Positions 1 through 64,000 of a DNA stretch of 64,000 nucleotides are shown here, one piece after another. The stretch lies in sequence record NC_061446.1, one strand, 5' to 3'. A model generated the notes under the pieces. That model was given only the letters and a program-made list of their open reading frames with translations, searched no databases and was not told where the DNA came from. The stretch's first letter is position 1. Each line of letters begins with the position of its first letter. The position numbers and the translations under genes were made by a program.

Positions 1-496
1 CTCAAATCATTCAACTCCGAGTTGCCTTGAGCATTCGGGGTTGTATAAAGAGAACTGGATATGCTCTGCAAACGCAGACCGAGCTTCTCAAGTTCCTGTT
101 GGCTCCCACCTAACTTCTCAAGCACTTCGCGCATAAGCTCGACGGAAACTTGATGGTCCTGGGATTGTTGAGAGATGATTCGTTCGAAGCGCTGCATAGC
201 ACGAAGAACGGAGTTCAAGCCCTCTTTCATATCCAAATTATCCACTGGCGCAGAGTCAGAGATTGATTGAAGCATCCTCATCATCTGCGCCAGATCAGCT
301 TGCAGTACGTCGCTGTCGGGGTTGACAACGGTGGCCGCCGCTTCCAGTTCTGCGTTCCGCTCCTTCAATTGTTCCAGTTCTTCAAGCTGGGGCAGTATCT
401 TCCACCAAACATAGGCACCGCCTAGGATCAGCAGAACAACAGAGAAGACAGTCGCATAGTTGGACGCAAGCAACTTGTATAAAATATCCGCCCACA
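1..496 (-). CDS. Membrane-anchored coiled-coil protein (runs off the window start; not in the ORF track)
   Basis: Manual translation from ATG at 496: MWADILYKLLASNYATVFSVVLLILGGAYVWWKILPQLEELEQLKERNAELE..., open to position 1. One N-terminal TM segment followed by heptad-like helices. Confidence 0.75.
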
Positions 497-502
497 TTAT
501 AT

Positions 503-787
503 TCAACCCTTACAGGTGTTATCGTTCAGATCGACAATAATCCTCTCGGCACCTGGTTCGTTTACGTCAGTGGTTTTGTACGTGTGCGCCATCCGAGGCT
601 TGAACTCTAAGCAACTCTGTCCATAACGTCCATCGACAACACAAATGGCAGACAAGCAGCTCACATCTTCCTTGAGTATCAAGTTTTCAGGAGATTCGTT
701 GGCACTCCTAACAGCAGTGATCACGAAACCAACCACAGCGAGGGAAATGGCAACAGTAATCGCAATCCTAAGTCGCTTGGCTTGCAT
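503..787 (-). CDS. Small membrane/exported protein, 94 aa
   Basis: Basic N-terminus then hydrophobic segment (LRIAITVAISLAVVGFVITAV); three Cys; GCTAATTT motif 35 nt upstream. Confidence 0.7.
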   Translation of the reverse strand: MQAKRLRIAITVAISLAVVGFVITAVRSANESPENLILKEDVSCLSAICVVDGRYGQSCLEFKPRMAHTYKTTDVNEPGAERIIVDLNDNTCKG

Positions 788-822
788 TTCGGGTTATACC
801 TCATGATCCTTTTATCTGCTTG

Positions 823-830
823 AAATTAGC
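823..830 (-). promoter_or_regulatory. GCTAATTT putative late-promoter motif
   Basis: Same octamer lies 24-43 nt upstream of six minus-strand starts. Confidence 0.6.
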
Positions 831-851
831 GAACCACTCGCATCTAGGAGG

Positions 852-1877
852 TTATTCCTCCAAGACACCACTAATTTCCGCAAACATGTTCTTGTAGACC
901 AAAGAACCATCCAGCTTGTCTAGGCGTTCAGGAAGAACGTACAGCTTAGGTGAAGTACGCATGTTCACCCAAGTTTTCTCATTACGATCAAGTCCTCCAA
1001 GTATCGGGACAATGACCATACTGAGGTTTCTATTCGCTCTAACAAAGCCAATGTCAATATGCTTCCTGTTAATGCTTATGAACAGCTTGTTGATTGCGTC
1101 CAAACCAACAGGCCTATTGAATTCCGTATCGCTAACTGTATTGACCAAGCTAATGAGAATACCCCTGTCTCTGCTCTCTATATCAAACAAATCAGACTTC
1201 AAATCAGCAACGGTCGATGCGGAGAAGTAGGAGACGTCATGTCCGTAGTCTTTGAGACAGGCACCAAGCGCACGGGCTGATTCAATATGCGCTATGTTGT
1301 CATCTCTCAGAATGTAGACTGGAGCGTCAGCCTGATACGTTCTCTGAGTCATTAAGTTGATAAGATCACACGAGGGCTTGCCAACAGCGGCCAAGCCCTT
1401 ATTCGCAATGTAAAACTTGTCGCGGTACACATCGTACACGTTTGGTGGCATATACTTCATGTAATCATCGTCCAGACTAAGTATCATGCGAGGCTTAGTG
1501 AGCTGGACGACAAGTTGCATACTACGAAGCGATGCTCTATATTCCGTGTCAGACAGCACACGACTTATCGGAAGATACTGCACAACTACGAACCGGTCAT
1601 CAATGGAATCGACAACCGACCGTATTAACGTACTGCCTAGCGTTGGCCCAGCAGAGAATTGGGTAACGATCATTAAGCCATTTTCAACTAAGCCTTTCGA
1701 CTCAGATAGCGTCATGCCGTTACCCGTCTGCTTTACCGCGCGCTCCCACGTTATTGAGGGTTCGTCACGCTGATCGGCATGTACATTAACTGCGCCACCC
1801 CAGAGACAGGCTCCAAGAAGGTAAGCAGCAATACGTTGTCTGGATCGGCTTCTGCTGGATTGACCGTGTCCGGCCAT
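852..1877 (-). CDS. Secreted/periplasmic protein, possibly a periplasmic-binding-protein-like fold
   Basis: Signal peptide RQRIAAYLLGACLWGGAVNVHA|D; SD GAGAGGAG 7 nt before the ATG; alternating alpha/beta pattern. Fold assignment is inference. Confidence 0.7.
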   Translation of the reverse strand: MAGHGQSSRSRSRQRIAAYLLGACLWGGAVNVHADQRDEPSITWERAVKQTGNGMTLSESKGLVENGLMIVTQFSAGPTLGSTLIRSVVDSIDDRFVVVQYLPISRVLSDTEYRASLRSMQLVVQLTKPRMILSLDDDYMKYMPPNVYDVYRDKFYIANKGLAAVGKPSCDLINLMTQRTYQADAPVYILRDDNIAHIESARALGACLKDYGHDVSYFSASTVADLKSDLFDIESRDRGILISLVNTVSDTEFNRPVGLDAINKLFISINRKHIDIGFVRANRNLSMVIVPILGGLDRNEKTWVNMRTSPKLYVLPERLDKLDGSLVYKNMFAEISGVLEE

Positions 1878-2575
1878 AGCACTTCTCCTCTCTCGTCAGT
1901 GACGTAAGGAATGCCGGAGCCCTTGCCCAATCCATGACGCAAAGCCCATACGGTGTCGGCATTCTCCTGCACGAACACTAACCCTTTGACTGTTGCTTCA
2001 TCTGTAGCCTGTTCCAGAATCTCAACACGCGCACTAAGAAGCTGAGTGTCAGACTGGATGGTACGAATCGCAGCAAGGTTAGAGTTAACGCGCTGGTTCA
2101 TGTTGTTAAACATGGTGAAGAACGAGTTGTTCATCGAAGTGCGAACGCCGTCCGTATAGGACTTGGGAATCAGTTCATCGTTGTCGTAGACGGTGACGCC
2201 TGAGCGCACGAGAACTTTACCGGTAAGACGTCCACCACTTGCGCTGATAATCTGAGGCGCAGGCAAATCAGCTTCGTCCCAGACTTGAACAGTGGTCATC
2301 ACCGTATTGTAGTCAGTCTCCTCCTGCCACGTATTTTTGTACGGAGCAGTAGCAGTCTTGGACTTACGGCGCATCACTTTTTTATAGTTCGCGCTCGTTC
2401 CGTCCGCGATGATCCAGAGACCGTTTAGTGGAAAGACGTGAGTAACAGGCTCAGCAAACGCGAGAATAATCGTAACGTCTGCCCCAACCTTATACACAAT
2501 GTTATTCGACGCTGACAGACCTTGCTGCTGGGCAAGACTAATCAACGTGTCCACGTAGTTAGTCAACTGACTCAT
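1751..2575 (-). CDS. Virion fibre-associated protein, 274 aa
   Basis: Short coiled coil; C-terminal WALRHGLG...PDTV...NVLLLTFLEPVSGVA motif of a type seen in phage fibre proteins. Confidence 0.6.
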   Translation of the reverse strand: MSQLTNYVDTLISLAQQQGLSASNNIVYKVGADVTIILAFAEPVTHVFPLNGLWIIADGTSANYKKVMRRKSKTATAPYKNTWQEETDYNTVMTTVQVWDEADLPAPQIISASGGRLTGKVLVRSGVTVYDNDELIPKSYTDGVRTSMNNSFFTMFNNMNQRVNSNLAAIRTIQSDTQLLSARVEILEQATDEATVKGLVFVQENADTVWALRHGLGKGSGIPYVTDERGEVLWPDTVNPAEADPDNVLLLTFLEPVSGVAQLMYMPISVTNPQ

Positions 2576-3044
2576 CCGAGACTCCTAACGATTGAAGAAT
2601 TGTAGAACTTACATCGGAGAAGGCTTTAGCGATCAGTTTGGCAGCAGCCTTATCGACAACAAGTGTGCTGATTTTCCCTTTGGTGTTACACACAATAGTT
2701 TGCGGTGCGTATTGTGCGAGAGCCAAAGCGAATAGCAGATGGTTGCCTAGGTCACCAGTGATACTTACCTCTACGTCAAGCTCAGGCACGTAGATGTTCT
2801 GATTGATTCCGGCAACAAACTGCGCCAGCGCAACAGGGTCGAAGACAGGAGGCGCTGTGTCGTAATCCTCAGCAAGGTCAATTTGACCCGTCTCAGGATA
2901 GAAGCGAAAGGCCGCAGGGTCACTGATGATTCTGCCAAACAGTTCATCACTAACCTCAATGCAATCGTTGCCCGTCACTTCACGAACACGACCAACAATA
3001 GCGTTGGTCGTTAAGTTGATTCGAATTATCGGCATATTAATCAC
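2559..3044 (-). CDS. Putative tail-fibre assembly chaperone-like protein
   Basis: 161 aa, translationally coupled directly downstream of a collagen fibre gene. Confidence 0.5.
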   Translation of the reverse strand: MINMPIIRINLTTNAIVGRVREVTGNDCIEVSDELFGRIISDPAAFRFYPETGQIDLAEDYDTAPPVFDPVALAQFVAGINQNIYVPELDVEVSITGDLGNHLLFALALAQYAPQTIVCNTKGKISTLVVDKAAAKLIAKAFSDVSSTILQSLGVSDESVD

Positions 3045-3858
3045 CTACCGCAGTATACCAGAAGTCCCAACCAGCAGTGTTCGTGCCAGTAGACTTGATG
3101 GTGAAACCGCCTAACAAGGCGTTCTCATTCATCGCGCTCGTACCGTCCAGATTGTAGAGCTGGTAGGTCTTCGCTTGGTTGAGTGCAGCGTTCACGAAGG
3201 TAATCTGAATGCTGATACAACGGTTGATGAATGCCGTGTTAAACACAACGTGGATTGTATCAGTAGTTGACGCGTTCACGACTCGACCCATGTTCTGAGT
3301 AAAGCCAGTGTTCATATCACGGTTACTGCCAATCCATGCGTTCGGTATTACAGCGCCGGTCACAGGGTTAAGAGCTTGTGCTGTACGATATTCGTCGATA
3401 GCAGCATCTCGACCAGGACTACCAGTAGGTCCAGTAGGACCCGTAGGACCCACAGAGCCAGTGTTACCGGTAGCGCCGACAGGCCCAGTGTTACCTGTCG
3501 GTCCATTACGACCACGCGGTCCGCGAGGGCCCGGGCAGCCGTCTTCACCGTCACGCCCATCACGACCGTTAGCACCAGGAAGGCCGCGCAGACCTTCTTT
3601 ACCCTGTTTACCTTCGCGTCCTGACTTGAGCTGGTCGGCAGTAGGCAGCCCGATAACACTAGACTGACTACCATCTGGCCAAATGACTGTTAGAGTACCT
3701 GTAGTTGTGTCGAACTCCACACCCTGAGAGCCGGGAATCTTCGCAGCTTCTGTAGGGTCAATAAACTCTACAGATGTGCTAGTCTTCTTACCTAACACTT
3801 TGCCGATAGGGTATGCACCGCCGTCGATAAGTGAAGGATTAATCTTTGTAAGAGACAT
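3037..3858 (-). CDS. Collagen-like fibre protein 1
   Basis: About 24 uninterrupted Gly-X-Y triplets (GREGKQG...[13 protein letters not shown]) preceded by the FDTTTGTLT...GLPT module. Confidence 0.9.
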   Translation of the reverse strand: MSLTKINPSLIDGGAYPIGKVLGKKTSTSVEFIDPTEAAKIPGSQGVEFDTTTGTLTVIWPDGSQSSVIGLPTADQLKSGREGKQGKEGLRGLPGANGRDGRDGEDGCPGPRGPRGRNGPTGNTGPVGATGNTGSVGPTGPTGPTGSPGRDAAIDEYRTAQALNPVTGAVIPNAWIGSNRDMNTGFTQNMGRVVNASTTDTIHVVFNTAFINRCISIQITFVNAALNQAKTYQLYNLDGTSAMNENALLGGFTIKSTGTNTAGWDFWYTAVGD

Positions 3859-3869
3859 GGGCTAAACTC

Positions 3870-4073
3870 CTAACCAGTCAGTGTTGTCCAATCAGGTTGG
3901 CCCGCCTGTCCGGTTTCTGGATTCTTGACCTTCGTGTTATTGACTGTCATACGAACCCAACGCACACTTCCGTCTGCATCTTGAAACCGAACCTTCGTTC
4001 CACCGTAAGCTAAATTAGCTACCCACCTGTCTCTGCTTGGATCTTTGAATGCTAAACGTGCATAAGCAGGCAT
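3870..4073 (-). CDS. Small fibre-associated protein, 67 aa (start revised to ATG 4073)
   Basis: AAGGAG SD before MPAYARLAFKD; resembles the N-terminus of 7003..9012. Confidence 0.7.
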   Translation of the reverse strand: MPAYARLAFKDPSRDRWVANLAYGGTKVRFQDADGSVRWVRMTVNNTKVKNPETGQAGQPDWTTLTG

Positions 4074-4083
4074 ATGAATCTCC

Positions 4084-6987
4084 TTAGTGCAGAATCTCGT
4101 CAGGTTCCCAGCACAAAATAGGTCTGCGCCATACTTGGAACACACCGATTGGTGCCGCGCGCGCATCGTCAATGAAGCAGTCCATGGTTCGTCCACCACT
4201 GTTACCGCTTTTCATCAACGTCTGCAAGTCAGACAACCAAGAAGCACGGCCACCAGAGTCAGCTTCGAACAACCCTTCCCATACCATATCGAATGCGCCG
4301 TTCCATGCGTTAAAGTGGTGAGACGAGTACGCACCATCACTGACTGTACACAGCACCATGTATTGATAATCTTTGACGCAAGGGATCATGTAGTTATTCC
4401 CGCGCGGCACAGTGGTACTGTTATTGTTGAAGATACACTCCCAACCAGTGCGGTCGGCAGAACCTGTAGTGAGATACAAAGGCCTACGAATGATCATCAT
4501 AATGCCGTTCTCACCGCCACGGTCGCTAGACTTCTCGCAATACGCATTGCATCGCAGCGAACGGTCAACAGTAAACGTGGTAGAGTTTGAGAAGTCACGA
4601 GTGTAGTAGTTCGACCCCCACTTTGGCAAATACTCTGCTGGTGGAACGAAGAAGTGACGTTCGGCCAGCTCAAGTTCACCGTAGCGGTCATACGAGAATA
4701 CGATGTACTCATAACCAGCATCAATCTGAATGTTATGGCCTTGAGAGCCTGGGCCACTCCACTTCCAATGCACCTGCCAGTCGTTTGAGTCACGAGCAGG
4801 TACACCAGTAATCAAATTGTATTTGCGCTCATAGATATGCCACACTTTCCCTTCTTCGGTCGTATTGATATACAACGAGTTTGGGTCATTGATGTTACCG
4901 TTTTCAGTGCCGCAATAAATCTTATGGGATGCACCAGCAGAGTTATAGATAGTACCGCCACCACCGCCGCCGAACATCTCCCAGTTCATCATCAGGTGAG
5001 AGGTACACATTTCGTTCTGACCACTACCATCAGACGTTGTAATCAAATACTCATTCAGGTCCTTGAACGGGTACTTAACGTAGCGGTTGTTGGCTCGATT
5101 GACAACATGCACCCAATCGTGAGACTGAACAAGAGGCTTAGGTGCGCATGGGTTTTCGACAGAGATAACGAACGTCTTTGTCTCATACATAGGCAGTTTC
5201 TTGAAGCGGTTATCACGGAACGTTGACGTATACTTGGCGCCAAAGAATTTGCTCATGTCAGGCACATCAAGAGTCTTGCCGTAGCGAATGCGCATACCAC
5301 GTCCGTTCTCAAGTGCCGCTTGGTTAATCTGCGTCTGAGGAGTGATAGCATTCGTGCCTGTCACATACGGCCAGCCGTTACCGTCGAAGTCAAAGCCTAC
5401 ATCGAACGTAGCATTCGGATCATTATCCTTTTCGCCTTTCAACATCTCAACGATAGCGTTACCTTCTCCGAGTCCCGGGCTACCGAAGCAGCAATACGCA
5501 GCACGATAGTAGAAGTTCGGGCCGTCGAAGATACGGCGTGATGCACCGATGCGATACATAGCAGCGTCGAGGCCGCTAGCTTTGCGGTTGTAGGACGCTT
5601 CATCGAACATCGTAATCAGCACCCAATACGCACTGCTAATCGAGTTCAAGTATGCAGCCATCTGACCCGCATTAACCAAACCACTACCCTTACCCTCTCC
5701 ACCATCACCATGCACATCAAACTGACGACGCTCAACAACTTGCAACGACACTTTATCAATCTTGTAGACTGAATAGCTTCGCGCTTCTGCGTAGCGAGTA
5801 CCGTTGATGATCGTATAACCAGGGTTTGTCTGAGGTGTATAGTTTGAGCCGGAGCCAGGCACACCGTAGCCTACAGCGTGGAAGAAGATACGCCCACGAT
5901 TGACAAGTGATTGATCTGTGTTGTTATACCACGAGATACTGTGCGTCTTATTCGCAAGGCCAGCAGCCCAGTTGTCGGGCTTGGATGGGAATGTATACGC
6001 ATCGAAGTTGGCTTCGTATCGCGTCCCTGGGTCTACGCAGCATACGTCACTAAAGAACGGAGGCGTATATGCCTGAGTGTCATCGTTAATATCGACAGTA
6101 CCGCACCAGAACGGAATCCATGTGCCTGGCTGCCCTGACATTGAAGTCTGGCGAGCACCACCTGTGTCAGTGAAGCGATAGCCTTGAGCACTACGGAATC
6201 CCTGCGTAAGATGAAGCTGGCCGACTTGGTTCCACGCGATATGATCACCGTACTGAGCAACTTGACGGTTACGCGCAGTCTTGGTAGCAACAATGCTTGT
6301 GGTCTTCTGCGTACTAATACCGATCTGAGAGAAGATGGCATTAAAGTTAGCAGCGCCTTCACCAGGACCTTTTTGAAGCACAACAAACGAGATACCCTCT
6401 TTGATGGCGTTAGCAATCGCATTGCACATCTGAGCAGGCATCGTCTGAGAAGTAGCAGATAAACAGAAAATGGTGAGAGCAAACTGTTTAAAGTATTGCT
6501 TATCACCATTGTAGCCGAATGCTCCGGCCTGTATCTCTGCGAGTGTGTGACTGTAAACGTTGTAGCGTTCGCGTTCAAGATAACGAGCGAACTGGCCCCA
6601 GTTGTTATAGGCTTTTGTCTCAGTCACCGAAGCGCCATCGGACATGAGTAGAATATCATACCCATGAGTGAAGTTGCAGTTCATATCCATCATCAGGCGG
6701 ATATGGCGCAGCGCCCCAACAGCTTGGTTAAACTGAGTGTTGTTGTAGTTACCAATCCAACCGTAACCTTCAACGATGTTAAACGAATATGGCGTAACGA
6801 AATCGCCGTTCATGAATGCACTACCAAAGCCACAGATGTAGCCGGATGCGTGTCCATCAACTGCAATACTCGTTAGCGTTGAAAAATCTGGGCTCATGCC
6901 TGCGTCAGCGGAGCCAGGGTTATTCGAGGCTGACCCCGAATAACCGCTGGTGATTCCACGCAGATATAGACAGCTTTGTTTCAGCAT
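4084..6987 (-). CDS. Large fibre/receptor-binding-like protein with an ILEI/PANDER-like (GG-type lectin) domain
   Basis: Segment YSVYKIDK...RQFDVHGD...AAYLNSI...VLITMFDEAS...LDAAMYRIGAS...YRAAYCCFGSPGLGEG follows the ILEI pattern (approx. 5390-5775). Confidence 0.7.
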   Translation of the reverse strand: MLKQSCLYLRGITSGYSGSASNNPGSADAGMSPDFSTLTSIAVDGHASGYICGFGSAFMNGDFVTPYSFNIVEGYGWIGNYNNTQFNQAVGALRHIRLMMDMNCNFTHGYDILLMSDGASVTETKAYNNWGQFARYLERERYNVYSHTLAEIQAGAFGYNGDKQYFKQFALTIFCLSATSQTMPAQMCNAIANAIKEGISFVVLQKGPGEGAANFNAIFSQIGISTQKTTSIVATKTARNRQVAQYGDHIAWNQVGQLHLTQGFRSAQGYRFTDTGGARQTSMSGQPGTWIPFWCGTVDINDDTQAYTPPFFSDVCCVDPGTRYEANFDAYTFPSKPDNWAAGLANKTHSISWYNNTDQSLVNRGRIFFHAVGYGVPGSGSNYTPQTNPGYTIINGTRYAEARSYSVYKIDKVSLQVVERRQFDVHGDGGEGKGSGLVNAGQMAAYLNSISSAYWVLITMFDEASYNRKASGLDAAMYRIGASRRIFDGPNFYYRAAYCCFGSPGLGEGNAIVEMLKGEKDNDPNATFDVGFDFDGNGWPYVTGTNAITPQTQINQAALENGRGMRIRYGKTLDVPDMSKFFGAKYTSTFRDNRFKKLPMYETKTFVISVENPCAPKPLVQSHDWVHVVNRANNRYVKYPFKDLNEYLITTSDGSGQNEMCTSHLMMNWEMFGGGGGGTIYNSAGASHKIYCGTENGNINDPNSLYINTTEEGKVWHIYERKYNLITGVPARDSNDWQVHWKWSGPGSQGHNIQIDAGYEYIVFSYDRYGELELAERHFFVPPAEYLPKWGSNYYTRDFSNSTTFTVDRSLRCNAYCEKSSDRGGENGIMMIIRRPLYLTTGSADRTGWECIFNNNSTTVPRGNNYMIPCVKDYQYMVLCTVSDGAYSSHHFNAWNGAFDMVWEGLFEADSGGRASWLSDLQTLMKSGNSGGRTMDCFIDDARAAPIGVFQVWRRPILCWEPDEILH

Positions 6988-7002
6988 ATCTTCTGCATCC
7001 TG

Positions 7003-9012
7003 TTATTGATATACGACCTCAACGTTGATACGAAGGTCGATGTACTGCTCGCCGCTTTCTGGCGTGTACACAGTCACAATGCCAATCCAACCGTTAGCTG
7101 CTGTTGGTACTTGCACAAGCTCAGTCTGATATACGGAACCAGTCCAAGTGTACGAAGTCTTAGCGCTTACGATTGTACGGTCACCGATGCTAGTGCCCCA
7201 CGGCTCATACTCAAGCGTACCCCACAAGTCGCCGTGTTTCGTTTCGTTCGTCTTCTGGAAGTAACCACCAGTTGCTGCAACACGAGGCGTAACGTCACGG
7301 CCATAGCCAGAAGTAACGATACGAATACCATCGTCGGTACAGATACGGAAGTTGAAGTTAACTGTGTGGTCAACGTTACCGTAGTAGCGCAGAACACCTT
7401 TGCTCAACGTCCAACTGCTGGAAACATCATCAACGGACAGACAGCGATATGGAACAAGATAGTCAACCACGTCAAACTTAGGCGGCTGAATCGGGCAGTA
7501 TACAAAGTAAGACCAATCACATCCGATAGGCGCTGTCGCTCTGACTGTTATGTTGGAGCGTAACGTGTGCTCTGGGTACTTCCAGAACTCAAGCGTACCT
7601 GTCTTACCCGCCGCAACATATTCAGTATCAAGCAGGTTCATGTCTTGGTCGAATACCTCGAACTTGGTGTCAAAGGAGTTCGCTACGCAGACGACAAGGA
7701 CAGCGCGTTGATCAGTTTGTGTTCCTAACGCAAAATTATCTTCTGTCGTTGGGTGGCCGGCAGAGTAGACGCTGTAACTTTCACAAGGGTGCATGTATTC
7801 ACGCGCACCACGTTCACCAGGACAATACAGGCTGTAGAAGCAACTTGCAAGAGACGCAGCGTTACCAAAGTCTTTGCTGACTACGCGCACCATAATGTCA
7901 CAAGCGACGCCCTGAGGGTCAAAGTAGAAGTACAGATAACCTTCACCCGTCTTCGCGTCAAGCGTTGTTGCGATACGACGTCCTGCCTGATACACCTCGA
8001 TGAAGTCAAACGTTTCCCACGAAGTGTAGTCGAGATACATCCAGCCTGCCGTCCAACCAATGAAGTGATAGTATTCGAAGGCGTTAGCATTCTGAATACG
8101 TTCAGCGATAGGCCAAACAGTAGCGTGACACGGAGCAGGGAAGATAGGGCTGCCGATGTAGTCAGGATGAATAACGTCAGGGAAATTGATAACGTCATAT
8201 GATGCCTGACTATCAAGCGCTAACCCACCACGGTCAGAAGGCGCTGCGAGACGAGGCGGATAGACTTCGAGACTCCAGCCATATCCCTGAGTTGTACGCA
8301 CACGCACCATGATGCGCATATCAGCAGCGTCAGGGTCAAACTGGAATTTGATACGAGAGCGTCCAATCAGTTTACCACACGTTGAAGCAACACGCTCACC
8401 CATGTGGTATACGTCAACGCTTGCTCCACCAGGCGCATACGAGGCAATCATTAACTCAACGTAGCCTTCAATAGCAGGCATCGCATAGACTGTCTCTGTA
8501 ATCGTTGCACCACGCCCATGAACAGACGCATACGGCACGTTAGGGTTAGCATAGGTGCCTAGCCCTGCACGAGAAGCAACACCAGAAGGGTCGTATGATT
8601 CGAGGGTCTTGATGCCGGGTCGGTTAATAGATCGACCAGTAGGAGGAGCAAAAGAGTTGACGAGACCGAAGCCAGTGCGACCAGCATCAGGTAAGTCGAA
8701 CCCTGCAGGATAGCCTTTGAGTATATCGTATTTCTCACGACCGCCACTCCCTATCCCGTTACCAGAACCCTTGGTTGTTGATGTAGGACCGCCGCCACAC
8801 GCGCCCGTGTCAAGATTAGAGCACGGGTCATCGTATGTAGGGTCGAACGAGTCATCAATAAGATGCCAACGCTGACCCCATTGGTTACGCACACTAAACT
8901 TCTCTGGAGTTAAAGGCGTCCAGTCTCCCTCTCGTGTGCGTATGAACATGGGCGTGTCCACACAGTCATGCCAACCGTTATTCGCAGCGTTACGAACGCG
9001 AAAACGAGCCAT
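7003..9012 (-). CDS. Virion structural protein with three tandem beta-sandwich repeats
   Basis: Three ~80-aa repeats ending IMVRV..EVYPP / IMVRV..LYCP / ITVRA..VYCP. Confidence 0.7.
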   Translation of the reverse strand: MARFRVRNAANNGWHDCVDTPMFIRTREGDWTPLTPEKFSVRNQWGQRWHLIDDSFDPTYDDPCSNLDTGACGGGPTSTTKGSGNGIGSGGREKYDILKGYPAGFDLPDAGRTGFGLVNSFAPPTGRSINRPGIKTLESYDPSGVASRAGLGTYANPNVPYASVHGRGATITETVYAMPAIEGYVELMIASYAPGGASVDVYHMGERVASTCGKLIGRSRIKFQFDPDAADMRIMVRVRTTQGYGWSLEVYPPRLAAPSDRGGLALDSQASYDVINFPDVIHPDYIGSPIFPAPCHATVWPIAERIQNANAFEYYHFIGWTAGWMYLDYTSWETFDFIEVYQAGRRIATTLDAKTGEGYLYFYFDPQGVACDIMVRVVSKDFGNAASLASCFYSLYCPGERGAREYMHPCESYSVYSAGHPTTEDNFALGTQTDQRAVLVVCVANSFDTKFEVFDQDMNLLDTEYVAAGKTGTLEFWKYPEHTLRSNITVRATAPIGCDWSYFVYCPIQPPKFDVVDYLVPYRCLSVDDVSSSWTLSKGVLRYYGNVDHTVNFNFRICTDDGIRIVTSGYGRDVTPRVAATGGYFQKTNETKHGDLWGTLEYEPWGTSIGDRTIVSAKTSYTWTGSVYQTELVQVPTAANGWIGIVTVYTPESGEQYIDLRINVEVVYQ

Positions 9013-9021
9013 GATTTCTCC

Positions 9022-9513
9022 TTATGGACGTACCCAGATGGCGCCTGGTGGAATCTCTTGTTCGATAGCAGGGTCGGTATCTTGAACGAACACGGCCACG
9101 ACACCAGGATTACCAGGAGCGCCAGTAGGACCCGTAGGGCCTGTAGGACCAGCAGGGCCTCGGTTACCTACCCAGCCTTGCTTGCCTTGCAGACCATCAT
9201 TACCACGAGGGCCGGGACAGCCGTCAGTACCACGACGACCATCGTTACCCATGAGACCGTCAATACCGTCACGACCAGATGGACCTACGCCACCAGCAGG
9301 ACCGTAACCGATACTATGAATAGTAGGCAGCCCAGAGATTTGCAGCTTGCCAATATTGGGGATGTTGATTGCCAACAGACCAGTAAGCTGATCGAAAGAA
9401 CCGAAAAGCTGGCTGTCGTCTTCTGACGTATCAACGTTAATCCCACCTTGAGTCGCTACAACAGGACCAGATGCGTTGGCCTTGATAAGCGATATATCAA
9501 CCTTCTCTACCAT
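9022..9513 (-). CDS. Collagen-like fibre protein 2
   Basis: Gly-X-Y run with GCPG; GLPT module; C-terminal PGAIWVRP. Confidence 0.9.
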   Translation of the reverse strand: MVEKVDISLIKANASGPVVATQGGINVDTSEDDSQLFGSFDQLTGLLAINIPNIGKLQISGLPTIHSIGYGPAGGVGPSGRDGIDGLMGNDGRRGTDGCPGPRGNDGLQGKQGWVGNRGPAGPTGPTGPTGAPGNPGVVAVFVQDTDPAIEQEIPPGAIWVRP

Positions 9514-9523
9514 AACAACTCCC

Positions 9524-10156
9524 TTATGGCCAAGTTATATTCTGATCTTTGGTCGGGTCTACCCAGATGGTGCCAGCAGCAACGTTCCCTGGGTTCGTAG
9601 CGCTTACGATGATAGACAGACGACCGGCAGGTCCCGCAGGGCCAGTTGGTCCGGTAGGGCCTGTAGCACCTGTTGCGCCAGTAGGGCCAGTACCGCCACG
9701 AGGGCCAGTTGGGCCTGTAGGACCCATGGGACCAGTACGACCGTCAGGGCCAGTAGGACCGACAGGGCCCGGTAGACCATCACGACCATCTGGGCCAGGA
9801 AGACCCTGCTCGCCATCAGGCCCGATGTTACCGTCACAGCCCTGTTCTCCAGGACTACCGTCTCGTCCATCACGACCATCTTTACCATCAGCACCCGTTT
9901 CACCTCTGCCACCTTGTCGTCCTTCAGGTATATCAGCAGCGGTTGGGAACCCACCTACTTTAATTGACTGCCCGTTAGCAAACTTGAGAGTAAGAATACC
10001 AGAAGTTGCATCAAACGAGGAATCAGCAGTTACCTCTGAGGGTACGTCGGCATCATTGGGATCTATTGAAAGCACCCCAGACTGAGCGCGAATTGCAGCA
10101 GGCGTAGACGAAGAACCAGCCTGAATGAGACCGGTCTTAACTTTAATCAGACTCAT
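9524..10156 (-). CDS. Collagen-like fibre protein 3
   Basis: About 32 Gly-X-Y triplets with GCDG; FDATSGILT...GFPT module; C-terminal AGTIWVDP. Confidence 0.9.
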
Positions 10157-11598
10157 TACTTTTTCTCCGCTTTCGCAACAATATCCGTGTTGTGTGCGAG
10201 TACATCACCAACGAAGTAGCAGTCAAATGGATCGACGTCAATATCAACAGTCTGCACCAAATCGTCTACACGTCGGAACTCATAAACAGACACTGGCCCT
10301 TTACGACCTAGCACTGTATGTCCTGGCTCTACTTCTCGCGCAGGAACGTAACGCCACACGGATTGATCATATATCAACACTGGATGCTCATGTGTGAACT
10401 TCTGTCCGTTGATAATGAAGTAGTGGTCTTCCTGTCCGTACTTGAGAGCAGTCACAGTAGCGTTTACCAGATTGCCCTTCAAGCTCTTAGACGACCAATC
10501 ACGGAACTCTTTTGGCTGATTAGAGAAGCTGCGCAGGCTATCACCTACACGCAAGTTCTCAACGGCTTTCGGTCCAGTAATCGTTTCCACCTCAGAACCA
10601 AACACGATACAGCCAGATGTTGAAGTGTTGACAGGGTTACGCGCCACGACTGTCAGAGCAGAACTCACAGTAACAGTCGGACGTGACGTTTGACCCATAT
10701 CAGTTACTACGCAGCGGATAGTGCCTTTGATTGTACGATCAGCACCAAGTCCGAGACGCAGATAGAAGTTAACAATACACGTTGATGTAGTAGTCGCATC
10801 GAGCGTTACGCCCTCAGTAGTTGTGATAGACCACTGATACTTATATGGACCCACACCACCACGCGCATTGACAGGAAGATATGCGAGCGAGGTAAACACA
10901 TCAGAGCCTTGCACGGCACGTTGACCTACCATGTACAAGCTCGACACTGACGCAGCAAGAGGTGTTATCGTAGGCAGAGGCGGAGCAGGCGTCACGTTGG
11001 CAGTAGGGTACAGCCACACGAATACTCGACCATCTGTAGGCTGTGCAGACGATAGAACAGCAGTAGTGATTGGCGCTGGTCCAGTAGGACCTGTAGCTCC
11101 AGATATACAGCTTGCTCCAGTAGCGCCACGAGGACCGAGAACGCCGGGAGGACCATCAGGACCGTCGGGACCAGTAGGGCCTGTAGGACCCTCTCGTCCA
11201 GTATCACCCGTCTGACCATCAGGACCGTCACGTCCCGGTTCACCTACAGGACCTGTCTTGCCTCTATTGCCTACAGGGCCAGGACAACCCGGTCTGCCTG
11301 TTTCTCCATCACGACCATCACGCCCGTCTCGTCCAGGAGCACCGGGAGCGCCTCGACGTCCCGGTTTCCCTTCACCAAACATAGCTACAGTCGGAAGGCC
11401 GGGAACGTTTACTACATTCCCGTTCTTCTTGATGAATACTAACACACCTGTCTTGCTGTTAAACCTTACGCTGGCAATCTGAGTATCTGTCGCTAAGTCA
11501 CTCGACTCAAACCCGACACTACCATCAACACCAACCAGCGATTTACCTTCATCGTTAGCAGTTGTTTCGATTTGCGAAAGTTTTAACTGTGTTGTCAT
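10156..11598 (-). CDS. Collagen-like fibre protein 4 with an Ig-like domain and a C-terminal Hint domain
   Basis: Gly-X-Y run, beta-rich domain ([11 protein letters not shown]), then Hint motifs. Confidence 0.9.
10189..10611 (-). other. Hint (mini-intein/BIL-like) domain, 141 aa
   Basis: Block A C1-IVFGSEV (Cys330), block B T-H-E-H-P, block [22 protein letters not shown], followed by Thr+1; no homing endonuclease. Confidence 0.85.
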
Positions 11599-13931
11599 TT
11601 CGGTTCAACCTTAATGCACAAGTTACCAGACAGTTTCGAACCATAGCTAGTGATCTGCGCATTGGTAATACGCACCTTAGCTACAATGTCGATGAAGCCT
11701 TGAGGCTGGTTCTCTTTCAACACGGTAAACATCTGCGTCAGGCTAACGTTTGAGTAAGCAATCACTTCCGTCAGACTTGCATCAGAAGTAACAACGTTAA
11801 AGCCAGCGCTGCCCGTGCCTTTAAGACCACGACCATACTCAGCTTCTGAGGTGCCTGGCGTTTTGAACGACAGGACATACTCGATATGCTCTTTACCGCT
11901 GGTGGCCGCAAAGCCTGGGCCCAGTTGACACTGGAAATCAGCGATACAGGTAAGCATCACACCCTTTGTGAACTCGATTCGTTGAACGATAGTCAGTTCT
12001 TCGGAATCGCCAACAGTCTGCTGGATGTTATACATGTTCTTCGGGTCAGCTTCTTCGGCGAGAGCCTGAGTGTTACTGATCGTAATCTCTGGCCACGTGC
12101 CTTTAATCTGAATACCTTCGCCCTGAATGATAGCAGGTGTTGCGATAGGTACGTCGATAGGCGGCAGACCTTGACGTTTGAACATGTAGCCTGTCGGTGT
12201 TGGGATAGCATCAATGATGACACCATCTACCGAGCTGTCTTTCGAACCCACAGCCATAACGTTCTCAAAGATTGTGATCTCAATGAGTGTATCGGCAGGG
12301 ATAGGAGTCAGCGTTTTCAGCGCATTACCAGCAACGGTAAACTCTTGCGTGTGTACTGTCAGACCACTCATTGCCATAACGCAGTGCGCTTTATTCAGCG
12401 GAGTAGTAGGCAGAACAAATGTATCAGCATCATAAGGCAGGCGATACTGAGCAACACGAATACGAGTAGACCAGTTGGCGCGTTCTTCATAGCGAGCTAC
12501 ATAGAAAGTGTATTTCTGACCAGATGGGATTGCTTCGGTAAGCGTGACGCTATTACCATTCGTGAGTTTATACACGGTGGTGGGCTGCCACGTACTACCG
12601 ACAACGCAGAAGATCATATCGACGCTTTCAATCGGCTTGCTGCCAAGTTTAAACAAAGCAGTCTGGCCGTCACCGACACCTTCATACGTTTCAAACAGGA
12701 CAACGTGACCCTGAGACGGCTCGATACGGAACTGACGCATATCAAGCTGCATACGCTGCTCAGGGTAGGACGAAAGCAGAAGCTGATCGTCTACTACGCT
12801 GTATGCCGTGCGGGGCTGGAGAACACCAGACGTACCAAGCAGTAAGTCAGTTGAGCTATCGAGAATCTCGGACAGCGTGTAACGTAACTTGTCAGGCGTT
12901 GCAGTGGTCACAACTGAACTGAACAACATCTTGCCTGGAGGTACAAACAACGTACCTGTAGTCTGACGAGCACCACCAGCAACAGGACCCCAATACGGCT
13001 GCAAGTCTTTACCGCGATACAACGCCCATGCTTCTGGTACATCGTTGTTGAGCGGCCACGGTATACCAGCAGTCGGAGTTGTTGGGTTAGTGATACGACG
13101 CCAAACAGCAATCGTGGTCTGAGCGCTCACGAAAGGAATCGGGTCGTCCATGTTAACGAACTGACCTTTCGTGTATTTAAAGTGACGACACGCACCAGAG
13201 CCTGTGCCTGAGATTGTCTGAATCAGAACAACCTCGCCCTCTTTCACGCTGGTGATACTTGCGATCTTGAAGGTGTTTGCGTTGATAAATCCAGAGGCAG
13301 TAATCTGTCCGCTGAATACACGGTCATGTTCGCTGAATGCCCAGTAGAATGAGCCAGCACCATAACGATAAGCAATACCTGGAGAGCGAGTGCCGTCAGA
13401 GTTAACGTGCATATCAAGAACCGACACGGCGTTGAACACGTTATCGTTCAAGCTCGGCAGATTCTGGAGTGTGGCAGCACTTGGAATTGAAGTGTAATCC
13501 GCCATCTTTACAGCAAGAATCTTTTGAATGTCCTGCTGAATATGTACGAGAAGGCTGACGCGGCTGATAGAGTTTGGCACTGCGATGATAGGCTCTTCCA
13601 GAACAACGTGACCAAAAGGTCGGTTGTCTTTGAGCATAATCAATAGCTCACCAACACGTTTCAGCGACTCACCTGCAACGTAATTGACTTTAATATCGAA
13701 GACAAAGCGGGCACTGTTCTCGGTAAGAACCTGAACATACGACAAAGCGCCCGACGCAAGCTCGTTGCCAAGTAACTGCTCTGGAACCACGGACGGGTTA
13801 GAGCCTACAAAGTCACCTGCTTTAAACGACACTGGCTGAACTGCAAGTCCACCAGAGTTAGCGTTCGCAACGGCCTGTTCTCCCTGAGGCGTTAGACGCA
13901 ATGCGTCAACGTAGATAGATTCAGTGGCCAT
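11595..13931 (-). CDS. Baseplate/tail-fibre attachment protein
   Basis: N-terminus [28 protein letters not shown] resembles the tail-collar fibre N-domain (P2 gpH/DUF3751-like); internal ~70-aa repeats ([10 protein letters not shown]...QP...Y); AAGGAG SD before ATG 13931. Confidence 0.7.
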
Positions 13932-13960
13932 CAAAGAACTCCTTGGGTTTTAACTGTTCT

Positions 13961-13968
13961 AAATTAGC
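13961..13968 (-). promoter_or_regulatory. GCTAATTT putative late-promoter motif
   Basis: Lies immediately after a terminator and ~30 nt upstream of the next start. Confidence 0.65.
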
Positions 13969-13970
13969 GT

Positions 13971-14011
13971 AAAACAAAAAGGGAGCCAGGAACATAGCGC
14001 TCCGGACTCCC
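13971..14011 (-). terminator. Rho-independent terminator
   Basis: GGGAG...CTCCC hairpin followed by TTTTTGTTTT on the minus strand. Confidence 0.7.
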
Positions 14012-14017
14012 TTTATT

Positions 14018-17000
14018 TTACTGATAGCGCACGGTAATAACTGAGGAACCAAATGCACGAGCGTTGGTGCGATAAATCAAGACGTTTTCTGTCAGGTTAT
14101 CATATACCACTTTCCCTACAATCGGACCTTTCTTGCCGTTATCTCCAGTTACAGGCCACTGAGCACCGTCGAAACCCTGCCACCCTTTGTTTACTGTTCC
14201 CGTACCGTCTGCGGCTGCTGAGAATACAGCGTTACCGTATGACTGTCTGACAACAAAGTAACCGTACTCGTCTTGTTTGGTAGACAATACGAACTGGCCA
14301 CCTGTCTTAGAACGTAAACGCGTTGGCAACTGAGCAAGTGCAATACTCACGCCAGTAATACCGAAAGGCGCAACACCGAAGCGTGGATAAGATGACATGG
14401 CTTTCATGAAGTGCGTCTGCGTAAGCGTCTGCTGTCCTTCGATATAGATAGCCTTAACACCAAAGTCGGTATCGTTAAGCAACGAGGCTATGGTCAGTCG
14501 TCCAGTTTGAGCATTGATAGTGATGCCTTGAACATCAACCACATCGCCTTTACTGTTGGTGATCTGCCACAGACACTTGGCACTAACATCATCCTTAACG
14601 AACGTACCAGTACGGCCGAGCAATGCGTTCATCTGCATTGAACTGTCGTCACGCACATTCGTATATCCGCCTACTGTCAGGTCTTGTGGGAAGCCAATGC
14701 CTGGGCAAGTGATTTCCTGAACGAGACTGATTTCAGTACGCTGCTCTGTGATGATACACTCCACTTTAACCTTCTGCGGGTCTTTCGATGCAGGGAAGCG
14801 GAAGGTACCGTCCTGAGCAAGAGTAAAGCCACTGACAGACTCAATGATGTTCCACTTGAACTTCACGCTGTTTGCATCGGGCAGACGGCTTGAGCCAGTA
14901 GCACCAGAGCGGCGCGTATAGAACGCAGTGAAACGATAGTCAGTGTTCGGACTGATATTGCCCGCAGGATTCTCGATGTAGCCGTTGAGAATAGTATTCT
15001 GCGTTTGAAGCTCAATGGTACGCGTACCGATAATGGTTTCATCAGCAAGCGACATTGGGTTCTGTTTGGTGAACACAGCGCGTAGGTTAATAACACCGTC
15101 AGACAACTGCGACTGACCAATGAACAGATGACCGTTCAGTGGATCGATTGATACGCCGTCAACGTTCGTCTCGTCACCAATAGACCAGATAGCGTCAGTG
15201 GTTGTGAGTTCGTCATCAGGCTCAATGATAACACGCAGACTGTAGGGAACGTACCAGCGTCCGTTTTCATATCCGATAGTTGGGTTACGATCAGACACGT
15301 CCCACACAACATCAGGACCGACGATACCAATCTGACGAAGATAGGTGTTAGCCTGCACAAGGAACACAAGCAACGTTTTCTCAATCTGATACTGGTCGCA
15401 CGTAAAGCGGGCGCGAAGCAGCACGGCACCATTAACGTTCTGGCTAGGTGTGAGTGAACCATCGGCATCAATCTCTGCAATACTGTCTGTTGTTGGGATA
15501 AGCACAGGCGTATTGTTTGGACCATCTTGCGTGTAGTAGCTCTGCACGACTGCCCATTCAGAATCGACTTCTAGGTCAAACGTCTTTGGTGTTTCCTCAG
15601 CGTAAGAGCCATCAAGAGTGCGCATTACGCCACCAGTCTTATACGTGTTGACCAGAGTGTATGACTCGGACAGCACATCAGCACTGATTTGCGTTGCGCC
15701 TTCAATACGGCTGTTGACGATGTTGTTGATACTCTGCTTAGGCGCAGGCGAGACGACCAGATCAATCTTGTTACTCACTCGGAAGAATGAGGCGATAACC
15801 TGAGTGTAGGTGTCGTACTCATATTGCAGCTTGCCTGTTTGCAGAATAGCACCGTCGTAATACGCTTTATTCAGATCAGCAATGCTACCAATCGCATTGA
15901 ACATCGGCAGTTTGCTAACGTCCATTGCACGGAAGTCTTTGTAGTCGCTTGGTGTGCGGCCTTCGATGATCTCAACGATAGCCATACCACTATAGCGACC
16001 GGGCGAGAACTGTAAGAACTTATACTCGTCCGTGTCTTTGTCTGGCCAGTTGCCTACCCATTCAGCGGCTGTCACATACTCCTGACTACCATCAGCGTAG
16101 GTTGCAAGCAGACGAACAAAGGTACGCGTCTTCTCGTACATCACGTCTGGACATTCAATGGTGATACTGTCCACCAGCGCCCGCGTTGGAATGAGTTGCA
16201 GGTCACGGTAGTTTGAGAGTTTCGTTCCGTCGTACTCATACTCCATGCTGATACGCGCAGAACCATGCAGGTCTCCCTGATAGTAAAGCACATACTCTTT
16301 AACGCTTCTGCCCATGATTGGGTCGTACACCGTGTTGTTGCTCAGGCTTACGTTCAGCGTTACCCAACGTGCATAATCAGGATGGTCAGGGTCGAACTGA
16401 CTTGGGTCTTGCCCTTGCTCTACTGCCTGTTGTTGCAGCCTGATTGTACGCTGTCTCGCTTCTTCGACAGCAGAATCCGATGGAATATACTCGACTTTCA
16501 CAGCAGCCGCAGCCGCATATGACAGGCCGTTGTTCCACAGACACACAGTAGGCAACATCAACGTCGCGCCGCTACTGATAGTAGGTGATGAACGCAGGTC
16601 AATCGACTTCGGAATCATGATCGTATCGTTAACGAGAATGATTCGGTTGAACGTCACTGTAGAGTTACCATCAATGAACGTGAAGTTCAGGGCGTACTTA
16701 ACAGCGTCCCCACTGACCAGAGGTGCTTCGAACTCACCCGTCTGCGTATTAACAAAAGGTATTGAGTTAACAGACGTTGCTTTGTCTGAGCTACTGAACC
16801 AAATGCCAAACACTTCGGTATAAGCAACCACGATCGATGGGTCACGCGCATCAATCTCTGCCTGAGTAGCAGATGCCAGCACATAGAGAGCCATTGCTTT
16901 CGGTCGAACAATATCGCGCTCGACAACAGTGGCAGGAACGACAAGGTCAATCGTTGCCAGTTTAATCTCAGGCGCCTTCATCGTTACTTGCTTTACAGCC

Positions 17001-18553
17001 TCAACAGGAGTAACTTCACCGAAGACTGCGTAGATGGAAGTCAGATAATCTCCACGCATAATCTTAGACTTGAGGACGTTCTCCACGATCTCAGTATGCT
17101 CGCTGGTGGTACGAGCCTGAGCAGTGCCTAACTTGGAAGTACCGTCATTGTACGTGATTGCGTACTTGAGTTCGACTTCTTCACCTTGAGGCACTTCATC
17201 ATCCACGATGATACGCAACTCGGTTGGCACCAAATCTTTGACACTGCGATTGACGTCGAACTCCTGAGTCTTGGACATATCGAACTGTCCTTGATAGGAG
17301 ACGCTTATATCAATCTTGGAATCTGCTTCAACACTAGGCAGAGATAGCGTTGTGCCGTTAAAGATGCCTAGTGTAGAACTGAGAGCGATCATACCACTGT
17401 CAGTTAATTCTTTGGTCGCGCCTGTAGCTAGGTACTTACCATAGACTCGCACCTTAGCGCTCGCGTTACCGTACAGCGTTGGGCACTCAATAGAAAGCTC
17501 GTCAGGGTCAGGCTCAACTCCCATAGGGTAGATGCGAGACTCAAGTGCCTGCTGAGTACCATTGTAGGTAAGAGTGAGGTTGATAACAGATATGGCCAGA
17601 GGCTCATTGAAACGAACAGCATTACCATCACGCTCTGCAATCCAAGTAGAGTCTTCTACCCACACCTCAACTGTCTGCTCTGTGCCGTCACTGTATTTGA
17701 CGATAGCGCCAAACGTAGTCCACTCACCGCCGCGAATAAACTCAGGCTGAATGAACGAGATGGACTTCTGCAAAGGACGGCCGACGTTGAAACGCTTAAC
17801 AGGCTCAACAACAACGTGAGCGCCAAGATACAACTTAGCACCCAAGTTAATAGCAGCGTACACACCTTCGAGAACTTCTTCGATAGGCGCCCATTGATAA
17901 AACAGGTCTGCGATTCGACGATAGAACATTGCACTACGTGCGGTATACTGCTCAACGTCATTGTTCACAGGCTCAAAGCCAATGTGATTGTTGAACCAGT
18001 CTTCCGCTTCCTGTTGCGTCATGCCTACTTCTTGCAGTGCGTTAACAACGTCTTTCTCTGCATCTTTGGTGATAGTCAGATCGAGGCCGCCATCAATCAA
18101 ATGTGCATCTACTTCGAGATTGACCTTGTTTGACTTATACCACGTACCTCCGTCTTGAATCAGAGTGCCAAGAGGAGTAGGCACAAAGGTCTGATAGTCA
18201 GCGGTATACAGGCGAGAAGAATCGAACTGACCGCCGAGTAACATACCCACGAACTTAGGCCACTGAGTTGTACCAGAGACTTGCTGCCAGTCAGGCAAGC
18301 AGTCGATAACACGTTTCAACGAAGGTAAACGATACTGCATCAGGTCGCGCGTGATATTGATGCCGAGTTGGCGAATACTTGCTTCGGCCAACTCGTCGTT
18401 TGTGTCACCGTTGATGCGACGAATATTCAACAGTTGCTCAATGGTCTTGAGGTTCTGCTCGTCGTTGTGTGCATCGAGAATCTCGAACAACTCTGCCCAT
18501 GCTTCGTTAGCTTCAAGGAAGTCAATGTTAAAGGCTAGAGTGTTTGATTTCAC
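14018..18553 (-). CDS. Baseplate wedge protein (P2 gpI/T4 gp7-like N-terminus) with many Ig-like domains
   Basis: Directly downstream of the gp6-like gene; repeated IxGPxxVxE...AxYxDG Ig motifs. Confidence 0.75.
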   Translation of the reverse strand: MKSNTLAFNIDFLEANEAWAELFEILDAHNDEQNLKTIEQLLNIRRINGDTNDELAEASIRQLGINITRDLMQYRLPSLKRVIDCLPDWQQVSGTTQWPKFVGMLLGGQFDSSRLYTADYQTFVPTPLGTLIQDGGTWYKSNKVNLEVDAHLIDGGLDLTITKDAEKDVVNALQEVGMTQQEAEDWFNNHIGFEPVNNDVEQYTARSAMFYRRIADLFYQWAPIEEVLEGVYAAINLGAKLYLGAHVVVEPVKRFNVGRPLQKSISFIQPEFIRGGEWTTFGAIVKYSDGTEQTVEVWVEDSTWIAERDGNAVRFNEPLAISVINLTLTYNGTQQALESRIYPMGVEPDPDELSIECPTLYGNASAKVRVYGKYLATGATKELTDSGMIALSSTLGIFNGTTLSLPSVEADSKIDISVSYQGQFDMSKTQEFDVNRSVKDLVPTELRIIVDDEVPQGEEVELKYAITYNDGTSKLGTAQARTTSEHTEIVENVLKSKIMRGDYLTSIYAVFGEVTPVEAVKQVTMKAPEIKLATIDLVVPATVVERDIVRPKAMALYVLASATQAEIDARDPSIVVAYTEVFGIWFSSSDKATSVNSIPFVNTQTGEFEAPLVSGDAVKYALNFTFIDGNSTVTFNRIILVNDTIMIPKSIDLRSSPTISSGATLMLPTVCLWNNGLSYAAAAAVKVEYIPSDSAVEEARQRTIRLQQQAVEQGQDPSQFDPDHPDYARWVTLNVSLSNNTVYDPIMGRSVKEYVLYYQGDLHGSARISMEYEYDGTKLSNYRDLQLIPTRALVDSITIECPDVMYEKTRTFVRLLATYADGSQEYVTAAEWVGNWPDKDTDEYKFLQFSPGRYSGMAIVEIIEGRTPSDYKDFRAMDVSKLPMFNAIGSIADLNKAYYDGAILQTGKLQYEYDTYTQVIASFFRVSNKIDLVVSPAPKQSINNIVNSRIEGATQISADVLSESYTLVNTYKTGGVMRTLDGSYAEETPKTFDLEVDSEWAVVQSYYTQDGPNNTPVLIPTTDSIAEIDADGSLTPSQNVNGAVLLRARFTCDQYQIEKTLLVFLVQANTYLRQIGIVGPDVVWDVSDRNPTIGYENGRWYVPYSLRVIIEPDDELTTTDAIWSIGDETNVDGVSIDPLNGHLFIGQSQLSDGVINLRAVFTKQNPMSLADETIIGTRTIELQTQNTILNGYIENPAGNISPNTDYRFTAFYTRRSGATGSSRLPDANSVKFKWNIIESVSGFTLAQDGTFRFPASKDPQKVKVECIITEQRTEISLVQEITCPGIGFPQDLTVGGYTNVRDDSSMQMNALLGRTGTFVKDDVSAKCLWQITNSKGDVVDVQGITINAQTGRLTIASLLNDTDFGVKAIYIEGQQTLTQTHFMKAMSSYPRFGVAPFGITGVSIALAQLPTRLRSKTGGQFVLSTKQDEYGYFVVRQSYGNAVFSAAADGTGTVNKGWQGFDGAQWPVTGDNGKKGPIVGKVVYDNLTENVLIYRTNARAFGSSVITVRYQ

Positions 18554-20013
18554 TGGTTCATCTTCCTTTCGCTATAGGTGATATTGATGCGAAGGTTACG
18601 CAGCGCAACATATTCCAGCACGGTGTTAGGGATGATATCCTGAACAGGGCTTTCAATGTTGCAGTAATCGACTTCTGGTCGACGCGCAGGACGGTCTGGG
18701 TCAGTCCAGTCGTACAGCACACGGTCTGTTATGTCAGACATTGCGAGACGTTTACCCAGCAGACCTGGACGACGTTCAAACAGTTTAAGCACCGACTGCT
18801 CAAGAACTGCCTGATTGGATTCACGCGTACCCGGAGCATCGGCATAAAGAGCCACATTCAGAATGCAGTCGATTTGCAGCTTATCAGGGTTCCATGCCTG
18901 AACGTCGAGCGGGCTATTGAATTGAGCCAGCCAGTTCAGGAATTTATTCCATTGCGCAGAGCTTGGGTTAGGGTTGATGCCTCCCCAAGTGCTTGTGTTA
19001 CGAGGCAGAACAGCAACACGCACAACGCCTTGCCACTCTTTGTCGTTTGGTGCAATCTCTGCTTGACCCTGAACGACCACATCTGCGACGTCTGGGTAAA
19101 GTGCAATAGCAGCTTTCCATTCATCGCGGCGAATTAGTTTTCTGCGACTGCGGCCAACGATAGGTGCGTAGTTGCGGTAGTAGTCAACAGGAGTTTCATC
19201 AGAGCCTCCTAAGATAGCGCTTACTGTTTTACCCTGCAACTGAGAGTTAGACAGGCACTGTACCTTCAGGCCGATACTGTCTGTGTTACCACTAGCGCCA
19301 AGCGACTTGATACCCTGCACCTTCATCGTGTAGCCAGCTGGGGGCTGTGCGCCCCACTGCTCACCACCAAACTGAATCTCAACGTCACCTTCATCGGTTG
19401 TTACATCGAGGAAGATTTGCTGCTCTGCGTATGCTTCGAACAGGCATTTGTTGAAACGCTGATACTCAATCTTAGTGCCAGTCGGATGCTCAAACCAAAC
19501 ACGTAAGTCATCAGTCAGTTGGAAGTTCTCAGTGCCTAGCTTAATCGACATATAATCAATTGGCTGAGGAACAATCTGGCTGAACGTAAACACTTCACCG
19601 ATGATGAAGTCCACGTTCTTTATTTCGCCTGGCTCCCACTGCGTTACTTCCGCCAGTAGTGCATTGAAGTTACCGATAGTGAACGGTGTGTTTTTATCGT
19701 ATGACTGTTTCACCGAACTCAGGTTAACGACAGTAGCAGTTACCGCAGACACAGACTTGCGACCAATATCCACACCAAGATAACGAGCGTTAGCAAGGAT
19801 AGAGGTGTTGCGTCTAGCCAAACGACTAAATGCTTCACGCGCAGCAATCAGGGAAGCATAGGCGTTCGTTACACCAAGATCACCAAGCGCATCGGCAAGT
19901 AACGCAGTCAGTGAGCTTACCTGACTGTCCGTCCAATAGCTGGACTTATTGATACGACTCAGGAAGTCTTTCGCAAACTCCTCATGAGTCGTGTATGTGT
20001 TAAGCATGGACAT
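18550..20013 (-). CDS. Baseplate wedge subunit (T4 gp6/baseplate J-like)
   Basis: ARRNTSILANARYLG, VQFGG, GGSDET..YYRNYAP..RRKLIRRDEW motifs; position after gp25-like gene. Confidence 0.85.
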   Translation of the reverse strand: MSMLNTYTTHEEFAKDFLSRINKSSYWTDSQVSSLTALLADALGDLGVTNAYASLIAAREAFSRLARRNTSILANARYLGVDIGRKSVSAVTATVVNLSSVKQSYDKNTPFTIGNFNALLAEVTQWEPGEIKNVDFIIGEVFTFSQIVPQPIDYMSIKLGTENFQLTDDLRVWFEHPTGTKIEYQRFNKCLFEAYAEQQIFLDVTTDEGDVEIQFGGEQWGAQPPAGYTMKVQGIKSLGASGNTDSIGLKVQCLSNSQLQGKTVSAILGGSDETPVDYYRNYAPIVGRSRRKLIRRDEWKAAIALYPDVADVVVQGQAEIAPNDKEWQGVVRVAVLPRNTSTWGGINPNPSSAQWNKFLNWLAQFNSPLDVQAWNPDKLQIDCILNVALYADAPGTRESNQAVLEQSVLKLFERRPGLLGKRLAMSDITDRVLYDWTDPDRPARRPEVDYCNIESPVQDIIPNTVLEYVALRNLRINITYSERKMNQ

Positions 20014-20014
20014 G

Positions 20015-20437
20015 TTACTGTGCCCTCATTGCAAACGTAATTGATTGTTTGTCTTCGAGCTTAGGACAACGCCATGTGATTACACACACGTAGGTCTGCT
20101 CGTATTGATCGCTCATGGTGCAGGCTGTCTTGACACTGGTTACGTCCTGCGTGAGACCGTTGTATGGGTCTTCTAGGGCAAGACGCATGTACGTTGCAAT
20201 CCAGTCAGCCGTTGTTTGATCGAACGGCTCAAACAGATACTGATATACATCGGCACCGAAGTTCTCACGCCATTTGCGAGACTTCTTACGCGTACCGATT
20301 ACCATCAGAATCTTCTGGACGATGCTGTCCATGTTCTGCACATTATCGCGCGGTTCAAGTTGAATCCACGCATTAATATCACAATAGATGCGCTCGCTAA
20401 TCGGCACATCTATCAGACGAACTCCGATTCCAGCCAT
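20015..20437 (-). CDS. Baseplate gp25/gpW-like protein
   Basis: IVQKILMVIGTRKKSRKWRENFGADVYQYLFEPFD is a gp25-family pattern. Confidence 0.85.
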   Translation of the reverse strand: MAGIGVRLIDVPISERIYCDINAWIQLEPRDNVQNMDSIVQKILMVIGTRKKSRKWRENFGADVYQYLFEPFDQTTADWIATYMRLALEDPYNGLTQDVTSVKTACTMSDQYEQTYVCVITWRCPKLEDKQSITFAMRAQ

Positions 20438-20727
20438 TAGCCAAATCTCACATTAGAACTACCACTCGAAGCTGTGTCGCCGCAACTGTTAGCGTCACCA
20501 GCACGTTGCGCAGGCTTACCGTTGACACGCACACTAGAACTTGAAGTAGCTTTCCCGACATGGGGAGGCTTCTTTGGTTTCCAGTGAGGACGATAACTAT
20601 CGCCTTGACGAACACTCCCTTTTCCATTCACAAGCACGTTAGATGATGCCTGAGCAGGGACAACAGGAAAATAACCATTGTGTCCAGTAGACAGATCTGT
20701 GCCTAAACGAATAGCTTTCTGACCCAT
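20437..20727 (-). CDS. PAAR spike-tip protein
   Basis: AIRLGTDLSTGH, VNGKPAQRAGDANSCGDT, SSNVRFG. Confidence 0.92.
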   Translation of the reverse strand: MGQKAIRLGTDLSTGHNGYFPVVPAQASSNVLVNGKGSVRQGDSYRPHWKPKKPPHVGKATSSSSVRVNGKPAQRAGDANSCGDTASSGSSNVRFG

Positions 20728-20750
20728 GTTAATTCTCCTCTGTTAGGCAC

Positions 20751-20758
20751 AAATTAGC
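20751..20758 (-). promoter_or_regulatory. GCTAATTT putative late-promoter motif
   Basis: 24 nt upstream of the PAAR start, just after a terminator. Confidence 0.65.
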
Positions 20759-20770
20759 TTGTTATGCAGT

Positions 20771-20807
20771 AGAAACGAAAACGGGCAACCCGAAGGCCGC
20801 CCGTTTT
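20771..20807 (-). terminator. Rho-independent terminator closing the non-coding segment
   Basis: AAAACGGGCGGCC-TTCG-GGTTGCCCGTTTTCGTTTC on the minus strand. Confidence 0.85.
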
Positions 20808-20810
20808 CTT

Positions 20811-22063
20811 TGCTTGGATTTGTGTCGCTTAACTCCCTCACACCCGAAGCGAGTGCTCGGTAGCCGAAGCTACTAAGCCGGAGTTAATGGCCGAGAGTGA
20901 AGCCGCACGGCGCGGCAACAGCATGTGACTCTCGGGACCAGATAGCAAACGACCAAGCATCGCAATTGCTATCAACGACACGAAGAACAAAATCATGTTT
21001 GCTCCTGTGTCTCTACTGTAAGGTAAAACATTTGCAAATGTCGATCAAGTTACTTCAAGTTGCCCTTCGCCCAACTTCACTAGGGTTTCAACTCTCTTTC
21101 TCTCTTTACCGCCTAGGCTGCGGAGACCGCGCACAAGAACAACGCTTCAACGATACGTGGGCAGGAAGACACGTACCGCGTTCACATCGCTCAAGCGAAG
21201 GAGGTTACCCATCGGTGATCTGCGGTGGTTAATACACTCTTTAACAATCGCTCTTGTTGTGCATTAGATCGTGGTAGGAACGCGATTGACCGCTAACAAG
21301 TCCTATACGATATTTCACTACCCGAGAATGGGTATCAGCTATGGCAGCACGTCAACAGCAGCGGGGCAGCGGACACACTCCATTAAGCATTGTTAAGGGC
21401 AATGCTCAACAGGCTGTGAACAGCTTTGACCAAATGCAGAGTCGCTCGTCGCCCGACTTCACTTGAGTATCTCGTCTGCACTCTTTTACTCCCTGAATAC
21501 CGTACAAGGAAGACAGCACCCATGAGGGTCTGCGGATGTTTATCACATTAAGACTCTAGCCAACTTAATCCCGTACGCAGTGTGTTGAGTCGTCCGCTGG
21601 ATGACACACTACATACCCCCTCACGTTCGTGCATAAGTGGGATATAGCTGGTGGAAGGTTGTCATGAAGATTGCATCGCCTGGAGGCCTGCCGTTCTTCC
21701 CAATGCACACACGGTGAAAGGCATATGTGCATCAGGCAGCGTAGCTGCAAACTGCTATCCCGATAAGAGGGGCCACAACGTTGAGAGTACGTTCCGCCTG
21801 TCTTACGCGCCTAGAGGCAACTGCCGTGCCATGTCTGAAAAGAATGAAAAACGCTGGGCCTTGTGAGCGTCAGCAGCAGAGCAGCAGTCTATCGCGTGGG
21901 TGCTGGGGTTAATCCTCACGATTACAGAGCATCACACTCTAACCAGCTGGAGGCTTGCCTACTGTGGAACGCAGCGACAAGTTTACAGTCAAACAACGCC
22001 CGCTAAGTACGCCATCTGACTGGGACAAGTTGATATTACTATCTGCAATTTTTATTTACAGAT
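20811..22063 (-). ncRNA. Candidate giant structured non-coding RNA (~1.25 kb)
   Basis: The only large gap without a credible long ORF; more than 12 local and nested helices, a cUUCGg tetraloop, G-U wobbles mostly on the minus strand, and a downstream terminator. Family not recognised. Confidence 0.6.
20838..20996 (-). CDS. Putative 52-aa small membrane peptide (MILFFVSLIAIAMLGRLLSG...)
   Basis: AGGAG SD 5 nt before ATG 20996, TGA at 20838-20840, hydrophobic N-terminus; SD and ATG are sequestered in a hairpin. Confidence 0.4.
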   Translation of the reverse strand: MILFFVSLIAIAMLGRLLSGPESHMLLPRRAASLSAINSGLVASATEHSLRV

Positions 22064-22064
22064 T

Positions 22065-23828
22065 TTAGAACGCCTTACGCTCAATATTTGAATAAAGAGT
22101 ATCGTAAGGTTCTGAGTACAGTTCAGGTCCGCGTTGTGCGCGAATCGTCACGTAGCCTGTGTGACGGTTGAACGCTGTGATTTCGACAGTCGGCTGTTTA
22201 GGCTTGATAGTCGCATAAATCGGAGCATCCAACGTTGGCTCGTCTGTCTGAATCTTATTTACAGATTGCAGCGCAGCGCCAGAGATAGCAGGCAGATTAA
22301 AACGCAGTTCAGCGCGTTTCTGGCCGAATGCCGCGCGAATCATACCGTTCTCCAACTCTACACCGTTTTGCTTGAGATATGCAGCGATGCGACGTCCGAT
22401 ACCAGTAAGCTGATCGCGAGTGCGCGGGTCAAACGTGCCTTCGAAGCTGATTGCTTCTGCGGGCTGACGTACAGACAAATGCAGGCCTGTGTTGAAATAG
22501 CCTTCGGTCAGTAGACGCAGGATTTCTTTCACGACCTCTTTGGTGTTCGTCTTAATAGCAGCGATACGCAGTTCAGGAACGTCCACTTTAATCGGGTCAC
22601 GAAGCTCGGTCTGGTTGTCCATATAGCCGAGTGAGATATGCTTCGCATTGGCATACGTGTGTTGAAGCACACCAGTCGCGCGAATCAATACAGAGCCACC
22701 TTTTGCGAGATCGTAGAGTTCATCGCTGGTGGTTGTGCTGAACAGGTAATAGTCCGTAGGTACTGCCATGCGATTAACAGCTTCAATCGCTTTGGTTTGA
22801 GCTTCTTTGACAGTTGAGCCAAAGACTACGCGGCTACGATTCGGCTGGGCAGCAGATACAGGGAAGAACGCACCATATACCACGCTAACGTTTTTCTTAA
22901 TCGGGCGCTCGGACTGAATCTTCTTACCGCCAGGCAGAGAAGGTAGCTTAACGCCCACCAGCTTACCTTTGACGATAGCTTTGTTCTCTTTGACCGGCTT
23001 GAGGCTGTCAATGAGTTTCGCCAGATCAGCACCGCTAAGAATCTTCTCCAGCGGAACAGCGAGGTTCTGCGGCAGATAGTGTTTCTTGCGGAACATATAG
23101 ATAACGGTGTCTTTCTTGATCTGCACTGGCGTAGCCATGTTGCGACCAACAACACCGACAGGCTGGAACGTATTTGCTTTGTCATCACCGATGGAGCCGA
23201 ACTGCTTAGTGAACTCAGTCTGGCCGATGATGTTAGCAGCGCGTAAATGGCCACGAATGATGAACACGATTTTCGGGTCATCTTTCATGCGCAACTCGTA
23301 GCGGTCACGGTTCAGATAAACCATGCTGTACTTGTCGCCTTTCTCCAGCTCCAGATCGTACTCGTCGTTAGCGTCATCAACAACGACTTTCTTACCTACG
23401 TAGGTACCGTACGTGCGCGGGCCAGCAGACTCAGAAGCAATCTGCAATGCTTTGCCGCTGTTAGATAGGGAGGCAGCGAAGTCCATAACAGCGGGCATCA
23501 GGTCTAAAGACGATGCTACAGCGTATGGCTTGCGCTTCTCACCAAGATGCAAATGAACAGCGCTACTGCTGGACATGAACACGGTTGTGCCTACATCTTC
23601 GTGTGTACCAGCGAAGTGCATACCGCTAATACGTTCGATGATGTTTGCGTTGAGCGATTGGAAGTTTACTTCGCTACCTGCGGTGAAGTCATAAATTTCA
23701 CCGTTACGCCACGCATAGGCAACGTTGTTTGAGCTTAGACCCACGAACGCATCACCCAACTGACGCACGGTCAAGGGCATGATGCTCAGGTCACGAATAA
23801 TCGAGGACTGCTTTTGAATGAGGTTCAT
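22065..23828 (-). CDS. Putative head-internal protein with the shared ~65-aa domain
   Basis: 587 aa; YGTYVGKKVVV...KGDKYS...KDDPKIVF follows several S-x-S motifs (IASESAG). Confidence 0.65.
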   Translation of the reverse strand: MNLIQKQSSIIRDLSIMPLTVRQLGDAFVGLSSNNVAYAWRNGEIYDFTAGSEVNFQSLNANIIERISGMHFAGTHEDVGTTVFMSSSSAVHLHLGEKRKPYAVASSLDLMPAVMDFAASLSNSGKALQIASESAGPRTYGTYVGKKVVVDDANDEYDLELEKGDKYSMVYLNRDRYELRMKDDPKIVFIIRGHLRAANIIGQTEFTKQFGSIGDDKANTFQPVGVVGRNMATPVQIKKDTVIYMFRKKHYLPQNLAVPLEKILSGADLAKLIDSLKPVKENKAIVKGKLVGVKLPSLPGGKKIQSERPIKKNVSVVYGAFFPVSAAQPNRSRVVFGSTVKEAQTKAIEAVNRMAVPTDYYLFSTTTSDELYDLAKGGSVLIRATGVLQHTYANAKHISLGYMDNQTELRDPIKVDVPELRIAAIKTNTKEVVKEILRLLTEGYFNTGLHLSVRQPAEAISFEGTFDPRTRDQLTGIGRRIAAYLKQNGVELENGMIRAAFGQKRAELRFNLPAISGAALQSVNKIQTDEPTLDAPIYATIKPKQPTVEITAFNRHTGYVTIRAQRGPELYSEPYDTLYSNIERKAF

Positions 23829-23836
23829 ATAAATCC

Positions 23837-24271
23837 CTAATACGAAACAATGCGGAAGGCGTTCTGCTTGAGCAGGTTGAGATTACCCAGCATCAGGCTA
23901 TACGCAAGAGTACCGTGCTGTTCAATCAGACTGTCAGGTACAATTGACCCGAAGTAAAGAGCTTTGTCTGGTCGAACATTAATCTCTTCGCCGGTAGACT
24001 TCATTGCGTCAGGGACAACGAAGCACCACGGTTCAGCAACGTACTTACCTTTGACGTACTGAATCCTATAACCAACAGCCATGTGCTGGTCTTTGGTAGG
24101 ACGGTACGCGAAAACATCCGTGTTCTGCTTACGCGATTTGCGGACCGAGAACAGAGCCATAGTGAGGAAGCGCTGTTCGAACTGCGGTATGAACGCATTG
24201 TCTTCGCAAATCTTTTTTAGTACCGCCTCTTGTCGTGCGCGAGGCATCGACGCGTAGAGGTTTAGATTCAT
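23837..24271 (-). CDS. Hypothetical protein, 144 aa
   Basis: Coupled to tmk by an ATGA overlap; no recognised motif. Confidence 0.7.
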   Translation of the reverse strand: MNLNLYASMPRARQEAVLKKICEDNAFIPQFEQRFLTMALFSVRKSRKQNTDVFAYRPTKDQHMAVGYRIQYVKGKYVAEPWCFVVPDAMKSTGEEINVRPDKALYFGSIVPDSLIEQHGTLAYSLMLGNLNLLKQNAFRIVSY

Positions 24272-24882
24272 GACAGCTTGGCGAGAATTTGACGGACAAC
24301 ATCAGACACCGAATTAACCTCAGTGTCGATAATCAAATCGAAACCACCAGGTACTTCGAGGTAGCGTTGGTTGTATTGCTCATACACTTCTTTGGTCTGA
24401 CGCTTCTCAATACGGTCTTCACCGCCAATGCGAATCTTCCGACGCTCAATAGAAGTTTCATAGCTACACGTCAGCAGCACGGTCAGGCGGTTCTCAGGAG
24501 CAAGTGCTTCCCAAGTATGCTGGTAGATGTGCGCGTTAACGTCGGACTCACCAGCCTGATAAACGTAGGTTGATGGGTACCCGCGATCGGCAATAATGAT
24601 CGTGTTTGGTTGATTGTCGAGGATGCGCTCATACGCAGTCATCGTTGAGGAACGCGCGGCAAGGAACAGGAGCAGTTCAGTACGTGGGTCCATGTCCTCG
24701 TTAAGAGGATTTGAATTAGACAGCAGAACATCACGAATGTGTTCAGCTAACGGCGTACCGCCCGGCTCACGTAAGCGTAAAGTATTAATGCCACGCTGCG
24801 TCAGTATTTCAGAAAGAGCAGTACATACGGTGGACTTACCACCGCCTTCGCCGCCTTCGATTAAAACATAGGTTGGTTTCAT
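24268..24882 (-). CDS. tmk: Thymidylate kinase (start revised to ATG 24882)
   Basis: P-loop IEGGEGGGKST, LREPGGT, ELLLFLAAR, ADRGYPST; TAAGGA SD. Confidence 0.93.
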   Translation of the reverse strand: MKPTYVLIEGGEGGGKSTVCTALSEILTQRGINTLRLREPGGTPLAEHIRDVLLSNSNPLNEDMDPRTELLLFLAARSSTMTAYERILDNQPNTIIIADRGYPSTYVYQAGESDVNAHIYQHTWEALAPENRLTVLLTCSYETSIERRKIRIGGEDRIEKRQTKEVYEQYNQRYLEVPGGFDLIIDTEVNSVSDVVRQILAKLS

Positions 24883-24893
24883 AATGCGATTCC

Positions 24894-25385
24894 TTAGGCA
24901 AATCGCCCACCACGCCATGCGGCCTTAATGAGCAACTTCGCCACGATTTCGTTCTTCATTGTCTTTCGCTTGGCATTGCTTCTGACAAATGCAGAGCCGA
25001 ACTTATTCACGACAATCAAACCGCAACCAAGGTCCTTGATACGGTCAATGATTCTATCGCCGTGAGATTCAAACAGCCGTTCATCAATGATGAAGTACAT
25101 ACGCATACAGAAAGGCAAATACTTGTGCCACTTCTTATCGGTGTTGAAGTCGGCCCAGCAACTCTTTACCTCAGTGATAATCATATCGCATTTGGTATTC
25201 AGGCAGAACACGTCAGCCCTTAAGTTACCGTGCTTAATCAGTCCAAGTTCAACGTGGCATGAATAGCGTTTGTCAATCCAGTAGCGTTGTGCAGCTTCGG
25301 TAAGAAAGGCCGTCTTATCAGGACGGCTCATTGATTTAAATACAGCGGTCTGAATGGGTTCAGCTTTGCGCCGCTTATAGGCCAT
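24894..25385 (-). CDS. MmcB-like PD-(D/E)xK nuclease/DNA repair protein
   Basis: RADVFCL...ITEVKSCWADFNTDKKWHKYLPFCMRMYF matches the MmcB pattern. Confidence 0.8.
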   Translation of the reverse strand: MAYKRRKAEPIQTAVFKSMSRPDKTAFLTEAAQRYWIDKRYSCHVELGLIKHGNLRADVFCLNTKCDMIITEVKSCWADFNTDKKWHKYLPFCMRMYFIIDERLFESHGDRIIDRIKDLGCGLIVVNKFGSAFVRSNAKRKTMKNEIVAKLLIKAAWRGGRFA

Positions 25386-25833
25386 ACGAGTCGATAATGT
25401 CCAGGGCTTGCTCTACGATAGGACGAAGTTTCTTATCCAATTTACGCAGAGCCTTATCCGCTTTGAACCATTTGCGTTCACGCGTCAGGGCTTCGTCGTA
25501 CTCGGTCAGCATAGTCTTGACCTTCATGACGTACCATTCAACGTGTTGCTCACGGCCGGTCTTGCCTTTGACGTAGCGCATAATGTCTACGAAGTCTTTT
25601 GGCTTACCGAGGACACCAGCTTCCTCCATGGCCTCTTTCAGAGCACTGTCCAGTGGAGTCATTCCCTTCTCCACCCCGCCTTTCGGCAGACCCCAGTTGC
25701 CAGCGTGAGTGGTACGAATCAACAACAGCTCAATCGTACCATCACTTCTTTTTCTGTATGGAATAACGCCCGACTGTTTGCGAGGTTTCTTCTCGCTTGG
25801 CAGTTTAGCAGACAATGATACGTTGATCATCAT
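25375..25833 (-). CDS. Nudix hydrolase
   Basis: WGLPKGGVEKGMTPLDSALKEAMEEAGV Nudix box. Confidence 0.9.
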   Translation of the reverse strand: MMINVSLSAKLPSEKKPRKQSGVIPYRKRSDGTIELLLIRTTHAGNWGLPKGGVEKGMTPLDSALKEAMEEAGVLGKPKDFVDIMRYVKGKTGREQHVEWYVMKVKTMLTEYDEALTRERKWFKADKALRKLDKKLRPIVEQALDIIDSYGL

Positions 25834-26333
25834 AATGAATCGAGTCCCCGTGGCAGGTCAACATCCCAGCTACCGGCATTGTCTTTCCACAGGCCCTGAT
25901 CTTGCAACGTTCTGTAGGCATCAAACAGAGTTGCACGGGCTTGCACCGAGACTTCATTCGAACCGGCGGCACCTAAACTATAGCTGTACATACAGCCTGG
26001 GAAGTATTGTAGACGGCAGGACTCAAACGTGTCAAACACAATTTGGCCCTCTGCGTCGGCTACAACGCAGTGTGATGCCATACCACCTTGACCCAAAACA
26101 ACGATCTGATAGTCAGGATGTTTGTTGTAGACACGTTGAATAAACTCGGCTGCTTCTGCAAACGGTCGGGCTACTTGCGCAGCACGGTGACAGTTCTGTT
26201 CTACCGCAGACTCAGAAAGAGAGCGAGCGCCAGTCAGATTCATAGCCGAGGCAAAGATAAGAGTTGTGAGCGCTTCAGGCTCAACAGCAGTGGGGAAAAA
26301 CTTTGTGCCCCACGCTTGAGATAGCGAAAGCAT
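25830..26333 (-). CDS. Hypothetical protein with N-terminal LSLS / LSES motifs
   Basis: 167 aa; SD AAGGAG; late-promoter motif 30 nt upstream. Confidence 0.7.
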   Translation of the reverse strand: MLSLSQAWGTKFFPTAVEPEALTTLIFASAMNLTGARSLSESAVEQNCHRAAQVARPFAEAAEFIQRVYNKHPDYQIVVLGQGGMASHCVVADAEGQIVFDTFESCRLQYFPGCMYSYSLGAAGSNEVSVQARATLFDAYRTLQDQGLWKDNAGSWDVDLPRGLDSL

Positions 26334-26362
26334 GGACGTCTCCTTATACGATAGTCTCAGCT

Positions 26363-26370
26363 AAATTAGC
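26363..26370 (-). promoter_or_regulatory. GCTAATTT putative late-promoter motif
   Basis: Sits in a short intergenic gap 30 nt upstream of the start at 26333. Confidence 0.65.
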
Positions 26371-26371
26371 G

Positions 26372-26662
26372 TCAGTCGTGCGGACAGTTAAGCACTTGCT
26401 TGCGATTCTGCATAAAATCACGTGGAGCAGGACCAGAGATTACGACAGCATGTTTAACACGATGCTTTGTCGGTTTCTTTGATACATTGCAGCCAGCATG
26501 AGACAGTGCATCAAACGCAGCAGCAGCGGCCGGACCGGAAATAACGAGCGTGTGGGCGAAGAAAGGCTTACCCACTTTCTTCATTGTTCTGCCCATCAGT
26601 TCGTAGATGTGTTGCGCTTCTGCAACAGACGGCACAGTACCGCACCAAATATCGAACGTCAT
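26372..26662 (-). CDS. Hypothetical protein, 96 aa
   Basis: Coupled to the upstream ORF by an ATGA overlap. Confidence 0.65.
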   Translation of the reverse strand: MTFDIWCGTVPSVAEAQHIYELMGRTMKKVGKPFFAHTLVISGPAAAAAFDALSHAGCNVSKKPTKHRVKHAVVISGPAPRDFMQNRKQVLNCPHD

Positions 26663-27384
26663 TTCGCACCGTCCTTAATCATAAGAACGCCATTGAAAAT
26701 ACCGAACTTATCAGTGAAGCCGCTGAGGACATTATGGAGACTGCCGTCAGAATCAGGGCTGCCGTAAGGATCAAAAGCTGTGACGTCGATTTGCAAATGA
26801 GATGAACTGATGGTATCGCGTCCCTTTTCCGCAAGAAAGAGGGTATGGCCAGAAAAGCGCTGCTTATCAGTAATGAGCACACCCATGTTATTCCACGTAC
26901 GGGAAGAGGTTTCCAGCACAAAGACAGACGCTTCGAAAAAGTTGCATCCCAACTCAGGCTTGATCTCTTCGATGTAGTGAGCATCTTCGTGGTCAGTAAC
27001 AACAACGTCCACCGTAATGAAATCAGCTTCATTGCGACGGTTTCGCAACCACTGCCGCATACAGCGTTCAAAGTAGTCAGCCATCGCACAACAGATGCAG
27101 CTAAAGTTGGACGGGTCTTTCTTGGCGCGCGGTATGGCTGTAAGGCTGCGTTCATCAAATTTCCAGCTAACGTGATCAGTAACGAGGGTACCACTCTGCA
27201 TCTCAACTTCTTCATCGTTGATAAAGAAAAGGTTGGAGCGCTGCAAAGCGATGTTGGACATGACGTGAAGCGCACTGCTCCGTAGACCAAGCGGATGCTG
27301 AATCATAACACGGGCAGTAACGACACGCGGAACTCCGCCGTCCAAATAAGCGAAGTTCATTACACGTTGTAACACGGTGCGCAT
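26659..27384 (-). CDS. Hypothetical protein, 241 aa
   Basis: Fills the gap downstream of the spike gene; AAGGA SD. Confidence 0.7.
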   Translation of the reverse strand: MRTVLQRVMNFAYLDGGVPRVVTARVMIQHPLGLRSSALHVMSNIALQRSNLFFINDEEVEMQSGTLVTDHVSWKFDERSLTAIPRAKKDPSNFSCICCAMADYFERCMRQWLRNRRNEADFITVDVVVTDHEDAHYIEEIKPELGCNFFEASVFVLETSSRTWNNMGVLITDKQRFSGHTLFLAEKGRDTISSSHLQIDVTAFDPYGSPDSDGSLHNVLSGFTDKFGIFNGVLMIKDGAK

Positions 27385-27394
27385 AATGCGTCCT

Positions 27395-28183
27395 TTAGTT
27401 CAGGTTGATTGTCTGTCCATTTACAGATACATCTTGACCCGCTTCAATGCTAACAGCACCTTTCACGTCAAGCACATCATCGCCTTTAACAGTGACCTTG
27501 CGGCTGCCACCAATCTCAACAGTCTGGTTGCCTGTAATCTTAGTATACTGATTACCGCCGTCACCCTTAGCAGTACCTTTGAACTTGATACGCTTCTTTG
27601 GGTCAGGCTTGAGATTCTTAGGTGTCATCGTTGGGTCATTCAGAATGTAGTCAGGAATATCATTCTTCGTACCTGTGATGATAAGCTGTTGGTTGCCAAC
27701 AATCGTTTGGTTAACGTCGCCCATAATCGTCATGTGAAAATCACCAGACGTCACGAGGAAGTGTTCGTTGGTCATACGATCAATGATAAGTTGGGTGCCT
27801 GTAGACAGACGAATACCCATGCGATGTGGATAGTTCACCTGAAACTCAGGCAACATGTCGGCTTGCGTCATACGCACGTCAGTAGTATAGATACCTTCAT
27901 GCAACTGACCAGTAGGGAATTTAACGCCTACCTTGCCACCACGAGTAGGAATGAACTGAGCGCCGAACACGACTCCTTGACTCCCACCCTTGAGTCCTTC
28001 CAGATGACCAACAGCCGGGCGAATCCACGGAATAGACTCGTCAGGAATATCGTCAGTCAGACCCATAATACGCGCACGAATCTGGCAGATTTTCTGAGGG
28101 TCGTTATTGTCGATAACGATAGCCTCATACACCATCTGCGGGTCGATGCCTTTCTTTGAGTTAACTGTATTGAGTGGAATCAT
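27395..28183 (-). CDS. Baseplate central spike (gp5/gpV-like OB fold plus beta-helix)
   Basis: YEAIVIDNNDPQKICQIRARI...IPWIRP...P.RGGKVGV.F; C-terminal VxG repeats. Confidence 0.88.
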   Translation of the reverse strand: MIPLNTVNSKKGIDPQMVYEAIVIDNNDPQKICQIRARIMGLTDDIPDESIPWIRPAVGHLEGLKGGSQGVVFGAQFIPTRGGKVGVKFPTGQLHEGIYTTDVRMTQADMLPEFQVNYPHRMGIRLSTGTQLIIDRMTNEHFLVTSGDFHMTIMGDVNQTIVGNQQLIITGTKNDIPDYILNDPTMTPKNLKPDPKKRIKFKGTAKGDGGNQYTKITGNQTVEIGGSRKVTVKGDDVLDVKGAVSIEAGQDVSVNGQTINLN

Positions 28184-30075
28184 TTGTTCACCCGTGGTAA
28201 ATACATTTCAAGTTTCTCACCGTCAGGCGTACCATTCTTACCAGAGCCATCAACAGTACCATCGCCTAGAGAGCACAGGAAGTTACGCAGGTTCTCTTCC
28301 TGTTGACGAATGAGTTGTGCAAGGTTGGTGCTTGGACCAAGCAGCTTGCTAATAGAGAACGCGTCAAGACACTTATCAGGCAGGGCGTCGTCGAGCATAC
28401 GGTTCATGTCCTCCAGTCTGTTACTGACACAGCGCTGGTTGATTTGAGGACCATCGAGATACTCAGCCGGAATATCACCGTTAGCGATCAGGCCGTTCAC
28501 GTCATTGGTGAAACCACCGAGCATGTTTTCCATGCTATCAATACGCGAGGCAAGCGCACCAAGTATGCTGCCTTTGTAATTGATTGCAAGATTGACACTC
28601 AGCTTTTCCAGACTGTTCAGAGCGTTACAGATGCCAGTAAGATACTTGGCCATGTTGAACTCTTGCATCAGACTATTCAGATAGTCAGCGCCTTCGCCAT
28701 ACTTCGCCGCCAGCTCAGGGAACTTGAACATCTCACTATCAGTCTGGAACTGGTCGAGCATAACGTCAAGCTGTAGGCTATGTGTCTGCGCTAACCAGTC
28801 TATAGGGTTCGAGCCATCGAGCGCCTGTTTGATGTTCGAGTTGATCTGAAATGGACGCAGAATATTCGCAACAGTAGACAATGGCGTTTGAATGATGTTT
28901 GAGCCACCACCAATGTTTGACGTGCCTTCAACAGGAGTGAAGTTGCGACTCAGCAGAAAGGCTTCACTGTACATTCCACCAACGTAAACGCGTGTACGAC
29001 CAATCACCAGCCACTTACCTGACAGCTTAATGTCAGTCTCAACTTCACGCTTACCGTTTATCACACCAGCAGACACGTCAACAATATCAAACAGGTCTAC
29101 CTCAGGGCAGCCGCCAAGAATAAGAGCGCGAGCAGTCTCGGTATACGCCATAGACTGACGTTTATTCGAGTAGTATGCCTGCATGTACTTGTCATGGATG
29201 TTTATATCGTTGGTGGGCCGGGCATACGCTTTACGTGTACCAGCAATATCACCACGAACGTCGCTGTTAATGTTCAGAGGATCGCGGCTCTTAACGGTCA
29301 CGGTTGCAAGCTCATTCGTCTTGCCACTCGAATCAGTCCACAGCAGCTTCTCGCCGTAGTTGGACATACCGTTAAAGATACCACTCATTGACTTCGGACG
29401 GAACTCATGTAGATTGTATAGAGGAGATTCGCCGATAGGCTTATGGTTGAACAGCCAGTACGCCTTAGGGTCTTCATCAAAGAGTTTGTTTATGTCACGC
29501 ACGACCATGCGCTTGTCTGCCGTAATGAACATCTTCGGCAGCGCTTCTTCCGAGATCCACATATGCTGTTCGATCTCATGCGCAAACTTCTTAGGCGAGC
29601 ACGTTGCAGATACCCAGTTCATGATATCCGACGTTTGCACATCACCGAAGTCAGGCGTTAAGCCACCGAACGAGGCAACTTGTTTCAGAGCGTCAATGGA
29701 GGTTCCGCGAATGCTAAAGCTACGCGTATCGAAGATGAAGGTGGGAGCGTCGAGAATACACAACACGTTAAGCATTGGTGTTCCGCCTTCACCATACTCC
29801 CTGACTGCATAGACAGAGAACGTAAGCGTAGACGCTGACTCCTGATCAGGACCCATCACCATTGTTATCTTCGTGCCGTCTACAATCGCGTGAGTGGATC
29901 GTAATACGTTCGTCTGGTCAGAGAATATGATCAGAGCGCAGGGCAATGCAAATGTGTTTTCGTACACATGAACGGAGCGGATAAGGTTAGGCATAGACGG
30001 CGGTGCTTTGCCGTCTAACAGAATACCGAAGTAACCTTGATCCTTTACGCCACCAGAAGTAGCTTGATCAGACAT
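28180..30075 (-). CDS. Baseplate hub (gp27/late control D-like) with a helical C-terminal extension
   Basis: Directly upstream of the spike; VHVYENTFALPCALIIFSD, LSGKWLVIGRT. Confidence 0.7.
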   Translation of the reverse strand: MSDQATSGGVKDQGYFGILLDGKAPPSMPNLIRSVHVYENTFALPCALIIFSDQTNVLRSTHAIVDGTKITMVMGPDQESASTLTFSVYAVREYGEGGTPMLNVLCILDAPTFIFDTRSFSIRGTSIDALKQVASFGGLTPDFGDVQTSDIMNWVSATCSPKKFAHEIEQHMWISEEALPKMFITADKRMVVRDINKLFDEDPKAYWLFNHKPIGESPLYNLHEFRPKSMSGIFNGMSNYGEKLLWTDSSGKTNELATVTVKSRDPLNINSDVRGDIAGTRKAYARPTNDINIHDKYMQAYYSNKRQSMAYTETARALILGGCPEVDLFDIVDVSAGVINGKREVETDIKLSGKWLVIGRTRVYVGGMYSEAFLLSRNFTPVEGTSNIGGGSNIIQTPLSTVANILRPFQINSNIKQALDGSNPIDWLAQTHSLQLDVMLDQFQTDSEMFKFPELAAKYGEGADYLNSLMQEFNMAKYLTGICNALNSLEKLSVNLAINYKGSILGALASRIDSMENMLGGFTNDVNGLIANGDIPAEYLDGPQINQRCVSNRLEDMNRMLDDALPDKCLDAFSISKLLGPSTNLAQLIRQQEENLRNFLCSLGDGTVDGSGKNGTPDGEKLEMYLPRVNK

Positions 30076-30077
30076 GA

Positions 30078-30491
30078 TTAACCCTCAGCGTCAAGCTCAA
30101 TCGCAATGGCTTTCAGCTTCGCAGCGAGCAGCTTAATATCGGCAGACTTCGCTTGCATGTTAAAGCCACCACGACCGGGCTTGATTTCAGAATCGTTCTT
30201 GGTGTTGTACCACTTACGCACTTCCACGACACGGTTACCGGCATCGTCATTGACGAGATCTACAGACAGGAAGCCATGTGCACCAATCTGAATGCGAAAC
30301 AGTTCAGGCTCAGAAGTCTCTACACGAGTTTTCTTCTTGGCCTTTTGCGGCTTCTCTTCTTTCTTGGCTTTCTTTGCTTTAACTGCTTTCAACTCAGCAG
30401 CCTGTTCGGCAAGAGGCTTAGACTTCTTTTTCAGACTGTCTTTGATCTTCTTTGCCTTAGCGCCTACGATTTTGCCGTTAACCATTGCCAT
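30078..30491 (-). CDS. PC4/p15-like ssDNA-binding protein with a Lys-rich N-terminal arm
   Basis: FLSVDLVND..GNRVVEVRKWY....EIKPGRGGFNM is the PC4 fold pattern. Confidence 0.75.
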   Translation of the reverse strand: MAMVNGKIVGAKAKKIKDSLKKKSKPLAEQAAELKAVKAKKAKKEEKPQKAKKKTRVETSEPELFRIQIGAHGFLSVDLVNDDAGNRVVEVRKWYNTKNDSEIKPGRGGFNMQAKSADIKLLAAKLKAIAIELDAEG

Positions 30492-30784
30492 TAGATTTGC
30501 GTCCTCTTAACTTTCTTGATAGCAGAACTCGGACGCTTCTGAGGTATCGCCATGAGCATCCCTGCCTGCATCTCAGATGGATGAAGCAGAGCGTTCGCAA
30601 TAAGCAACAACACCCAGTTAGCGTTCGAGCCGTATGTAATGTGCGACAAGAGTTGAGGATTGCCCTCCATTGAGGCGTCGATGCGAGTTGGCGTGGTGTA
30701 CAGCGCCGTGTCTACATCCTCAAACACCTTCATACTTAGAGGGTCAATTCCCCACTTGTCGATCACGCCTATTGTTTCAGCCAT
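30491..30784 (-). CDS. Baseplate gp53/LysM-like (tail X) protein
   Basis: GNPQLLSHITYGSNANWVLLLIANALLHPSEMQAGMLMAIP. Confidence 0.75.
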   Translation of the reverse strand: MAETIGVIDKWGIDPLSMKVFEDVDTALYTTPTRIDASMEGNPQLLSHITYGSNANWVLLLIANALLHPSEMQAGMLMAIPQKRPSSAIKKVKRTQI

Positions 30785-31575
30785 TTCTTCAAGTCCTCTC
30801 GCGTTACAGCAAAGTAGCTACTGACCTGCAGGATGAAGTCCACGCTGATAGGGTTACCAGTACCATCTTCCCACACGTTATCGAAGTTAGCGCTGACGCT
30901 ATCAACAACACACGGACTCATTGAGAAGAAATTACCAATATCAACGAAGAACGCCTCGCTGTCCTCTAAGATGTTACCGATTGCAGCGTTAGCCGCATCC
31001 GCACCCCCGCCACCAGCAGCCAGTATGAGTGTTTCCATACTGACTGATTTTAACGGGCTTGGGCCAGGAGGCATCAACAGGCCGCCGTTCTCAGAAGGTG
31101 CACACAGCGACAGCAGGTTGATGGTCGTATCAACAACTTCGCTTTTAGTGTCAGAGTAGGCATCGACGAAGATAGGAAGGTCGATTGATAGATAACTCGG
31201 ACCTCCCCACACGCGAGCACTCGCCAACTTGTGCATAGAACTGGCGCCAGCGAATCGCAGCGCTTTATCCATTGCACCAGCATTGTTGCCGATGAATGCA
31301 CCGGCGGCACCCAACTTACCACCTACAGTTGACAGAGCATCACCGCCTTTAGCAGCAACGTCAGCAAGTGAGGTGTTGGCAAATGGTGCGTCCCATTGAG
31401 AAGACAGGCTGAACGAGAAGTCTGGTGGAATGAAACCAGTGAACTTGATTGTACCACTCTTGTTGTAGATCTTCACACGATACATGTTATCGACAGAGAT
31501 AATATCGTCACGCGACCGTGTGCTACCTACAGCAGTGGCTTGCCCGCCATCGGCAGGCATTAAATAGTTAGCCAC
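30769..31575 (-). CDS. Tail-tube initiator/baseplate protein (gp48-like)
   Basis: Position and PCVVDSVSANFD...PISVDFILQ motif; GTG start with TAAGGAG SD. Confidence 0.6.
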   Translation of the reverse strand: MANYLMPADGGQATAVGSTRSRDDIISVDNMYRVKIYNKSGTIKFTGFIPPDFSFSLSSQWDAPFANTSLADVAAKGGDALSTVGGKLGAAGAFIGNNAGAMDKALRFAGASSMHKLASARVWGGPSYLSIDLPIFVDAYSDTKSEVVDTTINLLSLCAPSENGGLLMPPGPSPLKSVSMETLILAAGGGGADAANAAIGNILEDSEAFFVDIGNFFSMSPCVVDSVSANFDNVWEDGTGNPISVDFILQVSSYFAVTREDLKKWLKQ

Positions 31576-31587
31576 ACAAACTCCTTA

Positions 31588-34284
31588 TCACATGTAGCCC
31601 ATAGTAATCATGTTCATCATCGGGTCATCCATAAACACTGGAATTGAGTCGAGCGAATGTGAGTTACTAGGACTTGCGTTGCTTGAACCGCTAGAGCTTG
31701 GACGAGACACAGCACCACCTTTCGGCATCTCAGGCGCAGGTGCTTGAGCTGGTGGTGGCGGAGCTGGTGCTTCTGTACGAGCAATATCACCCTCAGTAAC
31801 GAGGGGCTGTCTCGCAACAGTTTCTTCCGGCTTGACTGTAGGCTCAATGCGTTTAACATCAGGTGCAGCAGCGGCAACAAGGTCATTCAAGCGACGCTCA
31901 TGCTCTTCTGGTGAGGACTTAGGTGCTACAGGCCCTCTACCTGTGAAGTCAGGCAGCGATTTGGGATCAGTTTCAGAATACGTCTGAGGTTCACCCTTAG
32001 GCAGGTCTGGGAATCGAGCAGCAATACGTGCATCCTGCTCTGCTTCTGTTTCGACCGGCTTAGGAGTATTTACAGCTTTCTTCTGACGATCTGCCTCAGC
32101 TACCTTGAGCAATACGTCCTTCTCGTTCTGCGCTCGCGTGGCAACGGACTGCCTTGTCTGAGCATCAGAGGACTTGAAGTATTTGTCAGTCGTTGCAGCT
32201 TTATAATCCTGGATGGTCTTAATCAGTTCATCGTCGGACATGCTGTTAACGTCTTTGCCTTGAAGCGCATTCGAGATAACGCTGGTGCCTGCTCCGTACT
32301 GGACGGCCGTGCTATACATCAGCTCTTTAACACCTGCACCACGCTTCGTCAGGTCAACACCTACTTCATTCTGCATCTTCGCAGCAAGAGGTGCATAGTG
32401 AGTACGCGTGATATAGTCAGACTGTGCTTTATCAAAAGCCTCACCCTGAGTGTTTGCCACATCTTTATACACGGAGTTGAACTGAGACGTTCCCGGAGCA
32501 AGGCCACCGAAGCGTTCTAAGAACGGTTTACCTTCAGGGCTATTCAGGAAGTTCATCATACTGCCGTTGTTTGTAGCGAGCTGGTGCTTACCATACGACA
32601 CACCGCCGTAGTCACCTTTACCAGTAGATACAGTGCTGACGCCTCGACCACCAGACTCGAACTGTTCACTAACAGAACCAAGACCACCCTCAGCAATCGC
32701 TTTGTTGGCAATATCAGTTACCTGTTTGCTGTCATATCGCTTGGCAGGCTGCGCTCGCATCGGTCCTTGATACTGACCACCACCGCCTCCGCCTCCGACA
32801 CCAGCACCCATCCCCATCATACCCATAAAGCTGAAAGGTGAGACAGTAGGCTGCGGGAACTTGGACTTGTTCTCGTTCTCGTCAGTGGTCTTGTTGTAAT
32901 CCTCCATCTTCTCTTTGCGGTCTTTCTCGCCGTCAGCAAGCATCGTGTCGGTTTCATCAGTTATCTTGTCAGCAACGTATTCGCCAACAGAGTTACCAAA
33001 GTAGTCACCCAAGATGCCACCCAACAGACTGCCAAGAGCAGCACCGGCAGCGGTACCAACGACAGGAACAACTGAACCCAGCGTACCACCAATCCACGCG
33101 CCAGCAATAGCGCCTGTTGTACCACCAGCAGTACCGCCAATAGCTCCACCAGTTGCTTTCTTCTTCTCGTGCGCTTTCTCAGCGTCAGTAAGAGTTTCGT
33201 CTGCGTCGATGTGCTGCATGTCATTCGCAAGGCCGATACTATTACCTAAAGCAGGACCTATGACAGGAATCTTTTTAGACGCACCAGCCAGCAACATTGA
33301 AGCGCCTGCTACAGCAGCGTCTTGTGCTTGTGAAGGGGGCTTAGGTGTATCACCCTTAGCAGCTTCTTCGGCTCGTTGAACTTCTTGCGGTTGAGCTACA
33401 GGCTGAGGCTGCGCTGGAGCTTCTGGCATACCTGCGCCGGAGTTCTCTGCGTTGTCCTGCTCAAACTTCTCCTGTGATCTTTCTTTCAACCACAAGCCAC
33501 CCGCAGTTGCAGCACCAATACCAACCAGTGCCATTAACGCACCAGCTTTGCCTCTCAGTCGCGGGAAGCGAGAACGTGGGAGATTGCGTCCGGGTCCTCT
33601 ACGATTACCGGCACCTCTACCGTAACGTCTGCCACGACGATTACGACGACCGGTACGGCGACGACGATTATCGTTACCAGAATCACCGAGATCACTACCG
33701 CTATCATTATCCGGGCCGTTGTCGTCATCATTAGCACCAGTGTTAGGACCACCAGCACCAGGCTGTTGTCCATGTGGATCTGACTTAGCGCGATTCTTCT
33801 CTTTGAATGCCTCGCGCTTCTCCCACTCAAGCCAATCTTCGAGAGCTTTCTGCGTCTTGGTAGAGACTGCATTGCCTTCTTTGATTGCCTTAACAATATC
33901 GTCACCAGACTTCTCTCCTGCAATGAACAGGTCTTCGAGTGCTGACTCTACTTCGCGGGAATTAGGTTGTTGTGCTACAGGACGAGGAGATGTTGGTATC
34001 GCTTCGCTATCATTGACATAGCGCACACGCTGATTGGCCATCTTCTCGCGCATAGCTTTCGCTGCACGGTTCTTCGCTCTTGACCCAGGACCGACGTAGA
34101 CAACTTCCTCTTCGTACATCTCTGGGTCGTAATCGCGTTCGTAATCAGCCTGCGTAGGATAATCATTCGCAGCCTTACGTTTGCGACGAGCTTTAGGCAT
34201 ACCCGCTACAGAAGGACTAACGCTGTCCGCATGTTCGATCATTAGTTCGAGTGCGGACAACTCTTTTTCTTGTGGCTTAGCCAT
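31588..34284 (-). CDS. Tape-measure-like protein with a lysozyme-like peptidoglycan hydrolase domain
   Basis: SEQFESGGRGVSTVSTGKGDYGGVSYGKHQL resembles the VgrG3-type muralytic domain; Gly-zipper hydrophobic segments; Arg-rich tract; follows two chaperone genes. Confidence 0.75.
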   Translation of the reverse strand: MAKPQEKELSALELMIEHADSVSPSVAGMPKARRKRKAANDYPTQADYERDYDPEMYEEEVVYVGPGSRAKNRAAKAMREKMANQRVRYVNDSEAIPTSPRPVAQQPNSREVESALEDLFIAGEKSGDDIVKAIKEGNAVSTKTQKALEDWLEWEKREAFKEKNRAKSDPHGQQPGAGGPNTGANDDDNGPDNDSGSDLGDSGNDNRRRRTGRRNRRGRRYGRGAGNRRGPGRNLPRSRFPRLRGKAGALMALVGIGAATAGGLWLKERSQEKFEQDNAENSGAGMPEAPAQPQPVAQPQEVQRAEEAAKGDTPKPPSQAQDAAVAGASMLLAGASKKIPVIGPALGNSIGLANDMQHIDADETLTDAEKAHEKKKATGGAIGGTAGGTTGAIAGAWIGGTLGSVVPVVGTAAGAALGSLLGGILGDYFGNSVGEYVADKITDETDTMLADGEKDRKEKMEDYNKTTDENENKSKFPQPTVSPFSFMGMMGMGAGVGGGGGGGQYQGPMRAQPAKRYDSKQVTDIANKAIAEGGLGSVSEQFESGGRGVSTVSTGKGDYGGVSYGKHQLATNNGSMMNFLNSPEGKPFLERFGGLAPGTSQFNSVYKDVANTQGEAFDKAQSDYITRTHYAPLAAKMQNEVGVDLTKRGAGVKELMYSTAVQYGAGTSVISNALQGKDVNSMSDDELIKTIQDYKAATTDKYFKSSDAQTRQSVATRAQNEKDVLLKVAEADRQKKAVNTPKPVETEAEQDARIAARFPDLPKGEPQTYSETDPKSLPDFTGRGPVAPKSSPEEHERRLNDLVAAAAPDVKRIEPTVKPEETVARQPLVTEGDIARTEAPAPPPPAQAPAPEMPKGGAVSRPSSSGSSNASPSNSHSLDSIPVFMDDPMMNMITMGYM

Positions 34285-35129
34285 TATCCACCTCTACGGC
34301 CTCTCTGCGCTGCTAACGCAAGTGCTCGCTGTTCTTCGGCTTTGTTCTTATCGTGAACATAAGCACTATGCCAGTAAAGCAATTTGTTGATCGTTATATC
34401 GTCTGGCACGTAGATGTTCTTGGCGCTGGCGAGGTCAAGCGTCATGTTCATCATTGACGTGTCAGAGAACACACGGAAGTAGCCGAGAATATCAATTGGA
34501 CTTTTGTAGGTATATGTACGGAAGCAACGGTTGCACTTGTGAGTGGTCTCCAGTTCGCAACTCACATACACGTAGTTACTGGCGTTAAGCAGTTCGATTG
34601 GGTCTGCATACTCAAGTGTCTGCGCAAGAGGAATATCGCTGTCGATATACATCGCGTTCATTACCTGAGTACGGTTCTCATGCTCGGCCAGCAACTCTGC
34701 ATCAATCCAGCGCTGAACAGTAGGATGGCGCAAGCCCTTTGGAAGGTCGCGCCATTTGTGCTGAACTATTCTTTGTCGCATGACTTCTTCGGTGTTGAGC
34801 AGGCCGCAGTCTACTTCAACGAACTTGCAGCCTCTTGGCCTATCGTAGTAACGCTCACCACGCATATCAACAAAGAAGGGCGTGGTGCATCGCCATTCAT
34901 ACAGACGATGCGATTGCGGCCAACTATTTCTGTCGAACATTGCCAGCATATAACGGAAGTCTTCGAGGTACATCTCTCTGACCTTCACGTTGGTGAATCG
35001 CTGCAACGTATCAACAAAGAGTTCAGGCAGTTTGTGCTTCTGCGCGTTAAACAGACTCGACATTGCATCTGCCGTTATTTGGCTGATACGGCAATCTGAC
35101 CTGCCTGAAGGGAGATAGATCTCTAACAT
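34284..35129 (-). CDS. Baseplate hub/tail assembly chaperone (gp26-like) 1
   Basis: N-terminal LPSG, HKCNRC zinc motif; position before the tape-measure-like gene. Confidence 0.6.
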   Translation of the reverse strand: MLEIYLPSGRSDCRISQITADAMSSLFNAQKHKLPELFVDTLQRFTNVKVREMYLEDFRYMLAMFDRNSWPQSHRLYEWRCTTPFFVDMRGERYYDRPRGCKFVEVDCGLLNTEEVMRQRIVQHKWRDLPKGLRHPTVQRWIDAELLAEHENRTQVMNAMYIDSDIPLAQTLEYADPIELLNASNYVYVSCELETTHKCNRCFRTYTYKSPIDILGYFRVFSDTSMMNMTLDLASAKNIYVPDDITINKLLYWHSAYVHDKNKAEEQRALALAAQRGRRGG

Positions 35130-35812
35130 TAGTTGACAAAGACCGCTGGGTTAAGATCCCATGCGCGTGTGCTGCGGCGTTGGCAGTGCGGGCACAGGAG
35201 TTCAATATCAGTCAGCAGGCCATGACGAGAAGCGCGTACCCACTCAGACAGTTCAAGCCAGAGAGTAAGGTCGGATTGTTCTTCCAGACGCGCTACGTTG
35301 GCATCGAAGTTACGACCCATGTGAGCTACATGCCAGCTAAACATATCTTCCGATGCACGTTCGTAGTGACGCATACGAGGCAGGTCAAAATGTTCGTGCT
35401 CTGCATTGAGCATTGCGATGGTCATTGACGTTTCATCAATCACGCCGACGTTGTTTGCATCGCAAGGGAACGTATTGATAACGCCACCTTCAGGACGCAA
35501 CTCATTCACAATGCCGTCGGAATATTCAAACAGCGGCTTCTTGCAGTTCCAGTATGTACGCAGTGGCATAACAGTGTTCATCCACATACGCTGCTGGAAG
35601 ACCAAAGCAAACGCATCAGGCACGGTCAGTTCTTCGAGTTTGATATTGAGACACGGCGCCAGAGCATCGAGCAGGATGTACTTCATATCCTTTGCATCAA
35701 TAGCCTTAGCAATAGCACGGTTCTCTTTACCGCCGAAACGACGCATCTCAAAAGCTGTAGGCAGTTCAGCCTTATAGCCACGAGAAGGTAAACTCGCTGT
35801 TTGAATTTCCAT
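35129..35812 (-). CDS. Baseplate hub/tail assembly chaperone (gp26-like) 2
   Basis: LPSRGY N-terminus, LCPHC motif; paralogous to its neighbour. Confidence 0.6.
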   Translation of the reverse strand: MEIQTASLPSRGYKAELPTAFEMRRFGGKENRAIAKAIDAKDMKYILLDALAPCLNIKLEELTVPDAFALVFQQRMWMNTVMPLRTYWNCKKPLFEYSDGIVNELRPEGGVINTFPCDANNVGVIDETSMTIAMLNAEHEHFDLPRMRHYERASEDMFSWHVAHMGRNFDANVARLEEQSDLTLWLELSEWVRASRHGLLTDIELLCPHCQRRSTRAWDLNPAVFVN

Positions 35813-35822
35813 AGTTGTTATC

Positions 35823-36335
35823 TCACATCATTGGTCGGGAAACATCAAGAGCCATTTGCACAGACCACATGCCTCTACCGCCGGTGCCGTTAAGCTGAAT
35901 GCTTTGACCACCGATAGGCCAGCAGTTGCGTAGCTGTTGTTCGCCAACCATTTGCCCTTGGTTGTCGTATAGCTCAATGATAAGGTTTTTCTTATACACA
36001 GACGGCAAACGGAAGCCACCAGTGTACGGATTCTGAATCAGACTCTGCCACGCATTGAAATATTTCATCACTGCGAGCTTCTGGTCGATACCAAATAGCA
36101 GACTGAATCCGTCAACGCTCGAACCATGTGGCCAGTTGATTTGCACCGTAGCCACTTCTTTTGATTTCGATTGATAGACAGAGAACGGCAGGTCTACTTC
36201 TTCACACGCGAACGGGCTTAACGATATATTACCAATAACAGGAAATTCTCGCACACGCCACTTGTCTTGCATGAAGGGATCGTCAAGGCCAGGAGCAGAA
36301 GAATCATTCAGGTCATCAAGCGTCGGCAGCGGCAT
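35823..36335 (-). CDS. Tail-tube-like protein 2
   Basis: Paralogous to 37064..37576 (DDPF...W, YFNAWQSLI, NCWP). Confidence 0.75.
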   Translation of the reverse strand: MPLPTLDDLNDSSAPGLDDPFMQDKWRVREFPVIGNISLSPFACEEVDLPFSVYQSKSKEVATVQINWPHGSSVDGFSLLFGIDQKLAVMKYFNAWQSLIQNPYTGGFRLPSVYKKNLIIELYDNQGQMVGEQQLRNCWPIGGQSIQLNGTGGRGMWSVQMALDVSRPMM

Positions 36336-36337
36336 GA

Positions 36338-37012
36338 TTAGTCCTCTACAATAACAAGCACAGGTCTAACGGCATCGTCGAACTTGAGGAACGTAGCACC
36401 AACCAGATAGCCACCGTTTTCAATCTGCTTCACGACTGCTTTCTCGTAGTCCGTTTCCCACTTGTCACGCTGATTGGCTTTGTAGCCTTCAAACGTTTCT
36501 GACGCGTCGTAGTAGTTATACGTTCCGCCAGTCGGCATTGGGATTCGAGCAAGGAACTCAATACGACCAGCGTTTTTAAACTTGGCCTTACGTATCTCCT
36601 GAGTCAGCTTCGTGTTCTCGGCTTTAGAGCCAGGAACAGCTTTGAATGGTTTCTTTGGTTGTGGTTCTTTCGGTGCGGCAGGAAGTTTCTCACGCGCTGG
36701 AGTATTCTTGTCACTCGCTTTCTTAATGCGAATGCCGGACACTGTGCCAGTGAACGGACGGCTGCGGCCAAGCAACGAACGTGCTGTAGGCGCATCGACT
36801 TCAAACACTACTGACGGGTCATCCTTATGCAGCACATAGAACTTGTTACGCTTTGCAGCCAAGATACCGAATACATCTTTTTCCTCGATATCGGCTTCAT
36901 GCTCCTTGTTCTCAATGCTTACCTTGCGCTTACCTTCGAAGCGGTACCAGTCGCAGTCTTGAATCCCTACGGCAGGTGTCTTACGTGCGCTTTCGCTCAG
37001 TAGAATAAGCAT
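36338..37012 (-). CDS. Putative head-internal protein with the shared ~65-aa domain
   Basis: MLILLSESA N-terminus, then WYRFEGKRKVSI...EKDVFGI...KDDPSVVF; Pro/Lys linker. Confidence 0.65.
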   Translation of the reverse strand: MLILLSESARKTPAVGIQDCDWYRFEGKRKVSIENKEHEADIEEKDVFGILAAKRNKFYVLHKDDPSVVFEVDAPTARSLLGRSRPFTGTVSGIRIKKASDKNTPAREKLPAAPKEPQPKKPFKAVPGSKAENTKLTQEIRKAKFKNAGRIEFLARIPMPTGGTYNYYDASETFEGYKANQRDKWETDYEKAVVKQIENGGYLVGATFLKFDDAVRPVLVIVED

Positions 37013-37022
37013 AGTCTCTCCA

Positions 37023-37056
37023 AAACGAAAAAGGGCCAGAACGAATCTTGGCCCTT
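37023..37056 (-). terminator. Rho-independent terminator after the tail tube gene
   Basis: AAGGGCCAAGA-TTCG-TTCTGGCCCTTTTTCG. Confidence 0.8.
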
Positions 37057-37063
37057 GTGTTTC

Positions 37064-37576
37064 TTACGATGCGAGTTCGGCGTAGTCGAAGGACCATTCG
37101 ATTGATACCGGAACAGCCTGCGCAGCACCAGAGAACTGCAAATCAGGAACCTGTTTCGGCCACACACCGTAGATGTTGTACTCAGCAACTACAGAACCGT
37201 CCATATCGAAGATACGGAAGATTCCTTTCGTTGCGTAGTCTGCCTTACGTGCGCCCAGCTGGGTTTGAGTGTTACGCACAAACTGGTGCCACTCTTCCAG
37301 TTGTTTGTACACGGCCATCTCTGAGTTTTCGTTGTACTCAGTGGACAGAGCGTGAGAGAAGATCTTACGGCCAGCGTAGTTAAGCTGGTGGCCGAACGCT
37401 TCTTTCAGAACTTCTTCGAGCGTTGAACCAGGCTTAACGCCAGTCTTACAGAACAGACGCAGAGTACGCGCATAGTCCGTACCACCGACAGGCGGGTTAG
37501 GGATCAGGAACTCGAAGTTGTCATCGAGTAACGGGTCTTTCGTAGACGCAAATTCGTCAAGAGTTACCTTTGGCAT
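37064..37576 (-). CDS. Tail tube protein (T4 gp19-like)
   Basis: Downstream of the sheath; YNIYGVWPKQVPDLQFS...VEWSFDY. Confidence 0.88.
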   Translation of the reverse strand: MPKVTLDEFASTKDPLLDDNFEFLIPNPPVGGTDYARTLRLFCKTGVKPGSTLEEVLKEAFGHQLNYAGRKIFSHALSTEYNENSEMAVYKQLEEWHQFVRNTQTQLGARKADYATKGIFRIFDMDGSVVAEYNIYGVWPKQVPDLQFSGAAQAVPVSIEWSFDYAELAS

Positions 37577-37587
37577 CTAAAAGCTCC

Positions 37588-39273
37588 TTAGAGTGCACCA
37601 GAGTTAATCAGTTGCAGCGCGTACTGGATATCACCGACTGGCGGTACGATAGCAGTTACGTGAATGCGTTTAGTGTAGCGAGTCGGGTCAAGGAACACGT
37701 CGATGATCAGATCGCCACGCGCTTCGTCTTCTGCGGTGTTGTTCTTGTAGTCGCACTGGACTGCATACCAACGCAAACCACGGCCGGTCTTAATCGGTTC
37801 GAGGATTGCTTCCATCGCAGACTTCTGGCGCTGTTTCAGAATGTCATCGTTCGGTTCGAACACGGCACTCAGGTTGTTTGCACGGGCAGAAGCATGAAGC
37901 ATTGCCAACAGGCGACGAATACCGATATCCTGCAGCGGGCTCTTAGTGGTGTACGTTGTATCAGCGCCCCACATGAAGATACCTTCGCCGTCGAATACAG
38001 CAATCGGGTTAATCTGGTTGTCTACCAGAACGTCACGGTCGCCTTGTTTAAAGCGATAGCGCACGTCAGTAGCGAAGTCCAGCTTACCACGATTCAGACC
38101 GCCTGGTGCTAACCACGATGCTACTTGGTCAGCAGTCAACATGCAGTACGCCATACAGACAGAGGCAGGCACGTAGTAGTCACGCGCATTGTCGTTGTCA
38201 CGGGCCTTAACGTCAGCATTCGAGATAGCCGACCAAGAACCGATGATTGAGAACTCTGCTTGCTGATACGGCTTGTTGCCACGGCGATACGCCACAGCAT
38301 TATCACGCGCTTGCAGACTGACAGGAACACCGTGAGTAGCGATACAGTCCATGCGGCTCTCAGCCAGTTCATCGATCTTGTTCGCAATCACAGGATGCTC
38401 AAGGCCACCAGCACACAGAATGCCTGCCTGAACGTCTTCCCAGTCACGGTAGTTATCCCACGCAGTCAGCACAGCAGACAGACTCTGGTTAGCGATAGTC
38501 GCATCAGAATGATCTACGTCGATAACAGCTCCGTCGCTACCGCCAGTGAACTGACCGTTAGGAGCAGTCGGGTTCGTTGGGTCAGCCGGACCACCGCCGA
38601 TGGAGTTGATGACCACATAGTTCGGGTCTTCCAGCAGCTTATAGTGGTTTTCGTTCAGCTTAACGCGGATGTACTTGGAGTTAACGTTGATCACGTCTTC
38701 AATGAAGAACTGATTGCCCGCTTCGTCTTTGTAATAGCGCGTAGTCACGGTATGAGACTCAAGAGGAGTCAGGTAACCGACTTTGTACACTTTGATGATG
38801 GACTTAATGCCCAGCGCATCAGTCACGTCAGGCTCAAACGTGATGTACATATCGTTCGCCGCTGCATACTGAGACATTGCATAGACCAAACAAATATCAC
38901 GATCAGAGAAGGCAATCTGCTCAGGGTCTACAAGTCCAGCGTCACCCAGAGGGCGGCAGGTGGCGAAGTTGTTATAAGTTGTGATATACACACCTGCGTA
39001 TTTCACGGAGAGAGCGACACGCGTAATGTTCAGCTTGGTTGCTTTCGTCATCAGAAGTTTTGCGTTCTGGACGTTGTTAGCGTACTGCCCCGTTGCTGGA
39101 CCAAAAATTGCGTCGATCTCATCCTTAGAGGTAACAGTTGTGTTAACACCCACAGGTCCGCGAGGGAATGGCAGAACCAGAGTACACATGCCGTACTGCA
39201 CAAGTGACGCTTGGTTGCTGCGATCATTCTCCTGCGAATAGACCCCCGGAGAGGGGTGATTAGGTTGTAACAT
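37588..39273 (-). CDS. Contractile tail sheath protein
   Basis: PSPGVYSQENDRS, WLAPGGLNRG, NQINPI, IRRLL, PTRYTKRI. Confidence 0.95.
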   Translation of the reverse strand: MLQPNHPSPGVYSQENDRSNQASLVQYGMCTLVLPFPRGPVGVNTTVTSKDEIDAIFGPATGQYANNVQNAKLLMTKATKLNITRVALSVKYAGVYITTYNNFATCRPLGDAGLVDPEQIAFSDRDICLVYAMSQYAAANDMYITFEPDVTDALGIKSIIKVYKVGYLTPLESHTVTTRYYKDEAGNQFFIEDVINVNSKYIRVKLNENHYKLLEDPNYVVINSIGGGPADPTNPTAPNGQFTGGSDGAVIDVDHSDATIANQSLSAVLTAWDNYRDWEDVQAGILCAGGLEHPVIANKIDELAESRMDCIATHGVPVSLQARDNAVAYRRGNKPYQQAEFSIIGSWSAISNADVKARDNDNARDYYVPASVCMAYCMLTADQVASWLAPGGLNRGKLDFATDVRYRFKQGDRDVLVDNQINPIAVFDGEGIFMWGADTTYTTKSPLQDIGIRRLLAMLHASARANNLSAVFEPNDDILKQRQKSAMEAILEPIKTGRGLRWYAVQCDYKNNTAEDEARGDLIIDVFLDPTRYTKRIHVTAIVPPVGDIQYALQLINSGAL

Positions 39274-39315
39274 CGTGAATCTCCATAAGAATGGGCATCG
39301 TGTAACGACTGTATG

Positions 39316-39323
39316 AAATTAGC
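39316..39323 (-). promoter_or_regulatory. GCTAATTT putative late-promoter motif
   Basis: 43 nt upstream of the sheath start. Confidence 0.65.
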
Positions 39324-39329
39324 GAGAAC

Positions 39330-39674
39330 TCAATAGCAAACCAGATTAACTCGCTGATCCACGTCACTTACCAGAACGGATTGTGCCATCTTGCCTGTAA
39401 GTGTGAACTGCCCTTCGATAACCATCTGACCACCAGCGTACTGGAGGACGATTGGCTCTGCGGTATCAATGTACAGCAGCCCTTTAATCTCAGGCAGCGC
39501 ATACCCCTTAGGCCCGACGATGATACTCTGCATCTGATATTCACCATCAAGGGGAATACCTACAGCGTGTGATTGTCGTTTGAGGATAGAGTTCTGGTTA
39601 GAAGTGACAGCACGTACACGACTATCAATGACCAGAGTACGATCCAGCTTACGATACTTCTCGCGTGTGTACAT
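39330..39674 (-). CDS. Small virion/neck-associated hypothetical protein
   Basis: 114 aa, coupled to the upstream gene (TAATG). Confidence 0.6.
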   Translation of the reverse strand: MYTREKYRKLDRTLVIDSRVRAVTSNQNSILKRQSHAVGIPLDGEYQMQSIIVGPKGYALPEIKGLLYIDTAEPIVLQYAGGQMVIEGQFTLTGKMAQSVLVSDVDQRVNLVCY

Positions 39675-40357
39675 TAGTCTACTTCCTCCTCGTCTTCGAC
39701 AGCGTTGGCGCGAGGACCTAAGTCCATATCGATCTCAACGTTATCGGTGATTTCACCGTAGTTGTTAATCTTCGCCTGTTCCATATTAAAACCAATCTTG
39801 GTATGAATCGTGATTGGAATCTCAAGCTCGAAGCTACCTGGTGTGCTGCCGTCATCAAGGTCATCAATGTTAGGCAGAGGGATAGAGTCATCGAGTTTAA
39901 CGCGCACAGTCCATTTGGCTGTAGGCATCTCTATCGAGAAGCTCATGAGATCAGTCAGACCAGCAATAAGAGCCTGCTGAACAAACAACAGAGCCTCGTC
40001 GATGTTCATGAACTTAACGAACAACGAACCAGTGAGTGTCACAGGAAAGTAGTAGTTCGTCACAACGATGGCGTTAGTATCATCGTTGCCTAATGCCCAG
40101 CCTGAGCCGTGTCGTGCGATGTTCTTAATAGGAACAGACTCGTCACGGTTGAATGCCATTGTAGGCAACTTGAACCATCCATATGGATAGTCAGTGCTTT
40201 GATTGTTCGTTGCACGAATACCCTGCTTTGGGTTGTTATGCACAGACCAAACAAAACGCTTTAAGTTGAACCCTTGGCGGAACTGACGTTGAAAGCCAAA
40301 GATGGTAGCTTTCAGTGACGTACTGTTCTTGAGCATACCTGCAAGGTTAGCGCTCAT
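39674..40357 (-). CDS. Putative tail terminator/completion protein
   Basis: Position between head and sheath genes; beta-rich. Function is inference. Confidence 0.5.
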   Translation of the reverse strand: MSANLAGMLKNSTSLKATIFGFQRQFRQGFNLKRFVWSVHNNPKQGIRATNNQSTDYPYGWFKLPTMAFNRDESVPIKNIARHGSGWALGNDDTNAIVVTNYYFPVTLTGSLFVKFMNIDEALLFVQQALIAGLTDLMSFSIEMPTAKWTVRVKLDDSIPLPNIDDLDDGSTPGSFELEIPITIHTKIGFNMEQAKINNYGEITDNVEIDMDLGPRANAVEDEEEVD

Positions 40358-40373
40358 TTTCTTGCTCCAGATA

Positions 40374-40403
40374 CGAAAAAAGGGCGGCCGAAGCCACCCT
40401 TTT
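40374..40403 (-). terminator. Rho-independent terminator ending the head operon
   Basis: AAAAGGGTGGC-TTCG-GCCGCCCTTTTTT. Confidence 0.85.
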
Positions 40404-40422
40404 GGTTACCCTTAATCGGGTG

Positions 40423-40836
40423 TTAGTCGAGTCGTAAACGAATCAGTGAGGAAGGGGCGGATGAATCGGATTCGATTGCATCATCTGCATCGTCCTCTTC
40501 TTCATCACTAAGCTCGTCTTCCAATTCGTCTTCTTCGTCGCTATCAGAGTTAAGGCTGATAACTTCGTCGTCACACAACGACACGGCTGTTTCTTCCTCG
40601 GCATTAAGCTCTAAAGCAGCGGATAACGCAGCGACGGATTCGTTCAGTCCAGACGCGTTGCTCACAGAGTTTACCAAGCAAGAAGCCTGGAAGTTATCCG
40701 CGAGTTCGCATTCGAGAAAGTCCTCAGCGTCCGGCGCATACGCAGCTTGCGAGAGCAAACGCGCAACGTCAGTCCACTGTCCTTCACGCGCCGCGACGAT
40801 TGCCAGTGCAGCTAAGGAACCAGATAAAGTCTTCAT
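40423..40836 (-). CDS. Small acidic head-associated protein
   Basis: 137 aa, D/E tract, S-x-S motifs; downstream of the MCP. Confidence 0.7.
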   Translation of the reverse strand: MKTLSGSLAALAIVAAREGQWTDVARLLSQAAYAPDAEDFLECELADNFQASCLVNSVSNASGLNESVAALSAALELNAEEETAVSLCDDEVISLNSDSDEEDELEDELSDEEEDDADDAIESDSSAPSSLIRLRLD

Positions 40837-40886
40837 GCTTGGTCCTCAGTAGTGAGGGCAGCAAAGCCACCCTCGGCAATCAATCG

Positions 40887-41987
40887 TTAACCACGAACAG
40901 CTTTAGCTACAGAGCGCACGTTCGCCAGAGTGAAGGAGAAGGTGCTAGACAGCAGCCAGCCGCGGTCGGTGTTACCCTGGTTCGCGCCAGAAGTCGGGGT
41001 AGACTGGGTACCGCCACGAGTGGTGTACACTGCGTGGTAGTCCTGGTCAGCCAGAACATACAGTTCGCCGTCGTGCAGTACGCGGTGTTCCGGAGCGCGG
41101 AAGCCGTCAGTTACCAGTTCCATACCCAGCAGGGTACCCAGACGACCAGTGGTGATCAGGTCGTATTTGCTTACCGGGTCCAGAGCAGAGGAGAACTGAT
41201 CGTTACCAACGATATCGTTCCAGTAGTCCTGCGCCATCACAGCGGTGCTAACAGGCAGCGGCCATGAAGACACAGAATTTTTCAGAGTAGACAGCAGACG
41301 CGGAGTCAGGTCGCCGTGTACCCAGGTGATCGGGTTAGCAACACCGACTGCCTGGTCACAAGCGCGTTTCCACAGACGGTCTTCTGCAACCATGATAGAA
41401 GACAGGCCGTCCTGTTGAGCGCGGTCCAGCAGATCGCCGTTGATTTGGTCCAGGTCCATTTTGCTAACACGAATGTTAGATTTCAGTTCGAACTCAGCAG
41501 GCGTGTAAACACGGCCGCGGAATTGACGGTAACCGAAGTCAGTAGGACCGGTCGCGATTACAGCTTCTGCCTGGTGGATTTTCAGTTCGATACGAGCAAT
41601 GTCGCCCTGACGAACGGTAGCGCCTTTACAAACTTTGCGCAGCAGGCCAGCACGTTCAGCACGGTCTTCGATAGATGCAACGATAGAAGCACCCAGAGAA
41701 GCCCACTTCTCGCCGCTGCTATCAGCAACAGCTTCCTGAATCAGCTCGACTTTCTCAGCGTCGGTCAGACCGTTCTGAGCGCCAGAGTGAGAGTGAACGA
41801 GGTTGCCGTTGGCAGCTTCGTCCATCAGACGGCTGATGTTACGCAGGAGGTCTTTGTTCGAGTAGGCGTTGATTTCGCCGGTGCTCTCACTCAGAGCCAG
41901 ATCGCCTTTACCACCGAAGCGCAGGTCTTCGATTGGGGCACCGTTACGCAGAGTTACTTTAGCGCCGCGCATTAAGGAATTGTTCAT
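40887..41987 (-). CDS. Major capsid protein (HK97-like fold)
   Basis: 366 aa, strongly biased codons, IMVAEDRLW, GRLGTLLGMELVTD; follows protease, scaffold and decoration-like genes. Confidence 0.85.
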   Translation of the reverse strand: MNNSLMRGAKVTLRNGAPIEDLRFGGKGDLALSESTGEINAYSNKDLLRNISRLMDEAANGNLVHSHSGAQNGLTDAEKVELIQEAVADSSGEKWASLGASIVASIEDRAERAGLLRKVCKGATVRQGDIARIELKIHQAEAVIATGPTDFGYRQFRGRVYTPAEFELKSNIRVSKMDLDQINGDLLDRAQQDGLSSIMVAEDRLWKRACDQAVGVANPITWVHGDLTPRLLSTLKNSVSSWPLPVSTAVMAQDYWNDIVGNDQFSSALDPVSKYDLITTGRLGTLLGMELVTDGFRAPEHRVLHDGELYVLADQDYHAVYTTRGGTQSTPTSGANQGNTDRGWLLSSTFSFTLANVRSVAKAVRG

Positions 41988-42045
41988 TAGTTGCTCCTGA
42001 GAATAATCTCGTAGTTTCAGTTCAAACAGTTACGGTGCGCGACGA

Positions 42046-42753
42046 TTAGGCGCCGTAAGAGGAAGACATTTCGATGACAAGGAAGCCGCGCTCAGAAGTA
42101 GGCGCTTCTTTGATGACGCAGCCTTTCAGCTCGGTACCAGCACCGCCGATAGTCAGCAGACCATCCGGGCCCAGGCTCGGGTGCATCACGTTGTCAGCAG
42201 ACCAGTCAGCAGTCGGGTCAAACATAGAGGTAGCGATGTTACCCAGTTTGATATAGCCGATACGACCGGCGATGTTAGAAGCCAGGCCGCCGATAGGGGC
42301 GTCAGCAGTGTAAGAACGCGCTTCGGTAACAGTCAGCTCGTAACCATACTGGATGCGAACTTTCTTACCTACGTCGTCAGCGTGGAAGTACAGGTCAGCG
42401 CCCTGCACACCAACTTTACCGGCAGCAGATGCAGAAGCGGTAGCTTCCTGCTCGGCTTTAGCGCCGTCGACTTTAACCAGCATAGCGCCAGCGGTCGGTA
42501 CGCGAGAAGCAGTGAACTTTTTGGTAGAGTCAATAACGAACTCTTCCACACGGTTCATGTGCGAAGGAGGCATAGAGCGAGCCAGAGCGAAGCCCGCGAA
42601 GACTTCTTCGGCAGCGCCAGTAGACAGACGCAGATAGGAGTGACCGCCTTCGCGGGCCCAAACCAGTGCAACGCCTTCTTCGTGGATTACTTCGCCCGGC
42701 AGCAGGTCAGCTTCCTGGGTCTGTACGATATCGGTAGCATTTTGAAACAGCAT
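42046..42753 (-). CDS. Abundant head structural/decoration-like protein (start revised to 42753)
   Basis: GGAG SD before MLFQNATD; highly expressed-type codon bias; lies between scaffold and MCP. Confidence 0.65.
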   Translation of the reverse strand: MLFQNATDIVQTQEADLLPGEVIHEEGVALVWAREGGHSYLRLSTGAAEEVFAGFALARSMPPSHMNRVEEFVIDSTKKFTASRVPTAGAMLVKVDGAKAEQEATASASAAGKVGVQGADLYFHADDVGKKVRIQYGYELTVTEARSYTADAPIGGLASNIAGRIGYIKLGNIATSMFDPTADWSADNVMHPSLGPDGLLTIGGAGTELKGCVIKEAPTSERGFLVIEMSSSYGA

Positions 42754-42779
42754 GATGTTTCTCCAATAAGAGAGATTAA

Positions 42780-42787
42780 AAATTAAC
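42780..42787 (-). promoter_or_regulatory. GTTAATTT variant of the putative late-promoter motif
   Basis: One mismatch; 27 nt upstream of 42753. Confidence 0.45.
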
Positions 42788-42804
42788 TGTCGTGCAGGCC
42801 GCAA

Positions 42805-44820
42805 TTACATGCGGCGCAGACGGGACAGCTTATCTTCGAATGAGCCAGTGGAAGCTGAACTCTGGGATTGAACAGGTACGTCGCTCTGAGTCAGCAGTTC
42901 AGCGGCGTTGACCGGAGCTTTAGGCTGCGCGGCTACAACTTGCTGTTGAACAACTGGAGCACGTTCTGCGGTAACAGTACCAGCAGCCGCGTCGATAGAC
43001 TCAGAGATTTCGTTCTGCGCGACTTCGGACTTATTCATCAGGTCCATCGCTTTTGACAGCGCGGTCGTCAGGAAGTCTTTGCCGTGGGCGATGAATGCGC
43101 GTTCGACTACAGCGCGTGGTTCTTTGATGCCTGCTGCGGACAGCGAGCTAACCAGGCTTTCGACGATTGGGTTACGCACATCACCCCAGAAGTTTTTGGT
43201 AACGCCCAGCTGGGATGCAGACAGAGCAGCGACGAAACGATCAGTGTAAGCTGAGGTCGCTTCTTCGATAGTGCCCGTAACGTTCGCAGTAGCTTCGCTA
43301 ATACGTGCGTCAGATTCTGCCACCAGCAGTGCATCTACCGGCATTTCGATCTGATACGGCATAAAGCCGAATGCTTCACAAGTACCGGTCACTCCAGCGC
43401 TGTTAAGCGAGTGTGATACTGCACGGATGAAATTATCAGATGCGAAAGATTTCGCAGCGTTTTCTTCGCCAACTGCACCAGACACAGAAGCGAATGTTGC
43501 GCGAGCAATCGGCTGGCCGTCGTAGTACATATGTACAGTGTCGAGCTTGCCAACAGCGCGGCTCAGGCTAACCAGCTGAGGGTCAAGCGTGCCGTGTTGT
43601 GCTTGCGCGGTAGACAGGCTGTTGAAGACGCGGCTGACTGATTTGCTTTCAGAATCAAAATCATCTTCGTCATCGACGTCGAGATCATCTTCTTCCAGTT
43701 CTTCCTCGTCGTCGAGGTCTTCATCATCGAGGTCTTCATCCTCGTCAATGTCGTCTTCGTCTTCGAGATCGTCGTCAGAGCTGGATTCTGAATCGAAGTC
43801 CTCGTCCTCGTCTTCTTCTTCGAGGTCGTCCAGGTCTTCGTCATCTTCCAGATCTTCATCGTCAATGTCGTCCAGATCGTCTTCATCCAGATCTTCATCG
43901 TCGAGGTCGTCTTCGTCATCAATATCATCTTCATCATCGTTAGACGATTCAGAGTCGAAGTCTTCGTCCTCGTCATCAGATGAATCATCTTCATCCTCGA
44001 GGTCTTCTTCTTCGATAATATCAATGTCGCTGTCGTCGTCGCCAGATTGGGATGCAATCGGCTCGTCGACCAGCGCGGCAGAACAATGCGCACAGAACAC
44101 AGGCTCTTCATCAGAGCTTACAGTGAACGGCTGTTCGCAGTTAGCGGAGCAGCTATAGATGTGCGCTTCGACTTCGCCATTGGCGGCGTTGCTGGACAGA
44201 GCAGTGATAGCTTCTGGAGCTTCCTGCGCTTCGCAGTTCTCAACGGCCTGGCCGGTGTACGGGTCGAAGTTTACGGTAGTAGCAGCGTTGAAGCTACCAG
44301 TACCGGACAGTGCGGTAAACGCGTGTGCGTTGCTCAGAGCCAGAGCGAAGTTGCGTTGTGCAGCTTCGGCAGTCTCGCCGGTAGCAACCAGACCAGCGTG
44401 TTCAATCTGTTCGTCAGCAGAAGCGGATTCGGCCAGGAACTGAGTAACACGTTCGTCGGTGATTTCGGACAGGTCAGCAGAGCACGATGGGCAGCAGCCC
44501 TGAACCAGCGCGGCAGAATCAGAGATAACGTGGCTACCACAACCATCAAGACAGATGGTGTAATGAGCTTTCACATCACCAGCAGAAGACTGCGACTGGA
44601 CTTCGGCTTTCTCAACCAAATCAGGATGCTCCACCAGCAGTTCTTCACCGCCGTTCGGATTGTAGAGGTCAGCGCCACTTTGCGAAGCAAAGCCTACACC
44701 TTCAGCAGAACCATAAATCATCAGGTTCTGACCGGTTGCAGTGCGGCGAAAATTCTCTACTGCCTGATTATGGTTTTGACCGACACACAGGATACCCGCG
44801 AGTTGGGTAATCTTTGGCAT
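42805..44820 (-). CDS. Prohead scaffold/core protein with two Cys-rich modules and a long acidic tract
   Basis: GAGG SD before MPKITQ; CLDGCG...CCPSCS and CSANCE...CAHCS; ~125-aa D/E tract. Confidence 0.7.
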   Translation of the reverse strand: MPKITQLAGILCVGQNHNQAVENFRRTATGQNLMIYGSAEGVGFASQSGADLYNPNGGEELLVEHPDLVEKAEVQSQSSAGDVKAHYTICLDGCGSHVISDSAALVQGCCPSCSADLSEITDERVTQFLAESASADEQIEHAGLVATGETAEAAQRNFALALSNAHAFTALSGTGSFNAATTVNFDPYTGQAVENCEAQEAPEAITALSSNAANGEVEAHIYSCSANCEQPFTVSSDEEPVFCAHCSAALVDEPIASQSGDDDSDIDIIEEEDLEDEDDSSDDEDEDFDSESSNDDEDDIDDEDDLDDEDLDEDDLDDIDDEDLEDDEDLDDLEEEDEDEDFDSESSSDDDLEDEDDIDEDEDLDDEDLDDEEELEEDDLDVDDEDDFDSESKSVSRVFNSLSTAQAQHGTLDPQLVSLSRAVGKLDTVHMYYDGQPIARATFASVSGAVGEENAAKSFASDNFIRAVSHSLNSAGVTGTCEAFGFMPYQIEMPVDALLVAESDARISEATANVTGTIEEATSAYTDRFVAALSASQLGVTKNFWGDVRNPIVESLVSSLSAAGIKEPRAVVERAFIAHGKDFLTTALSKAMDLMNKSEVAQNEISESIDAAAGTVTAERAPVVQQQVVAAQPKAPVNAAELLTQSDVPVQSQSSASTGSFEDKLSRLRRM

Positions 44821-44896
44821 GGTTAAAACCCTCATAGAATTTAGTCGTTGAATCGACAGGTTGAAATTAAAATATGCAGAAAAAATTCAGGTATTT

Positions 44897-46021
44897 TTAA
44901 ATTTTTCTGCTATCAATGTCAGTCTGAGGAATATATCTGTTTTCGAAGTATTTCGAGACAATTTCAACACCATTTAAGGTATATACGTTGCGCAGGCTAT
45001 ATCCCCAAACCATCAGCTCCGCAAGCGTTGCGAAGTGCTCGGCGGGTACCGAACTAATGGTTCGCGCATTAAGCGAATCTGGATGGATTTTCTTACCCTT
45101 GATGGCCTGATCGAACTTCATGCGATCAACGTTACGAATCATCGTATGGTCCACAAAATGGGCCAGTTCGTGAGTAATAACGTGCGCCATACTCAGGCTA
45201 TTATATCCACCAAGTAAATGCACCAACTGCGCAGGATGGATTGAAATAGCGCCATACAGGAAGCCGTGTACGCGATACGTTGCGATATGGCTACCACCAC
45301 TATCCGAGTTAGCTTTTAACAGACCAACATACAGACGTTTGAATGGCAGTGCTATGTTCAGACCAATGCCAGGCATGACGTTTTCCTGAATGTCTTTAAG
45401 CACATAATCAGGAGGACTAACGCCGTTCTTCTCAAGCGTAACGCCCGGCACACGCAGGTCATCCATACCCATTATTTCAAGATGCACTTTACCGCACTTC
45501 TTAACAGGCTTGGTGGCGTAGTTGTTTGGCGTACCACCCGGATAAATTGCTGAGGCATATTGCAGTGGTTTGAAATTACCAAAATCAGGCATATCGTCAA
45601 CACGACGCTGAATAGCCTTTAATGAATCTGGCGTGTCTTCCTCAGCAGAGTCCTCAACAGATGCTTCCGGCTCAGGTTCTGGTGCAGGCTTTTTCTTGAT
45701 AGAAACTGGTTTGGGTTTTGGTGCTGGTGGCGCAGGCTTCTTCTGCTTCTCCTCATAAGGGGTGAAGTCAAAGCCAGGCTTAAAGAGCGCATCAGGTTTT
45801 GCAGTGAATGGGCGACTGTTCTGAATGAGCTTGTCACCGTCTTCTCCACTGATTGCATAGGCCTGATCGTATTTAGGATGGGCTATGTAGTACAGGTCGC
45901 TGTTCACTTTGAGAAGGCCAATGACCTCGCGCGGCTCCATGTGGACACCGTTTGAGATCATTGCCGCCTGACCGAGATAGCGATAGTACGAATAGTCAGC
46001 TATTGCTAAACCTTGTGGCAT
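44897..46021 (-). CDS. Shared-domain protein with a C-terminal HExxH zinc metallopeptidase (start revised to 46021)
   Basis: TGATG coupling to the protease stop; YYRYLG...REVIGL; VITHELAHFVDH (45158-45172) and a downstream AEHFA. Confidence 0.7.
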   Translation of the reverse strand: MPQGLAIADYSYYRYLGQAAMISNGVHMEPREVIGLLKVNSDLYYIAHPKYDQAYAISGEDGDKLIQNSRPFTAKPDALFKPGFDFTPYEEKQKKPAPPAPKPKPVSIKKKPAPEPEPEASVEDSAEEDTPDSLKAIQRRVDDMPDFGNFKPLQYASAIYPGGTPNNYATKPVKKCGKVHLEIMGMDDLRVPGVTLEKNGVSPPDYVLKDIQENVMPGIGLNIALPFKRLYVGLLKANSDSGGSHIATYRVHGFLYGAISIHPAQLVHLLGGYNSLSMAHVITHELAHFVDHTMIRNVDRMKFDQAIKGKKIHPDSLNARTISSVPAEHFATLAELMVWGYSLRNVYTLNGVEIVSKYFENRYIPQTDIDSRKI

Positions 46022-46800
46022 CAGGCCATCCTTAACAGATGTTCTTTGTATGTTGCAGCACACGCGAACGCTGGGTCGTCTACGCTACTGCACTCAAAGC
46101 CTGTCAGCATCTTGCAATCACGATAGACCAATCGGCCAGTACGCGCATCAAGATACGTTGGTTTGTTGAACGCCGTATGCGAACAGAAGTTACGATGTTT
46201 AGGCGTAACCAACTGACCACAGATACTGCACTTATACGCACGATAGGTTGTGCCTTTGCTGTACGTGTTCAGTTCACCGCTCATGATACGATCACAGCGC
46301 TCAGGACAACGAGAACGGTCGAAGGCCAGCAGCAACGTCAGACGCGCATGGTCACCACGGAAGTTCTTGAGCTTGGACAAGTTACTGTCGAAGATCATGC
46401 CCATGGCTTGGCGATAGTCTTTGTTGTTGTGTTCGATAAACGTCGGCTTACCAATGAACGTCTGATATGCAAGACGGCCCTGGTCAGGGTTGAACGTTAA
46501 CCACTCCTGCAGGCTAAACGCATCACCATTCGTGTTCGGCAGTTCAGTGATGTTTACCGGAACAGGCACGATGATGTAGTCGCGGATGTTGCGTGACGTG
46601 TTATACATCTCAGCCGCTTTAGGCAGCCACACGTTCACGTCAAGATTAAAAGAGCCTGTCTCAATACCGAAACGCGACGCATCCACACGGATAGACTTAG
46701 CTGTACGGCTAACATCTTCCTTGTGCATATCAATCGCGTTCAGTCCGACGAGGCCCATGTCCGAGGTATCAAACGACTCGGAGCGAATGGACTGGTCCAT
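46021..46800 (-). CDS. Prohead maturation protease (herpes/HK97-like serine protease fold, zinc-ribbon insert)
   Basis: PNTNGDAF, FIGKPTFIEHN, YSKG, CSICG...CSH, ECSSVDDPA. Confidence 0.8.
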   Translation of the reverse strand: MDQSIRSESFDTSDMGLVGLNAIDMHKEDVSRTAKSIRVDASRFGIETGSFNLDVNVWLPKAAEMYNTSRNIRDYIIVPVPVNITELPNTNGDAFSLQEWLTFNPDQGRLAYQTFIGKPTFIEHNNKDYRQAMGMIFDSNLSKLKNFRGDHARLTLLLAFDRSRCPERCDRIMSGELNTYSKGTTYRAYKCSICGQLVTPKHRNFCSHTAFNKPTYLDARTGRLVYRDCKMLTGFECSSVDDPAFACAATYKEHLLRMA

Positions 46801-46810
46801 CGTGTACTCC

Positions 46811-47242
46811 CTATTGGAATTTGTCGATATTGCTCTGCGTATTGGTCAAACGCACCTGACCTTCATCTGCTTGGAAGCAGTCAAGACCATTAACGCTGTT
46901 CAGCCAGTAACGTAAGCGGCCATTAGAAATTACTGCACTTTCGACAAATGCGGGAATTTCGAAGCCTTCTTTTGTCTTCACTAATACTTCGACGCCTGGG
47001 TAGAACACATCGAAGGACTTCGTGCTGAATATCGGTTTAACGATAGCAGATTCACAAACAGGGTGCTGGGCGTAGCGGCTGCTTATCATATAGATCGCCT
47101 CTTCCTTACCGATAAGGATAGAGTTGATAGTGCCACGCAAAATACACGGCGAACAGTGCTCCGAAGGAATTTCGAACGAAACAATGTCGCCTATGTTGTA
47201 GGCAAAAGAGAATTGCGGCATGTTAACCTCGCAGCGCACCAC
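46811..47242 (-). CDS. Hypothetical protein with two tandem SH3/KOW-like repeats
   Basis: YNIGDIVSF...GTINSI...IYMI and FYPGVEVLV...AFVESA...RYWL. Confidence 0.55.
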   Translation of the reverse strand: MVRCEVNMPQFSFAYNIGDIVSFEIPSEHCSPCILRGTINSILIGKEEAIYMISSRYAQHPVCESAIVKPIFSTKSFDVFYPGVEVLVKTKEGFEIPAFVESAVISNGRLRYWLNSVNGLDCFQADEGQVRLTNTQSNIDKFQ

Positions 47243-48104
47243 GCGCCCACGACTTAGCGAGAGCCAGAGTCATACGCGTCGGGTTATGAAGTTTGACTTC
47301 ACCTTTGTGGACGGCAGTGAACGGCTCATGAGGATTCTGACTGCGGCCAGAACGATAGGCAGCTTCATTGAATCCATCAAACAGCGTTACTACCCAGCCA
47401 GTGGATTTATCAGAGCATTCACCACAGGCTTTGTCCCACGCAATCTTACCGCACACACGTCCACCAGCGTTAATCGCATAACTGACCTGCTCAGTGCCTT
47501 TATAAATGTCAGAGGCTTTGAGCGTTTTGAAGGTCACACGCGACGATGATTCAGAGCGCGGCATCATCTTTTCTTTGATTGCTTCAACATCAAGCGAACC
47601 CCAGAAAGATTCAAACAGCGCGGCAAACTTCTGCTCAATAGGAAGTTCGATTGCGTTGATTTGTGCGATAGTGCTGGAGCTATCTTCCAGCACACGATTA
47701 AGGAAGTAGCCGCCTAAGATCACAGGCATCTGAGTGCCTTGTGAACCAGCAGTCAGGCCAGCCTTCTTACAGTAGATTTCAGACAGGCCGATAGCGAGAC
47801 GCGCAAGAGTCATGAACGTCTGCTTCTCGGTCGAGTTAGCAATCTCTGTATAGATACGCGCAGCGATGGCAGGAACAACAGTACGTTTCGCCACGCTCAG
47901 AATATCTTCCGGCTTAATAGGCTGGCCGAGCTTTTTACGCGCAGCCAATTCGAAAGCGTTAATCAGGCTGGCTTTGTTCGCTGCCGTCAACGACTCGCCT
48001 AACTTGATAGTCGTCAGCTCCGCGCTGCTCACTATCCCCTGTTGAGGCGTTTTCTCCAGTCGGCGTACTCCCGACGTCGATCTCACCAATCGCTTCACTG
48101 TCAT
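47223..48104 (-). CDS. Hypothetical protein (start revised to ATG 48104)
   Basis: AGGA SD 8 nt before MTVKRLVR; overlaps the GT gene 3' end by 146 nt. Confidence 0.6.
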   Translation of the reverse strand: MTVKRLVRSTSGVRRLEKTPQQGIVSSAELTTIKLGESLTAANKASLINAFELAARKKLGQPIKPEDILSVAKRTVVPAIAARIYTEIANSTEKQTFMTLARLAIGLSEIYCKKAGLTAGSQGTQMPVILGGYFLNRVLEDSSSTIAQINAIELPIEQKFAALFESFWGSLDVEAIKEKMMPRSESSSRVTFKTLKASDIYKGTEQVSYAINAGGRVCGKIAWDKACGECSDKSTGWVVTLFDGFNEAAYRSGRSQNPHEPFTAVHKGEVKLHNPTRMTLALAKSWARGALRG

Positions 48105-49212
48105 TTGTTTGTTCCTGAGTAGCAGGCTGCTGCATATAAGCAAGCAGACCAGAGTTCTGAATTGCTTCACCCAAATCTTCACCGCGGTGCATGGTAAGTT
48201 GGGCAAGGTAGTTGAGAGCAGGTTCAACCATACCGAGATTACGACAGCCCCAATAAGCTGTTTCGTAACATAGATCTAAATTAATAGAGGTCTGGTCAAA
48301 CAAGAAACTTTTTGGATTCTGCTTGGTCGCTTCGATGCCTTGAATAGCCATACCCACAGCATTCATCATATCGTTGTGACGATAGAAAATATCAGCAAGC
48401 ATACCGTAGCACTCAACGCGATCCGGGCGGAATGCAATCGCGCGATAACACGCAAAGATAGACTCCTGAGTGAATCCCTGTTTGAATGTTGCTTTCGCCA
48501 GCTCAATATTGGCAATAGCCACATAGTCAGCCCAGCGAGCAATGCCAGCGAGGCGATCTACTTCACGACGAGCATCATCAAGCAGGTCAGCACGATCACC
48601 GTAGCACACGGCATAGCAGAGTTCACGCGCATAGTAGAAACTGCAACGATCATCATGTGGATAATCACCCACATCCAGACCAAGCTCAAGCAGATAACCG
48701 CGCGGCTTTGTGTTGTCAGGGTAGTGGTCAGTTGCGAACGTTGCCTCTACAGTACGCAGACGCTGATCGGGTTTGCGCGACGACAGGACTTCATGCGCAC
48801 GATACTTCCAGAAGTAAGAGCGACGACGATACGCTTTCATCTGCTGGTAATGACTGTCACCGTTACGCATCAGAATCCAAACAGCTTCGGCATGTTTGAT
48901 GTGTTTGGTATTGCGAAGCGTCTCAACCCAATTAGGGTCATCGAAACGTTCGTCAATGTCAAGCCACACAACGAGGTCGTCCTCGGAGAACGGCGTAGCG
49001 GCCAGTTCACGACTCGCGCCCAGATTGCGCTCCTGTGATACGTCGAACACATGATACAGGTTAGGGTGCGTGAACGCCGAGATGATGTTCGTGGTTTGGT
49101 CTTCACTACCAGTGTCAACAATACTGATAGCATCGGCCGCAGCAACGTGCTCCAACCACTCACCGATGTTCTTTTCTTCATTACGGCAAATAGCCGCTAC
49201 GCAGATTCTCAT
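47959..49212 (-). CDS. Family 2 glycosyltransferase with C-terminal TPR-like repeats
   Basis: ICRNEEKNI, IVDTGSEDQT, DxD in WLDIDE, WKYRAHE, FYYARE, AIAFRPDRVECY. Confidence 0.9.
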   Translation of the reverse strand: MRICVAAICRNEEKNIGEWLEHVAAADAISIVDTGSEDQTTNIISAFTHPNLYHVFDVSQERNLGASRELAATPFSEDDLVVWLDIDERFDDPNWVETLRNTKHIKHAEAVWILMRNGDSHYQQMKAYRRRSYFWKYRAHEVLSSRKPDQRLRTVEATFATDHYPDNTKPRGYLLELGLDVGDYPHDDRCSFYYARELCYAVCYGDRADLLDDARREVDRLAGIARWADYVAIANIELAKATFKQGFTQESIFACYRAIAFRPDRVECYGMLADIFYRHNDMMNAVGMAIQGIEATKQNPKSFLFDQTSINLDLCYETAYWGCRNLGMVEPALNYLAQLTMHRGEDLGEAIQNSGLLAYMQQPATQEQTNDSEAIGEIDVGSTPTGENASTGDSEQRGADDYQVRRVVDGSEQSQPD

Positions 49213-49228
49213 ACATGCCTCATTTGGG

Positions 49229-50152
49229 TTATACTAAAATGTTGCCGCTATCCCACCACTGCTTGCCGTAAATATCAGACAGGCGATAGTCAAGAATAAG
49301 TGGCTGGTCAAGGTCGACTTGCGTTATGGTTCGCATTAATGAAGGACTCCAAACTGTTTTCTCCTCAGTGTAGAGTCTAATCTCCAATTCAATGTCGCCT
49401 TGTGAGTTCTTCGGTACGAACGGACTGGAGAAGTCTCCATCAAAGCCCGCACCAAGAGAATCGTCAAAGTAAGTGTACGCACGAATTTCTTCCGCACTGT
49501 TAATCACGGTCGGCGCATACGTCTGACGGTTATAGTAGGACGTGTAGTCCGCAACGGTTGATTGCATTGGCACACGTCGCTTGTAGATACGTGTTACACC
49601 TTTGCTGTCTGTTTCTGCGCGGTACTGATTGTAATACCAGTTTATCTGCGCAAACTTAACAGGCTTCAAAGTCTCCTGCCCGGCAGCGTACTTCATGAAC
49701 GGCTTCGCAGTGAAACGGTGGTATGTCTTCTGCGTGTTCAATCGGTAAAGCAGAATCTGGTACGTGTACCACTGATAAACATCAAGGGTAATCGTTCCTG
49801 AGTCAGACTGTTGCGTACCGTTAGTCAGGATGTAGGAGAAGCAGTCAGCACCAACGTAACCACTTCTCGGACTGTAGATAAACGCTTCGTTGAAAGTGTT
49901 TAGCCGCACAGTGCCTACCATAGGGTCATTGACCTTAATAGCAGAAAGGCGCCAACCCCTTTGAGCTGGCACCTTATCAAGCACACCCTCAGTAGGGCTA
50001 TGCAGTGTCACTTCATCACGAGCGCCCTGTAAGATCTTTTCGAGTGTTATCTCAGTTTCACCTGAGTTACGCACCCGCACTGTCAGGTTCGGAGCCAGTG
50101 GCTTATAGTTACGCCAGTAGTCGAACGTACAAGGCAAAGAGAGCATAATCAC
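49229..50152 (-). CDS. Virion protein with a cadherin/Big-like Ig domain
   Basis: GTVRLNTFNEAFIYSPRSGYVGADCFSYILTNG. Confidence 0.65.
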   Translation of the reverse strand: MIMLSLPCTFDYWRNYKPLAPNLTVRVRNSGETEITLEKILQGARDEVTLHSPTEGVLDKVPAQRGWRLSAIKVNDPMVGTVRLNTFNEAFIYSPRSGYVGADCFSYILTNGTQQSDSGTITLDVYQWYTYQILLYRLNTQKTYHRFTAKPFMKYAAGQETLKPVKFAQINWYYNQYRAETDSKGVTRIYKRRVPMQSTVADYTSYYNRQTYAPTVINSAEEIRAYTYFDDSLGAGFDGDFSSPFVPKNSQGDIELEIRLYTEEKTVWSPSLMRTITQVDLDQPLILDYRLSDIYGKQWWDSGNILV

Positions 50153-52107
50153 TCCAGTTTGTATTTGCTCTTGAACTCCGCAATGCTCATAACAGGAATG
50201 CCCTTGTCAATCGCTTTCTGTAGCTTCGCGGAACCAGAGCCAGGGTCTTTAGCGATCAGTATCGTCGTATCAGCTTTCATGCTGTCAGACGCTGTACCGC
50301 CAAGTTGGACAATACGTTGCATCAATTCTTTATCGCGGATGCCTGTGAACGCTACGTTAATCCCTTTCAGTTTGGCGCTAACCACCTTCACCTTCTTCGG
50401 AGCAACGAGAGTCACTTCCATCTCAACAGCCATCAGATAAGACTTAATGGCCGCATCTGCGATCTGTGGAGCCAGCTTATCAACACCGTGCATACTGCTA
50501 ATCTTTGTTGCTAGGTCAGCAGTATTACCTTTCTTCAAATAAGATTCGAGGTTAGGCACAGCATCAACAACCTTATCAAACGTCGTGTTAGCGCCGCGCA
50601 TGAAGTATGAAGCGGTAGCTTTAAGCCACGTATTCATCGGTACGCCAGCTTTCAACGCTTTCAGGTCTTTGGCCAGTTGACGACCACGAGAGTCACCAAC
50701 GATCTCACGCAACGTTGCCATAGGAGTCATGAACAATTGCTGAGGAGTTTTAACACCTGAAGCAACAAGCAGTTTACACGTACTCGGTCCAGTGTTCGCA
50801 ACGTCAAGCCCTTTCAAGAACGAGCCAAGCATACGAGAGTCAGCAGCACTGGTCTTCGTCTTAGCAACGAACTCAACGCCATTGATCTTGTACTGTACGT
50901 CAGGCAGCTTAGGCTTCTTAGCAGGCTTGAGAATCTCCATGATGTATGGGATTACCTTGCCGCTTCGAATCAACTTAACCTTAGCACCTGGGCCAAGAGG
51001 ACGCTTAGGTCCCATGACAGCACCTTTCTTCTTGGGCTTGAGATAGCCGTGCTCAACGTAGAAACCGTTGTGCGCAGAAGCACGTTCAACCGTAACACCG
51101 CCAGGCATAACAGTAGGCGGGAAGATTGCAACAGGAGCCAGCACACCGTACTTGGACTCTTGATAGATTACGTCTTTGACAGTCACGATAACAGTGTCCG
51201 ACTCAACGTTCATCTTGAACTTGAAAGCGTGTTTAGGATTGCTCGCAGTAGCTTTCGGCGTAGGAACATCGCGGGTCATTACAATCCCATCGAGTTCATA
51301 CTTTGCCTTAGCGATGCGTTTGTCCAACCACGGAATGAGTTCTTCTTCCGACTCAAAACGCATAGGGCCGAAGTGGCGAACTACTTCGAATCCCCATTTC
51401 TCCAGCAGCTTGAACTGCGAAGACTGTTTGAGTGTAGCACCTTTACCGCCGATGATACCGAAGCATACCATGTGGACGTACTTGAACTCTTTCGCTGTTT
51501 CGAAGTTACGCACCAGACCGGACGCTGCGTTACGAGCGGCTTTGAAGCGACCACCAGCAGACTCATGCAGCTTTGCCATAAAGGTCTTGTATGGTATTAA
51601 CGCTTCACAGCGTAACACCACTTGGCCCTTCTCAGAGATTTTCTGAGGAATACGCATAGCAGGCAGGTGCTGCGACACGTCTTTACCATGAGTTGCATCG
51701 CCACGAGTAAGCGCACGAACAGGCACGCCACCCTCGTAAACGATTTCAATACTCAGGCCGTCGAGCTTGTCAGTCAGAATCCAGTCAACGTCTTCGGCGA
51801 GAGCTTTGGTTAGTTGCTTACCACCCAGAGTGAACTGGTCGAGACTTGCCATTGGCACAGGCAGCTTAACGTCTGAATCATCACGCGCACCAACCTTGCG
51901 CGCCAGCTTAGATTTAGGCCAGCGCTTGTCGATGTAGGTACGGATGTAGTCGTACACAGCGTCCGATATCAGACCTTCCGAATCAGTGTGGAACGCATCA
52001 TCAAGATGCGCCACAAGTTTCGTTGCCTGCGTCAAATTGAGCGTGTCGAGAACCTTATCAGGATTCTTTTCGAGCCGCTTCAAAGAGATTTGCATGTTAT
52101 TCTCCAT
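50149..52107 (-). CDS. ligA: NAD-dependent DNA ligase
   Basis: Motif I KLDGLS, ALTRGD, LRCEA, RNAASG, ELDGIV, AFKF, OB fold, HhH, C-terminal BRCT (VAFTG). Confidence 0.95.
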   Translation of the reverse strand: MENNMQISLKRLEKNPDKVLDTLNLTQATKLVAHLDDAFHTDSEGLISDAVYDYIRTYIDKRWPKSKLARKVGARDDSDVKLPVPMASLDQFTLGGKQLTKALAEDVDWILTDKLDGLSIEIVYEGGVPVRALTRGDATHGKDVSQHLPAMRIPQKISEKGQVVLRCEALIPYKTFMAKLHESAGGRFKAARNAASGLVRNFETAKEFKYVHMVCFGIIGGKGATLKQSSQFKLLEKWGFEVVRHFGPMRFESEEELIPWLDKRIAKAKYELDGIVMTRDVPTPKATASNPKHAFKFKMNVESDTVIVTVKDVIYQESKYGVLAPVAIFPPTVMPGGVTVERASAHNGFYVEHGYLKPKKKGAVMGPKRPLGPGAKVKLIRSGKVIPYIMEILKPAKKPKLPDVQYKINGVEFVAKTKTSAADSRMLGSFLKGLDVANTGPSTCKLLVASGVKTPQQLFMTPMATLREIVGDSRGRQLAKDLKALKAGVPMNTWLKATASYFMRGANTTFDKVVDAVPNLESYLKKGNTADLATKISSMHGVDKLAPQIADAAIKSYLMAVEMEVTLVAPKKVKVVSAKLKGINVAFTGIRDKELMQRIVQLGGTASDSMKADTTILIAKDPGSGSAKLQKAIDKGIPVMSIAEFKSKYKLE

Positions 52108-52133
52108 TCGTCAGTAACACTGGTATTTACAGT

Positions 52134-54020
52134 CTAGCTGGCGATTGGGTCTTTGTTGACGGGATAATCTTCGGCCATGTCGAGCACACGATTGAACAGC
52201 TTAGGCGCCATATCCTTCACATGTTCTGCATAGTCAAAGAGGTTCTGTTTACGCGCACGGTTAACACGTACCTGACGTACTTCATCAGGGCTGTTGGTAA
52301 TATCGTACAGCGTATAGATAACGATGTTGTCGGATTTGGAGTGGGTGCTAACACGCAACACAACCCAATCGCGTTTCAACTTAGCATCAGCACGGAACTG
52401 GAGCACGTCGCCTTCTTCTGCTTCCTCTGCGCGAGCGCTTGGAGTAGATTTGTTGGCAGCAGCGATTTTCTTCGCTGTCTCTTTCGATTCCTGCTCGGCA
52501 GCAGCAACGTCAGAGTCCGTGTCTTCGTCGGCAGATGTTTCGTCTACTGCATCAGATGTGTCTGCATCATCTTCGGCGTCTGAGGCATCTTCGTCGCTGT
52601 CGTCAGATTCTGATTCATCTTCACCTTCCGAATCAGCTCCTCCGTCGTCGGCATCGTCATCATCCACGGATTCGGCGCTGGAGTCGTCCCCCTCATCAGA
52701 ATCGTCTGTATCGCTATCGTCAGAGTCTTCTTCCACATCGGTGTCTTCCTCTTCTTCGCCGTCATCTTCGGAAGTGTCTTCGTCCTCTGAAGGTTCTTCT
52801 TCCTCTTCTTCATCGGCTGGTGCAGGTGCAGCTTTCTTGCCTTTAGCACGAACCTTAGGCGGAGGAGTATCTTCCTCATCCTCTTCCGGTTCGTCAATAT
52901 CAGACAGATCGAGAGAAGGTTCTTCGTGGTCTTCTGAGTCATCACCGCCAAACAGTGAGCCTACAGAATCTTCGATGTTGAACGCATCGCCAGCGAATGG
53001 ACTACGAGACAGAATATCTTCCAGCTTCTGCTCGTCGAGGTCAAGATCGATACCTACTTCTTCGATCTCGTCATCCAGGATTTCTTCTTCAACCACACGA
53101 ACACGCTTACCACGACGGTCAATACCATCTTCGTAGACAGTGCGCACTTCGGCTTTAGGCGCTTCGATCTCACCTGACTTAACCTTGTTACGCAGGTCAC
53201 GCATTTCAGCAGAACGCTCTAAGGCTCTCTTACGCGCTTCTTTCTGGAGTTCTTTGCGTTGTTGCTTCTGCTCCAGAACCTTCGCGTTGTTGGCCAGGCG
53301 TGTTGCTTCTTCCTGCTCTTCCTGAGAACGGCGGCGAGCACGACGCACAACACGGCGATAAGCCTTAATCGTATCTACGTCAACTGTACCTTTCGGCCAG
53401 TCGTTCATTGGCAGAATGTTGGTGTCATGAATCAGCAGGTCATACTGCGCATCATCGACTTTGAGGAACATGCCCTCAGAGTTAATGACGATGCCGCCTT
53501 TACCCTGACGCAAGAAACGAACACCAATCATGTCGTTCTTGTACAGCTTGGTCATACCCTTAGAAGTCTTCACAGGGTATTCTGGACTTGCGACCATGCG
53601 CCACTGGTAGTTATCAAAGTCGATGCCGTAGACAGCTTCTGACTTGACCTTACGCGGGCTGAAACGCGCCGCATCGAACTGAGAGCGCATTAACTGACGC
53701 TGCAATGTTTGTGCACCAGCAGTCTTGGTGCGTTTACCTTCACGGTTAACAACGTCTGGCACCTTACGCAGTTTAGATGCGCGTTCAATCAAGAACAGGC
53801 CAGTTGCTTTATCAAGCGGGAAGTCAACGTGCGGCATATCTGGGAAAATGAGAGTGTAGCGTCCGCCATTACGCAGCGGGAGAATGCCGAATACATCGCC
53901 TTCACGAATCATGCGCTTATGCGTTCGTTGTGCGACTTCTTTTCCACGAGGACCTGTATACTTCATCCACGCGTACTTCGACACGGCATCCTGATAAGAT
54001 GCAGATACGGAAAGTACCAT
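52134..54020 (-). CDS. Putative head-internal protein: two copies of the shared domain, coiled coil, acidic tract
   Basis: MVLSVSAS N-terminus; WMKYTG...EGDVFGI and YQWRMV...KNDMIGV repeats; ~190-aa D/E-rich tract. Confidence 0.7.
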   Translation of the reverse strand: MVLSVSASYQDAVSKYAWMKYTGPRGKEVAQRTHKRMIREGDVFGILPLRNGGRYTLIFPDMPHVDFPLDKATGLFLIERASKLRKVPDVVNREGKRTKTAGAQTLQRQLMRSQFDAARFSPRKVKSEAVYGIDFDNYQWRMVASPEYPVKTSKGMTKLYKNDMIGVRFLRQGKGGIVINSEGMFLKVDDAQYDLLIHDTNILPMNDWPKGTVDVDTIKAYRRVVRRARRRSQEEQEEATRLANNAKVLEQKQQRKELQKEARKRALERSAEMRDLRNKVKSGEIEAPKAEVRTVYEDGIDRRGKRVRVVEEEILDDEIEEVGIDLDLDEQKLEDILSRSPFAGDAFNIEDSVGSLFGGDDSEDHEEPSLDLSDIDEPEEDEEDTPPPKVRAKGKKAAPAPADEEEEEEPSEDEDTSEDDGEEEEDTDVEEDSDDSDTDDSDEGDDSSAESVDDDDADDGGADSEGEDESESDDSDEDASDAEDDADTSDAVDETSADEDTDSDVAAAEQESKETAKKIAAANKSTPSARAEEAEEGDVLQFRADAKLKRDWVVLRVSTHSKSDNIVIYTLYDITNSPDEVRQVRVNRARKQNLFDYAEHVKDMAPKLFNRVLDMAEDYPVNKDPIAS

Positions 54021-54053
54021 GTTATTGTCTCTATGTTATACAAACACACGATG

Positions 54054-54061
54054 AAATTAGC
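54054..54061 (-). promoter_or_regulatory. GCTAATTT putative late-promoter motif
   Basis: 34 nt upstream of start 54020. Confidence 0.65.
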
Positions 54062-54073
54062 TTGCGCAAGGTA

Positions 54074-54095
54074 AAGCGGGGATTAACCCCCGCTT
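54074..54095 (-). terminator. Hairpin over the stop codon, possibly a weak terminator
   Basis: AAGCGGGG-GTTAAT-CCCCGCTT with a short U tract. Confidence 0.45.
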
Positions 54096-57000
54096 AAATA
54101 TCCTCTCGCGGCACAAGACATAGAACCACAAGATTCTTCACACACGGTAATCTGCGCCCAAGTCCAGTAACCGTTAGGCTGCTGGATAGCATACACCACA
54201 GAAGGATCGAAGCCCCAGACCTGAGTAGCGTTTTGCAGCGCCTCAAGTTCCGTAGCAAAATAGCCCTCTTCAAGAGGCTTATCAATCGAACCATGGTTAG
54301 GCTCTACAGTCCACGCTTCAACTACAGGCGCAAGAACTGCATAGACCTTGCTGTTGGCCTTACGTGTCTTCTGTACTGCAACACGAATCGGCTTAGGCGT
54401 AACAGGATTACCCGCCTGACGAGCAACAGGGATGACCGTGCCTGTATTGATCTGACGATTACCCAGCTCCTCAGTCTTACCTGATTGACTTGTTTTAATG
54501 TACTGACTCTCAATGAGATGACGATACACGATAGGGTTTTCGTAGACGGCAGGGCCATACGCTTCTACTTGTCCTGCAATCGGCTTAGTCTGATACCAGT
54601 CGCCTTTCGCTGTATCTACCTTATACCACACAGGGTGCTCCGAACGCTCAGGCGTTGAAGGGTCCACATGATAAATTGGCGGAATAGGGAAGCGACGGAC
54701 AAACGGAATCTCAGGCAAGAATAGAACAATAGGATGATAGATTGGATCAACATACGCAGCAATCATTGCGTCTACTTTGTACGTTGTCGTTTCTGCTATC
54801 CATTGTGGTCTCGCCCAGCCGACATGATAAACCGCAGCTGGTGGAACATAGCGAGCTTCGGTCATCTCTTGCGAATACACACCACCAACAGATGCTTGGC
54901 GTGGCGCAAGTGGTTCGACGTGATTCAGTCCTAAATCAGTAACGTACCGAGGTACAAGTTCGTCAGCAGGGTAGACACCCTTAGGCTGCGTATACTTCGG
55001 TAGAATCTGATCAGACTTGGCCTTGATGCCAGAACGATACTGAGGCTTACGCAGATCGAAATACTGCGGAGCTTCATCCAGATGCTCAATGAAGTTGTTG
55101 ATGAACGTGTCACTAACAACATAAAGAGCCTCAGTGAAGTCAGGCCAGAACGTGTCAGAGACAACAGCCGGTCCTTCAATCGCTTCAAACAGAGGGAACG
55201 AGTCAGCCGTGTCAACGGTACCCTGAGTTAGTTCAAACAGAGGGAAGGTATCTGAGGTAACACTCTCGGTCTTATCGACAAACGCAGGTAGAGGTGTCGT
55301 TGTAATAACGTCCTTCTGGCCTTGCGTAAGTTCGAACAGATCAAACTTGTCGATAACAATGTCCGAGCGAGCGATAAGGTCGAACATGCGGAAGTTATCC
55401 ACAAAGTCCTTGTGACCAGTATCGAACTCAGGACCAGCAACTGTCTGACCAATCAGTGCAGAACCAGCTTCGACCGTACGGCCTGTAGAATCTCCAACGT
55501 GCGTCTGCGCGTCTTCGAACTCAAGCCACTGCAACTGTTTATCCAGCTCAGGGTCATACACAGGGGTGACGACAACAACCGCACTGCCTTGTGCTTCATA
55601 CGATCTGGTGGAGAACGCATCGAACGCCTGCGTATCGCCTTCGCCGTATGCTGCATCGAACATCTGAATGGCGTGTTCCGAGTAAGCAGTATACGACGGG
55701 TCAACCGTCATATCATACAGCCACCCGAATGCAGCATCGCCAAACATTAACGTGTGTGGTTGATTGTGCGACGGAAGCCCGTAGATCTTGAGCATCGTGT
55801 CTGCACATTCAAACGGACCGATATGCAGGTCTTGCTCTTTGTACACACCACGAGAATCAAGTTCCTGTTCGACACGCACACCATCAACGTCAAGCAGCAT
55901 ACCCGCAGGAACGGTGATGTACGTCCAGAAGTTATCTGGGATGTTATCGACAAACAGGTCACCACTATCGCCCATAACATAACGCTCTGCGCGTTTAGTC
56001 GGGGCCGGTGTACCGAGCCATTGAGCGTCAGCCCACACGTACCATTCATAGTTGTACTGATCAGAATGGAATTTAATCGTGTATTGCTTGTTCTCTGTAG
56101 GCGTGAACTTGATGTTGGTTGTGCCATTGACAGGCAGAGTAACAGTCTGACCACCCTGTGAAAACTCTGCACCAGTCGTGTCGATAGTTAGCGTTAGAGG
56201 GATTGTGCCGGTGTTTTTGAACACATCCGACTGCACCTGTTTACCGACAGGCATATACGCCCAGTGGCGCCCTACATCGATCTGCGCTTCGACAATCGTA
56301 TACAGACCAAAGCGAGAATTACCTTGACCGACCGTTACGTCAATGCGTGTGGTATCATTGTTGTGTAGAACTTCAAAGCCCAGCTTTTGATTGTTGCGAA
56401 TGAATACAGGCATAGTTGCCAGCACACCATCCACATAAATCTTAACTCGGTCGTAGTCTTCTACACCATCCACCAGCACGGACACAGGCACGGACACGTT
56501 AATGCCACTGATAGTAACATCTTCGGTGCGGTTCCATGTGTCGTTGTCGATGCCTAAGATGTTCTGCCACGCAAAAGCATTCGGCGTATCGTCAGCTTTC
56601 ATCTCGAACTGATAAACAGATCGACCGATAGAAATCGGGAACGACGTGCTGGTGATATACGCATGACTCAGCGTGATAGTAACTTCCTGACCATCAAACA
56701 CTTTCGTCACAGGCACAGTTGTGGTAGTCGTGACCTCTTTGCCGTCAACAATATCAGTTGTAGTAACATCAATCGTCGCTGCAACAGTCACACCAGCAGG
56801 AGCAGTGATAGGCAGACCGATATCAGGGTCACCAGCATCAACAATCACTTTGAACTTAACAGTCTGTCCTAAGTCTACAGCACTCAGGTCAGGCATGTTC
56901 ACCGTATAGTCACGGATAGCGATATGTTTCAGACCAGTGGTTGGACGTGCTGCATAATAGAACAGACGGTCGTAGGTATCTTCCTGAGTGTAGGGAGGAG

Positions 57001-58219
57001 TCAGAAGTTCGACATAAGGCCAACCGGAGCGTGTCTGCGTAGGCGTGTCAGCAGTAGCGAAGTCAAACAGCGCATTGCTACCGTTCGTGTCCATACCAGC
57101 AACTAACTTACCACCAGCATCGGTCCATGAAGCAGTCGTGTTAAACACAACAAGGTCATTCGCTACGAGAGGACGAGCCGCCACGTTTTGAACGTTGTCA
57201 CGCAGGTTGAACTGATAGATGTTTGTACCGTCATGCCCGAATACAAGCAGCGAGCTAGGAACAAACTGATACCAGAAGACGTTTGTAGGAGCAGCGGCAG
57301 TATTACCACCAATCAGCCTACCGTCAAGAGTTGAAAGCACGTCATAACTGTCAGAGCCGTTAACGTAGAAGTAGTCTGACTTAACAGACGTTTCAACAAA
57401 CGAGGCATTCAGGTAATGCGCACGTCCGTCTTTATCAAACGCAACATAGCTATCAACAGTATTGGTGCCTACGCCAGCACGACGACAGACAACTCGGTTG
57501 ACCGCATAACCAAGCTGTTTAGGCTCACCGAACTGCGTCATAGCCTCATCGAGTATGTCAACTTGACCAGACTCGTGGAAGACTACGGCGCTACGCTTGC
57601 CTGTTGAGTCGTAGCTGATCTTATAGCCCGCAATATCAACTTCATACATGCCGCCGAAGATTTTCGTTTTCGACACGTCGCCGTCGGTGTGGATGTAATA
57701 CAGAGCACGAGCAGCACGATCATGAACGATTGATACAGGCTTTGTTAAATCAAAGAACGTGGATTCAAAATCCGAGAACTTAGCCACGCTGCCCTGTTGC
57801 ATATCCTGCACGGTAGGGATTCGAACACCACCACCGAGTACAAGACCGCCATACGTTGGGTTGACAGCAGCGCCAAGAGGCATAGCGTCCATACCCTTCG
57901 TTACAAGTCGGTAGTCCAGCTCTTTCGTCTGCGGTTTAACGAAGATGCGAGACAGTGAATGCACAAGCACCCACAAATCACCGTCCTTGTAATACAGCAA
58001 AACAGGTTGCGTTGCAGAGGCAGAGACCGTTACTGTGGCCGCAAGGGCAACAGCATAGTCAGAACCAGAACTCGGCGAGATATCCTTTTCTGTAGTTGAA
58101 TCAGCAAACGTACCGCCAGATACACGAAACGTCAGCGTGTCAGTATGGCCTGAAACTGTTACGTTACCAGACCAAGACTGAGCACCAGTAGCTGATACAA
58201 CAGGAATCATTTCAGCCAT
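54083..58219 (-). CDS. Large virion structural protein, 1378 aa
   Basis: Beta-propeller/Ig-like N-half, FxLFE repeats, Pro/Tyr-rich extended region, Cys-rich C-terminus. Confidence 0.7.
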   Translation of the reverse strand: MAEMIPVVSATGAQSWSGNVTVSGHTDTLTFRVSGGTFADSTTEKDISPSSGSDYAVALAATVTVSASATQPVLLYYKDGDLWVLVHSLSRIFVKPQTKELDYRLVTKGMDAMPLGAAVNPTYGGLVLGGGVRIPTVQDMQQGSVAKFSDFESTFFDLTKPVSIVHDRAARALYYIHTDGDVSKTKIFGGMYEVDIAGYKISYDSTGKRSAVVFHESGQVDILDEAMTQFGEPKQLGYAVNRVVCRRAGVGTNTVDSYVAFDKDGRAHYLNASFVETSVKSDYFYVNGSDSYDVLSTLDGRLIGGNTAAAPTNVFWYQFVPSSLLVFGHDGTNIYQFNLRDNVQNVAARPLVANDLVVFNTTASWTDAGGKLVAGMDTNGSNALFDFATADTPTQTRSGWPYVELLTPPYTQEDTYDRLFYYAARPTTGLKHIAIRDYTVNMPDLSAVDLGQTVKFKVIVDAGDPDIGLPITAPAGVTVAATIDVTTTDIVDGKEVTTTTTVPVTKVFDGQEVTITLSHAYITSTSFPISIGRSVYQFEMKADDTPNAFAWQNILGIDNDTWNRTEDVTISGINVSVPVSVLVDGVEDYDRVKIYVDGVLATMPVFIRNNQKLGFEVLHNNDTTRIDVTVGQGNSRFGLYTIVEAQIDVGRHWAYMPVGKQVQSDVFKNTGTIPLTLTIDTTGAEFSQGGQTVTLPVNGTTNIKFTPTENKQYTIKFHSDQYNYEWYVWADAQWLGTPAPTKRAERYVMGDSGDLFVDNIPDNFWTYITVPAGMLLDVDGVRVEQELDSRGVYKEQDLHIGPFECADTMLKIYGLPSHNQPHTLMFGDAAFGWLYDMTVDPSYTAYSEHAIQMFDAAYGEGDTQAFDAFSTRSYEAQGSAVVVVTPVYDPELDKQLQWLEFEDAQTHVGDSTGRTVEAGSALIGQTVAGPEFDTGHKDFVDNFRMFDLIARSDIVIDKFDLFELTQGQKDVITTTPLPAFVDKTESVTSDTFPLFELTQGTVDTADSFPLFEAIEGPAVVSDTFWPDFTEALYVVSDTFINNFIEHLDEAPQYFDLRKPQYRSGIKAKSDQILPKYTQPKGVYPADELVPRYVTDLGLNHVEPLAPRQASVGGVYSQEMTEARYVPPAAVYHVGWARPQWIAETTTYKVDAMIAAYVDPIYHPIVLFLPEIPFVRRFPIPPIYHVDPSTPERSEHPVWYKVDTAKGDWYQTKPIAGQVEAYGPAVYENPIVYRHLIESQYIKTSQSGKTEELGNRQINTGTVIPVARQAGNPVTPKPIRVAVQKTRKANSKVYAVLAPVVEAWTVEPNHGSIDKPLEEGYFATELEALQNATQVWGFDPSVVYAIQQPNGYWTWAQITVCEESCGSMSCAARGYLSGG

Positions 58220-58243
58220 TGTTCACCTCACGAAACAGAAACT

Positions 58244-58267
58244 AAAAAGGGCGCCCGAAGGCACCCT
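58244..58267 (-). terminator. Rho-independent terminator
   Basis: AGGGTGCC-TTCG-GGCGCCCT-TTTT. Confidence 0.85.
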
Positions 58268-58274
58268 GTGAGGA

Positions 58275-59456
58275 TTAGGCTCCGGCGCCTTCTGGGGCTT
58301 TATAGCCCTGCAGGAAGAAAATACGCATACCGGTGTTGTTCGGACTGTTAGCAGTCAGAGCTTTGTAGGTACGCTTCTTCGCGGTGCTACCATCGTCTTC
58401 GGTCTCGTTGTACACCTGCACGTCGATCAGAGTACCGTTGGAGATAACGTCAGCAGACGCATAACCAACCATATCCATTTCGTACGGGTAGCTGTAGCGC
58501 TGGGTGTTGAAGCCAGCAGGCAGACGGAAGTCGAAGTGGTTGTCTTCTGAGAACGGAACCATCTGATACGGGTTCAGTACAGCAGAGCTATCTGCGCTGT
58601 GGATGTGTGCAGGTGCAGGCAGAGTCGGTGCGTTTACATCAGACTCACGCACAGTAAAGCGCATGATCTGATAGGAACCAGGGCTACCCGGAACAGGACG
58701 CACTTCATCGCTATTGTTCATGGAGCCACCGCCGTTCACAGAGAACATGCAGAACAGTGGAGCTTTACCATCAACAACCACAGTGCCGTCAGAGTTGATA
58801 GCACGTTGAATAACGAACCACGCACCGCGGCAGCCATCAGAGTCACGACCTTCAACCTGAATGTGAACGGCAACACCGTGATCAGACAGAGAGATGTGGT
58901 ACGTGAACGGGGTAGCTTCCGGGTCAGCAAAGATCAGGCTGTCAGAGCTAGTCTGGCCAGTCGGCTGAGTAGTTGCTGGCGGGTATGCCATAGTACCAGC
59001 GTACCACGTAGTGTTACCAGTGTTGACAACACCACGGTGCCAGAAGAACACTTCGTTGTTACCGCTTTGCGCAGTGAACTGGCTATTGGTAGAACGACCA
59101 CCAATCTGACCAGCATACTCTGCAATAGTGTTTGAGCTGATATTCACAGCACCAGTTTTAGATATGGTGCCCGTGTCAGAGATCTGCTCAGGTGCAGCAC
59201 AGAAAAGCTGAGTACGAATCTCAGTACCTTTCATGGCCAAACGCCAGCGCTGTTGTCCAACACCAGTTCCTGCCAGCGGGTCAATAGTGCTGGTGGCTTC
59301 AACAACAAACGACTGTAGGTCAGTCGAAGGGATAGTTGAAGAAATAGTGCCGTTGACACTCACCAGCTTGAAGCCGTTATCAACCAAATCCTGCAGGATT
59401 GATTTCCACATTTTCAGGTTGCTGGTGAAGCCAGATTTCACGATCAGTTTGTTCAT
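58275..59456 (-). CDS. Virion fibre/structural protein, paralog A
   Basis: Shares DHG.A.H...EG, WFV.QR, PLF..FS, NP.Q, NTQRY, DM.GY.SADV with 59475..60461. Confidence 0.75.
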   Translation of the reverse strand: MNKLIVKSGFTSNLKMWKSILQDLVDNGFKLVSVNGTISSTIPSTDLQSFVVEATSTIDPLAGTGVGQQRWRLAMKGTEIRTQLFCAAPEQISDTGTISKTGAVNISSNTIAEYAGQIGGRSTNSQFTAQSGNNEVFFWHRGVVNTGNTTWYAGTMAYPPATTQPTGQTSSDSLIFADPEATPFTYHISLSDHGVAVHIQVEGRDSDGCRGAWFVIQRAINSDGTVVVDGKAPLFCMFSVNGGGSMNNSDEVRPVPGSPGSYQIMRFTVRESDVNAPTLPAPAHIHSADSSAVLNPYQMVPFSEDNHFDFRLPAGFNTQRYSYPYEMDMVGYASADVISNGTLIDVQVYNETEDDGSTAKKRTYKALTANSPNNTGMRIFFLQGYKAPEGAGA

Positions 59457-59474
59457 GAGTTGTTATCCCCTTAA

Positions 59475-60461
59475 TTAAGCCGCGTCGCCCAGGCCGATAG
59501 GAAGCATCAGACGCATACCACGGTTGTCTTTACCGTTAGCGTTCATGCCCAGGTATTTGGTTTTGTTCGTTGCTTTCAGAGGGTTCAACTGAACTTCGGA
59601 ACCAGCGGAGAGAACGTCAGCAGACGTATAGCCCAGCATGTCCAGTGTAGCAAAGTACACGTAACGCTGAGTGTTGATCATCTGCGGGAACAGAACGATA
59701 GCGCGGTTACCTTCTGCGATCATAACCTGCTGTAGCGGGTTAATGATAGGAGCAGAGTCCGGCGTAGGCTGAACAGCAGACAGTGGAACCGTAGCAGAGT
59801 AGATACCCTCTTCGATTACAGTGTAACGCTGAATAGCTTCGGCTTTGATTGTGTCCGGGTCGCCACCCAGACCACCACCGCAGGAGAAGATTGCGAACAG
59901 TGGGCTGTGGTCACCAGGCTTAGTGTCGCTTGCCTGTACGCCACGCTGAACAACGAACCAGCTAAACGCAGTACCGGTGTTGTCGAAGCCTTCTGCGTTG
60001 ACATGCAGTGCAATACCGTGGTCGGTAGTGATGAAGTCATAAGTCAGCGGATAAGCAGACAGGTCAGCGGTCGTGTCCATCTTCCAGTCATTGACCAGAT
60101 CGATGAAGAAGTTCGCAGCCAGGCCAGACTTAGACATACGGCCCACGTCTACAGTAGCAGAACGTTTTGCGGCAGTGAAGTCAGTCTGATTTACCTGATT
60201 GTCAGGCAGAACGTTGATCGACAGGGTTTTACCTGTGTTATCAGCAGCGAGAATAATGCCCCACTTCTGAGTGTCATACAGAGGGTCAACCGCATCGGAC
60301 GCTTCCAGATAGAAAGACTTAGCGGTCGGTGTTACGGTGCTTCCGGTCTTGCCGTCAACAGCAATCAGCGTGAAGCCGGCCGTAATCATTTTGCTAACCA
60401 GATCGCGAGTCAGAGCTTCCAGACCCACGAGCTTAGTAGCAGTTACACGTTGAATAGCCAT
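59475..60461 (-). CDS. Virion fibre/structural protein, paralog B
   Basis: Colinear motifs with 58275..59456. Confidence 0.75.
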   Translation of the reverse strand: MAIQRVTATKLVGLEALTRDLVSKMITAGFTLIAVDGKTGSTVTPTAKSFYLEASDAVDPLYDTQKWGIILAADNTGKTLSINVLPDNQVNQTDFTAAKRSATVDVGRMSKSGLAANFFIDLVNDWKMDTTADLSAYPLTYDFITTDHGIALHVNAEGFDNTGTAFSWFVVQRGVQASDTKPGDHSPLFAIFSCGGGLGGDPDTIKAEAIQRYTVIEEGIYSATVPLSAVQPTPDSAPIINPLQQVMIAEGNRAIVLFPQMINTQRYVYFATLDMLGYTSADVLSAGSEVQLNPLKATNKTKYLGMNANGKDNRGMRLMLPIGLGDAA

Positions 60462-60468
60462 ACGGTTA

Positions 60469-61254
60469 TCACTCCATTACCAGATAGGTTACAGTGAGTT
60501 TCGGTTTCGACGGTGATGTGCCGATGTTCTTCATGCGCCACGAAATCGTAGGCGTATTGTCTTTGTTAGACAGGAAGGAGTATCGACGCAGCTTACGAAT
60601 GATTGGATTGCCTTCGCTATCTTCATCCGTAAACACACCATCATCTTCGAGAAAATTAGCAGAGGAACGGAATATATACGGGTTTCTGTCGTCTCGCAGT
60701 GAACTTTGATATGCGGTAAGTTCCACATCAAAGGCATTGAGTTTAACAGAAAGGAGCATAACCGTTTTATTCATTGCCAGATCGAAGTCAAGCTGTTGGC
60801 CAGGAGTGATATAGTTGGCGGCTTCATACTCTACAGTCTTACGCACACCAGCCTGCTCATTACCACTCATATCAACCCAGAACATCGTACCGTTAGCACC
60901 AGACATGAGGGTCATACCCGCATACTGAGGTTCAGGCACTTGCTTACTAGGGTCGAGGCCTACAACTGTCAGACCTGTTTCATCCACAGCAGTCACGAAC
61001 GGCGACTCGAACTTATATTCAGAGCCACCGAATTTCGCTTCTTCCCACGTTACGTTATCTGCACCAAGCTGATACATCGTCTTGGTCTCAGTGACATAAC
61101 ACAACATCCCAGGCTTTTTATTGCCGACAGACATTGTATCACGATCATTGAGCGTAGGCAGACAGCGCATACCTCCTCGAAGATATTTATCCTCAAGGAG
61201 GTACGGGAGTGCTGCGGATGCTGGCAACAGGAACGAAGTCATGTTAACCGGCAT
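60469..61254 (-). CDS. Virion fibre-associated protein
   Basis: LRGGMRCLPTLNDRD...KPGMLCYVTETKTMYQL is a motif typical of phage fibre N-termini. Confidence 0.65.
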   Translation of the reverse strand: MPVNMTSFLLPASAALPYLLEDKYLRGGMRCLPTLNDRDTMSVGNKKPGMLCYVTETKTMYQLGADNVTWEEAKFGGSEYKFESPFVTAVDETGLTVVGLDPSKQVPEPQYAGMTLMSGANGTMFWVDMSGNEQAGVRKTVEYEAANYITPGQQLDFDLAMNKTVMLLSVKLNAFDVELTAYQSSLRDDRNPYIFRSSANFLEDDGVFTDEDSEGNPIIRKLRRYSFLSNKDNTPTISWRMKNIGTSPSKPKLTVTYLVME

Positions 61255-61264
61255 CCTATTCTCC

Positions 61265-64000
61265 TTACGCGATACCAGAACCTGGGTTCGATGAACCGTA
61301 GGTCAGTTTAAACGTATACGCCAGATTATCGAACGGGAAGTCGTTACGATAGATAACGTAATCAACACCGTTGATAGTCACTTCGGCAGGACCAGCAAAG
61401 TTGAAGTCATCGAACTCCAACGCACCATCCCATGAACCAGCAAAGCCCTGTACTGATTCAACGAAGTAGCCGTAGCCGAGAGACTTAGGCCACGCAACGT
61501 AGAAGAACACGTTGTTCGTTGACGTACTGGTATTCGCAGGACAGTTCAGGAGCTGTTGACCTGTCGTAGTCAGTGCAGTTTGCAGACCCTGCACGAACGC
61601 GGCATCATAGCCAGCTACAGACTTGATCTTAGAGTGAGAGCCGAAGCGAGCACCCAAGTCAGAAGACTGTTGTGGTTTGAGCGTAACGTCCTTCGTGGCA
61701 GTAACTGTCTTACCGTTCTTAACGTAAGTCACGGTGATAGTTACCACAGCATCAGCAGTCACAGCGTTGGACTTCAACGAGCCGCCAGTAACGCTCAGGC
61801 CAGTTGCAGTACCAGACTTCACAGCTACCGCCCACGTTGTACCACTGTCAGCAGTCACGTCAGGCGTGGTGCCATCAGACAGCGTAGCAGTTGCAGTGTA
61901 TGCAGTAGTCACACCACCGATGATTGACGAAGGACCAGTGATAGTCACAGAGTCAGGAGTTGCAGGCGCTGGCGTGTTCGTTACAGTCAGGTTCGCAGTC
62001 TGCGATTGGCTGTTATACGAAGCAGTACCAGTGATGATAGCGCTCTGAACAGTGCTCACCGTGTTACCGATGATGGTGTTATTGCCTGGGTACGTGAACG
62101 CTGTAGTAGAACCAGAGCTACGTGTGATAACAGGCGTCAGGTCGACAGTGGTGTTATCAGAGAACGTCAGACGGAGAATGTAGGTACCAGTCTCACCTTT
62201 GTTCACAGCAGCAGGACCAATCAGCTCGCGCTTAGTGATCGTTGCAGCCTGATTGATAAGCGTAATCACTTTCTCAGGAGCGTAGGTCTTACCATCAACG
62301 GTAACAGCAGCAGCACGAAGCGTAGCAGTCTGGTTCTGGCTAATCGAGTTAGCAGGTACGGTCAGCTTCACGCGAGTTGAAGTAGAGCCGACAGACATAG
62401 TTGCATACGCAGCGCCCTGAGGCAGTGACCACGTTGGCAGAGAGGCATACTCGTTTGTTGCACCCGACAGGCGAGTAACACGAACGAAGTAGTCACCAGA
62501 CACAGTGCCCTCAGTGATAGAGTCATCACCGATGATTTCCACTTTCGACACGTCATCAGTTGGACCAACAACGGTGAACTGGACGTTACCGGTCTTCGAT
62601 ACGGTACCAACAGTCGCAGCTACGTTGAGCTGGAAGGTCAGAGTGCCGTAGAATCCGCTGAGTGCTTTCTTAGTGCGAATGCGCCAGCCAGTTGTTCCAC
62701 CAGCAACGATCTCAAAGTATTCTTGAGCCGCAGTGGAGAGCGTGTAGGACAGCTCACCGCTTGTACCCTCACGAGTAGAAGAATCAGAGAACGTCAGTAC
62801 GCTATGCAGGTCACGCGTTACACCAACAGCAGTACCGAAGTCATACACAGGCGATGGCGCTTGTGGCTGAACGGACAGCAGGCTGATAACGATGATGTTC
62901 TTAATCAGCACGGACTTCTGAGCGTTACGCCCATCGTAAGTCGCACGAATCAGAACAGTTGTGTCCTGAGTCACTTCACCAGCAGACAGCACACCAGTTT
63001 GTGCGATGCTTGCAATTGCGCTACCCTGAATCACAGACCACGTCGGTGAAGCTACCTGACGGTCAGTACCATCAGAGAGAATTTCCCACGCGGTGTATTG
63101 CGCAGTAGTGTTCTCGTTCATCGAGTCGTTGCCGCGAATCTCCAGCGAGGTCACAGTTGGCGGATTACCAACGATAGACACAGGCAGGGTGGCAGTCTTC
63201 GTGATGCCGTTCTCAGTGTACGAAGCATACAACGTTACGCTGGTGTTAGCGATAGGCACAGCACCAACAACCAACTCTGAGTTGGCAAACGTTGCGTAGT
63301 TCGAAGCCTGCTGCAAACGGAACTCGTTCGGGCTGATCGTTGCAGTGTGTCCATCAGAGTAAGTAGCCAGCACCGTATACGGAGTGGTTGTCTTCTCTTG
63401 AACAGACGACGGGCCGACAATCTTAATGCTCGACAGGTCAACGACAGGCACAACATTCACGATTGTAATATCGAGCGTTGCGGACTTAGTGATGCCGTTC
63501 TCCGTGTACGTTGCAGACAGCTTAACAGGAATGTCCGAAGACACTTTGCCTGCGTTGACAGTCTTGTTCACGATAGTAACGATATCCAGTCGGTCAGCCG
63601 TAAACGTAGTCGGGTCAACCAGCTTGGTATGGCCATCAGAGTAAGTAGCGAGGAACGTATAGTTCGCGCTTTCTTCACTGCGAATAGTGTTCGCACCCTG
63701 AATAGCGAGAGAGGTCAGCGTTACCGCAGCAGTCTCTTTCAGAATAGTAACGTTCTTGTTACCAGTGACGGTCTGATCAGCCGTGATGTACGTCGCAGTC
63801 AGAACGATGTTGCGGTCCTGAGTTGTTTCTTTCTTCGCAGTAACCACGTTGCCACTGATAGTGGTGTAAGTGGTAGGAGCAGCAACGAAAGAGTTCGGCG
63901 TAATCATTTCAGTGTCGCCATTCGACCACGTAATCTTAAACGTGTAGGCTTCACTTTGCTGAGAAGCAATGGTAGAAGAACCAAGCACTTCGAGCAGCGT
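61265..64000 (-). CDS. Ig-like repeat fibre/adhesin protein (5' end beyond the window)
   Basis: Frame is open to 64000; at least 7 repeats LxSIxIxGxxSVxE...YSDG. Confidence 0.85.
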   Translation of the reverse strand, partial: TLLEVLGSSTIASQQSEAYTFKITWSNGDTEMITPNSFVAAPTTYTTISGNVVTAKKETTQDRNIVLTATYITADQTVTGNKNVTILKETAAVTLTSLAIQGANTIRSEESANYTFLATYSDGHTKLVDPTTFTADRLDIVTIVNKTVNAGKVSSDIPVKLSATYTENGITKSATLDITIVNVVPVVDLSSIKIVGPSSVQEKTTTPYTVLATYSDGHTATISPNEFRLQQASNYATFANSELVVGAVPIANTSVTLYASYTENGITKTATLPVSIVGNPPTVTSLEIRGNDSMNENTTAQYTAWEILSDGTDRQVASPTWSVIQGSAIASIAQTGVLSAGEVTQDTTVLIRATYDGRNAQKSVLIKNIIVISLLSVQPQAPSPVYDFGTAVGVTRDLHSVLTFSDSSTREGTSGELSYTLSTAAQEYFEIVAGGTTGWRIRTKKALSGFYGTLTFQLNVAATVGTVSKTGNVQFTVVGPTDDVSKVEIIGDDSITEGTVSGDYFVRVTRLSGATNEYASLPTWSLPQGAAYATMSVGSTSTRVKLTVPANSISQNQTATLRAAAVTVDGKTYAPEKVITLINQAATITKRELIGPAAVNKGETGTYILRLTFSDNTTVDLTPVITRSSGSTTAFTYPGNNTIIGNTVSTVQSAIITGTASYNSQSQTANLTVTNTPAPATPDSVTITGPSSIIGGVTTAYTATATLSDGTTPDVTADSGTTWAVAVKSGTATGLSVTGGSLKSNAVTADAVVTITVTYVKNGKTVTATKDVTLKPQQSSDLGARFGSHSKIKSVAGYDAAFVQGLQTALTTTGQQLLNCPANTSTSTNNVFFYVAWPKSLGYGYFVESVQGFAGSWDGALEFDDFNFAGPAEVTINGVDYVIYRNDFPFDNLAYTFKLTYGSSNPGSGIA

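What the first reader, a model, noticed from the sequence alone, without database searches (positions are those of the whole stretch)
47959..49212. GT2-TPR glycosyltransferase plus GPT-rich collagens: a possible glycosylated-hair system
Seen: a GT2 with DxD and TPR-like repeats lies among late structural genes, and four collagens are rich in Gly-Pro-Thr/Gly-Ala-Thr. Established: GT2-TPR enzymes modify proteins, and the Bacillus/Clostridioides BclA collagen-like hairs are O-glycosylated (SgtA in C. difficile). Inference: the phage glycosylates its own collagen hairs or other virion proteins, which could aid stability without hydroxyproline, shielding or adhesion.
Basis: partly seen in the sequence, partly recalled or inferred. 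Interest (0 to 1): 0.75.

Follow-up and report, generated by a model that had tools for sequence, protein, structure and literature searches.

The report
Phage glycosyltransferase tied to collagen fibres
A jumbo Erwinia phage carries a sugar-adding enzyme whose relatives in spore-forming bacteria and many other phages nearly always sit beside a threonine-rich collagen-like gene, so it probably coats the phage's own collagen-like fibres with sugars, though nobody has tested this.

Summary
The window is Erwinia phage pEa_SNUABM_30, an Alexandravirus jumbo myovirus of the "hairy" lineage. ORF 47959-49212(-), gp143, is a 417-aa soluble GT2 enzyme with a D85-x-D87 motif and a C-terminal TPR domain. 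Four collagen-like ORFs lie 37-45 kb away in the tail-fibre module.

Its best structural matches are the peptide glycosyltransferases ThuS/SunS. Its best sequence match among solved structures is the catalytic domain of GmaR.

New evidence bears on the target:
- In 28 of 35 bacterial loci encoding close relatives, a GPT-rich collagen-like gene lies within about 550 bp of the GT gene. Some partners carry a BclA_C domain, and one locus sits among sporulation genes.
- In 27 of 73 unrelated viral contigs, a collagen-like gene lies within 1.5 kb, inside structural modules.
- The sister group of the jumbo-phage clade consists of collagen-adjacent bacterial enzymes.
- PaBG and NCTB keep both the GT and the four collagens. 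RSL1 lacks both.
- The characterised C. difficile SgtA has the same architecture and O-GlcNAcylates Thr in GPT triplets of BclA3.

Caveats: in this phage the GT gene is unlinked from the collagens and sits in a ligase-to-prohead-protease block. SgtA was not aligned directly. No glycan data exist, and it is not shown that the collagens form the "hairs".

This is a new variant of a known kind.

The parts
47959..49212 (-). gp143: a 417-aa soluble GT2 (GT-A) + TPR glycosyltransferase
   Evidence: ORF. Pfam GT2 E 1.4e-8. AF2 pLDDT 86. Foldseek top hits ThuS/SunS at E 1e-12 over about 380 columns. No transmembrane segment: maximum 19-residue hydropathy 0.97.
48703..49212 (-). GT-A catalytic domain, residues 1 to about 170. 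Invariant E12, D33-T-G-S36, D38, R68, D85-x-D87-E88, W135, H140-E141, H163, K169
   Evidence: Alignments A1 and A2. The profile matches the GmaR GT domain 22ao at E 1e-20 over positions 3-164.
48952..48960 (-). DxD motif (D85-I-D87), the presumed ligand for the divalent metal and nucleotide-sugar
   Evidence: Translation gives WLDIDE. Invariant in all 32 phage and bacterial homologues. Aligns with DAD of GmaR.
48133..48693 (-). Helical linker plus TPR repeats, residues 174-360; presumed acceptor-binding or oligomerisation domain
   Evidence: DSSP helices in the model. Consensus-TPR matches at 231-300. Foldseek hits to OGT TPR, MamA and CTPR.
47962..48120 (-). Disordered acidic, Ser/Thr/Gln-rich tail, residues 365-417; variable, and absent from JA-type and bacterial homologues
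   Evidence: pLDDT below 50. Alignment A1.
3037..3858 (-). gp101, collagen-like fibre protein (273 aa; 24 Gly-X-Y triplets, 7 with Thr at Y); candidate acceptor
   Evidence: PHROG tail-fibre families and NCBIfam Scl/Lcl collagen matches.
9022..9513 (-). gp105, collagen-like fibre protein (163 aa; 21 triplets, 3 with Thr at Y); candidate acceptor
9524..10156 (-). gp106, collagen-like fibre protein (210 aa; 31 triplets, 10 with Thr at Y, 6 GPT); candidate acceptor
10156..11598 (-). gp107, collagen-like protein (480 aa; 29 triplets, 7 with Thr at Y) with a C-terminal Hint-like domain; candidate acceptor
   Evidence: Pfam Collagen E 1.4e-14, PT-HINT E 2.7e-5. phrog_38766 'virion structural protein' E 2e-250.
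49229..50146 (-). gp144, a conserved upstream neighbour of the GT; all-beta, Ig-like (Big_9). Probably a virion protein; no role in glycosylation is shown
   Evidence: Pfam Big_9 E 1.3e-5. Syntenic in NCTB and in viral loci. AF2 pLDDT 66; weak top hit to the phage 7-7-1 collar.
47223..47990 (-). gp142, downstream neighbour whose start overlaps the GT stop by 32 nt; function unknown. Its C-terminal ~100 aa are conserved in NCTB and PaBG
46021..46800 (-). gp140, prohead maturation protease; marks the conserved block ligase-gp144-GT-gp142-gp141-protease
   Evidence: Annotation. 40-52% identical in NCTB, PaBG and Lu11 with the same gene order.

Best explanation
gp143 is a cytoplasmic, metal-dependent, inverting GT2 (GT-A) glycosyltransferase fused to a TPR domain. 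It belongs to the family that includes collagen-coupled bacterial enzymes of the SgtA type.

Proposed mechanism: during late infection gp143 uses a host UDP-sugar. The DxD motif (D85/D87) binds the metal and nucleotide-sugar. The TPR domain holds the protein acceptor. A single beta-linked monosaccharide, most plausibly GlcNAc or a hexose, is transferred to Thr/Ser hydroxyls. The most likely acceptors are the Gly-X-Thr triplets of the phage's four collagen-like fibre proteins (gp101, gp105, gp106, gp107), modified before or during their trimerisation and attachment to the virion.

Shown here: the fold, the motifs, family membership, solubility, the genomic coupling of the family to collagen genes, and the phyletic pattern.

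Inferred: activity, donor sugar, acceptor identity, timing, and any benefit such as helix stabilisation without hydroxyproline, protease or antibody shielding, or adhesion.
For: Enzyme class:
- GT2 Pfam hit and invariant DxD.
- Confident AF2 model of a GT-A domain plus TPR.
- Full-length Foldseek matches to the peptide glycosyltransferases ThuS/SunS at E 1e-12.
- The profile matches the catalytic domain of GmaR at E 1e-20.
- No transmembrane helix.

Family-level coupling to collagen, in loci found through GT motifs only:
- 28 of 35 bacterial loci have a Thr-rich collagen-like ORF within about 550 bp, mostly directly upstream on the same strand.
- Collagen-ORF density is 3.55 per 10 kb within 1.5 kb of the GT, against 0-0.2 per 10 kb beyond.
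- gp143 alone matches these 355-367-aa enzymes at E 1e-13 to 5e-27, collinear to about residue 338.
- The two contexts checked are chromosomal, one of them spoIIGA-sigE-[collagen]-GT...sigG. Two partners have a BclA_C domain.
- More than 540 viral contigs encode relatives. Among the 73 non-jumbo loci of the best 80, 27 have a collagen ORF within 1.5 kb. Density falls from 1.46 per 10 kb to 0.09 per 10 kb at 5-10 kb.
- Four such contigs were checked and are true phages, with the pair inside the structural module.
- Of 41 GT clusters at 70% identity or more, 26 have an adjacent collagen.

Phylogeny: the jumbo-phage clade (SH-aLRT 99) is joined next by 19 collagen-adjacent bacterial enzymes (SH-aLRT 99).

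Phyletic pattern within the lineage:
- GT plus the same four collagen genes occur in PaBG and NCTB.
- The gp107 family co-occurs with the GT in Erwinia, Dickeya, Yersinia, Salmonella and Alcaligenes phage records.
- RSL1 lacks both when its whole genome is scanned.

Precedent: C. difficile SgtA is 358 aa, with a GT-A domain at 1-260 and TPR at 262-358. Its gene lies next to bclA3. In vitro, with Mn2+, it transfers beta-O-GlcNAc from UDP-GlcNAc to Thr (and Ser) of GPT-repeat peptides (PMC7157674).
Against: - In this phage and its whole lineage the GT gene is not next to a collagen gene. It sits 37-45 kb away in a conserved block, ligase-gp144-GT-gp142-gp141-prohead protease. That placement could point to a head-related or other acceptor.
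- Both the GT and the collagens are core genes of the lineage, so co-occurrence within it is weak evidence. RSL1 is a single data point.
- Thr occupancy at Y in the phage collagens (14-32%) is lower than in most GT-adjacent partners (40-90%). GPT triplets also stabilise bacterial collagens without any sugar.
- Identity to the bacterial enzymes is only 22-25%, and the TPR half aligns in only some of them. Acceptor specificity may therefore have shifted.
- SgtA itself was never aligned.
- 46 of the 73 viral relatives have no collagen ORF within 1.5 kb.
- No published glycan or proteomic evidence was found for this lineage.
Confidence: 0.55

Rival explanations
1. gp143 is a protein glycosyltransferase, but its acceptor is another virion or morphogenesis protein. 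Candidates are a head protein, a decoration protein, or one of its conserved neighbours gp144, gp142 or gp141. This would resemble the capsid and tail-tube glycosylation reported for mycobacteriophages.
For: The GT sits in a block with the prohead protease that is conserved down to about 25% GT identity in PaBG, Lu11 and NCTB, even where the major head gene lies elsewhere. The GT stop overlaps the gp142 start. gp144 is an Ig-like, probably structural protein. The major head protein has a Ser/Thr-rich stretch at residues 321-340. In two unrelated phage contigs the collagen-GT pair also follows the head genes. Phage-encoded virion glycosylation is cited for mycobacteriophages.
Against: Outside the jumbo lineage the recurrent partner of this GT family is a collagen-like gene. 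No collagen run lies near the GT in jumbo loci, and no non-collagen partner recurs. The window contains no mucin-like Ser/Thr-rich domain.
Confidence: 0.15
2. gp143 modifies a host molecule: a surface polysaccharide or LPS precursor (superinfection exclusion or receptor masking), or a host protein such as flagellin. This would fit the database labels 'beta-1,4-glycosyltransferase', 'GtrB-like' and 'moron/host takeover'.
For: PHROG 13126 is labelled beta-1,4-glycosyltransferase in the 'moron, auxiliary metabolic gene and host takeover' category, and there are weak GtrB-like hits at E 2e-6. PaBG authors listed the gene as a LOS beta-1,4-glucosyltransferase among metabolic genes. GmaR, the closest solved relative by sequence, is known from the literature (my own knowledge, not tested here) to glycosylate flagellin.
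Against: There is no transmembrane segment and no gtrA/gtrC-like neighbour. The labels trace to weak similarity, not to experiments. The gene is a fixed core gene inside a morphogenesis block of a lytic jumbo lineage infecting several host genera, unlike sporadic moron genes. Family-wide adjacency is to collagen genes, not to polysaccharide loci.
Confidence: 0.1
3. gp143 glycosylates phage DNA bases to evade restriction.
For: Some phage GT-A enzymes do glycosylate hydroxymethylated pyrimidines (bioRxiv 10.1101/2023.12.21.572611). Relatives of this phage encode cytosine methyltransferases and other modification-type genes elsewhere in their genomes.
Against: The DNA GT-A enzymes are described as JGT/TarP-like, with R...DDD...EDY/F motifs, and lie next to C5-methyltransferase/5mYOX or ThyS genes. 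That paper mentions no TPR. gp143 has DID plus HE motifs and a TPR domain, and its neighbours are morphogenesis genes. Its best structural matches act on peptides.
Confidence: 0.03
4. The protein has mainly a non-catalytic role through its TPR domain, as an assembly chaperone or regulator. GmaR, for comparison, is also an anti-repressor.
For: One GmaR entry (7x9r) is titled 'antirepressor GmaR'. gp143 has a lineage-specific disordered acidic tail.
Against: All presumed catalytic and nucleotide-binding residues are invariant from Alexandravirus to bacterial homologues at about 23% identity. This argues that enzymatic activity is maintained.
Confidence: 0.04

Closest known systems
Clostridioides difficile SgtA (CD3350), the O-GlcNAc transferase of the collagen-like exosporium protein BclA3
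   Same: Single chain with an N-terminal GT-A domain and C-terminal TPR repeats. SgtA is 358 aa, against a folded core of about 360 aa in gp143. It is soluble and Mn2+/Mg2+-dependent, consistent with a DxD enzyme. Its acceptors are Thr (or Ser) in GPT triplets of a collagen-like region (PMC7157674). Bacterial relatives of gp143 have the same size and the same pairing with a collagen gene, some carrying a BclA_C domain and one lying in a sporulation locus.
   Different: Direct sequence homology of gp143 to SgtA was not tested, because the sequence could not be obtained here. sgtA lies immediately upstream of bclA3, whereas gp143 is 37-45 kb from the phage collagen genes. gp143 is viral, in a Gram-negative host, and has an extra 53-residue acidic tail. 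Its donor sugar is unknown.
Glycocin S-/O-glycosyltransferases SunS and ThuS (PDB 7msn, 7msk)
   Same: These are the best full-length structural matches: E 1e-12, about 380 aligned columns, GT-A + TPR in about 420 aa. Profile sequence matches score E 1e-7 to 1e-8. They glycosylate ribosomal peptides.
   Different: TM-score is only about 0.5, with a different domain orientation, and identity is 13-16%. Their substrates are small bacteriocin precursors encoded next to the enzyme, and no such peptide gene is evident here. According to the literature (my own knowledge, not tested here) they link sugars to Cys.
Listeria GmaR catalytic domain (PDB 22ao; also 7x9r)
   Same: This is the closest solved catalytic domain by sequence: E 3.7e-7 with gp143 alone and 1e-20 with the profile. 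The nucleotide-binding DTGS-x-D, DxD and HE motifs all align. It has GT2 + TPR architecture.
   Different: GmaR is longer (one entry has 448 residues) and is also an anti-repressor. Its known acceptor is flagellin (my own knowledge). Similarity to gp143 (32 bits) is much weaker than that of the collagen-adjacent bacterial enzymes (54-100 bits).
Mycobacteriophage virion glycosylation by phage-encoded glycosyltransferases
   Same: A phage-encoded enzyme is proposed to glycosylate the phage's own structural proteins in the cytoplasm. This is a known precedent, cited in papers found.
   Different: The primary paper was not read here, and whether those enzymes are GT2-TPR was not checked. The reported targets are capsid and tail-tube subunits (cited knowledge), not collagen-like fibres, and the host is an actinobacterium.
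GtrB-type O-antigen conversion glycosyltransferases of temperate phages
   Same: They share the GT2 catalytic domain, with weak PHROG hits at E 2e-6.
   Different: GtrB enzymes are membrane-anchored and work with GtrA and GtrC (established knowledge). gp143 has no transmembrane segment and no such neighbours, but it does have a TPR domain.

Membership tests
GT2 / GT-A fold glycosyltransferases | Pfam Glycos_transf_2 domain scoring above the gathering threshold | tested here: met
   PF00535 at 35.3 bits against a 23.3-bit cut-off, residues 5-112.
GT2 / GT-A fold glycosyltransferases | DxD metal and nucleotide-sugar motif at the end of a beta-strand, conserved across the family | tested here: met
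   D85-I-D87 is invariant in alignments A1 and A2 and aligns to DAD of GmaR.
GT2 / GT-A fold glycosyltransferases | Rossmann-like alpha/beta GT-A fold | tested here: met
   AF2 pLDDT is above 90 over residues 1-170, with alternating strands and helices. Foldseek hits include SunS, ThuS, TarS, WrtF and RmlT.
GT2-TPR protein/peptide glycosyltransferases (SunS/ThuS/GmaR/SgtA type) | N-terminal GT-A domain followed by C-terminal TPR repeats in one soluble chain | tested here: met
   No transmembrane segment.
GT2-TPR protein/peptide glycosyltransferases (SunS/ThuS/GmaR/SgtA type) | Transfers sugar to a protein or peptide acceptor | not testable with these tools
   Requires an enzyme assay or glycoproteomics.
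SgtA-like collagen O-glycosyltransferases | Sequence homology to C. difficile SgtA | not tested
   The SgtA sequence could not be retrieved. It was not among the 36 genome loci or the top 120 of 3,719 hits. Only architecture and size were compared, from PMC7157674.
SgtA-like collagen O-glycosyltransferases | Gene adjacent to a GPT-rich collagen-like gene | tested here: not met
   In this phage the nearest Gly-X-Y run is about 36 kb away. The feature is met in relatives: 28/35 bacterial loci have one adjacent and 27/73 viral loci have one within 1.5 kb.
SgtA-like collagen O-glycosyltransferases | A GPT-type collagen-like protein encoded in the same genome | tested here: met
   There are four such ORFs in the window. 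The same four occur in PaBG and NCTB. RSL1 lacks both the GT and the collagens.
SgtA-like collagen O-glycosyltransferases | Phylogenetic grouping with collagen-adjacent enzymes | tested here: met
   The starred clade of 38 rows holds 15 jumbo rows, 19 collagen-adjacent bacterial rows and four other rows (two from jumbo-size viral contigs). This was a quick IQ-TREE search that gave long-branch warnings.
SgtA-like collagen O-glycosyltransferases | Adds beta-O-GlcNAc to Thr of GPT triplets | not testable with these tools
   Requires biochemistry.
GtrB-type bactoprenol glucosyltransferases (O-antigen conversion) | C-terminal transmembrane helices and gtrA/gtrC partner genes | tested here: not met
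   Maximum 19-residue hydropathy is 0.97. The neighbours are gp142, gp144, the ligase and the protease.
Phage DNA-base glycosyltransferases (GT-A, JGT-like) | R...DDD...EDY/F active-site motifs, and location beside C5-methyltransferase/5mYOX or ThyS genes | tested here: not met
   The motifs in gp143 are DID-E and HE. Its neighbours are morphogenesis genes. The criteria come from bioRxiv 10.1101/2023.12.21.572611.
Bacterial/phage collagen-like proteins (the four candidate acceptors) | Long uninterrupted Gly-X-Y repeat with a collagen family match | tested here: met
   Runs of 21-31 triplets. Pfam Collagen E 1.4e-14 for gp107. NCBIfam Scl/Lcl and PHROG collagen-like tail families for all four.

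The most novel reading that the evidence does not exclude
A phage-encoded SgtA-like GT2-TPR enzyme O-glycosylates collagen-like virion fibres. This collagen-plus-glycosyltransferase pairing would be a widespread and so far unrecognised structural module. It is present in hundreds of phage lineages (more than 540 viral contigs encode relatives, and about a third of those sampled have the collagen gene within 1.5 kb). It is shared with the exosporium 'hairs' of spore-forming bacteria. In the 'hairy' jumbo myoviruses, including phages of plant pathogens used for biocontrol, the glycosylated collagen fibres would be the hair-like appendages or short fibres. They would then affect particle stability, adsorption or immune recognition.
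Probability: 0.45. Interest if true: 0.75.

Novelty: new variant of a known kind. Interest (0 to 1): 0.62.

Why it matters
Post-translational glycosylation of phage particles has been demonstrated in only a few cases. Phage glycosyltransferases are usually assumed to act on DNA or on the host surface, and papers on relatives of this phage and on freshwater actinophages assume exactly that.

If this family glycosylates collagen-like fibres, three things follow:
- A large set of 'glycosyltransferase' and 'collagen-like tail fibre' annotations in phage genomes would gain a concrete, testable function.
- Phage fibres would be linked mechanistically to the glycosylated BclA-type hairs of bacterial spores.
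- It would explain how short collagen triple helices could be stabilised or shielded without hydroxyproline.

For jumbo Erwinia and Dickeya phages being developed for crop protection, virion glycans could affect environmental stability and host adsorption.

The prediction can be tested directly with standard virion glycoproteomics and a peptide assay already established for SgtA.

Tried and rejected
- **SgtA sequence.** I tried to obtain it for a direct alignment. The genome scan used very specific GT motifs and returned 36 loci without C. difficile. A profile search listed only the best 120 of 3,719 hits, none of them named as C. difficile. The direct test therefore remains undone.
- **Distant homologue contexts.** P0050 is a stand-alone bacterial gene and is uninformative. 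P0051 lies in an actinophage contig with no collagen run in the 12 kb held.
- **Promoter and terminator scan, 40-55 kb.** Counts were at or below the shuffled expectation, so it says nothing about operon structure.
- **Search for mucin-like Ser/Thr-rich acceptors.** Among all 53 annotated proteins of the window there is no outstanding candidate, only a short Ser/Thr-rich stretch in the major head protein.
- **Co-occurrence within the jumbo lineage.** I gave it little weight, because the GT and the collagens are both core genes with conserved synteny. RSL1 is the only informative contrast.
- **Voja-6.** It has a distant protease relative and no GT hit. Only 68 kb was fetched, and its genome organisation is too different to count it as a lineage member. 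Left unfinished.
- **gp144 structure.** Confidence was low (pLDDT 66), so the match to a phage collar protein is only a hint.
- **Rejected readings.** The GtrB-like and DNA-glycosyltransferase readings were considered and rejected on the missing transmembrane segment, motifs and neighbours.
- **Literature.** The primary Y3 'hairy Myoviridae' paper is not in the library. No paper found describes a GT2-TPR/collagen pairing in phages.
Full report
**Identity of the window.** Bases 47000-50200 are 100% identical to Erwinia phage pEa_SNUABM_30 (NC_061446.1/MZ443778, 259,771 bp, genus Alexandravirus). Window coordinate + 62000 gives the record coordinate. The phage is close to Dickeya phage AD1 (88.7% DNA identity here). 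Its GT is 71.5% identical in protein to that of Erwinia phage Y3. AD1 and Y3 are described as 'hairy Myoviridae', and Y3 has a tail sheath decorated with hair-like appendages (PMC6143709; PMC13282480).

**Observation check.**
- The reported coordinates are exactly a 417-aa minus-strand ORF, gp143.
- It has a Pfam GT2 domain above threshold.
- It has one DxD motif, D85-I-D87.
- A TPR region is seen by sequence at residues 231-300. In a confident AlphaFold model (pLDDT 86) helices run from 174 to 360, followed by a disordered acidic tail at 365-417.
- There is no transmembrane segment.
- Four minus-strand ORFs (3037-3858, 9022-9513, 9524-10156, 10156-11598) carry 21-31 uninterrupted Gly-X-Y triplets with clusters of GPT, GAT and GNT. 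They match collagen-like and tail-fibre families.
- These ORFs lie in the tail-fibre/baseplate module, 37-45 kb from the GT.
- The GT lies between an NAD-dependent ligase and the prohead protease, and the major head protein is six genes away.

**What kind of enzyme it is.**
- Foldseek against the PDB puts the glycocin peptide glycosyltransferases ThuS and SunS first: E about 1e-12, about 380 aligned columns, the same GT-A + TPR layout and the same size. TPR proteins and other GT2 enzymes follow.
- By sequence, the closest solved catalytic domain is GmaR: E 3.7e-7 with gp143 alone and 1e-20 with a profile. The DTGS-x-D, DxD and HE motifs align.
- The database label 'beta-1,4-glycosyltransferase' comes from PHROG 13126 and from an older similarity-based name in PaBG. 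It does not rest on experiment.
- A GtrB-type role is unlikely, because there is no membrane anchor and there are no gtr partners.
- The DNA-modifying GT-A enzymes described in bioRxiv 10.1101/2023.12.21.572611 have other motifs and other neighbours, and no TPR is mentioned.

**Distribution and synteny.**
- Close homologues occur almost only in jumbo phages: Alexandra-, Y3-, Yoloswag- and JA-type phages and Yersinia fHe-Yen9-02.
- Full-length relatives at about 25% identity exist in PaBG, Lu11 and NCTB. There the order ligase-(gp144)-GT-(gp142)-(gp141)-protease is retained, even though in PaBG the major head gene lies more than 120 kb away.
- The GT is therefore a core gene of this lineage at a fixed position.
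- A profile search of 1.84 billion representative proteins found 51,523 hits, 1,299 of them below 1e-30. Most are 350-370 aa and match over their full length. Named members come from Clostridiales, Oscillospiraceae and Cellulosilyticum and are labelled generically.

**The decisive comparative result.** I scanned one genome per prokaryotic species using only two GT motifs taken from the phage alignment. This returned 36 loci: one misbinned phage contig and 35 bacterial MAG or genome contigs. They are mostly Bacilli and Clostridia, with contigs labelled Muribaculaceae, Actinomycetes, Rhodospirillaceae and Hyphomicrobiales.
- In 28 of the 35, an ORF with at least 7 Gly-X-Y triplets lies within about 550 bp of the GT gene. 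Usually 40-90% of its Y positions are Thr.
- In 23 it lies directly upstream on the same strand, at 6-180 bp.
- Collagen-ORF density is 3.55 per 10 kb within 1.5 kb of the GT, and 0-0.2 per 10 kb further out.
- gp143 alone matches these 355-367-aa enzymes at E 1e-13 to 5e-27, collinear up to residue 338.
- Nineteen residues are invariant across phage and bacterial members, including E12, DTGS, D38, R68, D-x-D-E, H140-E141 and H163.
- Two contexts examined are chromosomal. One reads spoIIGA-type peptidase, sigma factor, collagen-like gene, GT..., sigma factor.
- Two of the partner proteins have a BclA C-terminal domain.

These are therefore BclA-like/SgtA-like pairs of spore-formers.

**The same pairing in other phages.** More than 540 IMG/VR contigs encode relatives.
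- Among the 73 non-jumbo loci of the best 80, 27 have a Thr-rich collagen-like ORF within 1.5 kb, mostly directly upstream on the same strand. The ORFs are often 400-1,200 aa.
- Forty loci have one within 10 kb.
- Density falls from 1.46 to 0.09 per 10 kb with distance.
- Four of these contigs were checked and are genuine phages, with the pair inside the structural module. The layouts are portal...head/protease...collagen-GT...tail fibre; head...collagen-GT; and collagen (with an S74 chaperone domain)-GT-tail spike...terminase-portal.
- Of 41 GT clusters at 70% identity or more, 26 have an adjacent collagen gene.
- In a quick maximum-likelihood tree of 120 sequences, the jumbo-phage enzymes form one clade (SH-aLRT 99). 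The next supported clade (99) adds 19 collagen-adjacent bacterial enzymes.
- The tree carries long-branch warnings and an arbitrary root, so it shows proximity only.

**Phyletic pattern inside the lineage.**
- PaBG, scanned over its whole genome, has the GT and the same four collagen-like tail-fibre genes in syntenic order.
- NCTB has them too.
- RSL1 is the most distant relative that shares the head protease. It has no GT2-TPR homologue (best tblastn E 0.17; no profile hit at E of 1 or below) and no collagen-like run anywhere in its 231 kb.
- This is one co-absence, and both genes are otherwise core genes, so it is supportive but weak.

**Experimental precedent.** C. difficile SgtA is a 358-aa protein with a GT-A domain (1-260) and TPR repeats (262-358). 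Its gene lies next to bclA3. The recombinant enzyme, with Mn2+ and UDP-GlcNAc, adds beta-O-GlcNAc to Thr (and also Ser) of GPT-repeat peptides (PMC7157674). Architecture, size, cofactor logic and gene pairing all match the bacterial relatives found here. Direct homology with SgtA could not be tested, because its sequence was not retrievable with the tools.

**Most likely mechanism.**
- Shown: gp143 is a soluble GT-A/TPR enzyme with an intact active site, and it belongs to a family that is genomically coupled to GPT-type collagen-like proteins.
- Inferred: late in infection it uses a host UDP-sugar to add a beta-linked monosaccharide to Thr/Ser of Gly-X-Thr triplets in gp101, gp105, gp106 and gp107, with the TPR domain engaging the acceptor. 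GT2 enzymes invert configuration, which is established knowledge.
- Only one GT gene lies in this window. The rest of the genome was not examined.
- I put this at about 0.55.

**Main reservations.**
- The gene's conserved position is beside the prohead protease rather than beside the collagens.
- Thr content in the phage collagens is lower than in most GT-adjacent partners.
- The TPR half is divergent.
- There is no glycan evidence of any kind.

**Rivals.** Another virion or morphogenesis protein as acceptor (0.15), a host target (0.10), a regulatory or chaperone role (0.04), and DNA (0.03).

**Hairs.** Whether the collagen-like proteins are the 'hairs' is not established. All four share an N-terminal domain and sit in the baseplate/fibre module.

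**Novelty.** Papers found here treat this gene, or GT genes of other phages, as metabolic, as DNA-protective or as surface-modifying. None describes a GT2-TPR/collagen module in phages. Virion glycosylation by phage enzymes is known from mycobacteriophages (cited in papers), and collagen glycosylation by SgtA is known. This finding is therefore a new variant of known kinds: a viral, Gram-negative-host case in which the two genes are unlinked. It sits on top of a widespread adjacency that appears not to have been noted.

**Limits of the evidence.**
- E-values are relative to candidate stretches only.
- Collagen ORFs were called by a simple rule: at least 7 Gly-X-Y triplets, and runs with under 10% Pro at X and under 10% Thr at Y were excluded.
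- MAG taxonomic labels may be wrong.
- Many bacterial loci come from related gut MAGs, so they are not fully independent.
- The viral set is the best 80 of more than 540.

Noticed in passing
window 20728-22064: A 1.3-kb stretch between the PAAR gene gp112 and gp113 has no annotated gene. It has no ORF of 112 aa or more, no tRNA and no Rfam match. Even so, it keeps its length and 70-86% identity across Alexandravirus genomes, where it is mostly unannotated. Unexplained.
   Followed up: partly
window 10156-11598 (-), residues ~330-473: The collagen-like protein gp107 ends in a Hint-like domain (PT-HINT E 2.7e-5, Hint_2 E 8e-4, both below Pfam cut-offs). The NCTB orthologue is annotated 'contains intein domain', and NCTB has further intein-domain fibre genes. 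This suggests C-terminal autoprocessing, analogous to the S74 chaperone domain seen on a collagen fibre in viral contig L104.
   Followed up: partly
window 49229-50146 (-): gp144 is the conserved upstream neighbour of the GT. It is an all-beta protein with a Big_9/cadherin-like Ig domain. A low-confidence model (pLDDT 66) has as its top fold hit the collar protein of Agrobacterium phage 7-7-1 (E 2.4e-6, TM 0.24-0.35).
   Followed up: partly
window 47962-48120 (-), GT residues 365-417: gp143 carries a 53-residue disordered, acidic, Ser/Thr/Gln-rich tail. The tail is variable. It is present in the Alexandra, Y3, Yersinia and Yoloswag-type homologues but absent from JA-type phage enzymes and from all bacterial relatives. 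Its role is unknown.
   Followed up: no
window 44897-46021 (-) and 52134-54020 (-); also 42805-44820 (-): Two proteins flanking the GT block (gp139, which also has a weak metallopeptidase match, and gp146) share an N-terminal KMPT-N domain (E 4e-30 and 5e-19). gp146 and gp138 contain very long Asp/Glu-rich tracts. gp138 is annotated 'ATPase' but has no Pfam match.
   Followed up: no
window 40887-41987 (-), residues 321-340: The major head protein gp136 has a short Ser/Thr-rich stretch near its C-terminus, with 8 of 20 residues Ser or Thr. It could be an alternative glycosylation site, but this is speculative.
   Followed up: no
L137:30261-36498 (Ralstonia phage RSL1, record 165261-171498): RSL1 lacks both the GT2-TPR enzyme and the collagens. 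It does carry a separate sugar cluster: a sulfotransferase, three glycosyltransferases, two nucleotidyltransferases and an APS kinase.
   Followed up: no
BFVD matches to the gp143 model: Full-length GT2-TPR-like folds (TM about 0.6) appear in giant viruses: Harvfovirus, Satyrvirus, several Pithovirus-like genomes, Cedratvirus and Indivirus. According to the literature (own knowledge, not checked here), giant viruses also have collagen-like proteins and glycosylated fibrils. No adjacency test was done.
   Followed up: no
L053:5558-11895 (gut metagenome contig): In a bacterial relative, the collagen-like gene and its GT2-TPR partner are inserted between the spoIIGA-type peptidase/sigma-factor pair and a second sigma factor. 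That places the pair inside the core sporulation sigma locus.
   Followed up: no
window 1751-2575 (-); L014:17408-18229 (PaBG): An HNH endonuclease gene sits just downstream of the collagen gp101/gp100 pair, and the same is true in PaBG (gp236-gp235-HNH gp234). This is a conserved and unusual position for a homing-type endonuclease inside the fibre module.
   Followed up: no
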